Positions 1 to 64,000 of a stretch of 64,000 nucleotides of DNA are shown here, piece after piece. The notes under the pieces were generated by a model. That model did no database searches. It was not told the DNA's origin and was given only the letters and a program-made list of their open reading frames with translations. Location: the NCBI GenBank assembly GCA_040285855.1, contig JAUFOQ010000016.1:806001-870000 (forward strand), in the 5' to 3' direction. The stretch's first letter is position 1. Each line of letters starts with the position of its first letter. The translations under genes and the position numbers were made by a program. Source of the stretch: Eukaryota sp. GEM-RC1 (taxonomy: Eukaryota).

Positions 1-636
1 AACAAGAAAAATCTAATCAATTAAAAGAACAATTGGAGTTGATTAATCAAAATTATAGTTCTGAATCCACGCAACTGTCAACAGAGTTGTCCAATTTGAA
101 GGAAAGTTATTCTCTTGAACAGGAAAAATCTAATCAATTAAAAGAAAAATTGGAGTTGGTTAATCAAAATTATAGTTCTGAATCCACGCAACTGTCAACA
201 GAGTTGTCCAATTTGAAGGAAAGTTATTCTCTTGAACAGGAAAAATCTAATCAATTAAAAGAACAATTGGAGTTGGTTAATCAAAATTATAGTTCTGAAT
301 CCACGCAACTGTCAACAGAGTTGTCCAATTTGAAGGAAAGTTATTCTCTTGAACAGGAAAAATCTAATCAATTAAAAGAACAATTGGAGTTGGTTAGTCA
401 AAATTATAGTTCTGAATCCACGCAACTGTCAACAGAGTTGTCCAATTTGAAGGAAAGTTATTCTCTTGAACAGGAAAAATCTAATCAATTATTGACTGAA
501 TTGAATCAATTAAAAGAACAATTGGAGTTGGTTAATCAAAATTATAGTTCTGAATCCACGCAACTGTCATCAGAGTTGTCCAATTTGAAGGAAAGGTACT
601 CTCTTGAACAGGAAAAATCTAATCAATTATTGACTG
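1..636 (+). repeat. 108-bp coding tandem repeat, about 5.5 near-identical copies
   Basis: aggaaaaatctaatcaattaaaagaa... recurs at 108-nt intervals, with one 21-nt insertion near 490. Confidence 0.95.
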
Positions 637-860
637 ATGACGTTTTGCCACTATTTGGAGAAAAGCTCACTTTAATGACTGAGCTCAATAACCTCCAATC
701 AATTAACGAATCAGTGTTATCAAAATATTCTTCTCTTCTTGTCAAGTATAAGGAACTTGGTGTATCTTCAAAAGCCGAAAAGGATCGTAATGGACTTCTC
801 AGAAGAAGACTTGCCAAGAATAGCAGGGAACCTCCAATCAAAATTAAAAAGGTGTCATAG
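1..860 (+). CDS. Coiled-coil protein with 36-aa tandem repeats, 5' end outside the window
   Basis: ORF 33..860; unit QLELVNQNYSSESTQLSTELSNLKESYSLEQEKSNQ repeated; stop at 858-860. Confidence 0.7.
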   Translation, partial: QEKSNQLKEQLELINQNYSSESTQLSTELSNLKESYSLEQEKSNQLKEKLELVNQNYSSESTQLSTELSNLKESYSLEQEKSNQLKEQLELVNQNYSSESTQLSTELSNLKESYSLEQEKSNQLKEQLELVSQNYSSESTQLSTELSNLKESYSLEQEKSNQLLTELNQLKEQLELVNQNYSSESTQLSSELSNLKERYSLEQEKSNQLLTDDVLPLFGEKLTLMTELNNLQSINESVLSKYSSLLVKYKELGVSSKAEKDRNGLLRRRLAKNSREPPIKIKKVS

Positions 861-2199
861 TGTTTTGAAAAGTGGGATGTCACTACATGTAGATGTACTT
901 TTGAATTCTTCATGGTTGTTTCTATCATCTATAAGTGTTTTTGTATTGATTTTGTCTCTTTTGTTAATTAACCGTTCGCATTGTTGAGGCTGAAGCACCC
1001 TGAGCCCACCAACATTATTTGTTTTTTTTGTTCTGTTTTAATTTAAAGTTTTGTTTGCTCGACCATTGAACTTATTGTTCGCTCCAGTGTTGTATTGTTG
1101 GTGTACTGTGGAAAATCACAATAAATAGTGTGTATTATTGTGGCTTTGTTGTTGATGATCTGTAGTCCAAACAGCTGCATCAAATGGTTTCAATTTGCAG
1201 GTCTACTGGCTTCTTCAATTATGTCTTACATTGTTGTACTACTCTAGCCTAGTTTTCTACTAGTACTACAGTAGTTTGGTGGAGCAACGACCTTAGCATA
1301 CTCTGAACACGGTATTTGTTTTTTAAGAAATTGCTGTCGATTAAGATAGTAGATTTTGTTTTACTGAAGAAGTCGTAGGGTTGTAACGTGTGTACTATCT
1401 AGTAACAGTTAGAGCACTACAGTATTTGTGTTCTTCTTCATAAATGCAATCTACAGTCCGTGATATTGTTTAAGGATCTAAATATTAGTATTCTGCTCAC
1501 TCCTCTAGTACTGTAGTGAACAGGAATGACTTTGTGTTAGGGTTCGCAAATACACAGTGTGGCAAATTCACTGTCAGTGTGACACACATCTGATCACACA
1601 GATTGTGTGTTATTTTTTGTAATTAAATGTTTTTCCTTAATAAAAGTCATAAGATTGAAGATAGCAGAGACATCAATAGTTGCAGTATGTATTCAACATA
1701 ATTTGAAAGCTTGTACAAGGTATCATGCAATTTGGAGATAAACTTTTGACTATTTCAGTTAAAAGGCATGGATCTTAACACACACAACATAAACGACTAA
1801 CTTAAAAACATGGTGTGGCAAAACAGTCACTCTACTTTTCGTGATACCTAGCACAACTATCCTCCCAATGATCCAACATGTTCAGAAATGCTCTATGGTC
1901 ATTTGGTCCATCCAAGTTTTTCTACAATTAATCTTAGACTACTGTATATGCCACTAATGATTTCTAAAGCGTCCTAAAATGTTCCTATGATTTCTAATTC
2001 CTATGGTTTCTCAAGAATCTCGTGAATGTCATTGTACTATCGTTTTTTGAAAATGTCTTCATGAAGTACAATGTACATCTACGTTTCAGAGCATCATTGT
2101 TGATGATTGCACCATGGCCAAGAAATATCCGATTCGGTCATGCATCATTTTGAACTATTTTTGATATATTTGAAACTATTTTCATGCAACAACTTGAAA

Positions 2200-2468
2200 C
2201 AATCAACAACTTAAAACACCGCAACTACCCCTTCACAAAATACAACACGTTCAGAACACGTTCACACTCAACGCCGTGTTCAAACACGCCCGGTGTTTTC
2301 CGTACTATGATTTGAACTAATATCATTTTGAATCACTTTCTTTGGCTGTGGTTTTCATTTCAAATGCATAATACATTCTCTCCACAGTTTGGCACATTGG
2401 GATCCACATTGCGAACCACAACGAGCCACTCATTTGCAAGCCTTTTAGGACGAGCTAACTTACAAGAT
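2200..2468 (-). ncRNA. Candidate Fanzor omega-RNA scaffold
   Basis: Starts at the Fanzor-polyprotein stop codon; stems at 2457-2465/2434-2442, 2382-2387/2346-2351 and a perfect 9-bp 2291-2299/2213-2221 enclosing a cgtgtt/aacacg hairpin. Confidence 0.45.
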
Positions 2469-5400
2469 TCAGGATTCCGGTTCTTCATTCTCTACTTGTG
2501 AGTCTTTGGGTACATCTTTCTGGTCCTTACTTGGACAAGTTGTTTTGTTATGTCCTGGTTGCCTACAAATCTTACATTTACGAGGACTTTTAGGAGGCAC
2601 AGGTCTTTGAGGACACTTTGCCGTTGTATGGCCTTCCTTATGACAAAACTGACACTTACTCACACTCTTCTTCTTCTTGGGAACCTGATCTGTAATCCCA
2701 CCATCCTCGATAGTTATTGTTTGAGATTTTGGTCTCTCGAGGACAGCAGGTCTACCTTGACCTTGGATAATTCCATTTACAATGTTATAAATGTTAATAG
2801 CAGAGTTGAAGTCTCTATTCCAGAGGACATGACATTTAGCACATTGGACTAAGCCCCATGGTGAGACTTTGTTGCTCTTTAATCTTTCTTTCATGAATGG
2901 CAACTGTTTGGTCCATTCATCATCAAAATTACGTTTCCCAACATTGCCTAATTGATTGTGTTCTATCACTTCTTTTTCAATTTCTTCTCCTCCTTCTGTA
3001 ACTTCTTCTTCCACAGAGGATCAATGACTTTGACAAAGTCAGGATTGGAACAGATACCTTCCTGGTTTTCATCAGCACAAGCAGAGCAACATTTGCTTGT
3101 CATAAATTCATCAACTAAGAAAACTTTAAATCCAAGTTTTCTTAGCAAGTTTCGAAGAGTAGCTCCTTTTACTGTACTTGCCTTACCCCTTCTTCTTCGG
3201 AATAGAGTGTCATTCCAATCTCCAAAACCAACAACAACTTCATCTGGATCACCATATTGGAGAGCAAATCTGTGAACCAAGTTTTGTTCACTTCGTTCTT
3301 TTCTTGAATATTGGGTAAGGCGTCTACGTCTAAAAAATTTTTCCTCATAAAGGCCTTCTGTTGCAGCAGGTATTTGTTGAGTTGGTCCTTTCTTAGGTAG
3401 TTTCTTTGATGGTCCTTTCTTAGATAGATTCTTAGATGGTCCTTTCTTTTTAGGTAATCCTTCAGCAGTTGCTTTTCCAGTTGTGGTTGATCTCATTAAT
3501 GCACAGAAAACTTCATTGTTAACAATGTACCTTGAAAATTCTTCCAATTTACATGATTTTCTTCTTGGAGTATCAGAACTGTAGGAATCCAGTACTTTTG
3601 ACCATTCCACACACTCTTCTCAAACTCAGTTGAGTACCTCTGTAAACGTTCACTTTCAGTCAATTCGACAATGTTTTTGTTACAGCGCTTTCTTTCAAGT
3701 TTTTTGAAATTTCGTTTTTCCTTTCGTTCCTTTTTAGATTTTTTTCTTTTTTTCTTTCCTTGTCAATTCTTTTGGAACTGTGATGGCTGATTTTTTCTTG
3801 GTTTCCATTTGGATTTGTTAATATCTGCCTTTCTCTCCCCAGCAGTGTATCGGAACACCTTCCATTTGTCACGATTTTTCCACTTTACAGGTTGTGGGTT
3901 AGTGTCTTGCTTCCAATCATTTAATTGTTTTTTCATTTTTTTCAAACTTCCCCTTTTCTTAGAAGACAATGGAGCAATCTTTCTTTTCTAACTAGAGTAA
4001 CTGGCTTGGGCTCAATTTCCTTCTCACCTGAGCAATCATCCTTCTCAACTGAGGAATCAATAGATTGTCCATTGGAAGCAAGATCAACTTCTGTAACACA
4101 AGCATTAGTCATTCCATTTTCTATCAATTGTTTTGTTTCATCAACTTCAAATTTCTCACACGCCTCTTCCTCATCAGTTTTTAAACTTGCACAATACATG
4201 AGATCATGTTGGTTGGGGTCAACAGCAACAATTCTCTTAGATTTTAAATTCAGTTCTTCAATTTCATCTTCACTTAAGGAATCAATATAACGCTCATTTG
4301 AAGCAAGATTAACTGCTGTAACATTTTCACGGGCATTTCCATTTTCATCAAGTAAATCTTTCCTCATCATCAACAAACTACAACTTAAACCGTCTGACGA
4401 AATTGAAGTGTATTTAAAGTCATAGGATAAAGACTCTGGAATAGCCTGAGGTTTTAATACTGAATTCCAAATAAGTTTCCGTACTTCATTATAGTTATAG
4501 GGAAGATCCCTACAAAATATTTCGTGAAACCATGCCGTATCGAACCTGATATGATTTGGAATTAAAGATTTAGACAATGGGAAAGGATTGTTTGCTCTTA
4601 CACCAGGACAATAGTCTTCAATGAGACGGTTCAAATACAATGCATGACTTAAAAAGTATAACGGATCACTCTTTTCGGCATAGTAGATCGTTTTCTCCAT
4701 CTTTCCTTCAAAATAATTAAACAAATAATTGAAGAATAGTATACTCAAGTGAGATTCCGGATTGGTAAAAACTTGCTTGTCATCAAAATTGATTTTGGAA
4801 ATTTCACCATTAATGATCAATTCTCTAACTTCATTAATCCTTTGACAGAGTTCTTGTCTTTCAGTTTTGTCAGTAAGAGCTTCCATTCTCTCTTTCTTTT
4901 GAGTAACCAAGTTAAAGACTTGAAAAACATACTCATGAAAGTGTTGGCACATGTTGTTCTTATAATTAGTAATAATTTCGGTTGCAACGTAACCGAGAGG
5001 ATTAGCCAAATATAATCCACTTGGAAACACGATCCTATCTTTACCAACCATTTCACCAGCAGTTTCTAACAGAGGGATGTAGTTTGATAGGAAGTGTTGG
5101 GCGAACTCCTTCTTTGTAGTTGTTGTTTTAACATTAGAAATGATGTTGTTTAAAGAGTTTTGCACAGTTTTAATATGATCAGTATTGTTGAAAAATTGGT
5201 GATTTGGAATCCACATCATGGCCAACAGTTGTCGCATTGGACCCTTCTTAAAATAAGCTCCCCAGTTTGGTAACTCAAATTTGGTAGTTTGAATTTTAGT
5301 AAAAAGGTCAAGTTCAGGTTCACCAGTTTCATTTTCAATACTGTCTTCATCTAAAATTTCCGATTCAATTGTACGATCGCAAACAAAATGAGGGTCTGAA

Positions 5401-8400
5401 GACACAGGCAATTCAGTTTCTTCTTCTAATTGTTGAGGCACAAACTCTTCACTTAAAATTTCTGTTTGTTCAGTGTCTGAAACTTCAGTGGCTGTTTCAA
5501 TTTCTTCTTTAACATTGGGAGGTAGTATCTCTTTGACCTTGTCGAAAATTAGAGAGTTGTGAAACTTAGTAACGAAAAAATGTTTCAACATATGTGTACC
5601 ACGAACTCTGACTTGATGAGCTCTCTTAGCACAAGATTCCATCCAATTCGCTTTAGTCTTTGATACAACATTATCTAATCGTTTTTTCACCGCCTTCATT
5701 GGTGGTCGTTCTCTTAATTTTTGCTTCTTTTCATCGAGAAGATCAAAGAGAAGGTATTGTATTAGAAACAACTTATTGATTGAGTTCATTAACAAAGTGG
5801 CTCTCGAAGTTTTAGATTCCCAAAGTTCATTAAATTTTGTTAATTCTGCTAACAATCGAATCTCCATTTCAGCCTTGGGTTTTAGTTTCACAGATGGCGC
5901 TTTGTTTTGACGTTCGTCAGTTTTAACCTTAATTTCTTCATCTGACACTAGAGGATTGTCTAAAGAGTGAAATATTCTCTTAAGGAAGATATTTTCATTG
6001 TCAAAACTTTCAAATGTTCTTGAATGATTATTCATGTCCATCATAATTGTTGTCACGTTTTCCAAAAACCGACCTCTTCTAAAGACATACAACTTCTTCA
6101 ATACTGAATTCAAGTCAAGGGAATAAAAGGGCCAATTTCCGTTGGTTTGCACCATCTGTGGAACCAAGATGGAAGAGAAGAAATGTAATCATCAATTGTA
6201 TAATCAATGTCAATTTCTAATTTTTTAAATCGTGATACTAAAAACGGAAAAGTATCTAAATGCCAATCATAACTTATTAACAAACTGGGCTTGTTAAGAT
6301 TTAAAAATGTAATGAAATTTGTTAACATTGATTTTTCAGTTGTAAACGTGTGAACTACACAATTAGGAAGTGAAATTTCTGAAACATTATGGGTGAATAT
6401 GTGAGTTTCATTCGCAAATCTATCATGGGTAAACTGAAGAGAGATTGACACAATTGGGTCTAAATCTGGATCACGTTGAATTTCAAAAGTAGTGTCCTGA
6501 ATTTGTGGAATACCTTCTGAAGTTGATTCAATCTCTTCGTCTACTTCTGGCTCCTGTTTAACTCGAACGACTTTAAGATTCAAGCGTTCAGGATCTGAGA
6601 TCACACTTTTTATCCTCAATTAAGCAGAACTTTTGTGGTTGTTTGGGTTCTTGTTCTGTAATTGATGGTTTAGGAGTTGGAGACGTGGGAACGGGTTCAG
6701 ACACGGTGGTCACAGAAATGTTAGTTTGAGGAGTGATACCAGTTGATACAAGGGAGTTGGTTGTTCTGGATTCCTTTTGTTTAATTAGAGGTGAACCTCT
6801 TGGTGATGCAAGTTTGGGTTTACTTTTTTTGGTGCTTAAACCAGTGGATGCTTTAGTGCTAGCTAGACGCAAACCTGTGAGAGACGCAGGAACAGGTTTT
6901 GATACAGTCGGTGGCAATAAGTTAATGGCAGAAACTTTAGTTTGAGGAGTGGCACCGATTGAAATACTTGAACTGGACAAACGTTTTGGAGGGACGGCTG
7001 GCATTTTTGGCACATGCGACAAATCAACAGGACTAAAAGTTTCAAAATGTTCCAAAATTTTACTTCGAGACTCGTGAACAGCAATAGTGGTGCTACACAG
7101 CAGTTCTTTAACATCAGTCCACCTTATGACCACAGATTGATCTAAATTCATTAAAAGTTCAATGTATTCGAGAACACAAAAACCAGAGTCAGTTAGAGTA
7201 TGTTTGATATTTGATGGAATAAATTCTATATTTCTGGTTCCACAGAATGACAACACTGAATAAATTTGTGAAACAATTAAAAATAAATTGGAGGAAGTTG
7301 GTGCAACTGGCGATTGGTTAGCAGGAAATTCTCTGGCATAATCATCCTCAACGTAGGTCGGATCAATGAATAAAATATGACTTGTAGGAGATGAAATGAT
7401 CAGAATAATTAAACCCCAATGACGACCATCAGCAGTAAGATCACACATTGCACTATTGACAGGAATAAGTAGCATTTGTTGGTGTTTCTTTTCACTACAT
7501 TGGAAGAATTTCTGTGTCAAAAATTCTGAAAATGGATATTTATAATAGGGTTGGTCACCATATAATAACGGATATAAATCAGTTGGCCTAATTACATGGT
7601 CATAAAAGATTAAACCTTTTGATTCCACAAGTATTTTGGAATATTTGATGAACAATTGATCGTCGACATAAGTAAACAATTTCTGAATCTGTTTACGGAG
7701 ATCTGCAGCATTAAGTTCAATGTTAACTTGGATTAAAGCACGTTCAATAGAGATCAAAGATAGATTGATGCCATCCCTTGAAATCAGTTCAACAAATTTT
7801 TGAATATAACCAATAACATAAATACCACAGTCATTAGGAGTCTGTGTCTTGGTGATGTTGACCCTCTGTACGTTCAATGTTACTTTCCTACATAATTCAT
7901 CTACAACAGAACTTAGATAAGAAGAACCAACAATTGGATCCACAAATATCACGTTGTTTTCCGCACAGTCTATTACCATTAGACCCCAATGAACTCCTCC
8001 AGATCCACCTGTTGTATTCATAGCATCGTTGAGAGGAACAGCGAAGTATCTGGTGCTTCTCTCCCGGGCGTCATCAATCTTATTTTGGCAGTATCCATCA
8101 GTTAAAAAATCTGACCACATCTCATCTGGAGTAATGAAATAGCATTCCCAATCAAGGTTTGCTTCTTTGAATAGGTGTTTTGAGTATTCAGAAAGGGCGT
8201 AATCATCTATCCATTGGCCAGGATTCAGATACTCTAGGGAGTCTTTGGACAACGGTCCGGGATTGGACTCAATGTCACCGTCGGCGGTGAGGTCTTTTGG
8301 GAACGGAGGATGGGAAGGGATAACACATGAATAGAAGTAGAGTACATACAACAGCAGAGATGGAAGTGTTTTCACAACATAGAAAAAGCTATCCATATAT

Positions 8401-8735
8401 CGACTCAACGGAGATAGAATCCAAGCAGGGGATTCCGCCTCATATTGGGTCAAATACAAACAACAAGGTGGCAGCATGACATCAACGGGAGAGGAGAAAA
8501 AGCTATCCATATATCGACTCAACGGAGATAGAATCCAAGCAGGGGATTCCGCCTCATATTGGGTCAAATACAAACAACAAGGTGGCAGCATGACATCAAC
8601 GGGAGAGGAGAAAAAGCTATCCATATATCGACTCAACGGAGATAGAATCCAAGCAGGGGATTCCGCCTCATATTGGGCCAAAAGAGGAGCCTTGTACGGA
8701 ACAGAGTGTCTGTTAGAATGTAAAACAACCAACAT
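2469..8735 (-). CDS. Frameshift-interrupted polyprotein: leader, 2A, two SENP8/Ulp1-like protease domains, PolB-exonuclease-like domain, Fanzor1-like nuclease, two CCHC knuckles
   Basis: ORFs 6588..8735, 6110..6619, 3942..6167, 3763..3969, 2966..3610 and 2469..3014 overlap or are bridged by short open frames; conserved domains run across the junctions; every junction lies at a homopolymer. Confidence 0.7.
2740..5699 (-). CDS. Fanzor1-like (TnpB-derived) RNA-guided nuclease domain
   Basis: N-terminal MKAVKKRLDNVV..HQVRVRGTHMLKHF, HIRFDT, ISSDGLSCSLL; RuvC-I IVAVDPN (D 4218-4220); FRYT; VGFGDW; RuvC-II LVDEFMTSKCCSAC (E 3107-3109); CAKC..WNRDFNSAINI (RuvC-III D 2811-2813). Confidence 0.9.
5970..6500 (-). 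other. Degenerate family-B DNA polymerase 3'-5' exonuclease-like domain
   Basis: PDLDPIVSIS...FTTEKSMLTNFITFL...PSLLISYD...FPFLVSR...LDLNSVLKK...LENV follows the PolB exo pattern DPxIxI...ExxLLxxF...PDIIxGYN...FDxPYLxxR...lDl...LxxV. Confidence 0.55.
7040..7620 (-). other. Second SENP8-like domain, probably inactive (catalytic Cys to Ser)
   Basis: LIPVNS...HWGLIIL...LFIDP...HTLTDSGFCV aligns with the first domain, with DSG in place of DCG. Confidence 0.7.
7690..8250 (-). other. Ulp1/SENP8 (C48)-like cysteine protease domain, catalytic residues intact
   Basis: GQWIDD...VPLND...GGVHWGLMVID...FVDP...QTPNDCGIYV; resembles SENP8/DEN1 GGTHWSLLV and QQNSYDCGMYV. Confidence 0.85.
8253..8294 (-). 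other. 2A StopGo ribosome-skipping peptide DLTADGDIESNPG|P
   Basis: Exact match to the D(V/I)ExNPGP consensus, with the usual upstream GD. Confidence 0.85.
8381..8677. repeat. 114-bp tandem repeat, about 2.6 identical copies
   Basis: agaaaaagctatccatatatcgactc... starts at 8381, 8495 and 8609. Confidence 0.95.
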
Positions 8736-9280
8736 TTGTGGAGAGAGGAAAATGAAATGTTTCAGTCATCCCTGTAGTCTAGACTACAGTACAATTCTAC
8801 TATCACTTGTAGTCAGTAGAGTGTCAAAACATCAAAACAACTCTTATGTTATACCATCATCCGTTACCATTAGTGATTACTTAAGAAGTCTTTAAGACTG
8901 TCAATCGTATAACCAAACTCATTGACTTAGTTCTCTTCTGAATTCATTTGCTATAAAGCCATGTATAGTCGTAGACGAGAAGAAAATGAATTAATTCCAA
9001 TAAGTAATGAAGTAATGAATGTAAATTCACTTGTCTGGAACGAAATCTGTAATAAAGTCTATACCAGAATTTCCCATGTCCTACTCAATCTTCAAACTCA
9101 GAAATACTTCTGAACAAGAAAGTCGTTCCCGTACCATCAAAACATATATGAAACTTGTTGTAAAGCTTGCTGATAAGTATGCAGTTAACTTGTCACTTGT
9201 TCTTCTTCCTTATGGAACATACAATTCATGGAGAACTAAATCCATCCACATAACGGAAGTGTCAACATCTGACTTACCAG

Positions 9281-9471
9281 ATGTTGTAGTTACAAATGTT
9301 GTAGTTACAAATGTTGTATCACCAAATGCTGTAGTTACAAATGTTGTATCACCAAATGCTGTAGTTACAAATGTTGTATCACCAAATGTTGTATCACCAA
9401 ATGTTGTAGTTACAAATGTTGTAGTTACAAATGTTGTAGTTACAAATGTTGTCATTACAAATGTTGTAGTA
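9281..9471. repeat. 15-bp minisatellite (atgttgtagttacaa / atgttgtatcaccaa)
   Basis: About 13 tandem units visible directly. Confidence 0.9.
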
Positions 9472-9599
9472 CAATGTATACTGATAAAAATACACACTTT
9501 AAGAATACTGATCTAGTCCTGTGGGCCAAAGAAACCTTCAATTTTGCAGCACCTTTTGACGAAGTTTCTTTGGCCTCTTTCAAAAACTAGATTCCTTCG

Positions 9600-9971
9600 A
9601 TGAGTAAGGATGATTCCACCCGCACTAGTCGCAAACTAGACATCAATTTCATAGAAGACAAAGCTCGGCGCCACATCTGCTTTTCAAAGCGACGTTCTGG
9701 TCTTGTCAAAAAAGCTCATGAACTATCTATGCTAACTGGAACTGAGATTCTTCTAGTCGTTGTTAGTGAAGTTGGTAACGTCAATTGCTATGCTTCTGAA
9801 CGTTTTCAACCCATACCCAACTCTCGTCAATTACACTCTCTTCTTCATACTTGTCTAGTCTCCGAAGAAGCGGAACCGGAAGCTCTTCCTGATACACTCT
9901 CTTCATTATCTCTCCCAGACTACCCTTTCAAACAAGTAACGGATCCGTTTGACTCTTCGCCATCCCCCTGA
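9600..9971 (+). CDS. SRF-type MADS-box transcription factor
   Basis: RKLDINFIEDKARRHICFSKRRSGLVKKAHELSMLTGTEILLVVVSEVGNVNCYAS. Confidence 0.9.
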   Translation: MSKDDSTRTSRKLDINFIEDKARRHICFSKRRSGLVKKAHELSMLTGTEILLVVVSEVGNVNCYASERFQPIPNSRQLHSLLHTCLVSEEAEPEALPDTLSSLSLPDYPFKQVTDPFDSSPSP

Positions 9972-10199
9972 TGTACACAATCCTCCGCCCCTTCGTAAGG
10001 CCAGATCTGACCCTTGTTTCCCCCCATTAGTCTACCTCCACCGGATCCAAATTGCCTCTCGTCTAGCCGCCTTGATGTCAATTCCTTATTAAACAAACAA
10101 AATAAGCAGCAATGATGTCCATTAAGTACTTAATGCAACATTATTCTCTTTAGCACTTGTATTTATGTATGAACTGTATCTAACTATTTCCATCAAAAT

Positions 10200-11720
10200 C
10201 TATTTTCTTGGTAATAAAATGTCTTTTTTTCGAAATCCTTTGGGTCTAACCAACAGAGACCTCAAGGAATCAAGTTTTGATAGAATTTCTTCCTCCACTT
10301 GCTCGTCTATCCAGACCTTTGTTAGTCTTTTACAATGACATACAAGCACGTCTACTAGATTGTCAATGTAGCTGTCTGTTGTAAACAATACTAAATAAGG
10401 ACTGTTACACAACAAGTTGTCTATGGAAATACAAAGAAAATGTCGTTTTGACGTGAAAGATGAGATTGAGAGTCTACGCAGTGATTTGAAAGAGGTCATC
10501 ACGTGCCCACCATCAAAGTACACTCGATTTAAGGACATTTCCTCAAGTTTTCGCAACTTACTCAGCGCTGGAGCAATTTCGCTCCAAACAAGAGAGTCTA
10601 CTAACATTGGTTTGCCAGAAATTTGAATTGTTAATAAATTTGGACATTTTTCTGGAATTAAATTGAAATAACAACTCACTTTAACTTCCAAATACAACGC
10701 CTTAATTGAAATGGTTAAACTACAATAAAACATCAATGCAACCTTACAGTTAATCAATTTCACTCCTACCGAAGTTATTCTTGGGAGCTGTCGAACTAAC
10801 ACACAAAGGTCATAAAGATTACGAGAGTAATTTGAACGACCAGAAACTGTAATCAAAGAAGTCAAAGTCTGTGGAACACAGTGTAGCAAAGAATCACTAA
10901 ACCTTCCAGAAAACTTCACCAACTGAGGGCAAAACCTCACAGCTGTATTGAGCTCTAATCCTGAGATTGACTCATAGCGAGGAAGAAGTCGTGGTGATGA
11001 TAAGAAGGGATCAAGCTCTTTCCTTATACTGTTGTTAGGTAAACAATGAAATCGAAAAGAAAGCTGTAGGTCAGACAAGTGCTGGAGAATGGGAAACACG
11101 TCTCTAGATTCTGGACGAAACATTACAGTTGTAAGAAGAGGAAGGTAGTTGAGAGCATCAACAAATGTGGATGCGGATATGGAAAAGGTACTGATAAACA
11201 GTACAGATAAATTGGTAAGCTTTTGTGTTCTAGCTGCAATCAAGAACTTCTCGTCAACAGTAGTAGCAAAACTTCGAACGGTAATGCGATCATAGAGTAG
11301 GCAACATCTTTCCAAGGCAGAAGAGTCTATGGTCACAGGAGTTTGGTCTGGGTACGTACAGAAATGAACTGTAGAGAGGATTGAAGTGGGGGCGGAAATG
11401 ATGAGGTCATGGATGGGAAGCTGAATCAGTCTCAGATTAGAATTGACTTGAAAAGAATTTAAGATGGTTTGAAAGTCATGTTTAAGAGATCTTTCAATAG
11501 AGAAATGTAACACAAGGACTTCAAGGGCAGGAAAGTGCTTCAAAATGTGGATGAAATGAGAAGCGACAGGAGACATTGGTGTCAAATCTATAAATCTTCT
11601 GTACAAGGACGAACGCCGCACAAGACGCGAAAACCTCTGAGATACACATCTAAGACATTCCACGAAATGGAGAGAAATTGTTGCAAGTAAGAACTCAAGG
11701 AGCTCAGCGGAAAGCAGCAT
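10200..11720 (-). CDS. F-box / LRR-like protein
   Basis: 506-aa ORF; N-terminal LSAELLEFLL...LRCVSQRFSRL is F-box-like; degenerate LRRs (CPNLLTIQI, LRKLEEMSL, FKSLRRLSI). Confidence 0.6.
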   Translation of the reverse strand: MLLSAELLEFLLATISLHFVECLRCVSQRFSRLVRRSSLYRRFIDLTPMSPVASHFIHILKHFPALEVLVLHFSIERSLKHDFQTILNSFQVNSNLRLIQLPIHDLIISAPTSILSTVHFCTYPDQTPVTIDSSALERCCLLYDRITVRSFATTVDEKFLIAARTQKLTNLSVLFISTFSISASTFVDALNYLPLLTTVMFRPESRDVFPILQHLSDLQLSFRFHCLPNNSIRKELDPFLSSPRLLPRYESISGLELNTAVRFCPQLVKFSGRFSDSLLHCVPQTLTSLITVSGRSNYSRNLYDLCVLVRQLPRITSVGVKLINCKVALMFYCSLTISIKALYLEVKVSCYFNLIPEKCPNLLTIQISGKPMLVDSLVWSEIAPALSKLRKLEEMSLNRVYFDGGHVMTSFKSLRRLSISSFTSKRHFLCISIDNLLCNSPYLVLFTTDSYIDNLVDVLVCHCKRLTKVWIDEQVEEEILSKLDSLRSLLVRPKGFRKKDILLPRK

Positions 11721-11911
11721 ATCTTTAAGGATATCCTACTTTGCAAATATTCAGTCAAGCTTAACACACCAGATATGACGACCACATTTCTGTTTCTGTC
11801 CAACGATACGAAGCATGTCTGAACAGAAGGAACTTGTCTTGTATAAAAATTACTTTTGTCTCAACTTATTTTTTGCCGGCACCTTCTTCTTCCTACACCA
11901 CATCCACAAAC

Positions 11912-13102
11912 ATGGCACATGTTCTCCATTCCATTGAGTGCATTGTCTTGGAGATACTCAATTGCATTGCGTCAGGAGAATCTCCGGTGATTCGACTCCC
12001 AAAAGGCGATCCTAACGTATACTTTCATGAAGTTGACAACGTGTATAGGACTGTAGGAGCAGATGATCGTGCTCTTGTATCAGTCTCTCTCCAAAAGGCC
12101 GGAAGTTCATATAAATTTGGTATATATCATGTTGGAGAGTTAATCCTAGATGTCTTGTTACGATCACTGACAGTGATATACGAGCTTGTTCAAAATAACC
12201 AAAGAGCAACCAAGAGGTATCATTCCGTGATTTGATTGATCGTAGAGAATTGTTTTATTCGGATCCTGCTCTGTTCAAAACACAGAGGACTAGTGACCAA
12301 GCCCTTTCGGATTGGAGTCGATTACTGTCCGTACCCAGGAACAATTTGAATGTATATGCCGAGGCTAAAGGAGTCGTTTACGGTGACCTAGTGTACTACG
12401 ATGGACATCACGCTGTTAACTGCAGATCATCACCTCAGGGAATACCAATTACTCCGTTTATCCAGAATATCTCAGATATCACTTCCAAAAACCTTCAATA
12501 CATCATTGTTGTTGAAAAGGTATCCATCACAAGATATTTAACTATAGGACGCAGCCCTCTTTCGACTCATTGAAGACGATGTCATTTCGACAATTGGATC
12601 TAGTGTTCTAATAACAGGCTGTGGTTTTCCGGATTATGTAACTAGAGCATTTCTCTACCAACTAAGTATTAGGTTTCCAGATGTCCCAGTTATTGGACTA
12701 GCTGATGCTGATCCTTATGGCCTTGACATATTATGTATGACATTTTCTAATTCTATTCTAATCCTATGTACTTATAGATTCGGAAGTTTAGCTGCTGCTG
12801 CAGAAGAGAATTTAGCAGTTCCAAGACTGAGATGGCTTGGTGTCACTGTTGATGATCTATACAACTTCGATATTCCAGAATCTGCTCTACTTCCTTTGAC
12901 ATCAACTGACAAGAAACGTGGAGAGAACATGTTGGATAGAGATTGCTGGAGTGTTGCCCCTCAATGGAAAGAACAACTAGAAAGAATGCTTGAAGCATCT
13001 CAGAAAGCAGAAATTCAAGCCCTGCTATCAGTCGATGGTAACATGAACTTTCTTTCACAACAATACATACCATCAAAGCTGAGCAATAAACTACTTATTT
13101 GA
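11912..13102 (+). CDS. SPO11: Meiotic recombination protein SPO11 / Topoisomerase VI A, intron-containing
   Basis: Splicing of 12120-12149, 12217-12245 and 12520-12547 restores TKRELFY (catalytic Tyr), VEKDA, TGCGFPD, DADPYG and KAEIQAL; a fourth intron-like segment lies at 12735-12767. Confidence 0.92.
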
Positions 13103-14516
13103 TACACCCGAATGTTTTCGATCAGTGTCTGTAATGGCAGATCTGCTCACAAAATACACATATATTACCCACGAAAGCAAATTGTAAGAACGGAATCAAG
13201 TAGAGCATTTGAGAATGGATAAATTAAAGTTCATAACCTATAAAAAGTAGAAAGCACTAAGAACAAGAGGATGTTTTGATCCTTATAGTCAACACTGTAT
13301 CAAAATAGAAGAAGATCAGATTTACATAATTGCAGAATTTGATCTCGCGCCGGTTTGTATCTCTCTTTGGGAACAAACTTGTGAAAATCAACTAACTTTC
13401 ACCAAAAATACAGAACTACAATGTCAAATAGAACCCAATTTTTTAGAAGATTTTGGATTTTGTTTCATCACTTTCTGGTCTATAAGAAATACGAGAAGGC
13501 ATTTCTAAACAAAGTCATCTTTTGAATGGTTTCCCAAACGTAAGGAATATAGTGGTTGTAAAATCAAAAATTAAAGAAGAACAGACATGTAGCAGGTGTT
13601 TGTTGAAAATTTTGTTTGACTTTTCGTTCTTTAAATGTAATTACAATTGTAAATACAAATGCAACGTAATGTCAATTGTTAAACACTAGACGTAGAAGAC
13701 ACGAAGAAATTCAACTACATCTGATATACATGTAGTATGATTATTATAATATGACATAAAAATTATTACATTTTGCAATTAAATCAATAATGTGCAATTC
13801 AGTGCACATTGTAATTGGTTCACATGTTTCAGTACAGAATTGCATGTTGATTCCGCATTCCGTTTTTTGCATCCATTTGTTAACTTTTTTTCATGATAAA
13901 GCGTTGTGGATTCATGGCTAATCGACCAGTCATGATAAGGCCAGTGTAACGCAATTGGTGTTTATAATTTCTTTTTAAACGACTAATTCTTTCAGCTGTT
14001 GTTTCTTCACATGACCGCTACTCCTTGAGCCCAGAATCTCAAGTGTATTTATGCACAATAGGCATTAGGCTATTTATGTGGTGACCAAAATTGTTGTGAT
14101 TGGACACTAGCTTACAATGCGTGGGTACGATAGACCACAGGCAGGATATATTGAAAACGGAACATGTTAAGAAGGAGAATTTGTTGTTCAAAATTATTGC
14201 AATACAAACTGCCACGAGAAAGAATGGAACAATACACTACATATATATGTAGTATTGTAAGACATTTTGATAACCAATCACTGATTAAAAAAAGTATGAT
14301 ATTCTCATGATTAGATACACTCTTCTTTCGGTTATCAACTAACATAACAATCATCGAGAGTCAACTTGTTTATCATCCCTATCAAAATGAAGCAAACAAT
14401 TTGTAGATAATTATGGTGTTCGTTCTTCGGAAAACACTAAAACACCCGTACAATATTTAAGGACCGACATATACAATCTCATACTTCTTCGTTTAAGAAG
14501 ATGCCACATAAATTAT

Positions 14517-17375
14517 TTACCGTCGGGCAAAATGGCTATTTAACACTCTTATTAGCCTTTCTTTCTTTACAGGCTTTTCCAAAAACCCATCACACACAGA
14601 CAAACAAGCATTCATGGTCTCCAGATTTAGATCTGCAGTCAATGCGACGATTGAACTATTCTGTAACCTGTGGAGGGATTCATAATCTCGTATTCTTCTT
14701 GTTGTTTCAACACCGTTCCAAGGTTTCATTCGATAATCCATAAGAACCAATGATATTTCTTGGTGTTTAGCCGCATACACGACGAGGGCTTCAGGACCAG
14801 AGCTAGCAGTGAAGACTTCTGAACATCCAATAACTTTCAAGAGTTTTGGAACAGTTTTCAATATCATTGGGCAGTCATCAACAACTAAGACTTTCCAGTC
14901 CCCAGCAATTAGTCTAGGATCCTCAATAACATGCTGAATCTGTTCGGATCGAAGGAGTTTTGAAAGAAGAGACGAGTACGTGGCTGGTAAGGAGATAACA
15001 TTGTCTCCAAAAGACTGAACAGGTTCGACACCAGATTTTGGATCTACTACAAGGACAATCCTAAAAGTAGACACTATCCGAGGATGTTCAAGAACGTGGG
15101 CCATATGAGATTCAATGAACACAACCACAGGCGTCTGTTGTTGAACTACATCTTCTAGCAGATCAGAATCTTCTGAATCCTGAAAGTGAACCTTGCAAGA
15201 CAACATTGATAATTGATCACTAAGGTGTTGGATACTCAACAGAGTCGTGTCTCGAGCTATAATGATGCATCGCATATCTTGAAGAATTGCAATGTATTCT
15301 GGTGCTGTTCGACTCAGTTTTGGCCTTGTGGCAGACAAAGTGAAGTGGAATCGAGATCCATGACCGAGTCGTGACTCTACCTCCAAATGGGTTCCCAATT
15401 CCTTAGCAAGTTTGTTTGACAAAGCGAGACCCACTCCCATACCTTCGTGTTGAGTTGGATCTCCCACACGAAAGTCTTGAAATAAGGTTCTAATGGTTTC
15501 TTTGTCAATTCCGATTCCTGAGTCACTAACTTCACAAAAGATGTCAATTCCAGTGTCCGTGAGTTGTCTACAGACCATCTTCACTTTGATGTAACCTTTT
15601 TCTGTGTACTTCAGTGAATTTGATACGAGTATGAACATGATTTTTCGAAAATGATCAGGCAAAGTTGATACCTCAACATCACAACGGGGATCAACATAAA
15701 GATATATACGAAGACCTGAGGTTTTAGGCTGGAGCAAATCTACCAGAGAATCCGTTATTGCAACAAGATTGATTGATCGTTGTACTGTTGTCGGAGATGA
15801 AGGTGAAGATGGAAAATTGTACAAATCAACAATATTTTGCAACATATCATGCAGCTTCTGACTTTCCTCAACTATTATTGAAGAACTGTCGGTAGGCTGC
15901 GTCTCTTCAAGTGCCTGGGCAGCAGACAAGACTGATGTTAGAGGTGTAAAGAGGTTGTGACTCATCAGAGCCAAAAACTGGCTTCTACTTCTGTTGTACT
16001 CCACAGCGGAATTTCGAGCGACTCGCAACTCCTTCTCCTTGAGAATCCAATCTGTTATGTCTTGAACAACTAATATTCTCACTGAGTCATGTCCACACTT
16101 GTTTTGCACATTTGTTAACTCTACAAATCGGCCTGTTTTCAATTGTATCCGTGGATGTATTTTAAATGACTCGTCGTCAACATCCACATTGATGACGGAA
16201 CCTGCGTGTTGGGGATTTAAGAATGCTTGACACAACAATTCAAGAAACTGGCGTGAGGATTTTGATTCATACGGTTTAACACGAAAATCTTCACTTATTC
16301 TCTTGTTACAGAAAATCACATCAGTATCTGAAAACAACACAATGCCAACTCTTGTGAGATATGAGACATCTTCAATAACAGACACCAGTAAATGTAGTTT
16401 TTGACTCGATGAAAGACATCGAGAACGGTAAGTCACAACTAACTCTGGCTCTTCGCCTAGAAACAACAGAAAGTGATCAAAGGTAAGGGATTTCTGCATT
16501 TTTACTTGAGCTCTGGTTTTCCCATCAGATAAGGTTCCGGTGGACTTATGTTTCACCTCAGCAATATCACCCTGAAGTAGCTGCCTGTTTTGTTGCAAAG
16601 CCTTTTCTGCAGTTTCATGATCCAAAAACTCAAACAATGTTCTTCTTTCACTACTGTTTCCTTCAATTTTCGAGAGATGCATCATTGCTGAGTTCATGTA
16701 ACAAAGGTCAGTTGGGGACTGATGAATGGCGATGGCATATGGAATTCTATTCAGTATATCATCCAGCAGTTTCCAGGCGAATGTTTCGTAGATGAAAGTA
16801 ATAGAACCTGCGAGGGCATGACCAGACTCACAAATACAAACCTCAGCAAGATGGTACTTCCAGTCAGTGCCCTTCAACCAAGTATAGTAACGAACAAGGT
16901 TGATATCAGGATTACCTTTAAGTTTCTCACAATGATCAGTCCACATGTGCTTGTGTTCATCTAAGTGCAGATCTTCCATGACAGATGCATAGTTAGTGTC
17001 ATTGTGTAGCTGCAATTGATGGACTATTGTGTCGTCAAGATAAAAGCAGTCGCACTTGTTACATACGTAAAAAGTACTTACATGATGGATTTGATGAACG
17101 GAATTCAACCACGAGGGGACATGACGTGTACCAATAGCAAAGTGGGAATCGCCAGTATCATGAACCACTGACCACTGAACAGGATTTCCTAGTAACAAGG
17201 AACAAGATTCATTTAGACCATTTGATTTTAGCTGATTGGAATTGAGATTTGGGAAAAGATTTGTTAGAGATTGTCCAACAATACAGGTTTCAAAAGCATC
17301 TTCAGAGAGATCATTACAATGGACTACTTGACCAGAGGTTGTAGAGTACATAAGGAAAAGAGGATCATCAGACAT
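14517..17375 (-). CDS. Hybrid histidine kinase (PAS-like, HisKA, HATPase, receiver), paralog 1
   Basis: FLALMSHNLFTPL, LVSNSLKYT, EVSDSGIGI, GMGVGLALS, VLVVDD...LVLMDYRM...FLEKP. Confidence 0.9.
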   Translation of the reverse strand: MSDDPLFLMYSTTSGQVVHCNDLSEDAFETCIVGQSLTNLFPNLNSNQLKSNGLNESCSLLLGNPVQWSVVHDTGDSHFAIGTRHVPSWLNSVHQIHHVSTFYVCNKCDCFYLDDTIVHQLQLHNDTNYASVMEDLHLDEHKHMWTDHCEKLKGNPDINLVRYYTWLKGTDWKYHLAEVCICESGHALAGSITFIYETFAWKLLDDILNRIPYAIAIHQSPTDLCYMNSAMMHLSKIEGNSSERRTLFEFLDHETAEKALQQNRQLLQGDIAEVKHKSTGTLSDGKTRAQVKMQKSLTFDHFLLFLGEEPELVVTYRSRCLSSSQKLHLLVSVIEDVSYLTRVGIVLFSDTDVIFCNKRISEDFRVKPYESKSSRQFLELLCQAFLNPQHAGSVINVDVDDESFKIHPRIQLKTGRFVELTNVQNKCGHDSVRILVVQDITDWILKEKELRVARNSAVEYNRSRSQFLALMSHNLFTPLTSVLSAAQALEETQPTDSSSIIVEESQKLHDMLQNIVDLYNFPSSPSSPTTVQRSINLVAITDSLVDLLQPKTSGLRIYLYVDPRCDVEVSTLPDHFRKIMFILVSNSLKYTEKGYIKVKMVCRQLTDTGIDIFCEVSDSGIGIDKETIRTLFQDFRVGDPTQHEGMGVGLALSNKLAKELGTHLEVESRLGHGSRFHFTLSATRPKLSRTAPEYIAILQDMRCIIIARDTTLLSIQHLSDQLSMLSCKVHFQDSEDSDLLEDVVQQQTPVVVFIESHMAHVLEHPRIVSTFRIVLVVDPKSGVEPVQSFGDNVISLPATYSSLLSKLLRSEQIQHVIEDPRLIAGDWKVLVVDDCPMILKTVPKLLKVIGCSEVFTASSGPEALVVYAAKHQEISLVLMDYRMKPWNGVETTRRIRDYESLHRLQNSSIVALTADLNLETMNACLSVCDGFLEKPVKKERLIRVLNSHFARR

Positions 17376-17735
17376 TGGTTTTTAAAAATGGGATCAGCAT
17401 TTATGGAGATCCTATTGTTACTGTAAAAAGGACTACAGGAGTCCCCGTATCATTAAAATGATACCTGCCCAAAGTTGAAACTGTAGTCATCACTGAGATC
17501 CAATCTCAAAAGGAAACCACAGCAGTAACCCCCACTGAATTTCTGTTTCAGAATCTCTATACTATGAACCACTTTGTCATATTCTCGTCACAATAGAATT
17601 GAGGATCTGATACAAAAATGTATACGAACAGTAAATTGTATGTTTGAATATTTATCTGACAGTCTTCGCCACTTCGAAACAATCTGTTACACAGTGGAAA
17701 GACTGGGTTGTAGCTAAACATTACAACTTGTTGAA

Positions 17736-20594
17736 TCAATCTACGAGAAGGCGAGCAAAATGGCTGTTCAACACCCCAACCAGTCTCTTCTTTTCCACTG
17801 GTTTTCCCAAGAATCCATTAGTAACAGTTAAGCAAGCATTAATAGTCTCTAGAGTAAGATCTGCAGTTAACGTGATGACAGTTACTCCTTGTAACCCATT
17901 TTGAGATTCATAATCTCGCATTCTCTTTGTTGTTTCAAAGCCATCCCAAGGTTTCATTCGATAATCCATAAGAACCAACGATATCTCTTGATGTTTGGCC
18001 ACATACACTGCCAGTGCTTCAGGACCAGAGCTCGCAGTGTAGACTTCAGTACACCCAACTACCTTCAAGAGTCTCGACACTGTCTTGAGAATGGTTGGAG
18101 AATCGTCAACAACTAACACAGTCCAGTTACCAGTAATTAGAGTAGGATCTTCAGTGATGTGGCGAATTTGCTCCGAGCGGAGGAGTTGTGAAAGAAGTGC
18201 AGAGTAAGTTGCTGGGATTGACATCATATTGTCTCCAAAAGATTGAACAGGTTCAACACTGGAACTAGGATCGGTAACTAAAATGATTCGAACTGTGGCT
18301 AATGCAGTTGAATTATGAAGAATGCGAAACATTTGGGATTCAATGAACACTACAACAGGGGAAAGTCGTCTAACATCGTCCCTAAGTAGAACAGGATCAT
18401 CTGAATCCTGAAAGTGCACAACAATGGACAACATTGACAGCTGTTCACTAAGGTTTTGGATATACAATGTTGACCTATCTCTAGCTACCAGGATGCACCG
18501 CATACCTCGAAGAATGGTGATGTATTCGGGTGATGAAAGACCAAGTTTTGGTCTTGTGGCGGACAAAGTGAAGTGGAAACACGAACCATGACCGAGTTCT
18601 GACTCTACCTCCAAATGGGTTCCCAATTCCTTAGTAAGTTTGTTTGACAATGCGAGACTAACTCCCATACCTTCGTGTTGAGTAGGATCTCCAACCTGAA
18701 AGTCTTGAAATAAGGTTCTAATGGTTTCTTCGTCAATTCCTTTTCCTGTATCACTCACTTCACAAACCATATCAGTTACATTGTCGGTCAGTTCTCTACA
18801 GAGTATCTTCACTTTAATATGACCTTTGTCTGTGTACTTCAATGCGTTTGACAAGAGACTGAACATGATTGTTCTGAAGTGGGCAGGTATGGTGGAAATA
18901 ACAACATCACAACGGGGATCAACATACATGAAAATCAGAAGATCTTCAGTCCGCGGTTGAAGCATGGCAACAAGGGAATCCGTAATTGCGACAACATTTG
19001 CTGAAGTTTTGATGGTATGTTTTGAAGTGGATATAGTTGGGAGACCTGACAAATTTAACATATTTTGTAACATGCCATGCAGCTTCTTGCTCTCTTGAAC
19101 AATTAACGTAGAACTCTCTGTAGGCTGTGTCATCTCAAGTGTTTCGGCAGCAGACAAGATTGATGTTAAAGGTGTAAACAGATTGTGACTCATCAAAGCC
19201 AGAAACTGACCCCTGCTTCTGTTGGATTCGGTTGCAGAATTACGAGCTACTCGCAACTCCTTCTCCATGATAATCCAGTCTGTTATGTCTTGAACAACTA
19301 AGATTCGCACCGGTGGTTGTGTCCTGCTCTTGTTTTGAACATTTGTCAACTCCACAAATCTTCCTGTTGTTAATTGTATCCGTGGAAGTACTTTAAACGA
19401 ATCATCATTAACATCCACTTTGATAACAGATGCTGCGTGTTGAGTATTAATGAAAGCGTGACATATCAAGTCAAGAAATTCCTGAGATGATCCAAATTCA
19501 TAAGGTCGAACAAGAAAGTCTTCGCTGATTCTCTTATTGCAAAAAACAACATCAGTTTTTGAGTATAACACAATCCCAACTCTTGTGAGATATGAGACTT
19601 CTTCAATGACAGAAATAAGTAGATGCAACTTCTGACTTGCGGAAAGATACTGAGATCGATACGTACCAACAGTTTCTGGATCGTCACCCAACAATAACAG
19701 AAAGTTGTCAACAGAAGTTCTTTTTTGCATTTTGACCTCAGCCTTGGTTTTTCCATAAGTTGACTTCTGCTTGATCTCAGTAACATCACCCTGAAGTAAC
19801 TGCATGTTCTGTTGCAACGCTTTCTCCGCAGCTTCTTTATCCATACATTCAAACAGCGATCTGCGCTCACTGCTCTCTCCTTCGAATTCTGAAAGATACA
19901 TCATTGTCGAATTCATGTAGCAAAACTCTGATGGAGAAAAGTGAATCCCAACAGGATAAGGAATTCTATTGAGTGTGTCGTCCAGTAGTTTCCAAGCGAA
20001 AGTTTCATAGATGAAAGTAACAAAGCCAGTGAGAGCATGACCAGACTCAGAGATACAAATCTCAGCAAGGTGGTACTTAGAGTTTGAACCCTTCAACCAA
20101 GTATAGTAACGAACAAGGTTGATATCAGGGTTACCTTGAAGTTTCTCACAATGATCAGTCCACATGTGCTTGTGTTCATCTAAGTGCAGATCTTCCATAA
20201 CAGAAGCATAGTTAGTGTCATTGTGTAGCTGCAACTGATCGACTATTGTGTCATCAAGATGAAAGCAATTGCACTTCTTACACATGAAAAACGTACCAGT
20301 GTGATGCATTTGAAGAAAAGAATTTTGCCATGAGGGGACATGTCGTGTACCAATAGCAAAGTGGGAATCGCCAGTATCATGAACCACTGACCACTGAACG
20401 GGATGTCCTAGTAACAAGGAACAAGATTCATGTAGACCACTTGTTTTTAGCTCATCGAGATTGAGATTTGGGAAAAGATTTGTTAGAGATTGTCCAACAA
20501 CACAACTATCAAAAGAATCTTGAAGAAGTTCATTACAATTGACAACTTCCCCAGAAGTGGATGAATACATTAGGAAACGAGAATCGTTCAGCAT
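17736..20594 (-). CDS. Hybrid histidine kinase, tandem paralog 2
   Basis: Same architecture and length (952 aa); MSHNLFTPL, LLSNALKYT, DTGKGI, LVLMDYRM. Confidence 0.9.
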   Translation of the reverse strand: MLNDSRFLMYSSTSGEVVNCNELLQDSFDSCVVGQSLTNLFPNLNLDELKTSGLHESCSLLLGHPVQWSVVHDTGDSHFAIGTRHVPSWQNSFLQMHHTGTFFMCKKCNCFHLDDTIVDQLQLHNDTNYASVMEDLHLDEHKHMWTDHCEKLQGNPDINLVRYYTWLKGSNSKYHLAEICISESGHALTGFVTFIYETFAWKLLDDTLNRIPYPVGIHFSPSEFCYMNSTMMYLSEFEGESSERRSLFECMDKEAAEKALQQNMQLLQGDVTEIKQKSTYGKTKAEVKMQKRTSVDNFLLLLGDDPETVGTYRSQYLSASQKLHLLISVIEEVSYLTRVGIVLYSKTDVVFCNKRISEDFLVRPYEFGSSQEFLDLICHAFINTQHAASVIKVDVNDDSFKVLPRIQLTTGRFVELTNVQNKSRTQPPVRILVVQDITDWIIMEKELRVARNSATESNRSRGQFLALMSHNLFTPLTSILSAAETLEMTQPTESSTLIVQESKKLHGMLQNMLNLSGLPTISTSKHTIKTSANVVAITDSLVAMLQPRTEDLLIFMYVDPRCDVVISTIPAHFRTIMFSLLSNALKYTDKGHIKVKILCRELTDNVTDMVCEVSDTGKGIDEETIRTLFQDFQVGDPTQHEGMGVSLALSNKLTKELGTHLEVESELGHGSCFHFTLSATRPKLGLSSPEYITILRGMRCILVARDRSTLYIQNLSEQLSMLSIVVHFQDSDDPVLLRDDVRRLSPVVVFIESQMFRILHNSTALATVRIILVTDPSSSVEPVQSFGDNMMSIPATYSALLSQLLRSEQIRHITEDPTLITGNWTVLVVDDSPTILKTVSRLLKVVGCTEVYTASSGPEALAVYVAKHQEISLVLMDYRMKPWDGFETTKRMRDYESQNGLQGVTVITLTADLTLETINACLTVTNGFLGKPVEKKRLVGVLNSHFARLLVD

Positions 20595-20942
20595 TGGTTT
20601 TGAGGATGCAGAAGCTCTACAGAGATATGATGTATTAGTACTTCTAGATATAAGATATCCTAACCGAGAATATCTTCATCGCATCAGACAGAAAAATCTG
20701 TTAGAGTTATGTTTGATTGACATTCATTTACATACGCTGCAACAAGTTGAACAAATTGAGTAACAGCAGTGGGTTCTGTTGTAGAACACTTCAATAATAA
20801 CGATGTCATAAAGTCTACATTGTACATTTAGTAGGATATAACTTGAAGAGTCTTAAATGAAAACGGGCCTGGTGAGGCTTCAGAAATAGCCTCTTTAAAG
20901 TTGGAGAAACACAATTGTTTGAAGCTAGAGCCATTTGATCCT

Positions 20943-23900
20943 ATGACGTTTCTCTTCTATTTCCCGGTCGTTCTGACTCTCGTCGCAGCGTTGAGTCTTC
21001 CTGGCCTGGACGATCTCCCTGCACTGTTTGTGGACGAAACAACACATGAATTTGATGTTAACGTCAATCGACCTTTTACCAAGTTAAAATGCCATGGGAG
21101 TTTGATATCGTCTATACACCCACTTCCTACAACCCCCCTTACATCCCGAGATGTCGATCCGCTCCATCCATCTTTGTTTTCCGACGGCACTCACCTCTTC
21201 TCCCCATCCTCTTGCACTCCGTCCTCTTGTCATCTAACTGAAGTATCCCCGCTGTCTGCCTTCTCTCATCTCTCCTTCCGATACCAACACTCCGATCCCG
21301 ATCAACTCTTTCACTATTTCTTCAATTGGGATGAAGACACTGCTAGTCCAAAGGAAACCTTCTCCTTCTACGGAGTTGACTTTCCTGACACCTATCTCAA
21401 AGCCACAGCTTCCCTCTACCTTGACTTTGATTTCAACGTTGTCCAGGGCATCAGCAAAGTTGAAGTTCGCCTTGAAAATGAGCTCGATTCTTCCCTTGCA
21501 GTCAAATCTATCGACCCAAAAGAGCTCAAATTCCTACGAGAACTTCTTAACACTAAGATCGCTTCTTTTGTTCTTCAAGTTGGACCTGTTCCAATCCCTA
21601 TTGATTTCGATCTCAAAGTAGACATTGGAGTTGATATAGAGTCTCTTATTGAGTTAGAATCGTCTTTTAGTCTCACTGGAAGTAAGTCCTTTGTTAAGCT
21701 TACTTATACTCCTAAAGGGGGTCTTCTAGTTGACTATGGATTTGGTGAGTTCAATACTGCTTTGTCCAATCAAATTGATGGATCGGTGCACGTGTTTACT
21801 GGACTTAATGTAACCCTCTCAGTGACTTTACTTCGATTAATTACTTTTGAATTCGCAATTACTCCTTATGTCAATGGAATTTTCTCTTCTGAAGGTTGTC
21901 CGGGTTCCATTCATCAAATTGCTGACTTTCAATTAGACTTATTGGCTGGTATGAATAACATTGAAGTAGAAGTTCTGGGTAAGAAGTTCTCCTATGAGTC
22001 TCGTGTTAAATGGCACTATCCCGTTGTCTCTAATAATCTAATGAGTGGATGTTCCACGTCATCTTCTGTAACCCAAGTTGCCTCTTTTGTTCCCAATCAC
22101 AGTCAATCAGAGTATATTCTTCAATTTTCTTTTACTGAGAAAGACGGCAATGATGTCGAAAGATTGTACGTCCAAGTTGGAAGGGATCGTACTGATTGGT
22201 GTGACGATTACTCTGGATCTACTTGCCTAATTCAACATCAATTCTTTGCTCCTCACAATAGTCAGTTTTCCTTCATTGTTTATAGGGCAACTAGAGTGTT
22301 GTTTAACCGTGTTATTTGGAGAACAAAAGAGTATGAAGGTACTGTAGTAATTGATGGAGAAGAAGATATTGTGATTGAGACCGATGAGTTTATAATCACG
22401 ATTAATCCGCAAGTTACCACGAAAGTCGGGTTGAATTCGTTTGTAAGTACTGATTTTACTGATGAATTTGCGAAATATTTTAAAATTTCTGATGTAACTC
22501 AAAATTTGGAGAATACTGTGTTTCAATCAAAAATGATTGTTGATGGTGATGACGTCGACATGTCGATTTACAGTGCTGCTGGGGTTTCATCAGACAGCGG
22601 TGTCGATCATGGACAGTTTAGAAATCAATACCTTCCAGTTTTTCCATCACGTGCACAGTCAATCACTGTTGATTGCACTAAACGTCACAATTCAAGAGAT
22701 CTTCGATTAAGAGTCAACAATGTCGCGGTTTTAGAAATCGAACCTGATGAAACAACCCCAGTCACGATTGAGCTCTTCCATCAATCAAACGAGGAATTAA
22801 CCATAAAACTTGCTGAAAAACGTTTGGGTTCTGATAAAGATATTGTTGAGTTTGGTGTTGCCCCCGTTGTTATTTACAATACTTCTAGATCTGGTTCAAC
22901 TGACGACTCTTCCTGCACTGTTTCATCTCAAACCTTTTACCCAAACCTTTTCTTGAGTCTTACCCCTGTGTCTACTCCTAGCTCAGTTGTATTTGTTTTC
23001 AGTCAAGATCTAGCTTTTGATGGTTGTGTAAACGTCATGGAATCAGGGGTTTATCATTTCTCTTCAATCAAATCTGATGGGTTCTATCACGTCACCGGAA
23101 AGTGGTTCAATGTGATTGATGAAGATAAGATCTCAGCCAATTCGTTGATTGTTCGTAATCCTTCTACAATCGTTTCAGCTGCCAGTCAGAACACGTGTGT
23201 CAATTACTTTGATTTCCGATCATATTCAGAGAGTTTTTCTTCCAAACGAGTTGCCTTTGTTATTGATGTTCCAAGATCAAGCACCTCATCAATCAAAATA
23301 CCTTCCTTAATGAAAGGATCATATTCTCTGTTAAATTCTGATTTTTGGTCTAGTGATATTGTGTTTGAAGATCCTGAATTTGATTCGGAAATGATTATTT
23401 CCAACACGCGTTCAACAAATTTAAAATATTTGGTAATATTTGAGTGTGTACACGATAGTTGCTCTGGTACTATCCCTTTGCCTGAACATTCTGTCACTTT
23501 AATTTCAGGTTCTTCGCATATGGTAGGTTCTCATCACAAAACTGATTTCCAACTGTCAAGTGACTGTCATCAATGTCGAGTTGATTATGAAAAGAGGTCA
23601 GATGTGAATGTTGACGTTACAATTGGTGATGATACAGAATCTCTTTCTTCTTACGGTTATTTTAATGTTCCTGAGTGTCGCTTTTCTTTGTCTGCATCTT
23701 CATCAAGTGATTACATGTCACTAACGTCATCCTGTCTTTATACAACGGCTGATGAAATGCATTTACCACCAATGGGCAAGGTTTTAGTTGACAATTCAGT
23801 CTCACTCAGCAGTAATGAATGGTTTATTGCATTGTTTGCTGATTCTTGTGAAAATTGTAAATTAGAACGATCACCATATATTGGAGATTTTTCTCGAATG

Positions 23901-24443
23901 TTTGTTGGCTCGGAGACAGAGCTAATTGAGGTTTCTTCAGTGGGAGATTCTGCTAATGCTAAGCTTTTACTTGTTTCCCTTGCTGATACAGAGTGTAATG
24001 TAACTTGTAAAATCGTGGGTGCTAAGTCACTTAATTGTAGTGTTGGGTGGCCTTTTGTCTTTCTTCCAGGTCTTTTTGATGTTGACTTTGCTGATGAGAA
24101 TGTAAGAATTGTTGATAAGGATGGGGAAAGCCACCATTTGGGTATTGAAGAAATTCAATTTGACAGTCCGATTTCTATTAAAATCTCTGCCAAGAATGAT
24201 GTCTTTGAAGGACGTTTAAGATTTGGTGGTTCTTTACTAGGAGTAGAACAAGTAGACAGTCAAAGCTTTACGCTACCTGAAGAAGCTGATGCCACGTTTT
24301 TTGAAAGATTTTGGTACATTGCAGTTATTCTGATTGTTTTAGTTCTTATTGCTGCAATTGTGGTAATTGTGCTGAAGAAACGCAAACCACCAAAAGAGAC
24401 TCAAGTATTCCAAATGCCTAATCTGCGTGCTGTTCCTGTATAG
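20943..24443 (+). CDS. Large type I membrane / cell-surface protein, function unknown
   Basis: ATG at 20943 begins a signal-peptide-like stretch; beta-rich, Cys-containing ectodomain; TM helix WYIAVILIVLVLIAAIVVIVL followed by KKRK. Confidence 0.75.
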   Translation: MTFLFYFPVVLTLVAALSLPGLDDLPALFVDETTHEFDVNVNRPFTKLKCHGSLISSIHPLPTTPLTSRDVDPLHPSLFSDGTHLFSPSSCTPSSCHLTEVSPLSAFSHLSFRYQHSDPDQLFHYFFNWDEDTASPKETFSFYGVDFPDTYLKATASLYLDFDFNVVQGISKVEVRLENELDSSLAVKSIDPKELKFLRELLNTKIASFVLQVGPVPIPIDFDLKVDIGVDIESLIELESSFSLTGSKSFVKLTYTPKGGLLVDYGFGEFNTALSNQIDGSVHVFTGLNVTLSVTLLRLITFEFAITPYVNGIFSSEGCPGSIHQIADFQLDLLAGMNNIEVEVLGKKFSYESRVKWHYPVVSNNLMSGCSTSSSVTQVASFVPNHSQSEYILQFSFTEKDGNDVERLYVQVGRDRTDWCDDYSGSTCLIQHQFFAPHNSQFSFIVYRATRVLFNRVIWRTKEYEGTVVIDGEEDIVIETDEFIITINPQVTTKVGLNSFVSTDFTDEFAKYFKISDVTQNLENTVFQSKMIVDGDDVDMSIYSAAGVSSDSGVDHGQFRNQYLPVFPSRAQSITVDCTKRHNSRDLRLRVNNVAVLEIEPDETTPVTIELFHQSNEELTIKLAEKRLGSDKDIVEFGVAPVVIYNTSRSGSTDDSSCTVSSQTFYPNLFLSLTPVSTPSSVVFVFSQDLAFDGCVNVMESGVYHFSSIKSDGFYHVTGKWFNVIDEDKISANSLIVRNPSTIVSAASQNTCVNYFDFRSYSESFSSKRVAFVIDVPRSSTSSIKIPSLMKGSYSLLNSDFWSSDIVFEDPEFDSEMIISNTRSTNLKYLVIFECVHDSCSGTIPLPEHSVTLISGSSHMVGSHHKTDFQLSSDCHQCRVDYEKRSDVNVDVTIGDDTESLSSYGYFNVPECRFSLSASSSSDYMSLTSSCLYTTADEMHLPPMGKVLVDNSVSLSSNEWFIALFADSCENCKLERSPYIGDFSRMFVGSETELIEVSSVGDSANAKLLLVSLADTECNVTCKIVGAKSLNCSVGWPFVFLPGLFDVDFADENVRIVDKDGESHHLGIEEIQFDSPISIKISAKNDVFEGRLRFGGSLLGVEQVDSQSFTLPEEADATFFERFWYIAVILIVLVLIAAIVVIVLKKRKPPKETQVFQMPNLRAVPV

Positions 24444-24606
24444 ATTTTGACTAATTGTTTGTAAATGATTTTGTTCATTGTTAATTGTTTTTTATAAATT
24501 TCAATCGTAACAAATAATAGAATATTAATTTATAGAAAAACTCAAACTAATGTACAATAGAAAAATACAATGCCATAATATGCAAAACAGCGAATTTAAA
24601 TCAAAA

Positions 24607-27600
24607 TTAGAATTTGAGTGCACAGAATAGAGCTACACCCCGCTTAATCCAATGCGATTGATCTTCTTTAGATGGAATCTCGACCGAAACAACATAATTA
24701 GTAGAATGACCAGTTGTTGACAATGTACCAGCTCTAGCAAGAGTCTTGTACATTGGACAGTCGTAAATTCCAGTCTCAGGCTTGGGTCTGTTAGGGACAG
24801 GACATAAATGTAGAACAGGGAACTCAGTGAAAAGTTCCTTGGGAGACGATTCAACTAAGGAATGTTCCTCAGCTGACCATCCGGCACCTTCCAAAAAGAG
24901 ACCATAGATATAACAGCCATCTTCAGGCTTTTCAGTAATTTCATGAGGTTTTTTCTCAAGGACGTTGAAAGCAAAAGAGACTGTATCAATGGAGACTACG
25001 TGTTTTCTTGCGTAGTTCTGGAGAGTTCCAGTCAAAAAGGCTTGAGGGAAGAAGAAAGAAGATATGTGGAAGACATTGGGAATACCGTTTTCAACCCAAT
25101 TATCAATAAACAAAAGTCTATTTTTCAAATCAACAATCCATGACATTAAAGGTTTCAACGATGGATAAGCAACGGCTGCCCAAAGTGAAGGAACTTGATT
25201 GTTAAAGATAGAGCTAGACATTTCTTCTAATTGAGCACTCAGAACCACCTCACCTTTGAGAGCCTTAAGCAAGTCTGACAGTGAGTTCTTCATAACTTGA
25301 AGCATTCTGTTATATCTAATAACTTCTTGAATTAGTACAGTATTCATAGATTCCTCGTAAAGAACCGGGTATTTCTCAGTGATTGACTCAAGATCATACA
25401 CGTCATGTAGCTCAGAAAGAATAGTCCTAGTCGTGGTTTCAATGACTTCCTCACGTGATAATCCTTTAACAGCTCCTGTAGCTCGGGGTTGCATTAACAA
25501 CAGCTGCTCGAACATTGCAAAGGTTTCGTTCTGAGCACAAGTGATCGCAGCATTTGAATGAAGTCCAAAGACTTCTGGGCTGGTATTTAAACCCAAGTTT
25601 CGTAGGTAATCGCAATATTCTTCATTAGTGTTAGCGTCGATTGTTCGGAATTCACCATCACTTGAGAACTTGTAGCCCTCTTGTAAAACTCCGTCATTAA
25701 CAAAGTCCTCAATAAGAGTGTTAATGGTTCTTTTATCCAGACCATCAGTAATTCTTCCACCGTAATTAATTTGGGCAGTCAAGAATTTTAAAACTTTGAA
25801 GGGAACTTCACGGTATTTTTCCAAAAAGATGTGTAATTGTCGGACACAAACGCTCAAATCTCCAGGTGCAATTTCATAAGGAATATTAAATCCAAGTGCT
25901 CCAAACTTTCTTCTTTCAGTGACAGTCGCGTGGAACAACGATAGTCCAAACAACTGCTTTCTAAACTCATTAGGATTCGTGGGATGTTCTAGGAAAGTAT
26001 CATCGTAATTAGACCAACTTCTCAATAGATTTGCTCTTAAACCCATTGGAGGTTCATTAGTCATTTTAACACCATTCTGAAGTATAGTGACTGGGAAAGC
26101 TTTACTAGGCATTGAGGTCAACCACAGTCTAAACTCAGGTCTAACCTTATCAGGATCCATTTGTTCAACAATGGCTTCGAGAGTGGACATCCAACTACTT
26201 GCTAAATGGCAGTTCTGAAGTAAAACCCAGTGGCCTTGTGAAGCGGCGGCTTGGATGAGTTCAGCAGCCTTGTCTCCTTGACCTTGACCGAGGGAAACAT
26301 TGGCGAGCTTTGATCTCATCCTCATTTTATCAGCAAAGTCAAAGAGATCTCCAGCGGGATCTGCACCAGCTGAAAGAACAAAGATGAGTGGGGATAAAGC
26401 GGATGAATCTCTAAAGGAGGAAGCGAGATCAAAGGTGGGGGGAATGATGTACTTTCTACCAAGAATTGCAGTGACGTATTCTTGAACTGCCTCAACGACT
26501 TTATCACTACGAATGCATCTCATGATTAGAAGACGTTTAAAGCAATCAAGGCCAGAGTAGGGCTCAGGTAAGGGTTCCTTATGAGCATCGTTGGAGTCGA
26601 AAACACGCTGCCAGTCAGAAAGATTGTCTAATAACGATTGTGCGAAATTTTTAAATGTTTCAAGTTCACCCAAATTACAAATCTCAGCCCACATTTCTTT
26701 AGTTACCCAACCTCCAGGACACTCTAAAGGCATTGAAGTAAGGGAACCTCCTGAAATCAAGAAACGCCATTCCATTGGATTGATGTTACCAGCTTTTTGT
26801 TCAATTCTAATTGTCATTAAGAAGGAGAAGAGAAGCTTATGACGTTCAAATAGTGAACGACAGATATTTTCATATAGAGAATATGTTAAATAATCGTTCA
26901 AATTTTGTAGCCGCTGCTTAATATCATCATCCTTTTCAGCGCTATGAATTCCCTTAACAAACAAGTTCATAAACCATTGAAGAGAATACTGGTACATAGG
27001 ATCGATATTTGAAATGTCAATGACACAGAAATAAAGAGTTGCACATAGATCAGCAACGGGGAGATACTCAAGTCTAGTATTATTGATTTCCTTCTCGGTA
27101 ATAGCAGCTTCAGCAACCTTTTCTTTAATCTTTGAAGCTACTTCCTTACTGTTAGATAGAATGTTAATAGCTTCGTCACTTTCTAACAGCTCTTCCTGGG
27201 GAGTTTCTACTAGGACTTTAAGCATGTCATCTTCAATTGTACGAAGTTCCTTGGCCATTTGAGCATTGTCTTTGATAAGTTTAGCTCTCATTTGTTCTAG
27301 TTCCGGTTTTTCTTCGATAACAAGCTTTGAAAGCAATTGATCCTCGAGACCACCCATAGTAATGGTAAAGTTGAGGAGAGTTACCTTTACAGAAGTTTCA
27401 GGAGCATAATGAGGATTAGGCATTTTAGAAGTAATGAAAAGTCTGAAATCAGAATGATATGCAATCGTTTGATCTCCAAGCTTAATCATTTCGGTACCAC
27501 CTTCCTTAAACGTTGATCTAAGCAATAAAGGTTCCAAAGAAGGTGGGAAGTCCTCCCCAACGTTCTCAAGAAGAATGGCACGTCCAAATCGAACACCATT

Positions 27601-30600
27601 CTCCAACTTTCTGTTAAAGTCACGATCAGAAAGCTTGACAATGTCAAACCCAATATCCTTGTAAGCATTTCTAATCCATCTGTTAGCTTGACCCTGAGGA
27701 TCAATCATCACTGGCCAACGCTTGGCTTTACTCATAATGATGGCGTTTTCGATTGAGAGATTATCAGTAGGGAGACCATCAACTAACCATGATCTAATCT
27801 GAACTGGATCTCCTAGAGTGGTAATTAGAGTGTAATTAGAAGAGTAGGGGATTTGATACTCACGTAGAGATTCCTTCCAAGAATTGGCCATGGATTCTCT
27901 GAATTCTGCAGTGAAAGCTCCAAGGTAAGCAACGTAACCAGCGGAAAGCATGACGTCACCGACAAGATTGGTCTCTTGTTCATCAAAGTCTTTAACAGTG
28001 GCTTCCCATCTTTCTTTCTCAGATCCCAAGGAATCTAAAAGCTTAGTGGCACGAGCCATTTTAATTTGAGAAGATTCTACATTGGTTTGCAGAGCTTCCT
28101 TGACCTTAAGTTTCTCATCCAAAAGGCGTTGTAGTTTAGCAATTGATTCTTCGACTTCTTGTAACTCAGCTTTCTTAGCAGCAAGTGCTTTCTCAGTAAC
28201 AGCGAGCTCCGCCTTTGCTTCGGCCAGTTTGATTCGTTTTGGCTCGACTGTTTTGAACACAGTGTTATACTTATAACAAGCAATAACCCATTGACACATA
28301 GACTTACAAGCTTCAGAAACCTTTTGAATAGTCTCGGGATTAAAGCCAGGATCGTCAATGAAAGGAGTAATTGCCTTAATAGTACTAGGGGCGATCTCCT
28401 CAGCATTATACTCCAATAGAGAATCCATGAGACCCTTGGCATTGGAGAGTAAACTCTTTGAAGGGGTCCAGAAATCGTCAATCTTTTTACCAGGAACTCC
28501 TGAGGGATCGTTGATTCTATTAGGGCGAATACCAAGCATTACACAGATAGCCTGCATGACTAGCTTAACACCAGCTGGAGGAGATTTGTAGTTGGCAACT
28601 TCCTGGATGGATTTAATCTTAAGACATTGAACAGATTCTCTGGCAGACTCAAGGATGGGGATAGCTTCAGCTAAATCTTCTTCTGCACTTTCTTTAACTG
28701 AACGAACTTCCTCGGCCTTTGCTGCGGCTTCAGCTTCTTCTTCTGCAACGGCGGCTCGAGTGATAGCAGCAGCTTCATTATCTTTGTTAATCTGGGTAAT
28801 CATTTCATCAGTTTCAGCTGATTGTTTCTTTAATTGGGGAACAAGTTTTTCTAATTCATCACGGAGAACATCAACTTCTGCGGACGTTCTAATAATAGTA
28901 TTAATACCAACTAACAGACGACTCTTACCCTGTCTGATTTCAGTTCCTTTTTCTTTTAGTAAATCATTAAAAGTGGATAGAACCTCCAAATAAGAAGTGG
29001 GTGTAACATAGTTATACCGCCTCAGCTCTTCTCTGTATCTGATTGACATTTTCTCAACAGTTTGATGAATGGCAACGCACATCTTAACAACTCCTTGTCT
29101 AAGAATAACTTCATTAGCTTCTATTTCATTTGCTTGTTCAGGAGTACAGTTCTTGGGACGACCAATTAGCTTAGACTCAGAGAAAACAGAAGCAGCTACA
29201 GACTCTAGAGCTTCACCAGGCCATTCAGTGAACCAATCAATGGTACAACAATTGACTAGCGATGGGAACATACGAAGTCTGGATCTAAAGGCTTCTCCCA
29301 TTGGAGACATACATAGAACAACGTGAATGTTTTCACGAACTCTTGACTTGAAAGCGGCATAAAGGTTAAGTTTGTTGGGAATGATTTTTTTAGCTTGACA
29401 AACAGGAAGCATTGCTTGATAAATAGTTTCTAATTCGTTAATGTCGAAAATATTTGGTACATCTCCTGAATTTAAAATATTATTAATATCTTCCAAAAAT
29501 TCCTCAACGACAATCTGAGCATCAGTAAACAGAAACACTGTAGACTTCAACTCCAGACCACATTCAAACAATACTTTCTTCAAATCTTCTCTAAACTGAT
29601 CTATTCCATATCCCTTTGCGATTTCAATCTGGATGACGTTATACTCGCAAATAAAAGAAGCAAGTCTAGTTAATGATTGACGTCCAGAACCACCAACACC
29701 TAGTAGTAAGAGGTTACCGTAAGGCTGCCGAAGGACACGAACAATTCTAGTAACATGCTCAACTGCGTTCTGGAACATTACCAGGTTCATTGCTTGTTGA
29801 GAAACTAAATTGTAATCCTCGAGATAATCACGAACTCTCTTGATTAGAGTAGGAACTGATTGGATTTCCTTGTACTTACGTGGTTCAGATCCAGAACCGA
29901 GGAAATCACCATAGATTAAACGACTGGATGTAGCGACGTCATCAAAATTGATGTCGAATTGATTTTGAACTGTTTTGTAGACAATTTCGGAAAAGGCAGT
30001 TCGATCCTCATCATTAATCAATCGATCCATAAATACACGTTGACATTCATGAGCCCAAAGACGAATAAGTGAGTTCTTTGATTCTAAAGCCTTAGGATCT
30101 GCCATGAGCATTCCTTGAATAACCTTGGATAAATCACGAAGATTAAAGGTGTAATGACTACGAGCAGGAGTGGGAAGGAGGGAGGATGACACGTCATGGT
30201 AGAGATCAACAGTTGCCGAAACAACGGAATCACGGAGGGACCGAAGTTCATCAGAAAAATCAGGCTTGTCGAGATACCATCCAACAATTTTGTTGAAAAT
30301 TTGATTGAGTGATTTCGATGATAAATCAACAAAATTTAAAATATTAAAATGTCGTAATAATCTGTTAGTAACTGGATTACGACCTCCACCAGGAGGACCC
30401 ATTGCAGTGATAAACTGAACATCAACTAAATACCTCATATACAAGTCCTTTCGATCATACCAACCACCATAATCCATGAACTGTCGAATCAACTCAATAG
30501 GAGGTTGAGCTCCATACTTCTCCAGTTTAGGCATGTTGAGATCATCAATGAAGACGACCATCTTAGTACCAAGAGGAGGACCGTAGTAGACGGCTCTGCG

Positions 30601-33600
30601 ACGTTCGATTTTAGAATCGATAATATCTTGAGTCATGTTGGCGGAAGTTTGGGCGGAAAAGTTCATAAATGAAGGGGTGAATTTAGTTTCCATTTGATTA
30701 GAGAGGAGATCAGTGATTTGGACAGTCTTTCCTGTTCCAGTATCACCAGAACACAAGACGTGAGATCCATTACTGGCAAGGATTTTAATCAAATATTGAT
30801 AACCGATTGATTCGGGAGTCGGAACAATCATTTCGCTGAATCTTGCCTTTTCAGGAATTTCAAAAGGTGGTACAGTAGAAAGCCAAGTAACCCATTGGTT
30901 TTGTTCGTCATCAAACAGATATTCAAAAATAGTTCCTTCTGTTGGAACATCAGCTTTAATGGAGTGAGTAGAAATACATTCTCGTAAGAAAGAGTCCAAT
31001 TTAGGCTGGGATTTGTCAATAATCGTTGCTCCTAGAGACCAAACACATGAAAAAATGAAGATTGAATCAATAACTGAAGGCAGACGTTCCAAATCTTCTA
31101 CTGGTACAGGGTTTAACTCGTCCAAGGGTTGATACTTCTGCAAGAATGCATCAAATATTCTAAAACAAGACTGAATCAGATTAGAAGTAACTGCAGGGAC
31201 TAACTCAATACATTGCTTCTTAACAAACACTAGTGTAGGATCTAGAACACTATTACAAAGTTCTGAAACTCGTTCTTTAAACTGCATACAATTTTCAGGT
31301 AAAGTATTTAACCAACTCTGGAACAGAACTTCAATAGGAACTGTACTCTTGGGATCCAAGTAAACCATACCACATCTAGAAACAGTAGCAGGGGAAGCCT
31401 GTGCGAGATCTTCTACCTCAAACATAATTCTCATTTGAGGAGTTAGAGGGATAATTTCACCAGAGTTTAGACAAAGTTTCTTATTATCATCTAGTACTGT
31501 GTTCATGTTTTCAATCCAGACAGCATCAACGGGACCATCACAAATGATCCAATTATAATCAGGTGACGTGTCTTCAGCAGCTTTACGGATACAGTTAGCT
31601 AAAACTCCATCGAACCACTCCTGGGTGTTCTTATCTCTACCACCGTAGAGTTGTTCAGAAGTAATTGATTTAGGATTGAGCACGTGGGTTTTGGTCTTTT
31701 GGTATTTATCATCAGTTCCAGCCAACTTTCCAAGTGCACATTGAAGCACCTTATAACAACAAGACTTACCTCCTGCCGTGGGTCCTACAAGCATGAGACC
31801 ATGACGGAGGATGATGGTCTCCCACAGTTGGATTACCTTTGTAATGAAACCTTCGTTTGGTTGAAGGTTGAGATCAGTAATGGACTCTTTGATAGCGACT
31901 AACAGAGGACCATAGTCAACTTCTACAGGTTTAACACCAGGGAACAAATCAGAAATGATACCTTTAAACAGGGGAATGTCATCAGCAAGGAACTTGGGAA
32001 CATTACAATCAGTAAGAGCTCGTAGGAGCACGTGTTCCTCAGACATTTCTAGATCTTGACGACGAAGATTACCAGCAGCGGAGATAACAGTGTTTACAGC
32101 TCTCATACCAAAATCATAATGGTATTGAGACGATAGTTGTTCAGAAGAAAGTTTAAAAGTAGAGACCATCTTAGTGGAAAGTGATTGTGATTGAGTAAAA
32201 CCAAATGAAAACAATCTGATTTGAGCAATCAGAGCGTAATCGGGAACCATACAAGCAACAGGTCTAAACAGTACCTTTAGATTATCAGGAAGTTCAGTTC
32301 TTCCGGCATAACCAGGATTCATAGTAATAAAGCAAGCAAAGTTAGGATTAAGAGGAATATCAGTGCCTCCAAAGACAAATCTGGCTTGACGTTCCTTTAC
32401 AGCAGTGTAGATAGTTGAAAGTTGTTGGGCAATAACAGAAAGCACTTCTATATCAATTCTATTAAACTCATCGAAGCAAGCCCAGGCACCAGCCATAGCA
32501 AGACCCTTGAAGAACTTCTCCATTGCAAGATAGTTAAGACCATCTGAACAATTGAAGACAACACATTGATTAGCAAGAGCTTTAGCCAAATCCTTGGTAG
32601 TTTCAGTCTTACCAGTACCAGCAGGACCAGCTGGAGCTCCTCCCATATGAAGTGCAATGGCACCCATGAGAGTCATGTAGATCTTGTTAGTAAGGGGAGT
32701 GATAACAAGTCTAGCAGTATTACCTAGATATTCGTAACAGTAGGGGGCAACAGTCTGAACAATCTCAACAAAGACGTTGTCCTTGTCCTTATCATCTGGT
32801 CTCCAGTAGTAACGAAGTTGGGAGAGCCATTCGAAATCACCCTTATTGGAAACGTCACATTCAATGAGATTCTTAACGACATCACGTGCGTGAACGTCTA
32901 GAGTGATTAAAGCTCCCAAAGTGAGAGTGTCAAGTACAGACAAGTCTCCACGTACAAGGAAGGTAATGTCTGTGAGCTGTTTACCTAGTTTTTCGAGTAA
33001 TTGTGGAAGTTCGTTCTTTTCAATAGCATCTTCTACTTCCATTGTCCATACAATCATATCTACTGCTAGCACAACCTGTCCAGCAAACTTCCTGACCCAT
33101 TCAGTTCTGGGAAGTTCAAAGTAACTTTTGAGAGCTATTTCAATTTGGTTACGAACGGAGCTTCTCATCATGTTTTCAATATCACACATCCAATTCTCAA
33201 CTAACAGCGTAGGTTTGATAGGAGAAACAAACTCAATACACTCATTCTCAGCAGAAAACATGGCAGTCATTAGATTATCAGAACCTTCGAAGCGTAGTTT
33301 ATGGATATTCTCATAGCACTTCTTCAAATGAGGCTGTACTGCAGTAGGATCCTTAGTTTGGGATAGAATTTTAAGTAAATCGTCATCAGAAAGGAAGTAG
33401 AATCGAGCAAAGACGGCACGTTTACTTTCAAGGTATTGGGATAGACCCTTTTGAACTTGACTGAGTAAAACATTAGAATCTTTGAATTTTTTTAATAAGT
33501 CTGATCCTTGGCAGTATGATAAAACATCGGGGTTCTTATGAGCTTCACCCAAAAGCTTTCTCCAAGTAAGATCAACAGTCTGAAATCTCTTATACTCTTG

Positions 33601-36600
33601 AGGAAGTTGTTTAATGATATCAGGAGACGAGAAAATTGGCTCCAAGTACATCCATCCAGTTTGAACTTCAACCCATTCCTCAATGATTAATTGAACTGTT
33701 TTTAATAGAGACTCCCAATTAGCAATTCGATCTTCAAAAGGACCCTTGAAAGGAGAGAAAGACATTGATTGAGTCATTACGATATGATCATCTAGTTGTT
33801 GCATAATGTCTTCTGCTCCTCCCATGATGTAAGTCTTAGTAGCAGCATAGTCCTTGATAAAGAACTCAATACCCTTCCATTCGGAAACCATTTGATCAAG
33901 AGATCGTTCAATGGCGTATTCTTTTTGAGCCTTTGCTGTGACCTTTAGGATTGCTTCAGTGTGTTTAGGAATATCTAGTTCAAAGAGCTTTGTAAGAGTA
34001 AACTCTTCGTCAGGGTTCAAGGGGAAACCTAATACTTCAGAAATCTCTTCCCAATGACGATCTCTCATACCTGGGGAACGGAGAGCAACGATTAAAGGAA
34101 CATGTGGCTGGAATTCTTCGATTTCTTCCTTGACTTGAAGAGCAATCTTCTGACAATCAGGAACGTCTTTGAGTGAACGAACAGTTTTGTTGATTACTCT
34201 AAAGAGATTTCCAACTGTTTTCTCCATGGCTTCTCCATCTAGAGACATCCAAGAATCATTCATCCAAATAGACTTACCATTAACCCAATCGTAAGTGGAA
34301 AGCCAAAGCTCGGAGTAAGGAGCAAAGTTCTTAACAGTGGAGGAGAGCTCTTGGTATTCTGATTGATCAACTCCAAAGAGACCCTCTCTGGTATTGAACT
34401 CACCGACTTTCTCTTCAGCTTGCTTGAGTTGACGTTGAAGTGATTTAACCTCGGCAGCTACTGATTCTACTTGAGAAATGTCAGTCTTGGATACAAAGGA
34501 AGCTACAGAAACAGCCAAAGACTGTAAATGACGGGAGAAAGCAGCTTTACCTTGGTCAAGTTCTTCTTTGAATTGATTCTCAAAGTTCTCAAAGGCAGGA
34601 ATATTGTTGGACATTAGATCTTCAATGTCATGAGGCCAAGAAACAGCTGACCAACGTTGAGTGAAATCATTGTCAGAAACAACAAAATTAAAGGACTCCA
34701 AAGAATCATAAAACAATGACATATCGGATACTTTCTTTTGTAACAGGGGAAGCTTCTTCTTGGTTTCTTCAGTAAACGAACGAAGTTCTGTAAGTTGTTC
34801 GACATTTCTGGGAGGTTTCGACAGCTTGTTATAAACTTCCTTAAACTCAGTACAAATCTCGTTAGCAATCGCTTTACCAGAAGAATTGAGAAGTCCTAGC
34901 GCCAGAGTAGCCAATCTCTTATGTTTTTCTGCCAGATACTTACGTACTGGGACACAATTGACTAGGAAAGAACCCACTTGAACTGAAGGACAGATTTGAT
35001 TCAAGACATCCTCAGCAGCTAAGAAGTGTTTCTGAACCTCCTGTACAATAATGCTTCTATCAATAACTCCTGGCTCATTTCCAGTATCAGCAGGAGCTTC
35101 TGCGTCGGGGTCAACCTCTGGTGGTCTGATTCCACATCGAACTTCGAGATCAACAACAAAATCCTCAGGGTTTAAGCGAATGAACTCAGAATAACTAGAG
35201 TAAACCTGGAGGTATTCATCTAGAGGAATAAGTCCATGGGATAGACTTTTCTCTAGAGAGGCTCTGAACTGAGCAACAGCCTTGTCATTGAGAAGAGGTG
35301 CGTTCAAACAAGGAACTCTGTCGGAGCCATACTTAAACAGTCCACCTAAAACATCATTTTCAATCATGGGAACACTCATCATTGATTGAACTGCTGAATC
35401 GAAAACGGCAAGTGGAACTTCAAGGAGTTTGGAAACGGGAGTCATGTAAGCAACACATCCATTGGATTCATTAATGGAAAGATCCAATGTAAAGATTGGG
35501 AAAAGTTGACCCAATAGAGAATCCATAGTAACGGGGTCTAGAATTATAATGTCAGAAGGGGAATTAATCAAAATTGATGGGGACATTGCTTTGGAAAGCC
35601 AAGCAACATATCTTTCCAATGAATTCTCAACTAAAAACCTAATATTATCCTGCATACGTAGTCGAATCATGGTTAAAAACCTCTTCAGTCTAGAAATCTT
35701 GTATATATCCACAGACAAACTCTGAAGAGAATACCAACCTTGCTTAACTTGAAGCAAATTATTACGAATTCCAGTTCTTACATTCATTGCCCACACATCC
35801 TTCACATACTTCACTGCATTATTCTTGGCAGCTTCTTGAGTCTGTAGGAAACCTTCAACTGCAAGGGGTCTGCTGATAGAATAAGTAAACAAACTTTGCT
35901 TCAAAACCTTAGTACACTCGGTAATAGTAAGAAGAACAGAAGCAACGACCTGATTCTGAGTTAAAAACGTGTGATACTTGAACTGACCAGCTAAATCATC
36001 AAAGGAATACTTGGGAAGAAGAACACACCCGTGTTCAGGGATAGGTTCGGGTTCACTGGGGTCTGGCAGGGGGTCCGAGTTAGCAAAGAGATAGGAAAGC
36101 GAGGGATCTGAACGAGAGATGTCGAAAAGTTGTTTGTTGATGGATCTGGCATACTCTAGCTTGACTTCTTCCATACACTCATTTAGCACTGGTTCAACAA
36201 GAGGAGAGTTGGTATCATGGCGGTGAAGAGCAGCAAGGATTGGCTTTTTAAAGAGGAAAGGTTCTGTTGTGAAGTCATCTACAGGCATGTTTTCAACGTA
36301 GAGTTTGTATCGGATGACTGCTTCTGAGTGGTTACGGAGAGCGTAGGCTTGAGCGATGCGGTCACAGAAGAGGAAAGGATTTTCACCAATGACCCAGACA
36401 AAGAGACGGTGGAAGTCTTCAGTGGATGAGGTATCAGGGAAGAATACAGAGAACTTGGAAAAATCTTCAGGAATGGAGTAGACTCGACCTTGGGCCCATT
36501 CGTATAGTGAGGAGGTGGTATTGTAGCGGAGAGCCTTGACGGGAAGATAGGGTTTACCCTCCTTGTCTTTAAGTTGTAACTCAGCATATTCTGAAGGAGG

Positions 36601-36906
36601 ACGTTCTTCATAACTTAGATCATCAAAAATATGCAAGGGGAGATAGTGTTTGACAGAAGGATGATGTTTTAAGAAACGAGCAAGAACTGAGGAGCTAGAA
36701 AGATCTTCGTCGTCTGGTATGAACGTAACGAGTTCGTCATTGTTCGGTATGTTGTGAAAAACAGCTCGTTCTTTAAGTAAAGAATCGATGTTTTGAGAAA
36801 GATACAGACGTCGTTTTCGTTCCATAAGAACTCTGCGAGGAATCTGTCCCGGAGGAGTTGTAAAAGGTGCATAAACCTTAGGGTCTATGATCTCTCCAAG
36901 AACCAT
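24607..36906 (-). CDS. DNAH1: Axonemal inner-arm dynein heavy chain, DNAH1-like
   Basis: 4099-aa intronless ORF; P-loops GPAGTGKT, GPTAGGKS, GDTGTGKT, GVGGSGRQ; C-terminal HWIKRGVAL; N-terminal PGQIPRRVLMERKRRLY resembles DNAH1 (subfamily less certain than family). Confidence 0.9.
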   Translation of the reverse strand: MVLGEIIDPKVYAPFTTPPGQIPRRVLMERKRRLYLSQNIDSLLKERAVFHNIPNNDELVTFIPDDEDLSSSSVLARFLKHHPSVKHYLPLHIFDDLSYEERPPSEYAELQLKDKEGKPYLPVKALRYNTTSSLYEWAQGRVYSIPEDFSKFSVFFPDTSSTEDFHRLFVWVIGENPFLFCDRIAQAYALRNHSEAVIRYKLYVENMPVDDFTTEPFLFKKPILAALHRHDTNSPLVEPVLNECMEEVKLEYARSINKQLFDISRSDPSLSYLFANSDPLPDPSEPEPIPEHGCVLLPKYSFDDLAGQFKYHTFLTQNQVVASVLLTITECTKVLKQSLFTYSISRPLAVEGFLQTQEAAKNNAVKYVKDVWAMNVRTGIRNNLLQVKQGWYSLQSLSVDIYKISRLKRFLTMIRLRMQDNIRFLVENSLERYVAWLSKAMSPSILINSPSDIIILDPVTMDSLLGQLFPIFTLDLSINESNGCVAYMTPVSKLLEVPLAVFDSAVQSMMSVPMIENDVLGGLFKYGSDRVPCLNAPLLNDKAVAQFRASLEKSLSHGLIPLDEYLQVYSSYSEFIRLNPEDFVVDLEVRCGIRPPEVDPDAEAPADTGNEPGVIDRSIIVQEVQKHFLAAEDVLNQICPSVQVGSFLVNCVPVRKYLAEKHKRLATLALGLLNSSGKAIANEICTEFKEVYNKLSKPPRNVEQLTELRSFTEETKKKLPLLQKKVSDMSLFYDSLESFNFVVSDNDFTQRWSAVSWPHDIEDLMSNNIPAFENFENQFKEELDQGKAAFSRHLQSLAVSVASFVSKTDISQVESVAAEVKSLQRQLKQAEEKVGEFNTREGLFGVDQSEYQELSSTVKNFAPYSELWLSTYDWVNGKSIWMNDSWMSLDGEAMEKTVGNLFRVINKTVRSLKDVPDCQKIALQVKEEIEEFQPHVPLIVALRSPGMRDRHWEEISEVLGFPLNPDEEFTLTKLFELDIPKHTEAILKVTAKAQKEYAIERSLDQMVSEWKGIEFFIKDYAATKTYIMGGAEDIMQQLDDHIVMTQSMSFSPFKGPFEDRIANWESLLKTVQLIIEEWVEVQTGWMYLEPIFSSPDIIKQLPQEYKRFQTVDLTWRKLLGEAHKNPDVLSYCQGSDLLKKFKDSNVLLSQVQKGLSQYLESKRAVFARFYFLSDDDLLKILSQTKDPTAVQPHLKKCYENIHKLRFEGSDNLMTAMFSAENECIEFVSPIKPTLLVENWMCDIENMMRSSVRNQIEIALKSYFELPRTEWVRKFAGQVVLAVDMIVWTMEVEDAIEKNELPQLLEKLGKQLTDITFLVRGDLSVLDTLTLGALITLDVHARDVVKNLIECDVSNKGDFEWLSQLRYYWRPDDKDKDNVFVEIVQTVAPYCYEYLGNTARLVITPLTNKIYMTLMGAIALHMGGAPAGPAGTGKTETTKDLAKALANQCVVFNCSDGLNYLAMEKFFKGLAMAGAWACFDEFNRIDIEVLSVIAQQLSTIYTAVKERQARFVFGGTDIPLNPNFACFITMNPGYAGRTELPDNLKVLFRPVACMVPDYALIAQIRLFSFGFTQSQSLSTKMVSTFKLSSEQLSSQYHYDFGMRAVNTVISAAGNLRRQDLEMSEEHVLLRALTDCNVPKFLADDIPLFKGIISDLFPGVKPVEVDYGPLLVAIKESITDLNLQPNEGFITKVIQLWETIILRHGLMLVGPTAGGKSCCYKVLQCALGKLAGTDDKYQKTKTHVLNPKSITSEQLYGGRDKNTQEWFDGVLANCIRKAAEDTSPDYNWIICDGPVDAVWIENMNTVLDDNKKLCLNSGEIIPLTPQMRIMFEVEDLAQASPATVSRCGMVYLDPKSTVPIEVLFQSWLNTLPENCMQFKERVSELCNSVLDPTLVFVKKQCIELVPAVTSNLIQSCFRIFDAFLQKYQPLDELNPVPVEDLERLPSVIDSIFIFSCVWSLGATIIDKSQPKLDSFLRECISTHSIKADVPTEGTIFEYLFDDEQNQWVTWLSTVPPFEIPEKARFSEMIVPTPESIGYQYLIKILASNGSHVLCSGDTGTGKTVQITDLLSNQMETKFTPSFMNFSAQTSANMTQDIIDSKIERRRAVYYGPPLGTKMVVFIDDLNMPKLEKYGAQPPIELIRQFMDYGGWYDRKDLYMRYLVDVQFITAMGPPGGGRNPVTNRLLRHFNILNFVDLSSKSLNQIFNKIVGWYLDKPDFSDELRSLRDSVVSATVDLYHDVSSSLLPTPARSHYTFNLRDLSKVIQGMLMADPKALESKNSLIRLWAHECQRVFMDRLINDEDRTAFSEIVYKTVQNQFDINFDDVATSSRLIYGDFLGSGSEPRKYKEIQSVPTLIKRVRDYLEDYNLVSQQAMNLVMFQNAVEHVTRIVRVLRQPYGNLLLLGVGGSGRQSLTRLASFICEYNVIQIEIAKGYGIDQFREDLKKVLFECGLELKSTVFLFTDAQIVVEEFLEDINNILNSGDVPNIFDINELETIYQAMLPVCQAKKIIPNKLNLYAAFKSRVRENIHVVLCMSPMGEAFRSRLRMFPSLVNCCTIDWFTEWPGEALESVAASVFSESKLIGRPKNCTPEQANEIEANEVILRQGVVKMCVAIHQTVEKMSIRYREELRRYNYVTPTSYLEVLSTFNDLLKEKGTEIRQGKSRLLVGINTIIRTSAEVDVLRDELEKLVPQLKKQSAETDEMITQINKDNEAAAITRAAVAEEEAEAAAKAEEVRSVKESAEEDLAEAIPILESARESVQCLKIKSIQEVANYKSPPAGVKLVMQAICVMLGIRPNRINDPSGVPGKKIDDFWTPSKSLLSNAKGLMDSLLEYNAEEIAPSTIKAITPFIDDPGFNPETIQKVSEACKSMCQWVIACYKYNTVFKTVEPKRIKLAEAKAELAVTEKALAAKKAELQEVEESIAKLQRLLDEKLKVKEALQTNVESSQIKMARATKLLDSLGSEKERWEATVKDFDEQETNLVGDVMLSAGYVAYLGAFTAEFRESMANSWKESLREYQIPYSSNYTLITTLGDPVQIRSWLVDGLPTDNLSIENAIIMSKAKRWPVMIDPQGQANRWIRNAYKDIGFDIVKLSDRDFNRKLENGVRFGRAILLENVGEDFPPSLEPLLLRSTFKEGGTEMIKLGDQTIAYHSDFRLFITSKMPNPHYAPETSVKVTLLNFTITMGGLEDQLLSKLVIEEKPELEQMRAKLIKDNAQMAKELRTIEDDMLKVLVETPQEELLESDEAINILSNSKEVASKIKEKVAEAAITEKEINNTRLEYLPVADLCATLYFCVIDISNIDPMYQYSLQWFMNLFVKGIHSAEKDDDIKQRLQNLNDYLTYSLYENICRSLFERHKLLFSFLMTIRIEQKAGNINPMEWRFLISGGSLTSMPLECPGGWVTKEMWAEICNLGELETFKNFAQSLLDNLSDWQRVFDSNDAHKEPLPEPYSGLDCFKRLLIMRCIRSDKVVEAVQEYVTAILGRKYIIPPTFDLASSFRDSSALSPLIFVLSAGADPAGDLFDFADKMRMRSKLANVSLGQGQGDKAAELIQAAASQGHWVLLQNCHLASSWMSTLEAIVEQMDPDKVRPEFRLWLTSMPSKAFPVTILQNGVKMTNEPPMGLRANLLRSWSNYDDTFLEHPTNPNEFRKQLFGLSLFHATVTERRKFGALGFNIPYEIAPGDLSVCVRQLHIFLEKYREVPFKVLKFLTAQINYGGRITDGLDKRTINTLIEDFVNDGVLQEGYKFSSDGEFRTIDANTNEEYCDYLRNLGLNTSPEVFGLHSNAAITCAQNETFAMFEQLLLMQPRATGAVKGLSREEVIETTTRTILSELHDVYDLESITEKYPVLYEESMNTVLIQEVIRYNRMLQVMKNSLSDLLKALKGEVVLSAQLEEMSSSIFNNQVPSLWAAVAYPSLKPLMSWIVDLKNRLLFIDNWVENGIPNVFHISSFFFPQAFLTGTLQNYARKHVVSIDTVSFAFNVLEKKPHEITEKPEDGCYIYGLFLEGAGWSAEEHSLVESSPKELFTEFPVLHLCPVPNRPKPETGIYDCPMYKTLARAGTLSTTGHSTNYVVSVEIPSKEDQSHWIKRGVALFCALKF

Positions 36907-37349
36907 GTTTGATGGCGGAAATTATGATGAGACTTTATTTTTGGCAAAGAGTCTACAAACTTTTGTTCTCCTAACTTAGGAGTCCTAAGTATATACTCTA
37001 GATTTGTATAAACTGTACTTATCAGTCGTAAATGAAGATAGATACATCCATCACTTGAAAAATACATTCTTTAAATGCACATGTATTTTGTATCGCAGCT
37101 TAATCCAAATTGACAGTAATTGACTGTGAACTTAAGACAACTGGTATGCATTGAAGAAAAACATAGTACATATCGATACTTGAAGTTGAGTTTAGTGAAT
37201 TACACATACAGTACTTTCTGTTCTGTAACAGATATAATTTAACGACCTCTAAAGACACAAAGAGAACCTAGCATTCTAGAAAAGAATTCAACATTAAATA
37301 TTAACCAGACTAAATAAATACATTTGCAACAAAATCAATAGACAGTCTG

Positions 37350-37958
37350 TCATCGTCTTCTGAGACGATAGAATCGATACCTGCACTGAATGTCAGTACG
37401 GTTATCCAAATGATTAGAGATAAGACGCCAGTTTCCAACACCATGTTCTTTGGTTGCTGCAAGTAGTAGTTGATCTTCATCGGCTGTCCAACGTCCTAAA
37501 GTAAGTCAAAATATTGAGAAAATACCTTTCTTGATGTCCATTCGAAGGACACGGTGATAACGTTGACTACATTGGTCACTAGTCTTTCCTCCAACACGAT
37601 CAGCGATAACTTTCCAACCTCTCCAGTCATTTGAATTTTGAGCGGATTCAACAGCTTCTAGCAAGACTCTATCTTCCTGTTCCGTCCAAAAGTTGTTTCT
37701 TTTGCGTCGATATTGAGGAAGATCTTGATACACATCATTTTTTGAAACAGAAGGTGAATAATCTCGTGGTAGAGACTTTGCAGGTAGTTGTGGTGTTAGG
37801 ATCTTCAGGTTGAGGTTGTCCAACGGAAGTTCTTCCGAAGATCCCTCCATAAACGACTTCAAATGATTATATGCTAGCACTAGACGTGACGTAGGACCCA
37901 GAATCAAGTCAATCACAGCATCTGAATGTGGAATTGCGTCGAAAGGATCGTTGCCCAT
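37350..37958 (-). CDS. Two-repeat Myb/SANT transcription factor, copy 1
   Basis: WTEQED...W..IA...KTSDQCSQRY; intron 37496-37525 restores KKGRWTADED...W..IS...RTDIQCRYR. Confidence 0.88.
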
Positions 37959-38366
37959 ACTTTACAGCGGATTAACTTTACAGTTTTTCTCAAACTACAG
38001 ATTCCTTCTCTACAATAGTTCCATTGCTTGATCCTTTGGATATACATCATCTTTCTTATCAGACACAGAAGCTCTCTGACTCAGTTTTGTTTGTTGTTAT
38101 CTGCTTTCGAAATGACGACATGCAAACAATGTTCTTTGACAAACACTGCATTGTCATCACTGATTTCTGTTAATGTTATTTTGTGATATTGGTATTACCA
38201 TGATCAATCTATTTCTTGACGTTGTTTTCAGTTGGTGACAGTTACAACTAGATCTTCTGCGTTTCTCATTCTCTTTCCACTTAGCTACTTCTCTTGTTAG
38301 CTGTATCGTGGATTTCTTTTAAAGATACTCGAAACTACCAGATTAAACACATTTCATCACTCACTT

Positions 38367-40314
38367 TTATATCAAATTGAGAAATTTGAACATAAAAACG
38401 AGACATAAACTCAAACAGGAAAGCCAAGAGAAAAACAATCGAGATTTCACCGTCATTTTCTTCATGATTACTAGGGAAACAACAAGAACATAAAACAGAA
38501 ACAAACCAATGGTCAAAAGATAAGGAATCAGCAACGCAACCCTTAACTGAAAGGGATACTCAAACAACAATAAGGGCACACCCATTCCTGGCGCTTGAGG
38601 AATAACTGAAACAATCAAGAGAATTATGAGAAGAAGATACAAGGCAGACAACGTAGAGAAATATATCTTTAGAACTCTAGAATTGATTGAGGAGACAATG
38701 TCAATAAAAGATCTTCCAAAAGAAGTCATTCGAATGCTATACTCTTTAACTAGAAGTGGTTGTCTAACATCAGAGAGACATCTAAAGACTCAGATGCATT
38801 GTGTCTCTTCCTATTGATGAACCAAACAATGGGAGTCAACAAAAAGAAACCAGTATTCAAAACCAAGATCAATAACAATACGGCTGATGATTGCAGGAAT
38901 GACACACGGATGTAATCCATGGGCATCTCAATAGAAAGCAGTGAATGACCATTAGTTGAAGTTGAAAAGTAGATTCGTTCAAAAGAAACTGATACATTTG
39001 AGAATCTGTTAACAAAAAGGTTACTGTCTTTTGGGTGGTGAACATAGCTATTTCCAAGCATTACTAAACATCCACTCTTATCAACAGAAACCGACACTCT
39101 CATAAAGAGAGCAACAATCTTGGCTTCAGTTGAGAAGGAAGATCTTAAAGGGTGATACTGACCGGAAAACTTCTTGGAGATCTTGGCATCACACTTCCTC
39201 AGTTGTTCATCGTCAAAACTTTGAGGAAAGAACTTGTCCATGAACAGAGAAAACACCTTGTAGTGCTCATTTCCAGTCCCACCGTTAAATGAAACAAAAA
39301 GCCAAGATTCAAGGATTTCACCAGGTATAATCCTGAATGGAAGTTCATAGTGTTACCTCCATGTTTTAAAACTCGATGACCATTGATAGAATCTTCCATG
39401 AACCCAAAAGCCATCCCACTCATAAACTGTGAAGCAGAAAAGTGATGTTCATGCATCAATTCAATAGTTTCGGGTTTGAAGATTCTAATATTATTAAATG
39501 TACCATTATTTAAATGCATTAACATGAACTTTGACATGTCTAGAGCTGTAGTAGTCAAAGCACCAGCTGGAGAACCAGGAATGAGCTCAAATGGAGCTTG
39601 TACCCATTCATTTCCAAGTTTTCTGTAGACTTGGGTCATAAAGGGCAATAACTTTCCAGATAATGGTTGCTCAAAGGTAGACATTGACATTGAAAGCGGT
39701 GAAAAGAAGGTCTCTTGAAGGTAGTCATTAAAAGACTTCTTCGTTACTCTTTCTACAATATAACCAGCTAGAGCAGTGGCATAGTTGCTATAAGCAGAAG
39801 CTTCATTGGTAGCAAATACTCGTTCTGGCAAGAATTCTTTACAATACTTCTCCAGAGAGATAAGTCTGTCAGCAGAAAGGACAAACAAATGATCTGATTG
39901 ATCTTCAAAACCTGAACGGTGTAACAAGATGTGACGAAGAGTAATTGTACCATGTTCTTGGGACCAAAGACTGTCATTGGGAATGGAAAAGTCTAGGTAG
40001 TTGTTAATGTCTTCATCCAGATCAATTAGACCTATTTCATACAGTTTCATGATAGCAGACCAAGTGAAAAGTTTAGAAACTGAGCCTGGGCGAAATAGGC
40101 TGAGGTCTGGAGAGGTAAGAGTATGAAGATCTTGCTTCCCGAATCCCTTCTTGAGCAAGAGTTGCCCTTCGTAGACAATGGATAGGGTAGCAGCTCCAAT
40201 ATCGTGTTCGCTTAATTGAGAGTTGATAACTCCATCCAAGAAGATTTCAGCACTGTTTAAATCTAAGGAAAGACAAGAAAGGAAGATCGAAAACAAAATT
40301 ATGAGACTTTTCAT
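38367..40314 (-). CDS. Serine beta-lactamase/PBP-like hydrolase with signal peptide and C-terminal TM helices, copy 1; two apparent -1 frameshifts
   Basis: SxxK (GSVSK), YxN (YSNY), HGGN; breaks at 39296-39300 and about 38784-38786. Confidence 0.8.
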
Positions 40315-40462
40315 AAGTGATCGGTGTTTGCTTGTAGCAAATGAATCAAACGGAAAGTGTTAACCAGTACTGTCAGTATACGTCATAGAGTTTATTCTCT
40401 TGAACTACATTGAATGGTGTTGTCAATCAGCTGTTACTGGATATTTATTTCAACTATTGTAC

Positions 40463-41258
40463 TTACAACTCGTGATCCATATCATTGTCCATATCATTGT
40501 CCATATCATTGTCCATATCGTTATCCATATCATTCTTGGGTTTCTTTGCAAAACAGGGTTCATCAGTTCCATGACATACCATGGGATCCTGCCAGAATTT
40601 ACAGTAACTACAAGGAGGACAAACAGTTTTGGGTAAGAGCTTGATACACCAATCAGGAAGGCGGAGATGGAGTTTTTGTTGAGGCTTCTTCTTCATGTGC
40701 TTGGCCACAGTCAATTCTAGGTCCATTTCAAGGAATTCAGTGTCTTCTTCCTTCATTCCAATAGTACCCTTGTAAACCATCCATTTGCGGAAAGATGACA
40801 ATTTGAGTTCCACTTGGTCCTTGGAGTCAATGGTTCCCTTTACGTGATAACTGGAACATGAATCTGTGGAGAGTTCGCCCATTATTCCTCCTTTTCCATC
40901 AAAAGTTAGTTGAGCTTCAACTCCTTCCTTCGAGTATTGATGACTCTTTTGCCATGAACAGTCTTCTTATAACCGAACCATAGTCCGTGACCTTCCAAAA
41001 CATCAAAGCGGCGATCAGACCAGGGATAGCGGGGGCAAATAGGACTTCCATCACAGGGGATGTCCAATCCTTGGCAAACTGGGATATCTAACCAAGTCTT
41101 GCAGTAAGACTCAGAATCAAACATCTGACAGAACTCATCACCAATGAGAGGTTCATCTATGTGGTGCTTGTTCTTTTCACAAGATGCGAGAACAGTATAG
41201 ACAAATACAGTTCTGGAGTGAGACTTATATAGACATACACTAGTAGTAGGAGCTTCAT
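40463..41258 (-). CDS. Secreted/ER protein ending (DMDN)n-DHEL, copy 1; 1-nt deletion at 40947-40950
   Basis: Inverted copy of the intact gene at 46942..47726. Confidence 0.7.
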
Positions 41259-42131
41259 GTTACAAGAGTGTTGTCATTGATGGAAGAGGTGCTCTTTTAA
41301 GGTCAAACTGTAGACATGTCACAAGTGACACTTTCATGATTTGACATTGTTAGTGTTGTTGCTCTTTATTGGAGCCCTTCAATTGTAAGGAAATCTTGAT
41401 GTTCTAAAGAAGTCTTTACATCGAATGTCCTGAGTTGAAGGACGTCGCTGTACTAAAACAAACAAGTTCCCAATACAAAGTGTAGTGAATACTATACATA
41501 ATTGTCTTCACCATTTAATTCATTAACTACACGTTAATGACAGTGATGGACCATAAGAGGTCTTGGCCAACAACCGAAAGTTAGTCATTAGGATCACAGT
41601 ACTTTGATTGGCAATCTTTGAAAACATCTATCAGATCTTGCTGATCTACTCAACAATGATTGGCTTGGATTGGTTGAATTCAGCTGCGAATCAGAACAAT
41701 TGATGTGAACCATATTTTAAAAATTGTTTGTACGACTCTGTTCTATAGATCAAAATACAAATATATGTATATTAACCTGCATTGCTGTTCAGGTGCGTTC
41801 TTCTGAAATAGTGTAGAAAGAATCCATTGCTTGGTCAATGCTTAGTAAATCAAAGCTTGGTCTATTTTATTTAAATATTTTTTAGCAGGCCCTGTGATGT
41901 TCGCACATCGATTATTACTGAGTGGACGAATTTCAAACTTTAGTATCCAGACTTGAGGTTTCGCACGAATGCCTGTTTCAAATGTTTACTGAAAAAAATT
42001 CCCGTTATAGGGTTCCTTGGAAAAAAAATCAATGTAAACAGTGTTGTATTCAGTATTCACGTTTTTATACACGATCACTGTGTCAAACATATATAGTATA
42101 GTTGAAACAATACTGCTCGTGTAGTTGTTCC

Positions 42132-43034
42132 TCAATAATTCTTTGAACAGTCAATAATTCCGAAACGATTAATTAACTGTCTTCGTATTGAGCTCTTATT
42201 TCTCCATTGATGTAAAAGAAGCAGTTCATTGCCTCTCGGATAGTAAACCTTGTTTTGGCTTCGATCAAACACATGGTTTGTACACATAACAACCCCAAAT
42301 CTTGACTCTATCATAGATCGACCTCTCACTGTCACATTGTTTTGTTGGAATCTTCCGGTGTAGTAGGCAGTGTTTAAAATGCTCATATCGACTCCATACT
42401 GGTTTTGCTTCTGATAAGAGAGTTCTGGATGTAAATCCGTCATAACATTTAATGCTCTGATGGATTGTGTTACGCCACCACCAATAACTCCACAGTTGCC
42501 AATGCTTTGATTTCTGAACTGGTTCAGTACACTTTTCCCAAAGGTACGTATAACCCAATTGGGGTTACTGCCTTGATGACTGTACAAGTGATCTGCATTA
42601 CAGCCCTCAAAAATGAAAAAGAAACTGTCTGAATCAATATGTGGGAATATATCACCCAATAAAACAACATCACGTGCATCAACCATGACTACCTTGTTTA
42701 CCTTGTCAAAGTTCTCCTCCAACCAGTCCTTGAAGTAATAGAATCGGTCCATGAGCAACCCCTTTTCATTGAAACTTCTCTTCACAGTAACTACATTTGA
42801 TTCTTGTAAGTAATTCAAAAAGTAGCTGTCTTTGGGGTCAGTAAAGTACTTGGATTCAAGAAAAGCGACTAGAATAGAGTCGTCTCCTGATTTGACCCAA
42901 GATGACACAAGACTTGCAGTGTAACACAATGGATCTTCAGTGTGTGAAACTGCTGTTAAGATGTAATTCATTGTTTCACATGTACCACTCGAAAAACAAA
43001 TAGCGAACAATAAGCATGACAGTTTGAATATCAT
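42132..43034 (-). CDS. Putative glycosyltransferase-like protein with signal/anchor
   Basis: N-terminal hydrophobic segment; RFYYFKDWL...VVMVDARDVV (DxxD), NCGVIGG, LLHQW. Confidence 0.55.
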   Translation of the reverse strand: MIFKLSCLLFAICFSSGTCETMNYILTAVSHTEDPLCYTASLVSSWVKSGDDSILVAFLESKYFTDPKDSYFLNYLQESNVVTVKRSFNEKGLLMDRFYYFKDWLEENFDKVNKVVMVDARDVVLLGDIFPHIDSDSFFFIFEGCNADHLYSHQGSNPNWVIRTFGKSVLNQFRNQSIGNCGVIGGGVTQSIRALNVMTDLHPELSYQKQNQYGVDMSILNTAYYTGRFQQNNVTVRGRSMIESRFGVVMCTNHVFDRSQNKVYYPRGNELLLLHQWRNKSSIRRQLINRFGIIDCSKNY

Positions 43035-43244
43035 TTTCAGCAAGCAATTAGGGATCAAATAATGTTGAATCGGTTAGCAGATCATCAGTGAAGGTTAGTG
43101 TATCTTCTGCTGTAGGAAGATGCATCGTCCAAAAGTGAACAAAACCACTAATAGCACTGGTCATTTGATGTCTTTCATTGGTATTGATGAAGTAAACAAT
43201 CTGATGTTATGATGAAGAATAATTTTTGGTCACTCATAAAAAGA

Positions 43245-43317
43245 TGCTTCAAGTGAGGATCGAACTCACGGCCTCATGATTATGAGTCATGCGCGCTACC
43301 GACTGCGCTATTGAAGC
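43245..43317 (-). tRNA. tRNA-Met(CAT), elongator type
   Basis: Cloverleaf GCTTCAA-TA-GCGCAGTCGGTAGCGC-G-CATGA-CTCATAA-TCATG-AGGCC-GTGAG-TTCGATC-CTCAC-TTGAAGC-A, followed by a T-run. Confidence 0.95.
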
Positions 43318-43839
43318 ATATGAAAAGAGTCATTCACATAGTCTGATAACGGTATATCAGAAACCGGCAACAATTTATTGGTATTGCAATAAATTGGAAC
43401 TGGCACTAGTAATAGTTTTTATTGATTGCAACCCGTTATGCAATACTGTTTTAATAGCAATATATTGGCAATAATTCTGTCTTGTAAAATGTGCCTACTT
43501 TTTGAAGATTAAATGTTTCAGAAGTCTTCAAGATGTACATTTTTCAAAATTGGCTTGATCAAAGTAAAGTATCATAAACAGCAACATCCTTTGGAAGCAG
43601 TTTGTGCTTCATAGATTTGACCAATGGGTAGACAGAAATAAGCTAGATGTTATTGCTGAACCTTTGTTCCGTGATTGAAGATGGTCTTGTTACGGTGTGT
43701 ATTTGAACTTTATCATGTGATCAGTTTGAGTCAATAACGTTAAACACTTAGTAATATTTGATCTCAACTTCAGTCACTTTCATAGGTGTTTTTTGATGAT
43801 TTTATTGGTCCAATTGATTACAATGTATCGGACCAATAC

Positions 43840-44763
43840 TAGAGCTGTCAAACGGTTCGGCTCAAGCCGTAAGCCGATCGACTTGAGCCAAGTCATATCC
43901 AAATTTGCCTTGGCTTACTCAAATGGCTCAAGTCAAAGCGAAACTGGTTTGCATTTCTCCAAGCCAAACCATATGGCTCAAGCCGCGGCTTGAACTTACT
44001 TCGAACAATAAAAAAAGTAAATGTACAAGTTGACCGTGTTTATTACATACATCGATTCATAAACCGTACAAACAAGTACAAAAAGTTATAGAAGTACCGC
44101 TAGCACACTCATAATTGTGATCATTACTAATAAAATTCATACTATTGTAGATTTACTGCTTCTCTTTCTCATGACTGAAAAATCACCAAGAAAGTCTTAC
44201 ATTTCCCACCACTTCCCCAGATGGTCATGAGGTTATATTGGAAGAAGATCAATTTCAAAGGTACAAGAATTTTCATCCAAACGATATTAAATCATGTCCG
44301 CTTGTATAGTGGAAATTGCACGGTAAAGAGTATCCTACTTTGACAAAGATCTCCTGATCATTCGTGTGATTTCAATTCCCTGTGAAACGGTTTTTTCCGT
44401 TGCTGACCATATCAAGTACAAAAAAAGATCATCACTTGACGACGAATCTTTAACATCGTTAATTCTTAAAGGATTGGCTCAATTATGGATATGAATTAGT
44501 TTATTGCATGATGACGAAAACGATGAATCTGCTCATTCTTTAGATTCACAAGACATCAAGGTATACATCCACCTTTGTACTAAAACGACAGTTGTTTGTG
44601 ATGAGTTTAATCAATAGAAACAGTTCCCAAATATGTATGTATTCAAGCCGAAAAATATCGACTTGTCACCTTGGTTTGGCTTACTCAAATGGCTCAAGCC
44701 AAAGCCGAACCAATTTGGAATTTAATAAGCCAAACCATACGGCTCAAGCCGTTGACAGCTCTA
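43840..44763 (+). mobile_element. Non-autonomous hAT transposon
   Basis: TIR tagagctgtcaa/ttgacagctcta; 8-bp TSD ACCAATAC (43832-43839, 44764-44771); ggctcaagcc subterminal repeats; hAT dimerisation-domain remnant (YPTL...SIPCETVFS...KRSSLDD) at about 44300-44480. Confidence 0.9.
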
Positions 44764-44771
44764 ACCAATAC

Positions 44772-46500
44772 CAGTTAATGATTGGGTCCAATAATTCTGC
44801 AGCAATACTATTGCAATACATTGTTGCCAGCCCCTGACGGTAAATGTATATCTGTCAATTATTCTGATGAATGTGTCCAGTTGTTGGGCAATTACATTGG
44901 TAATGAAGACAAAGTTAAGGAGACGCTATCACTTAAGCATATTTGTGTCTTTCAAAAGCTTGACCAAATCGATGAACTGGATGTTGGTAAACAAGTCTCT
45001 TTGCTATGCTTCAAGTTTGTTTTGGTGGTACAATTAATCACTGTTTACGTGGTTTACCACCTGCACTAACTCTCGAATTATCTCGTTATTTTAAATCAAT
45101 GTACACAAATTTTGTTAGTTATCTGGTCGATAACAAAGACCCTTCACTTCCTTCTCATTGTTTTACTTCGACTTCTTTTGGTGGTATTGGTTTCACGAAA
45201 GCTAAATACATGCGTGAAGGTGCCTTTTTGGGGTTTTTAGAGAATTTTTTGTTTGAATTTCAGAATCGTTATTCTTTGCTATGGAAAACAAAAGATCACT
45301 CACCTTGTGTGTGGTGAATTAATCTTCAAGATTTCATCGATATTCTTGACTCCAATTTGTCGTCAGATTTATTTCCGGTGGGGGTAACAGAAATTCAGCA
45401 TAGATGCATTTTGTCTTTACCTTTGTGTGTTCTCGTTTGCCAAGAAATCTTAGTTCTAATCTTAAGAATCATGAATGGCTTATAAACACGCAACTTAGGT
45501 TAGTTTTATGGCCTTTATGTCTTTTGAAGCTTGCTCCAAGTCTTTGTGGTCGTTCAAGGCTTCAATTCAGTTTACTGTAATCAATTTATTCATTTTAGAT
45601 TTATAATTCACAATCGTATCCGAAATACCTGTTGTTTAAAGCCAATGGTTTCCATGGAAAAATTGAACCTTTACATGCTAATCTTTCTGATCAGCCAAAA
45701 GTTGATAGAAATCGTGATGATTTGATTGGTCCTTGGTTATCCTGTCAGGAAAGTTTCATGGATTTGACAACTGTTAATCCTTGTAATTCAAGATCAATTT
45801 CTAAAAAAATTGATGATTTTTCTTCTCTTGAAATGGCTGAAAAGGAAAAATACAAAGTACTGTCATTTAAATAACCAATTGAATTAGGGTTGTTAAAAGT
45901 TCAGGTCAAGACCTGAAAATCACAGGTCAGGTCAGGTCAAAGGTCAGGTCAAGGTCTCATACATCAGGTCAAAGGTCAGGTCAAGGTCTCATACATCAGG
46001 TCAAAGGTCAGGTCAAGGTCTCATACATCAGGTCAAAGGTCAGGTCAAGGTCTCATACATCAGGTCAAAGGTCAGGTCAAAGGTCAGAAGTGACAGGTCA
46101 AAGGTCAGGTCAAGGTCAGCAGTAACAGGTCAAAGGTCAGGTCAAGGTCAGAAGTGACAGGTCAAGGTCAGGTCAAGGTCATCAAATGAATTGACCTGAC
46201 CTTTGACCTGTGACCTTTTAACAACCCTAAATTGAATGTTGACAGGTATAATTTTTTTGTTTTCAACCGTTTGTGATGTCGATATACGGTAATGTTGAAC
46301 CAACTGCACAAGGTTTAACTTCCTTTGGTAAATTGTGTTGGGAGTACGGTAAAGTTTTCAATTAATATTTATCCTGGTTGAGTAGGTTACAGTTTTCGCT
46401 GTTTCGTTCAATGCACAGATATTTTAATTCTATTTTAGGTAAGTGGTTCGGTGAAACACATAATGATCATAGTTTAGAAACCCTAGTTAGTGTCTGTTAG
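44772..46500 (+). pseudogene. Decayed RLE-type (CRE-like) non-LTR retrotransposon
   Basis: Fragments VQLLGNYIG, GGIGF, FKANGFHGKIEP..RDDL..MDLTTV..AEKEKY, and after the MITE FQPFVMSIYG; homologous to 54202..55056. Confidence 0.75.
45885..46229. mobile_element. hAT-type MITE filled with AGGTCA repeats
   Basis: TIR tagggttgttaaaag/cttttaacaacccta; perfect 8-bp TSD AATTGAAT (45877-45884, 46230-46237). Confidence 0.92.
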
Positions 46501-46941
46501 TTATTATTTTACTGATTGATCCTAAACCTCGTTGTTTATATATGTTAAAATATCAAAGAGGAGTAAGTTGCTGTTCTCAAACGGTTGCTGTGATTTGGAC
46601 TCTTTGTCTTCAATTTGCGAGACCAATTAATTGCAATTATTACAGATGTCAAATGAACGAAATGAAAAGAATTTACACTGTATTTAACGGGTCAAGAGGT
46701 TGCTTGCGCAACTTGTTTGTATTAGAGTTTTGCAGATGTCCATCAACTCCGGTTAACTTCGATTGCCAACATTTGATGTAAAGACTTCTTTGGGACATCA
46801 TCATTGACTTACAATTGACACAGACCCCCAACAAAGAGCACAAACTCTAACAATGTCAAATCATGAAAGTGTCACTTGTGACATGTCTACAGTTTGACCT
46901 TAAAAGAGCACCTCTTCCATCATAGACAACACTCTTGTAAC

Positions 46942-47726
46942 ATGAAGCTCCTACTACTAGTGTATGTCTATATAAATCTCACTCCAGAACTGTATTTGTC
47001 TATACTGTTCTCGCATCTTGTGAAAAGAACAAGCACCACATAGATGAACCTGTCATTGGTGATGAGTTCTGTCAGATGTTTGATCCTGAGTCTTACTGCA
47101 AGACTTGGTTAGATATCCCAGTTTGCCAAGGACTGGACATCCCCTGTGATGGAAGTCCTATTTGCCCCCGCTATCCCTGGTCTGATCGCCGCTTTGATGT
47201 TTTGGAAGGTCACGGACTATGGTTCGGTTATAAGAAGACTGTTCATGGCAAAAAGAGTCATCAATACTCGAAGGAAGGAGTTGAAGCTCAACTAACTTTT
47301 GATGGAAAAGGAGGAATAATGGGCGAACTCTCCACAGATTCATGTTCCAGTTATCACGTAAAGGGAACCATTGACTCCAAGGACCAAGTGGAACTCAAAT
47401 TGTCATCTTTCCGCAAATGGATGGTTTACAAGGGTACTATTGGAATGAAGGAAGAAGACACTGAATTCCTTGAAATGGACCTAGAATTGACTGTGGCCAA
47501 GCACATGAAGAAGAAGCCTCAACAAAAACTCCATCTCCGCCTTCCTGATTGGTGCATCAAGCTCTTACCCAAAACTGTTTGTCCTCCTTGTAGTTACTGT
47601 AAATTCTGGCAGGATCCCATGGTATGTCAAGGAACTGATGAACCCTGTTTTGCAAAGAAACCCAAGAATGATATGGATAACGATATGGACAATGATATGG
47701 ACAATGATATGGATCACGAGTTGTAA
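46942..47726 (+). CDS. Secreted/ER Cys-containing protein ending (DMDN)n-DHEL, copy 2, intact
   Basis: 26-nt intron 46962-46987 joins the signal peptide MKLLLLVTVFVYTVLA in frame to ORF 47076..47726. Confidence 0.75.
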
Positions 47727-47874
47727 GTACAATAGTTGAAATAAATATCCAGTAACAGCTGATTGACAACACCATTCAATGTAGTTCAAGAGAATAAACT
47801 CTATGACGTATACTGACAGTACTGGTTAACACTTTCCGTTTGATTCATTTGCTACAAGCAAACACCGATCACTT

Positions 47875-49829
47875 ATGAAAAGTCTCATAATTTTGTTTTT
47901 GATCTTCCTTTCTTGTCTTTCCTTAGATTTAAACAGTGCTGAAATCTTCTTGGATGGAGTTATCAACTCTCAATTAAGCGAACACGATATTGGAGCTGCT
48001 ACCCTATCCATTGTCTACGAAGGGCAACTCTTGCTCAAGAAGGGATTCGGGAAGCAAGATCTTCATACTCTTACCTCTCCAGACCTCAGCCTATTTCGCC
48101 CAGGCTCAGTTTCTAAACTTTTCACTTGGTCTGCTATCATGAAACTGTATGAAATAGGTCTAATTGATCTGGATGAAGACATTAACAACTACCTAGACTT
48201 TTCCATTCCCAATGACAGTCTTTGGTCCCAAGAACATGGTACAATTACTCTTCGTCACATCTTGTTACACCGTTCAGGTTTTGAAGATCAATCAGATCAT
48301 TTGTTTGTCCTTTCTGCTGACAGACTTATCTCTCTGGAGAAGTATTGTAAAGAATTCTTGCCAGAACGAGTATTTGCTACCAATGAAGCTTCTGCTTATA
48401 GCAACTATGCCACTGCTCTAGCCGGTTATATTGTAGAAAGAGTAACGAAGAAGTCTTTTAATGACTACCTTCAAGAGACCTTCTTTTCACCGCTTTCAAT
48501 GTCAATGTCTACCTTTGAGCAACCATTATCTGGAAAGTTATTGCCCTTTATGACCCAAGTCTACAGAAAACTTGGAAATGAATGGGCACAAGCTCCATTT
48601 GAGCTCATTCCTGGTTCTCCAGCTGGTGCTTTGACTACTACAGCTCTAGACATGTCAAAGTTCATGTTAATGCATTTAAATAATGGTACATTTAATAATA
48701 TTAGAATCTTCAAACCCGAAACTATTGAATTGATGCATGAACATCACTTTTCTGCTTCACAGTTCATGAATGGGATGGCTTTTGGGTTCATGGAAGATTC
48801 TATCAATGGTCATCGAGTTTTAAAACATGGAGGTAACACTATGAACTTCCATTCAGGATTATACCTGGTGAAATCCTTGAATCTTAACTTTTTGTTTCAT
48901 TTAACGGTGGGACTGGAAATGAGCACTACAAGGTGTTTTCTCTGTTCATGGACAAGTTCTTTCCTCAAAGTTTTGACGATGAACAACTGAGGAAGTGTGA
49001 TGCCAAGATCTCCAAGAAGTTTTCCGGTCAGTATCACCCTTTAAGATCTTCCTTCTCAACTGAAGCCAAGATTGTTGCTCTCTTTATGAGAATGTCGGTT
49101 TCTGTTGATAAGAGTGGATGTTTAGTAATGCTTGGAAATAGCTATGTTCACCATCCAGAAGACAGTAACCTTTTTGTTAACAGATTCTCAAATGTATCAC
49201 ATGCAGTTTCTTTTGAACGAATCTACTTTTCAACTTCAACTAATGGTCATTCACTGCTTTCTATTGAGATGCCCATGGATTACATCCGTGTGTCATTCCT
49301 GCAATCATCAGCCGTATTGTTATTGATCTTGGTTTTGAATACTGGTTTCTTTTTGTTGACTCCCATTGTTTGGTTCATCAATAGGAAGAGACACAATGCA
49401 TCTGAGTCTTTAGATGTCTCTCTGATGTTAGACAACCACTTCTAGTTAAAGAGTATAGCATTCGAATGACTTCTTTTGGAAGATCTTTTATTGACATTGT
49501 CTCCTCAATCAATTCTAGAGTTCTAAAGATATATTTCTCTACTTTGTCTGCCTTGTATCTTCTTCTCATAATTCTCTTGATTGTTTCCAGTTATTCCTCA
49601 AGCGCCAGGAATGGGTGTGCCCTTATTGTTGTTTGAGTATCCCTTTCAGTTAAGGGTTGCGTTGCTGATTCCTTATCTTTTGACCATTGGTTTGTTTCTG
49701 TTTTATGTTCTTGTTGTTTTCCTAGTAATCATGAAGAAAATGACGGTGAAATCTCGATTGTTTTTCTCTTGGCTTTCCTGTTTGAGCTTATGTCTCGTTT
49801 TTATGTTCAAATTTCTCAATTTGATATAA
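47875..49829 (+). CDS. Serine beta-lactamase/PBP-like hydrolase, copy 2; frameshifted
   Basis: Same motifs as copy 1; breaks at 48889-48893 and about 49409-49411, plus an extra C near 49588. Confidence 0.8.
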
Positions 49830-50238
49830 AAGTGAGTGATGAAATGTGTTTAATCTGGTAGTTTCGAGTATCTTTAAAAGAAATCCACGATACAGCTAAC
49901 AAGAGAAGTAGCTAAGTGGAAAAGAGAATGAGAAACGCAGAAGATCTAGTTGTAACTGTCACCAACTGAAAACAACGTCAAGAAATAGATTGATCATGGT
50001 AATACCAATATCACAAAATAACATTAACAGAAATCAGTGATGACAATGCAGTGTTTGTCAAAGAACATTGTTTGCATGTCGTCATTTCGAAAGCAGATAA
50101 CAACAAACAAAACTGAGTCAGAGAGCTTCTGTGTCTGATAAGAAAGATGATGTTAATCCAAAGGATCAAGCAATGGAACTATTGTAGAGAAGGAATCTGT
50201 AGTTTGAGAAAAACTGTAAAGTTAATCCGCTGTAAAGT

Positions 50239-50847
50239 ATGGGCAACGATCCTTTTGACACAATTCCACATTCAGATGCTGTGATTGACTTGATTCTGGG
50301 TCCTACGTCACGTCTGGTGCTAGCATATAATCATTTAAAGTCGTTTGTGGAGGGATCTTCGGAAGAACTTCCGTTGGACAACCTCAACCTGAAGATCCTA
50401 ACACCACAACTGCCTGCAAAGTCTCTACCACGAGATTATTCACCTTCTGTTTCAAAGGATGATGTGTATCAAGATCTTCCTCAACATCGACGCAAAAGAA
50501 ACAACTTTTGGACAGAACAGGAAGATAGAGTCTTGCTAGAAGCAGTTGAAGCCGCTCAAAATTCAAATGACTGGAGAGGTTGGAAAGTTATCGCTGACCG
50601 TGTTGGAGGAAAGACTAGTGACCAATGTAGTCAACGTTATCACCGTGTCCTTCGAATGGACATCAAGAAAGGTATTTTCTCAATTGTTTGACTGACTTTA
50701 GGACGTTGGACAGCCGACGAAGATCAACTATTACTTGCAGCAACCAAAGAACACGGTGTTGGAAACTGGCGTCTTATCTCTAATCATTTCGATAACCGTA
50801 CTGACATTCAGTGCAGGTATCGATTTTACCGTCTCAGAAGACGATGA
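50239..50847 (+). CDS. Two-repeat Myb transcription factor, copy 2
   Basis: Intron 50672-50701; stop at 50845-50847. Confidence 0.88.
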
Positions 50848-51802
50848 CAGACTGTTTATTGATCCATTGATTGTATTTATTTAAGCTGGTTAATATTTTA
50901 AAGTCGAGGTTGTCTGTTTTTTGTCTGTAACATACTCTTTTTGCTATTAGAGATTACTAAAATAATGTTTTTACTCATGAGTTGTTCAAGCAACAGGCAG
51001 ACGTTTTGATCACAAGCTATGGTTGAATCGTATCGTTTTTACCGTTTTTAAAACAATTTCCCTAATCATCTCCAAAGCTTTATTAGGACAAAGCTGTTGT
51101 AAGATTTGATAACGCCGTGTGTTGTTTTAATGATAACAAATTTTAGTTGTTTCGTTTATTACATTTACAACAAATTAAAAGCTCAAAAAAGCAATAACAT
51201 AAAGATATAGATAAACACGAAAAGAAAGAATTCATATTTATTAGTGAGATTTACCTTGATGACAGGGTTACCATTTGAAGTGTTGGAGAAATTTTCTCGC
51301 CAATGATGACACTTGTTAAATTCAATAGACTTTTATTTGAAAAATAGAAGAAAACATAAACACAAAAACCACCCTTTGTACTTCGATTCGAACTCTTTGT
51401 AAAACACACTATTAACACTGAAACACTAACATAACAAAACACAGTAACATGCAGATTATTGTTTTTCCAAGTACAATGTTTGTCTTTGAGTTTTTAACAG
51501 TTTAGAGTCTCAACTTGGGTCTGAATTTGTTTTGTATTAAATTTTGTAAGGAAAAGGGTGAACATAACTCAACCAAAGCTTTTAACTGTCTTTACAAAGG
51601 AAAAAAACTTCTGTGAGATGCAATGTATAAGGATAATTTCTGTAATACCGTTTTTATGATATTCAGTTCCGTTCTCAATAAAATGGTTCTGGTTCATTGG
51701 TATTTGAGGTGATTCCGTTCATATTATATATGAACCGGTACCTGCAGTGTCTCAATAATAACTGGAAAAAAGTCCATTTTATTTCCAACACCCTGTAGAT
51801 TT

Positions 51803-52315
51803 ATGCATCCCCTTTCTTCTGTTTTTACCTTCTTCTTCTGTAACAGAGTGAAGGCCACCCAAAGTTATACCGACGCTATCAAACAAATATGCTCGGTAAA
51901 TTCCGTTGAGTCTTTCTTTGAAGCCTACCAACATCTGAAGAGGCCGTCAGAGTTCGCTCAAGAAACCAATCTCTTTCTTTTCTGTCATACAGAAGACGGT
52001 GAACCTATTACTCCCGAATGGGAACACCCTGCTAATGCTAACGGTGGACGGTTCATAATAAGAGCCGGAAAGGACCACGTTGACTTTCTGTGGGAGTCTC
52101 TAGTCTTTGAATTGGTGTCTGGATCTATATTTGACTATGCACCAAACGTAACCGGTATATCCGTATCCTGTCGAAGCCGGGAAATAGTTCTCAACATATG
52201 GTGCTCTTCTGTAAACGACTCAATTAGTGATGAACTTAAGCCTTCTATTAGAGAATTGTTGTCTCTGCCGGAGGAGACCTCCATCCGGTTTCAACAACAC
52301 AACTCCAATTCGTAA
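51803..52315 (+). CDS. eIF4E-family cap-binding protein, divergent
   Basis: HPL, VESFF, HLKRPS, PEWEHPANANGGRF, LWESLV, GISVSCR, NIWC. Confidence 0.88.
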   Translation: MHPLSSVFTFFFCNRVKATQSYTDAIKQICSVNSVESFFEAYQHLKRPSEFAQETNLFLFCHTEDGEPITPEWEHPANANGGRFIIRAGKDHVDFLWESLVFELVSGSIFDYAPNVTGISVSCRSREIVLNIWCSSVNDSISDELKPSIRELLSLPEETSIRFQQHNSNS

Positions 52316-52667
52316 TTGACACAGTGTTGTATCCTGTTAATCTATTGTTTGGATCTGGACAGACGCGGTTTGGCTTTTTTATAAAGTCAATTCTTCTCAA
52401 GTCTTTTTGTGTACGATATAACGACACTTCTACAAACAATGTTTCTTACAAGTATTATCCGTTCATTTGAATGTTTAATTTAATTGATCGTATTCTAGTT
52501 TTACAACTGATATTCTCATTTTACACACAATTTCAGCATCAATATTTTCTTAACTCTACGCACACAATTTGTCATTGTGATGGACATCGATTGAATACCA
52601 TAAAGACAATTGGGTGATGTTCAAGATTTTACTCTAGCTGCTCTCTGCTGCTGTTTCTAAACGCATA

Positions 52668-52943
52668 ATGTCCCTGAATCCATCTGGTATTCTACCCCTT
52701 TTAAACCGAGTCCTTGTTCGCAAACTCAATTTCCAGGATATATTCCCAAGCAAAATATCTGTTCCTTCATCTGCTTCTATGCTTCATGTTGGTGAAGTTT
52801 GCAGAATTGCTGAAGATGTGAAGAGTGTCTCCGTTGGAGATCGGGTCGTCCTTCCCCAATTCGGTGGTTTATCTTTTCCTCTTGAACACAACTCAAACTA
52901 CATAATTCTTGATGCTGACGAAATACAGGCCAAGTTAGAGTGA
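52668..52943 (+). CDS. cpn10: Chaperonin 10 (Hsp10/GroES family)
   Basis: LPLLNRVLVRK...GEV...SVSVGDRVVLPQFGG...EIQAKLE. Confidence 0.85.
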   Translation: MSLNPSGILPLLNRVLVRKLNFQDIFPSKISVPSSASMLHVGEVCRIAEDVKSVSVGDRVVLPQFGGLSFPLEHNSNYIILDADEIQAKLE

Positions 52944-54129
52944 TTCACATCTGATTTGCGACATTCCCATCGTTTCACCTCAATCTGGTAGGGGTCGTTT
53001 TTGATTCACTGTGTGTGGCCTGTCTGTTGTAGTATTGTTCAATTTTCTGGGTTTCTTTCTGATGTGACATTCTTTTACTTTTAGAAACCATCTAAACTAT
53101 TGTTTCAAGTCTTAGTGTCAAATGGAGAGGAAAACACCTCACTAATGTGCCTTCATATAGCATCATTCAGTGAACGTAATTTTTAGAGAGCGACTGTACT
53201 CAGGGGTGGTAACATGTTTACTTAAATTTATGCTTTTCGTTCAGAATAAAATCGCTACTACAATACAGTCTTCCCTATGAGTAGTAACATTTCTGAATAT
53301 AGTGGTAACAGATGCAGGGGTGTGACTATTCAGTGGGTAAACGGTATTGTACTGATCTGTTAATTACTGCAATCACTATTATTGTTGCAAAAATTGCATC
53401 AACACACACTCTAGACCACAGTAATTCGGAAAGCGAAAGAAGATCAATTTTCCATACTAGTAGATAACATCACCACTTAAACTTAGAATTTGGGATGATT
53501 GAACAAACCAATGGATCCGGTTAAACCGATAACAATGTTTGGTTCTAATAGACAACACCATCGTGGCTTGTTCAGGTATGGTTTTGAAGAACCTAAACTG
53601 ACTCATGGAAAATCATGTATTTTCTGTTTTATAGTACATATTGCAATTGGTAGATACATCGTTTGTCCAGAATTTCTAAATGGAAAAGCCGTAGTGTGTT
53701 ATCTATTTACCGGAATATGTCCTTCTACTTCTCTCTTGCGGCAAAATTTTCTTTCGGGTACCAAAGAAAGTGTAGAAAAAAGAATTGATTTTTTCTTTTG
53801 AAACCTTCCTAACACTGGACATGATGCACTACACTCAAATGCGAAAATTACTATACGCCGTATAGTATACGGAATTATGAACCTTTTTTGGGGAAAGTTT
53901 CTTTTGTCTTTTGTACTTTTGCAGTAGGAAAAAATTGACGGAAACTTCATACATGCTTAATTCTGCAACATGTAGTGTGTTTGTTCTGGAAGTTTTTTTC
54001 TTTTCATGCTTCTGATTTGAATGTTGTCCAGGACAATGAAAGGTTTTTGCATAGTTTATAGGTTATACAATACCTTATTATCATCAACTTATGTCGTTAA
54101 AAAAACAAATATAAACAAAAATTAAGACA

Positions 54130-55137
54130 ATTTATTAATATTTCATCTCTACCGTCTGCTGTATGTAAGCTGCAAAATAAATTGACAAAGAGTTTGAACT
54201 CTTGGACTTTAATAATCGTATTAGCTTGGCTAAAACTAATAGTCCCGAGTTCGCTGCTTTTTTAATTGATCTTTGTAATAGTGGACCTTCTGGATTTATT
54301 TCTCAAATTCCAAAGGTGTATGGATTACATCTATCTGATGAAGCTTGGATGATCAATATGCGTCTTCGTTTGGCTATTTGGCCTGCAAATTTATTAAACT
54401 ATTCAACTTGCTCTTGTGGCGCTAATGGTGTTTTTCGTCATTTAATTAATTGTCGTTATTTTATTCATCTACGTGCAGTAATTCATGATGGTGTACGTGA
54501 TTCTTGTTATTCCATGTTTAAAGCACATGGTTTTCACTCTAAAGTTGAACCAGTTTTGAATCATCATTCAGAAAATGAATTTACTGATCAACAAAGAGGG
54601 GATCTACATACTCCGTGGCTTAAATCGAGTCAATCATTAATGGATTTTACTACAGTAGATGTATGTAACAAATCTTGTGTTAGTAGGATATTAGATTCTT
54701 CGTTTAACCCGTTAACAGCTGCTGAAAAGCTCAAACACTCCAAGTATGATCTTCAAGTTGAAGAATTAAATAGAAACTCATATTCCAAATTTGTGTTTCA
54801 ACCTTTTGCTGTTTCTCTTTTTGGATCTATTAGTCCTGCTGGTGATCAATTTTTCAAGGATTTCGAAGAATTGTGTAAAGAAAAGAAGCGTAAGTTTAGA
54901 ATGGCTGAATGGAAAAACCGTTTTGTGTTTTTCATATATCGGAATATGCCTTTCTATTTCTCTAGATTAATTGAGAAATTGTACAAGTTTGGTGTGAAGG
55001 TTAATGTTGATAAACGTAATCTTTTACCGGGTGGTGATGAAGTCGTTTGGATTTAATCTTAGTATTATTTGTTTGTTTTTACAATTTCATAGTTTGTAGG
55101 AAGGTTACCTTATTGGGTGCCGAATAAATTCTCTCTC
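54130..55137 (+). mobile_element. 5'-truncated RLE-type (CRE-like) non-LTR retrotransposon; ORF 54202..55056
   Basis: Knuckle CSC...HLINC, HDGVRD; RLE RGDL...MDFTTV...AEKLKHSKY...FQPFAV; 12-bp TSD aaaattaagaca (54118-54129, 55138-55149); ends aataaa followed by a short ct run. Confidence 0.85.
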
Positions 55138-55149
55138 AAAATTAAGACA

Positions 55150-55263
55150 TCGTCTTGAGTGCAGACTCAGCGTACTCGACTCAACTCTGAAAATCTTGAG
55201 TACGCTCGGACTCGACTCACACAATTCTGAGTACGCTCAGGCTCTAGTCGATCCGCAACTCTA
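55150..55263. mobile_element. Partial hAT-like MITE of the gactc-rich family
   Basis: Ends in gcaactcta; reverse-complement similarity to 60717-60805. Confidence 0.55.
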
Positions 55264-55317
55264 GTTGTATACCTTTTATATTCAAACAGTATTCTAAAAA
55301 CACAAACACTACATACA

Positions 55318-57001
55318 TTACATTACAAAGTTTTCGTGGATAATATCTCTCTTCTTGATGCCAATAGTAGTCAAAAATGATTTAGCTGCTTTGACCATGA
55401 CTGATGGACCGCAAACATAAACACGAGCTTTGACGTCAGTAGTAAGTTCAACATCAGAACGATTGATATATCCGACGCGAACAGAATCCTGTAAGGACTT
55501 AGGAATGGTTCTGGTGGTATCCTTGTCATCCTTGTCAATTAAAAGGCGAGGAGTAAACTGGATCAGGTTTTCCTTGGAGAGTTCGACCAACTGTTCAACG
55601 ACTTCAAACGAAGGGGAGAGTTCATCGATGTTACGAGCCCCAAGAATGAGACCAAGACTGGGGAGAACTCTTGGCTGCTCTTGGCCTCTATTGGATTCAG
55701 CTAAATCAGCTAAATAACGCAATTGGGAAATGATAGGAGCCATTCCAGCTCCTCCAGCAATAAGCGTGATATGGCGACAAGCCAACATATCAGCAGCGAA
55801 CCGTCCATAGTAACCATCCACCTTAACAAAAGTTCCAGGAATCCAGTCAGCAGCTTCTGAGCCAATACGGGCACCGGCAATGATGAGCTCATGACAAGTA
55901 TCATTGGGTTTAGAAGCCAAGGAGAAGGGGTGAGGAGTCTGTTTGAAGATGGATTGTTCAGGTCTATTAATGATAACAAAGGAGGCAGCATCGTACTTGC
56001 AAGCTTCTGCAGTGCCATCAGCAGGATCTAAGAGAACTCGAGTAATTCTTTCAGAGATTGCTTCAGTCTTTCTAACAATGAAGGTCTTTCCACGTCTTCC
56101 CTGCATCATATCCATAATTCTGTGAGCAACACAAATCCAGACTATTGCAAGATAAGCATAGTAGATAGAACGACGATCTCCGAAATAGGTAAGGGAAATG
56201 GTCAAGAGCAGCAGCTCGCTGTCCAGGAGCTGTGTGCTCTTCATTAAACCTCTCAACCACATCAGAAGATCCAGGATTTCCAACTACTCGTACATGCCAA
56301 ATGACCAATCCAATAACGAGAATAAAACCAATGTGTAGAGTTCTCCAAATACCCCAAGGAATGAAACCCTTTTGTTTTCCATTGGGACGAGACTTTTGGT
56401 TTGCAGGCAACTTGCGGAGGAAAGAAATAACAGTGAGAATGATCATCCACCAGAGAGCATGTCGACCGTAGTCTCCTCTGTTTCTTGAGAATACAATAGG
56501 AGGCCACTCATCAAATCTGTAGTTGAATTCGAAAACGTAGTATGTTAGCTCCTTAAAAGTTGAATTTTCACGAGCAGTTGATCCCAAACCGCGGAGATAA
56601 GCATGGAGGAGAGTACAAATAATGGCAAGAATGCTGCACCAGCGATGTACTATCCACATACGGTCGAGGCCTATTAATCTGTCCAGGAACTTGAAGCGGG
56701 TACCAGTAACAAACTGAAACACGATGAGGTAACCAGCAACCCAACCAATCTAATGTTAATGATGGAGAGAAGACAATACCCATGCTGAAAAAACACGCAT
56801 CCATGGCCACTTTTCTGAAGCCCTAAGGTCGAATTCATCATTAAAAGACCAGTACAACTTTTCAACTCTATAAGCATGGTAGAGGACGAGGATAACCACA
56901 ATCCAGCAGACAATAACTGCTTTTTTAGGGGCAACAAGCGTAGGAGAAATGCATGGTTTCTTAGAACTAGGAACCATCTTAACAGGTGCAAGTTCACTCA
57001 T
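55318..57001 (-). CDS. Ferric-reductase-like membrane flavoprotein (TM domain plus FAD/NAD(P)H-binding domain)
   Basis: Intron 56750-56779; TM His pairs (HRW..H, H..WH); HPFSLAS, DGYYGRF, LIAGGAGMAP, YVCGP, ENF; one unresolved frame change at about 56170-56260. Confidence 0.8.
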
Positions 57002-57185
57002 TGGACTGAGAGGATGAATGATTACCTGGGAAGCATTTTTTCAACCAGAACACAATAGGTCAAAATTACCTTGACTTAATCGATTCTTTTTGAGCGAAGA
57101 AAATTCTTGAGATATCAGTCTTTTAATTCATTATTGGCTTCAATTGAAGTTGTAGTTGCCTGTTTGGAATCTCCACTGTCCACTC

Positions 57186-57339
57186 TAGAGATGGGCAACA
57201 ACACGACTCGACTGAACTCCATCTAATCCAGTCGCACTTAACTACGCGCTACGTTCAAGTTCACTGGCCCTTAGACTCGACCCGACTACTAAAAGTGGAG
57301 TCGACTGAACAAATTATTCGAGTCGATTGCCCTTCTCTA
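57186..57339. mobile_element. hAT-like MITE
   Basis: TIR tagagatgggcaa/ttgcccttctcta; degraded 8-bp TSD gtccactc/gtctacac; internal cgact repeats. Confidence 0.7.
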
Positions 57340-59131
57340 GTCTACACGTCCTATTTGATGAGATTCAAGGGAGTCATTGCTGTAACACGGACTTCATCAC
57401 TCTTTCCCTTCTCCATGAACCGTATGTGTCACTTTAATCTTTGACCATATTTGATCTTCAACTCTTTGAGAGAATGAAACTCGTATAAATTCCCCTATTG
57501 TACATGTAATACCGCTTCAGAACATCAAATCTATGAAAAGCAGTTTACTCTTGAAAAAATAGTTCAGGTTTAAACTACAATCCTTCGTGAAACCCTCCAA
57601 ATCGATTTCCTGATGACGATCCACCTGATTGACACGAAGTCGTGTCAACATTTGAATGCCTTAAACCAAGTGCTTGAGTGCTATGTTGGTGTCAGTATTA
57701 CCTAGAATTCGTTTCTGCAATTCTTGAAAAATTCACGAATTTGGTTTAATTGTACAAAAGTTTTTAGATGAAAAGGTCAAAAATAAATATCAGAATAATA
57801 TCTGTAAAACTCTACTACGTAGTAGAGATATAATTGTTCTACATCATCAGCACCACAGTTCTTATACAACTTAGTGGCAATTGACATATTTGGGTATCGA
57901 TAGGAACAGAGAAGAATCAAACGATTGATAAACTGAATCTCACATTGAAAATCTTCAGGTTTGTTTGAAATATTTGGACCAGCATGATGGTGGGTTGTAG
58001 TACACAAACTGTTGATCTTGCTGGTTGTTACTGATAGCTTTGCTGCATGTCTGTCGTTCCTTTCTTGAAGATAATTCTTAGTCAATGTTATGTGTTTCAA
58101 TTCAATCAATTGCCGCAATCTTTGACCCTTTATATATATTGTTATTTCCAGCAAACACAGTACATAATTTTGTTTGAAGCTTTGGTTTTATAAATGTCAT
58201 AAATTGCAGAAGCTATAATTTGATATCATTAAAGCAACACCCATCACTATCAAATCGTACTACAGCTTTATTTAAAACTTTTCCTTGTAAAAGAAATCCA
58301 CTCATAAGAGATGTGATAAGAGACATACAATGTACTACTACACTCTTCACAACAATTAGTCTAAATCAGACTAATTATGAATTTCCAGTGAAACTGGCTC
58401 CCAACAATAATGACTCTGATTCAGATTAATTAATGACTGGGATTATTTGTTTGAATCAGAGTAATAAAACTGCTTTAATGATGAGATATAGCTTTATTTG
58501 CAACACTCGATTATTACATACTAATTCAGAAAATGGAAGAAACATATTCTCCACATCAACACGAGAACTGTCGTTGTACAACTGGGAATAATGGAACTTA
58601 GATACTGGATGATGCTTCTGTACAGCGCAAACACAATGCGACTAATCCACACATAACCATTAAAGACCTTGCCGTTAGAAGGACATAACGGAGTAATTAT
58701 GAATAATCATCTCAGTTACAGAGTACGCACGTGATCAGATCACGATATCGCACTGGCACTCATGCGAAGTATGTTAAATCACTCAACTGTCTTTTGGCAA
58801 TATTTGAATACAATGTCTCAGCATTGCGATTGAATACAGTATTCTAGTATTCATTTTGCTGTCGCGTTGATGCAACCTTCAGACTATAATAAAACACAAA
58901 CTAGCGGTGTACTTGTATCTCATAGCTGAACAAATTGGAACTGAAATTTTTCAAACTCATAACCATTCCTGTCATTACGACAATCGTTGTACTTAATGCA
59001 GTTAATGGGTAGCAATATTTGCAATAATGAGGTGTTTCGCTTTTATTTTTCAAGAGCGACGAATAGTGTCATAGAAGTCATTGAAAATTGAGTTCAGACG
59101 AAGGGTCTGTCTGATTATTATCACTCATTGA

Positions 59132-59735
59132 CAGGACTTGGAAAAGTGCATTGTCAATTAATTGCTCTCATTTTTTCTGCAGCAATGAATTATTGCAATT
59201 ATCACATTTACTGCAATTGATTGGACAATTAATTGGTTCATGATACATTAACCATTCTTACTTTTCATTAAAAGACCCTTCAGCATATTGTTCTTGATGT
59301 AAACAAGACTAGTTTCCCGTATATACTGTACTGTCAAAACGTAAAAAAACGGAGCTATATTCACTAAAGAATATCAAGTATAGTGACAAAAGGCTGCCTT
59401 TATGGATTTAAACCAAATAAATCGTGACTAAGCTACTAACTTTCCTTGACTAGATGTAAGTTCCACTTCTACAAAAGTCGTCAGAAATTGAGAATTAGTC
59501 GGAAAATAGTCTTCAAGCACAGAGACGTATTATTGATAGAGAAAGGAAACAATGAAGTTTTTATGTATGATGAAAAGTGATTTATGAGCTCTTGATCAGC
59601 TAAAATACAGTGTAAATTCTGTTCATTTCGTACAATTGAAACGTTTGTAATAATTGCAATAAATTGGTCTCCCATTTGTTTAAGCCAATTACTTATTGCA
59701 ATTAATTAATTGGCAATGCATTTTTCCAAGTCCTG
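59132..59735. mobile_element. hAT-type MITE
   Basis: TIR caggacttggaaaa..tgcattg/caatgcatttttccaagtcctg; 8-bp TSD ctcattga/ttcattga. Confidence 0.85.
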
Positions 59736-60716
59736 TTCATTGAGTCTATTCCAACATTAAAATCATACTTAAAAAATACAGCCACTCTCTGAATGAAAAT
59801 ACAAAAATACAAAAAAATACACTTAATACAGAAAAATACAAAATAACTCGACCTAGAACAACTTTCGCAAAAGTCATGCTGAGAATTTTGTTTATTTAAA
59901 AGTGACAATGACTAAAATATATGGGTGTCACAGAAAAATTAACATAACAAAACATCAAAAATACCCGAACAAATACCAAGTAGCCAATATTTAGTTTGTC
60001 TTCTTTTCTGAGTAGAATAGAAGACCTTTCCAACCTACTTGTTCAATCATTCCACAGGTTGAGATTCCCCGAAAACATCAAGAGGATTGGGATATTCTTC
60101 ATTAGACGGGTCTGTGACAACAATAAATTCTTCAAGAACAACGAATTACAATTCATTTTCGAATGAAACACAGTTGCATTTGGTTCTATCATTGTCATCA
60201 TCAAAAACATCTTCGTTCTCGAGAAGAAGTACAACACGAGATCTTTGATCATCCCATATGTACATACTCTTACCTCCATTGATAGTTAATTACTGAGTTT
60301 CACGGAATCAATAGTGTTTCCTGTTTTCTAAAGTTGATGTAAATTCAATGTCAGGCCTAGAGAATCCAATGTTGCGTGTGAAAGACATTTCGACCTTTTG
60401 ACTTTTCATGGACAAGATAGAACCAATTCACGTCTATTATGTTCCCAAAGAATGGCCAATAGGTAGAAATAGAGTGACTTAAACAGTACATCTTCATCCA
60501 AAGATTGCTCTGTACCGTTTTATCCATAAAAATACAGAAAATACAGTACTAATTCAGTGAAAATAAATACAAAAAATACAGTATTTATCGAGACTGAGAA
60601 AATACAGAAAACACAAGATTACAATATTACAAAACAATACAGTATTTGTATTTTCCAAGTGTGAATAAAATCGAGAATAAATGATTCTTAAGCAACAGTG
60701 TAATTGGTGTACCAAG

Positions 60717-61677
60717 TAGAGTTGCAGATCGACTCGAGTGTGAGCCTGAGTGTACTCAGATCTGTGTGAGTCGAGTCGAGTCGAGTCGAGTCGACGGCAA
60801 CTCCACACACCGCTGACCTCAATTAATGTCACTTCCAAATTAATGTCAGTGACATTAATTTAGGTTTGAGCAATTCTGGAAAATAAGTGACATTAATTTG
60901 GAACATCTCCAGTTTATGATTTCTTCAACTCTAAGTCTCCATTTTTCTTAATACTAAAGCTAGAATACAGTACAACTACAAGTAAACATTGTTGGGAATG
61001 AGAAAGACATTTGAAAATAGTTGCCCTGAAGGTCGCATCAGTATATAGTTACTCTTACATTCAACTTCGAATCGTTTTTACCTTTTCTTATGAGTTCTTC
61101 CGAATAATGACTAAGTCAATGAGCATATTGGATACACTGTGCACTGTGGAATTTTAGAGATGAGTAATAAGATAATTTTTGTGTGTTTTGGGATGGAGTA
61201 TGGTGGTCAAGATTCCTGTCAGTTGATGCTGCTGATAGGTACTGAAAGTTTAGAAGAGAAGATTTATAACAACGGCAATTCTACTAGTACATCAATAACA
61301 CGGTTTTCGACTGGTTGATATACAGATTTGATTTTATCAATTCGAATCATATCTCCTTACGATGTATATCCAGGTTCGATAATTGAACTACAGTGAACAC
61401 GAAGAACATTCAATTGTACCATGAAATCGGAAACTATAAAGAGTACTTTGATTACTGATGTTTTCATTATAAGTTGCTCGTCGACAACAGATTTGATTCA
61501 ACAAAATCTAGTGACATTATTTTGGAACTTTCTGAATTAATGTCAGTGACATTAATTTGGACACACCATAATTAATGTCACTTCCTAATTAATGTCAGTG
61601 ACATTAATTTGGGTTTGGGATTCCAAAAAGTTCGTTCGGAATTAATGTCAGTGACATTAATTAAGGTCAGCGGTGTA
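60717..61677. mobile_element. hAT-like MITE (gagtc repeats) with a nested insertion in its right TIR
   Basis: Left TIR tagagttgc; right gcaactc[insert]ta; TSD gtaccaag (60709-60716) / gtaccaac (61678-61685). Confidence 0.7.
60808..61675. mobile_element. Tc1/pogo-like non-autonomous element
   Basis: TIR caccgctgacct.aattaatgtcact / agtgacattaattaaggtcagcggtg followed by TA; repeated palindrome aattaatgtca-g-tgacattaatt near both ends. Confidence 0.8.
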
Positions 61678-62073
61678 GTACCAACATACACACAATAAAA
61701 CTGCAATTACTATAATACTATTTAACTTTATGCATTGCACTCAGATTGCACTCGCGCTCGCACTCAGTGTGCACAGACAGAGTGCGAGCAAAAAATCGTC
61801 ACACTCGGTAACTTAGATAATCAAATTTAGTCTGAACAAAATATCTTAAACGAAGAGATAACTTTGATCATCAAACAGTTGCAAAGGGCTGTAAAACACA
61901 ATTACACTCTGGAAGTGGTCGAACAAAAGTTAGTCTGATTCAGACTAATTAATGATTCAGACTAATTGTTGTCCAGAGTGTCCTGTAGGACAGTCACTGT
62001 AAATACAGTGTCTGGCACACATGTGTAGTAGACCAAATTTGCTGATCTTCCTTCTTTCCTAACATGCACCAAA

Positions 62074-62991
62074 ATGCACTCAACTGATGATCCACAGTCT
62101 ACGTCACTTGGTGATCTGTCACATCGTTTCTATACACTTTCACGTAAGTTCCCTCTTCTTTCTTCCCATTCTGCTCTTCAAGAATCCCTCATTTCTCTGT
62201 ACCAAGTCTTTCCTGAAGGAGTCGCCACTCAAACATCATCTCTGACAAACACACGTGAAACCCAAACTTCTGATGATTTTAAACCTGAGGAAGCAGTTGC
62301 TCTCGAGAAAAAGTTAAAACATGAATTCAGACTGCTGAAAAGCGTCTTGGTAACAAAAGACGCACAAATTGATGAACTCAAAACCTCCATATCATCTTTA
62401 GAAACCCAACTATCCGAACGAAAGTACTCTTCTGAAGCATCCATGGCTCAACACATACACTCAAATATCATGTCTCAACTAAAAACCGACGCCATCCTTA
62501 AATCATTGATGGATTGTATGTTAGAACAAGTTTTGTCATTGTCTATTGAATCAGATGAAGCTGTTACTCATCCCCAAAGTATACCGACGCATCCAGACCT
62601 TTCTCCTTTAGATATCTGTCACTCTAATGAGGTAGATCGCTTTGTTTCTGATTCAGACACAGAACCTCCCTCATCAGCTGTCCATCAATCTACATTCCAC
62701 ACACTTTCCCCCAATGACATTGACCCCAATTCAATCGTCGACTCCACCTCTCAACTCTCTGTCTTGGATCCAGTTTCTGAAGAACAAGATGAGTTGGCCG
62801 AGTTCTCCATTCACTCCTCTGATTTAGAAGGGATCACCGATCTATCTGAGTATGAAGATATTCCTAGTAGTGATTTAGAACTGGATTATATAACAGAAGA
62901 TGAGCTGCATGAATTGTATGATGAAGTTATTGCTGAACGTGATAAGTGGATAGATAGAAAAAAGAATGTCGATGGTGATGACGACGTTTAG
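62074..62991 (+). CDS. Hypothetical protein with coiled coil and acidic C-terminus
   Basis: 305-aa ORF with ATG; no recognisable domain. Confidence 0.55.
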   Translation: MHSTDDPQSTSLGDLSHRFYTLSRKFPLLSSHSALQESLISLYQVFPEGVATQTSSLTNTRETQTSDDFKPEEAVALEKKLKHEFRLLKSVLVTKDAQIDELKTSISSLETQLSERKYSSEASMAQHIHSNIMSQLKTDAILKSLMDCMLEQVLSLSIESDEAVTHPQSIPTHPDLSPLDICHSNEVDRFVSDSDTEPPSSAVHQSTFHTLSPNDIDPNSIVDSTSQLSVLDPVSEEQDELAEFSIHSSDLEGITDLSEYEDIPSSDLELDYITEDELHELYDEVIAERDKWIDRKKNVDGDDDV

Positions 62992-63240
62992 AGTGAACCA
63001 TATTCTTTCTTTTCGATTGTAAATATTGTAGTGTATTAAAGATTTGTATTTTTTAGTAGTTGTATAATTCAAACTCTATCTCATTACAGGATATTGACAG
63101 AGCGTCTCTTAAAGAACAACTTTGTGTTTATAAAATGAGTTGTATTCTGTTCGTTGGAAAGTATCTATGTAAAGTACCAATCATGACAAAATATTTGACA
63201 ATAAAATGTTTTCGGAGTCTATACTACTGTAGTAGTAGTA

Positions 63241-63321
63241 CAGTCAACACTGTTTATAGCGGGACTACTAGTATATGTACCTACGCTATATAGAGTTTCA
63301 CGCTATAGACAGTTTTGACTG
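63241..63321. mobile_element. 81-bp pogo/Tc1-like MITE
   Basis: ta|cagtcaacactgtttatagcg...cgctatagacagttttgactg|ta, TA TSD. Confidence 0.75.
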
Positions 63322-63527
63322 TAGCACTGTTAATAAGAGACATTTGAATGACGTACAAATTTGAAATGTTCTTGTACAACTTTTCTACAGTCCAAGAGGA
63401 TCAGTAACATTCTTAAAGTTGTTTAATCCAGAAATAACACCTTAAGTAATTATGTACGTCAATCAAAGGTAAAAAGTTCCTTCATAAGAATGAAAATATT
63501 TAAAAAAATGCTAAAAACTAAGATATG

Positions 63528-64000
63528 TTATTGTTCGGATCTTTTCTTCTTCTTCTTTGGCTCCTGTTTCTTCTTCATCTTGTTAACCAGCTCATCCACA
63601 TCTACAGCAGCACTCCCTTTCCTTTCCCCATAATCCTTCTCTTTTCCTCAGGAGCAACAAACTCCAGTTCCCGCGCTTTCCTCTTCCTATCAATCTTCTC
63701 AGCACGATCCTTGGACTCCTTCATTATTCTGTTCTCTTCCCTCTCTTCCTCAGTAAAGAAGTACTCCCCACTTTCCATCTCCATGTCAACCTTACGTGGA
63801 GTTATCTCTGGTGGGAAAGGGGTATAGTCCTTCTCTTTCTTTGCTGCAATCTTTCTACTGATCTTCTTTCTCTGAACATTTCTTTTCTTAAACTTTGGTA
63901 AAAACCGATCCCATGATTCTTCCTTTAAATCAGGATTCTTCATCAACTCTCTTTTAATCATGAGTTCCTTAATGTTATAGACTGGATGGATGTTCTTCAT
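63528..64000 (-). CDS. KRR1: KRR1 small-subunit processome component, 3' part
   Basis: [19 protein letters not shown]...[13 protein letters not shown]...YTPFPP...SGEYF; one added A at 63642-63645 extends it through [12 protein letters not shown] to a stop at 63528-63530. Confidence 0.92.

Follow-up and report, generated by a model that had tools for sequence, protein, structure and literature searches.

Does the window, by which we mean the whole 64,000-nucleotide stretch of Eukaryota sp. GEM-RC1 DNA analysed here, encode a Fanzor nuclease within one long polyprotein, and if so, what kind of element is this and how does it persist? A sequence-only reading had described a self-processing polyprotein of ~2,090 aa on the minus strand with a 2A motif, dual SENP8-like proteases, a PolB-exonuclease-like domain, a complete Fanzor1-type core and two zinc knuckles, and had recognised no transposase. 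A motif check of the window found all of these motifs, both CX2CX4HX4C knuckles included, where they had been placed on that strand (Table 1), and we likewise see no transposase at the locus. The order of domains along the consecutive ORFs holds too, although it had been understated that the ORFs do not lie in one frame. The length is right as arithmetic (8735-2472 = 2,088 codons), but a two-protease chain of ~2,090 aa turned up in no record. On balance, we lean towards reading the locus as a frameshifted member of a Fanzor1 mobile element family present in many copies. Intact, such an element is predicted to have one uninterrupted reading frame; it likely persists through RNA-guided homing, and a transposase would move it in trans.

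Table 1. Features of the element, listed in minus-strand reading order with window coordinates
Feature	Positions	Strand	Basis or remark	Landmarks
Variable pre-2A leader, 160 codons	8256..8735	-	One of the family's four exchangeable leaders	2.6 copies of a 114-nt repeat at 8381-8682
2A (StopGo) motif, DLTADGDIESNPG/P	8253..8300	-	Sequence motif; putative skipping activity	Motif 8276-8253
Ulp1/C48 protease domain 1	7680..8250	-	Pfam E 1.7e-6; PDB CE-clan matches E 1e-7	His motif 7991
Ulp1/C48-like domain 2, catalytic Cys to Ser	7030..7675	-	Similarity to domain 1 and C48 clusters	His motif 7421
Ser/Thr/Pro/Lys-rich linker	6635..7029	-	Sequence composition	
PolB-type 3'-5' exonuclease domain	5730..6634	-	Pfam E 6e-8	Broken by J1 (~6615) and J2 (~6125)
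Fanzor1 core	2700..5726	-	Profile, motifs, relative's model	WED/REC from ~5726; SDG 4400; RuvC-I D ~4220 (AVDPN 4226-4212); RuvC-II E ~3109 (VDEFMTS 3115-3095); split C4 finger, CCSAC 3091 and CAKC 2843; RuvC-III D ~2813 (NRDFNSA 2819); broken by J3, J4/5, J6, J7
Two CX2CX4HX4C zinc knuckles	2535..2654	-	Motif check	2654-2613 and 2576-2535
Candidate omega-RNA scaffold, three hairpins right past the stop codon	2330..2470	-	Folding z, weak	

Domains of the chain

The window's leader is also found on family A and family B proteins, and different leaders precede other copies. The 2A motif, which agrees with the 2A/StopGo consensus GD(V/I)ExNPGP as given in PMC3708506, occurs exactly once across the six frames of the window and is present in 19 stored relatives, with NPGP unaltered in 18. 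In that source, the same motif lies near the N-terminus of the single long ORF of the L1Tc, Ingi, CR1 and Crack non-LTR retrotransposons, and the motif alone is reported to be insufficient for skipping, which needs upstream context. The term self-processing can be kept for the presence of this motif, but not for cutting by the element's own protease, as the inter-domain linkers examined (P0175, P0194, P0185 and P0244) hold no Gly-Gly site.

There are indeed two C48-type domains, but only one is predicted to be active. Domain 1, the only one that Pfam matches to Peptidase_C48, has the His-Asp-Cys triad and oxyanion Gln (HWGL, FVDP, QTPNDCG), and in a PDB search its HW and Q...DCG align with solved CE-clan proteases. 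Its best solved relatives are bacterial (E 1e-7), versus E 0.21 for SENP8, which leaves a SENP8-like specificity putative. Domain 2 matches domain 1 (BLAST E 3e-9) and, in the Atlas, C48 clusters (0.95, 181 features); searched alone it has no PDB sequence match below E 0.4, and in the window, as in 7/7 stored copies that reach the site, Ser replaces the catalytic Cys (TDSG). From its residues we predict domain 2 to be an inactive pseudo-protease, C48-like by similarity only.

The PolB-type assignment of the next domain is borne out by Pfam (DNA_pol_B_exo1) and by profile matches to Pol delta and archaeal PolB (E ~1e-6), but the loss of its catalytic carboxylates in the window's subfamily had been missed. 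DEDDy exonucleases carry Exo I as DxE, Exo II as NxxxFD and Exo III as YxxxD. In the window the Exo I and Exo II carboxylates are replaced and the Exo III pattern is absent, and catalytic residues are missing throughout families A, B and C. The RCL1 proteins, from a related species, keep the motifs SFDVE, YNCDKFD and YCxND; the second was assigned to Exo II by alignment to Pol delta, and the other two we take to be Exo I and Exo III on the general consensus. The Fanzor profile begins a few residues past the last exonuclease helix, so the join is direct, and no family B polymerase domain (DNA_pol_B) was matched after the exonuclease in the window or its relatives.

The Fanzor1-type core is complete in its D, E and D motifs and C4 finger, with Fanzor profile E values of 1e-128 to 1e-80, though the Pfam match to its TNB zinc ribbon is weak and falls in two halves. 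As in SpuFz1, PpFz1 and GtFz1, RuvC-I has a DP motif (DPN, aligned with that of SpuFz1), the rearranged RuvC-II Glu stands six residues before the zinc finger (VDEFMTSKCCSAC; the position given in PMC13565253 and PMC10711439), the WED domain has T/SDG (SDG in the window and TDG in P0236 and P0175, aligned to the TDG of SpuFz1) and NRD is present. Unlike these known proteins, which are stand-alone ORFs of ~600-900 aa, the element adds an exonuclease joined to the WED domain, 2A, proteases and knuckles, and has long insertions between RuvC-I and II and within the finger. Because of the insertions, the D-to-TS distance (~370 codons in the window, ~280 in P0236) exceeds the 2013 range of Bao and Jurka, D-X(125-275)-[TS][TS]XX-C4-X(5-50)-RD, the order of which is kept. 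In an AlphaFold model of P0176, a 935-aa relative rather than the window's own broken chain, the fold is that of Fanzor1 (pLDDT 79.5; Foldseek E 5e-20 and TM 0.81 to SpuFz1, versus E 0.05 only to the Fanzor2 9b0l). Of the proteins that match the three motif patterns (21, 26 and 29), every one keeps the RuvC D, E and D, respectively; the patterns themselves require these residues and thus leave copies that lost them uncounted.

Relatives and modular build

As had been proposed, the family's form has 2A, the accessory domains and Fanzor1 within a single reading frame. P0010 and P0175, of 1,473 and 1,479 aa from a related protist, are single chains with 2A, a complete Fanzor1 and, between them, a PolB-type exonuclease (Pfam: exonuclease E 5e-13, TNB E 2e-7); P0194 joins 2A, Ulp1, exonuclease and the N-terminal half of Fanzor in 1,040 aa, and P0229, P0236 and P0237 run from RuvC-I through the end in 644 aa. 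All of these are gene predictions, with exon structure unseen. As for copies that lack the fusion, which the sequence-only reading had named as evidence against itself, the exonuclease-Fanzor join is constant across relatives, but proteases and knuckles vary. Judged by sequence, the accessories are modular, with zero to two proteases, zero to two knuckles (one in family B, none in the intact relatives) and four swappable pre-2A leaders around a constant exonuclease-Fanzor unit. The protease is absent from the intact relatives and therefore dispensable; what defines the element is thus its exonuclease-Fanzor join rather than the protease. The predicted intact order is variable leader, 2A, zero to two Ulp1-type proteases, PolB-type exonuclease, Fanzor1 and zero to two zinc knuckles.

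This architecture is a new variant of Fanzor1; its accessory domains were found in 0/61 other full-length Fanzor1 proteins and 0/124 other Fanzor loci. Ten skoliomonad-labelled or window rows group together among 88 Fanzors (FastTree, SH-like 99), and the path from the window to an RCL1 protein in the same tree is 2.4, which argues that the fusion is old and has been kept. The stored proteins labelled GEM-RC1 number 101, with C-terminal clusters of 14 and 26 members. Leader swaps at 2A and the A/B recombinant P0007, which switches family in a linker stretch common to families A and B, indicate recombination among copies. A word-based search for relatives of 1,310-3,740 aa gave none, and is insensitive, having also missed P0010. 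DNA scans with ORF3 gave no relative among viral or metagenome contigs, and a scan with the accessory-region alignment none among viral contigs; scans with the C-terminal alignment returned only distant Fanzors (22-37% identity), which served as controls.

Persistence of the element

We infer that the add-ons likely help the element copy itself into its own predicted breaks. Skipping at the 2A motif would free a ~1,930-aa chain, its N-terminus fixed, from the variable leader of repeat origin. The Fanzor, whose catalytic residues and fold are in place, would take up an omega-RNA made from the 3' end and, like SpuFz1, cleave empty sites at a distance of ~16-21 nt from where the element inserts. 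Such an offset cut would leave a 3' tail unmatched to the donor beside the element, which the tethered 3'-5' exonuclease would trim so that repair synthesis copies the element. Protease 1 would strip SUMO, NEDD8 or ubiquitin from proteins at the site, and protease 2 would only bind. Since families A, B and C lack the exonuclease's catalytic residues, tail trimming is the weaker as a general role; the exonuclease of the window's subfamily would at most bind DNA ends.

Parts of this scheme have parallels. In T4 td intron homing (I-TevI with the gp43 exonuclease), an offset cut is likewise followed by degradation of the 3' tail by a PolB 3'-5' exonuclease, which affects homing efficiency (PMC2988022). 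There the exonuclease is separate and belongs to the host polymerase, whereas here it is stand-alone and fused to the cutter, in what would be a comparable role. Ginger1 and Mutator-like transposons also fuse C48 to their main enzyme, with a proposed role in SUMO/ubiquitin signalling during transposition (PMC2836005), but that enzyme is a DDE transposase; here an RNA-guided nuclease has C48 at its N-terminal side, one domain predicted active and one dead. TnpB-driven retention offers a precedent (PMC10055086), and the biological role of Fanzor cutting is called an open question in PMC10432273. An old natural Fanzor1-exonuclease fusion points to events after the cut and amounts to a nuclease-exonuclease editor made by nature; with this element, the use of 2A at the N-terminus and the capture of Ulp1 reach an RNA-guided system too. 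With the intact 1,473/1,479-aa proteins, which are better experimental objects than the window's own copy, restorative homing in a eukaryote becomes testable, with the exonuclease active or dead.

It counts against the favoured reading that the window's single copy revealed no ends, TSD, TAM, omega-RNA or mobiliser. The candidate omega-RNA has a folding z of -2.5 (3/200 shuffles) as the best of six 3' windows tried; in a sliding scan the windows overlapping it reach z -1.3 to -1.7 and unrelated windows -3, and an Rfam search gave one sub-threshold match only (E 0.42). The best inverted-repeat match of 8700-9600 against 860-2470 was equalled by 35/100 shuffles. Spu-1, by comparison, has 30-nt inverted repeats. 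MCi-2 and CMe-1A (Bao and Jurka 2013) resemble the element in being multicopy and, as far as the window's flanks show, in having no TIR or known mobiliser, and the 5' regions of MCi-2 vary on a constant 3' Fanzor part, but the accessible text of PMC3627910 describes no fused exonuclease, protease or 2A for either; MCi-2 has 11-12 bp TSDs there.

It is doubtful that the element spreads with no transposase, through Fanzor breaks that are repaired from other copies (by gene conversion or ectopic homing), its own exonuclease helping to process the ends. The flanks, free of a transposase ORF and of any significant terminal inverted repeat, would suit this, as would the dozens of dispersed copies, the frequent module swaps between families and the ability of T4 td homing to run on one-sided homology plus microhomology (same T4 source). 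However, an omega-RNA guide from the element's own flank points at the empty allele and not at new sites, every classified Fanzor element falls in known DNA transposon groups as far as the accessible text of PMC13565253 goes, and the transposase search covered the window, so that one elsewhere in the genome may act. We accord similarly low probability to the full form of this idea, a eukaryotic RNA-guided element that needed only homing and recombination to reach tens of copies, in which one chain combines a cutting Fanzor1, a trimming exonuclease and a Ulp1 protease that resets host repair signalling.

That the subfamily is dead cargo, its founders having been amplified in trans with inherited frameshifts and its accessory domains being mere passengers, captured from another transposon or a polymerase gene and playing no part in what Fanzor does, is unlikely. 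Breaks common to several copies, the dead protease 2 and exonuclease, the varying number of accessories and damage to catalytic motifs in single copies (Cys to Phe in P0184, NPGP to NLGP in P0177) speak for it. Yet four divergent families, 29-45% identical to the window in the exonuclease, have it in frame and share structural residues, its catalytic motifs are intact in RCL1, the protease 1 triad is kept at ~40% identity between families, and ORF3 is open for 737-751 codons in the window and P0244.

Breaks in the reading frame

The window's copy has six or seven breaks in total. Five are single-base frame changes, J1 and J2 in the exonuclease and J3 (~3985), J6 (~3597) and J7 (~2977) in the Fanzor core; J4/5 (3810-3735) is either one in-frame stop or two compensating shifts. 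In 4/5 of the mapped shifts one base is short in an A or T run, and ~2,088 codons hold no certain nonsense substitution. Relatives bridge every one of the junctions in frame: J1 in 4/4 family A copies, J2 in 14/14 family B, 5/5 family C and 3/3 RCL1 proteins (22/22), J3 in 2/2 and J7 in 11/12 family A copies, and the three 644-aa family B proteins bridge J3 to J7 together. A regex tally at J7 misses P0223 and P0237 owing to substitutions; the tblastn table has both in frame. The breaks are single-base indels mostly in homopolymer runs, due either to errors in long-read assembly or to decay by slippage. The window and 4/4 close (family A) copies have the same break at J2, and in family B 16/17 are broken at one A-run; given these, most copies may be truly dead or recoding-dependent, which counts against the favoured reading.

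Recoding would take the form of a programmed -1 ribosomal frameshift at J2, yielding mostly a protease-protease-half-exonuclease protein and little of the Fanzor-bearing chain. This is distinctly unlikely: the site does read as an in-frame X XXY YYZ heptamer, the five close sequences stop at the same point and the element's other 5-base T runs are intact, but a downstream stimulatory structure is absent (z +0.6, +1.0), the other families read through in frame, family B has its near-universal break at another site, P0244 has a residue altered across the heptamer, a duplicated host gene has a similar T-run break in both copies, and the short product would end within a folded domain.

The pairing of 2A with a CE-clan protease is reminiscent of viral polyproteins, and one Atlas cluster near domain 2 comes from Nucleocytoviricota, but a virus-type polyprotein in which the protease separates exonuclease from Fanzor is very improbable, given the linkers without Gly-Gly, the intact relatives without protease, the exonuclease adjoining Fanzor with almost no linker, the accessory region without relatives in the viral contigs scanned and the host origin of the flanking genes.

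Introns were considered as a cause of the breaks and rejected: host introns here are ~28 nt GT..AG, and at every mapped junction the alignment to paralogues runs on with a difference of a single base. The window's flanks carry MADS box, Spo11 and dynein genes, and the 4,104-aa dynein ORF is unbroken.

Architecture of the element and its relatives

All the motifs assigned to the Fanzor locus by the sequence-only reading sit at the positions that it gave, and Pfam recognizes the C48 domain of protease 1, the PolB exonuclease and, weakly, the TnpB zinc ribbon. Its central idea holds at the family level, but the window copy is broken and, judged by its residues, half of its accessories are catalytically dead. 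The element is a new architectural variant of Fanzor1, and its constant novelty is the join of exonuclease and Fanzor. The locus neighbors a MADS-box gene, a Spo11 gene and a dynein heavy chain gene (named by reading the sequence; unbroken ORF of 4,104 aa), indicating a eukaryotic window. The nearest proteins (91-97% identity per segment) carry the NCBI label Eukaryota sp. GEM-RC1 and remoter relatives the label TZLM3-RCL. Both are described as skoliomonad metamonads, with Nanopore-based, Illumina-corrected assemblies that are 48% and 28% repetitive (PMC11316075). With one ORF of the locus (ORF3) as query, phmmer found 209 matches among 1.84 billion representatives, 150 of them listed. Our relative set comprises 105 proteins with either label, obtained by cluster look-ups and two word searches, and leaves out four proteins encoded by the window itself.

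The core is of Fanzor1 type, as claimed: the Fanzor1 profile matches SpuFz1 at E 1e-128, relative P0236 matches it pairwise at E 2e-15, and the structure model of relative P0176 (pLDDT 79.5) has a TM of 0.81 to SpuFz1. Of the dual proteases proposed, both are C48-like but only protease 1 has a full catalytic triad, Ser replacing Cys in protease 2 in 8/8 sequences. The nearest solved structures to protease 1 are bacterial CE-clan proteases, with SENP8 behind them at E 0.21 only. The exonuclease domain has matches in Pol delta and in archaeal PolB and directly adjoins the Fanzor WED strand; the related-species proteins (RCL1) keep its Exo I, II and III patterns, which are lost in the window's own family A and in families B and C. 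Zinc knuckles number two in A, one in B, two in a third C-terminal type (P0213) and none in RCL1. The 2A motif is almost invariant behind differing leaders, which are of four kinds, two of them found on both A and B. No Gly-Gly site was found in the inter-domain linkers.

Single chain and frame breaks

The exonuclease-Fanzor fusion is established at the family level, on gene-predicted relatives, because single chains carry it and paralogues bridge frame breaks J1, J2, J3 and J7. Predicted proteins P0010 and P0175 (full-length members 2/4 in their cluster) join 2A, exonuclease and a complete Fanzor without a protease, and P0194 joins 2A, one Ulp1 domain, exonuclease and the N-half of Fanzor. 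P0229, P0236 and P0237, also predicted, run continuously from upstream of RuvC-I to the C-terminal end, and P0007 has an A-type protease 2 in frame with a B-type exonuclease and Fanzor start. Family A copies cross J1 (4/4), J3 (2/2) and J7 (11/12) in frame. At J2 the identical break occurs in 4/4 family A copies, while the position is in frame in 14/14 family B, 5/5 family C and 3/3 RCL1 proteins; no family A copy among the relatives collected spans J4-J6. Thus, of the proposed ~2,090-aa polyprotein the fusion stands, and the full two-protease chain is what we infer from overlapping pieces. Predicted protein P0012 lacks the stretch between RuvC-I and the latter half of the zinc finger, either by internal deletion or as a gene-model artefact.

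The window pieces are out of frame with each other through five single-base shifts and J4/5. Compared with in-frame paralogues, 4/5 of the mapped shifts are a base missing from an A or T run and one is an extra base; the reading frame holds no certain nonsense substitution. Recurrent breaks at one run are common in these records: in family B the same A run is broken in 16/17 records. One host gene of the window is present twice and, by eye of the serine beta-lactamase/penicillin-binding family, has the same T run broken in both copies; it belongs to a 4.1-kb inverted duplication (97.8% identical) that also carries a Myb-like gene. This pattern fits uncorrected long-read error in repeats, but slippage or inherited lesions as well. 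J2 has the form of a slippery heptamer, with no RNA structure found downstream. Elsewhere in the window, a ferric-reductase-like gene (by eye) is spread across three frames, with no short intron at its two frame changes.

Positions of features in the window
Feature	Position	Strand	Remark
J1, single-base shift	~6615	-	translation and paralogue comparison
J2, single-base shift	~6125	-	translation and paralogue comparison
J3, single-base shift	~3985	-	translation and paralogue comparison
J4/5	3810-3735	-	one stop, or two compensating shifts
J6, single-base shift	~3597	-	translation and paralogue comparison
J7, single-base shift	~2977	-	translation and paralogue comparison
omega-RNA, weak candidate	2470-2330		
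Spo11 gene	11765-13102	+	short (~28 nt) GTAT..AG introns
Flanking ORFs	1-860; 9025-9516	+; +	117-nt and 15-nt tandem repeats
CTACAGTA/TACTGTAG matches	1266; 1417; 1509; 8784		element flanks
Inverted match	1508-1531 / 8764-8792		element flanks
Tandem ORFs	14517-17381; 17736-20675	-	intronless
Inverted duplication	37296-41428 / 46769-50898		
291-aa ORF	54181-55056	+	
Ferric-reductase-like gene	55318-57040	-	

Comparison with other Fanzors

In a 69-row Fanzor alignment (61 rows from other sources), the exonuclease occurs in two RCL1 proteins only and C48 in no row. Among the 150 matches listed, exonuclease, protease and 2A are restricted to skoliomonad-labelled proteins, and the Fanzor ORF lacks all three at 124/124 other loci (median 663, maximum 921 aa). 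The ten skoliomonad and window rows form one clade (SH-like 99) of an 88-row FastTree tree without an outgroup root, one row having been dropped for low coverage. Literature searches likewise listed no report of a Fanzor-exonuclease/protease fusion, in agreement with the sequence-only reading, which knew of no described Fanzor with such an architecture, though Fig. S1B of PMC10530073 on Fanzor-associated domains, a PMC10432273 picture file, Repbase and subscription papers might hold a precedent. Fanzor is mentioned zero times in the skoliomonad genome paper, and neither exonuclease nor Ulp1 turns up in the supplementary text of the first two papers on Fanzor.

Metagenome Fanzor ORFs at loci L027 and L034-L042 are 855-921 aa long, with ~400 N-terminal aa outside the Fanzor1 profile and no Pfam match there in the two scanned. 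One giant-virus contig has a complete gene for a family B DNA polymerase (L112:5888-9691) within a few kb of its Fanzor gene; the two are separate ORFs, but such proximity is a possible setting for capture of the exonuclease.

Proposed mechanism and mobilization

A mechanism can be proposed from the demonstrated architecture, catalytic residues, multicopy state and module swapping. The 2A would shed the variable leader, and Fanzor with a 3′ omega-RNA would cut empty alleles at a distance of 16-21 nt from the junction, like SpuFz1. The fused exonuclease could then trim the non-matching 3′ tail left by the offset cut, and protease 1 may strip ubiquitin-like marks. The T4 PolB exonuclease is reported to aid td intron homing (PMC2988022), and tail-trimming by the Fanzor fusion is suggested by analogy. 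Since exonuclease catalysis is lost in three families, tail-trimming must either be dispensable or have shrunk to the binding of ends.

We consider it unlikely that the element spreads by homing alone, without a transposase. No transposase, in line with the sequence-only reading, and no significant TIR were found at the locus, so mobilization in trans would be the default reading, as for other Fanzor1 families described without a transposase (PMC3627910). The inverted match in the flanks is weak and no better than shuffles; the flanks also hold 4/7 of the CTACAGTA/TACTGTAG matches in the window. The 291-aa ORF, without a match in a Pfam scan, resembles the terminal part of a CRE-type non-LTR retrotransposon, with zinc finger and restriction-like endonuclease. 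The two tandem ORFs share 77% DNA identity and look, by eye, like hybrid histidine kinase-response regulators.
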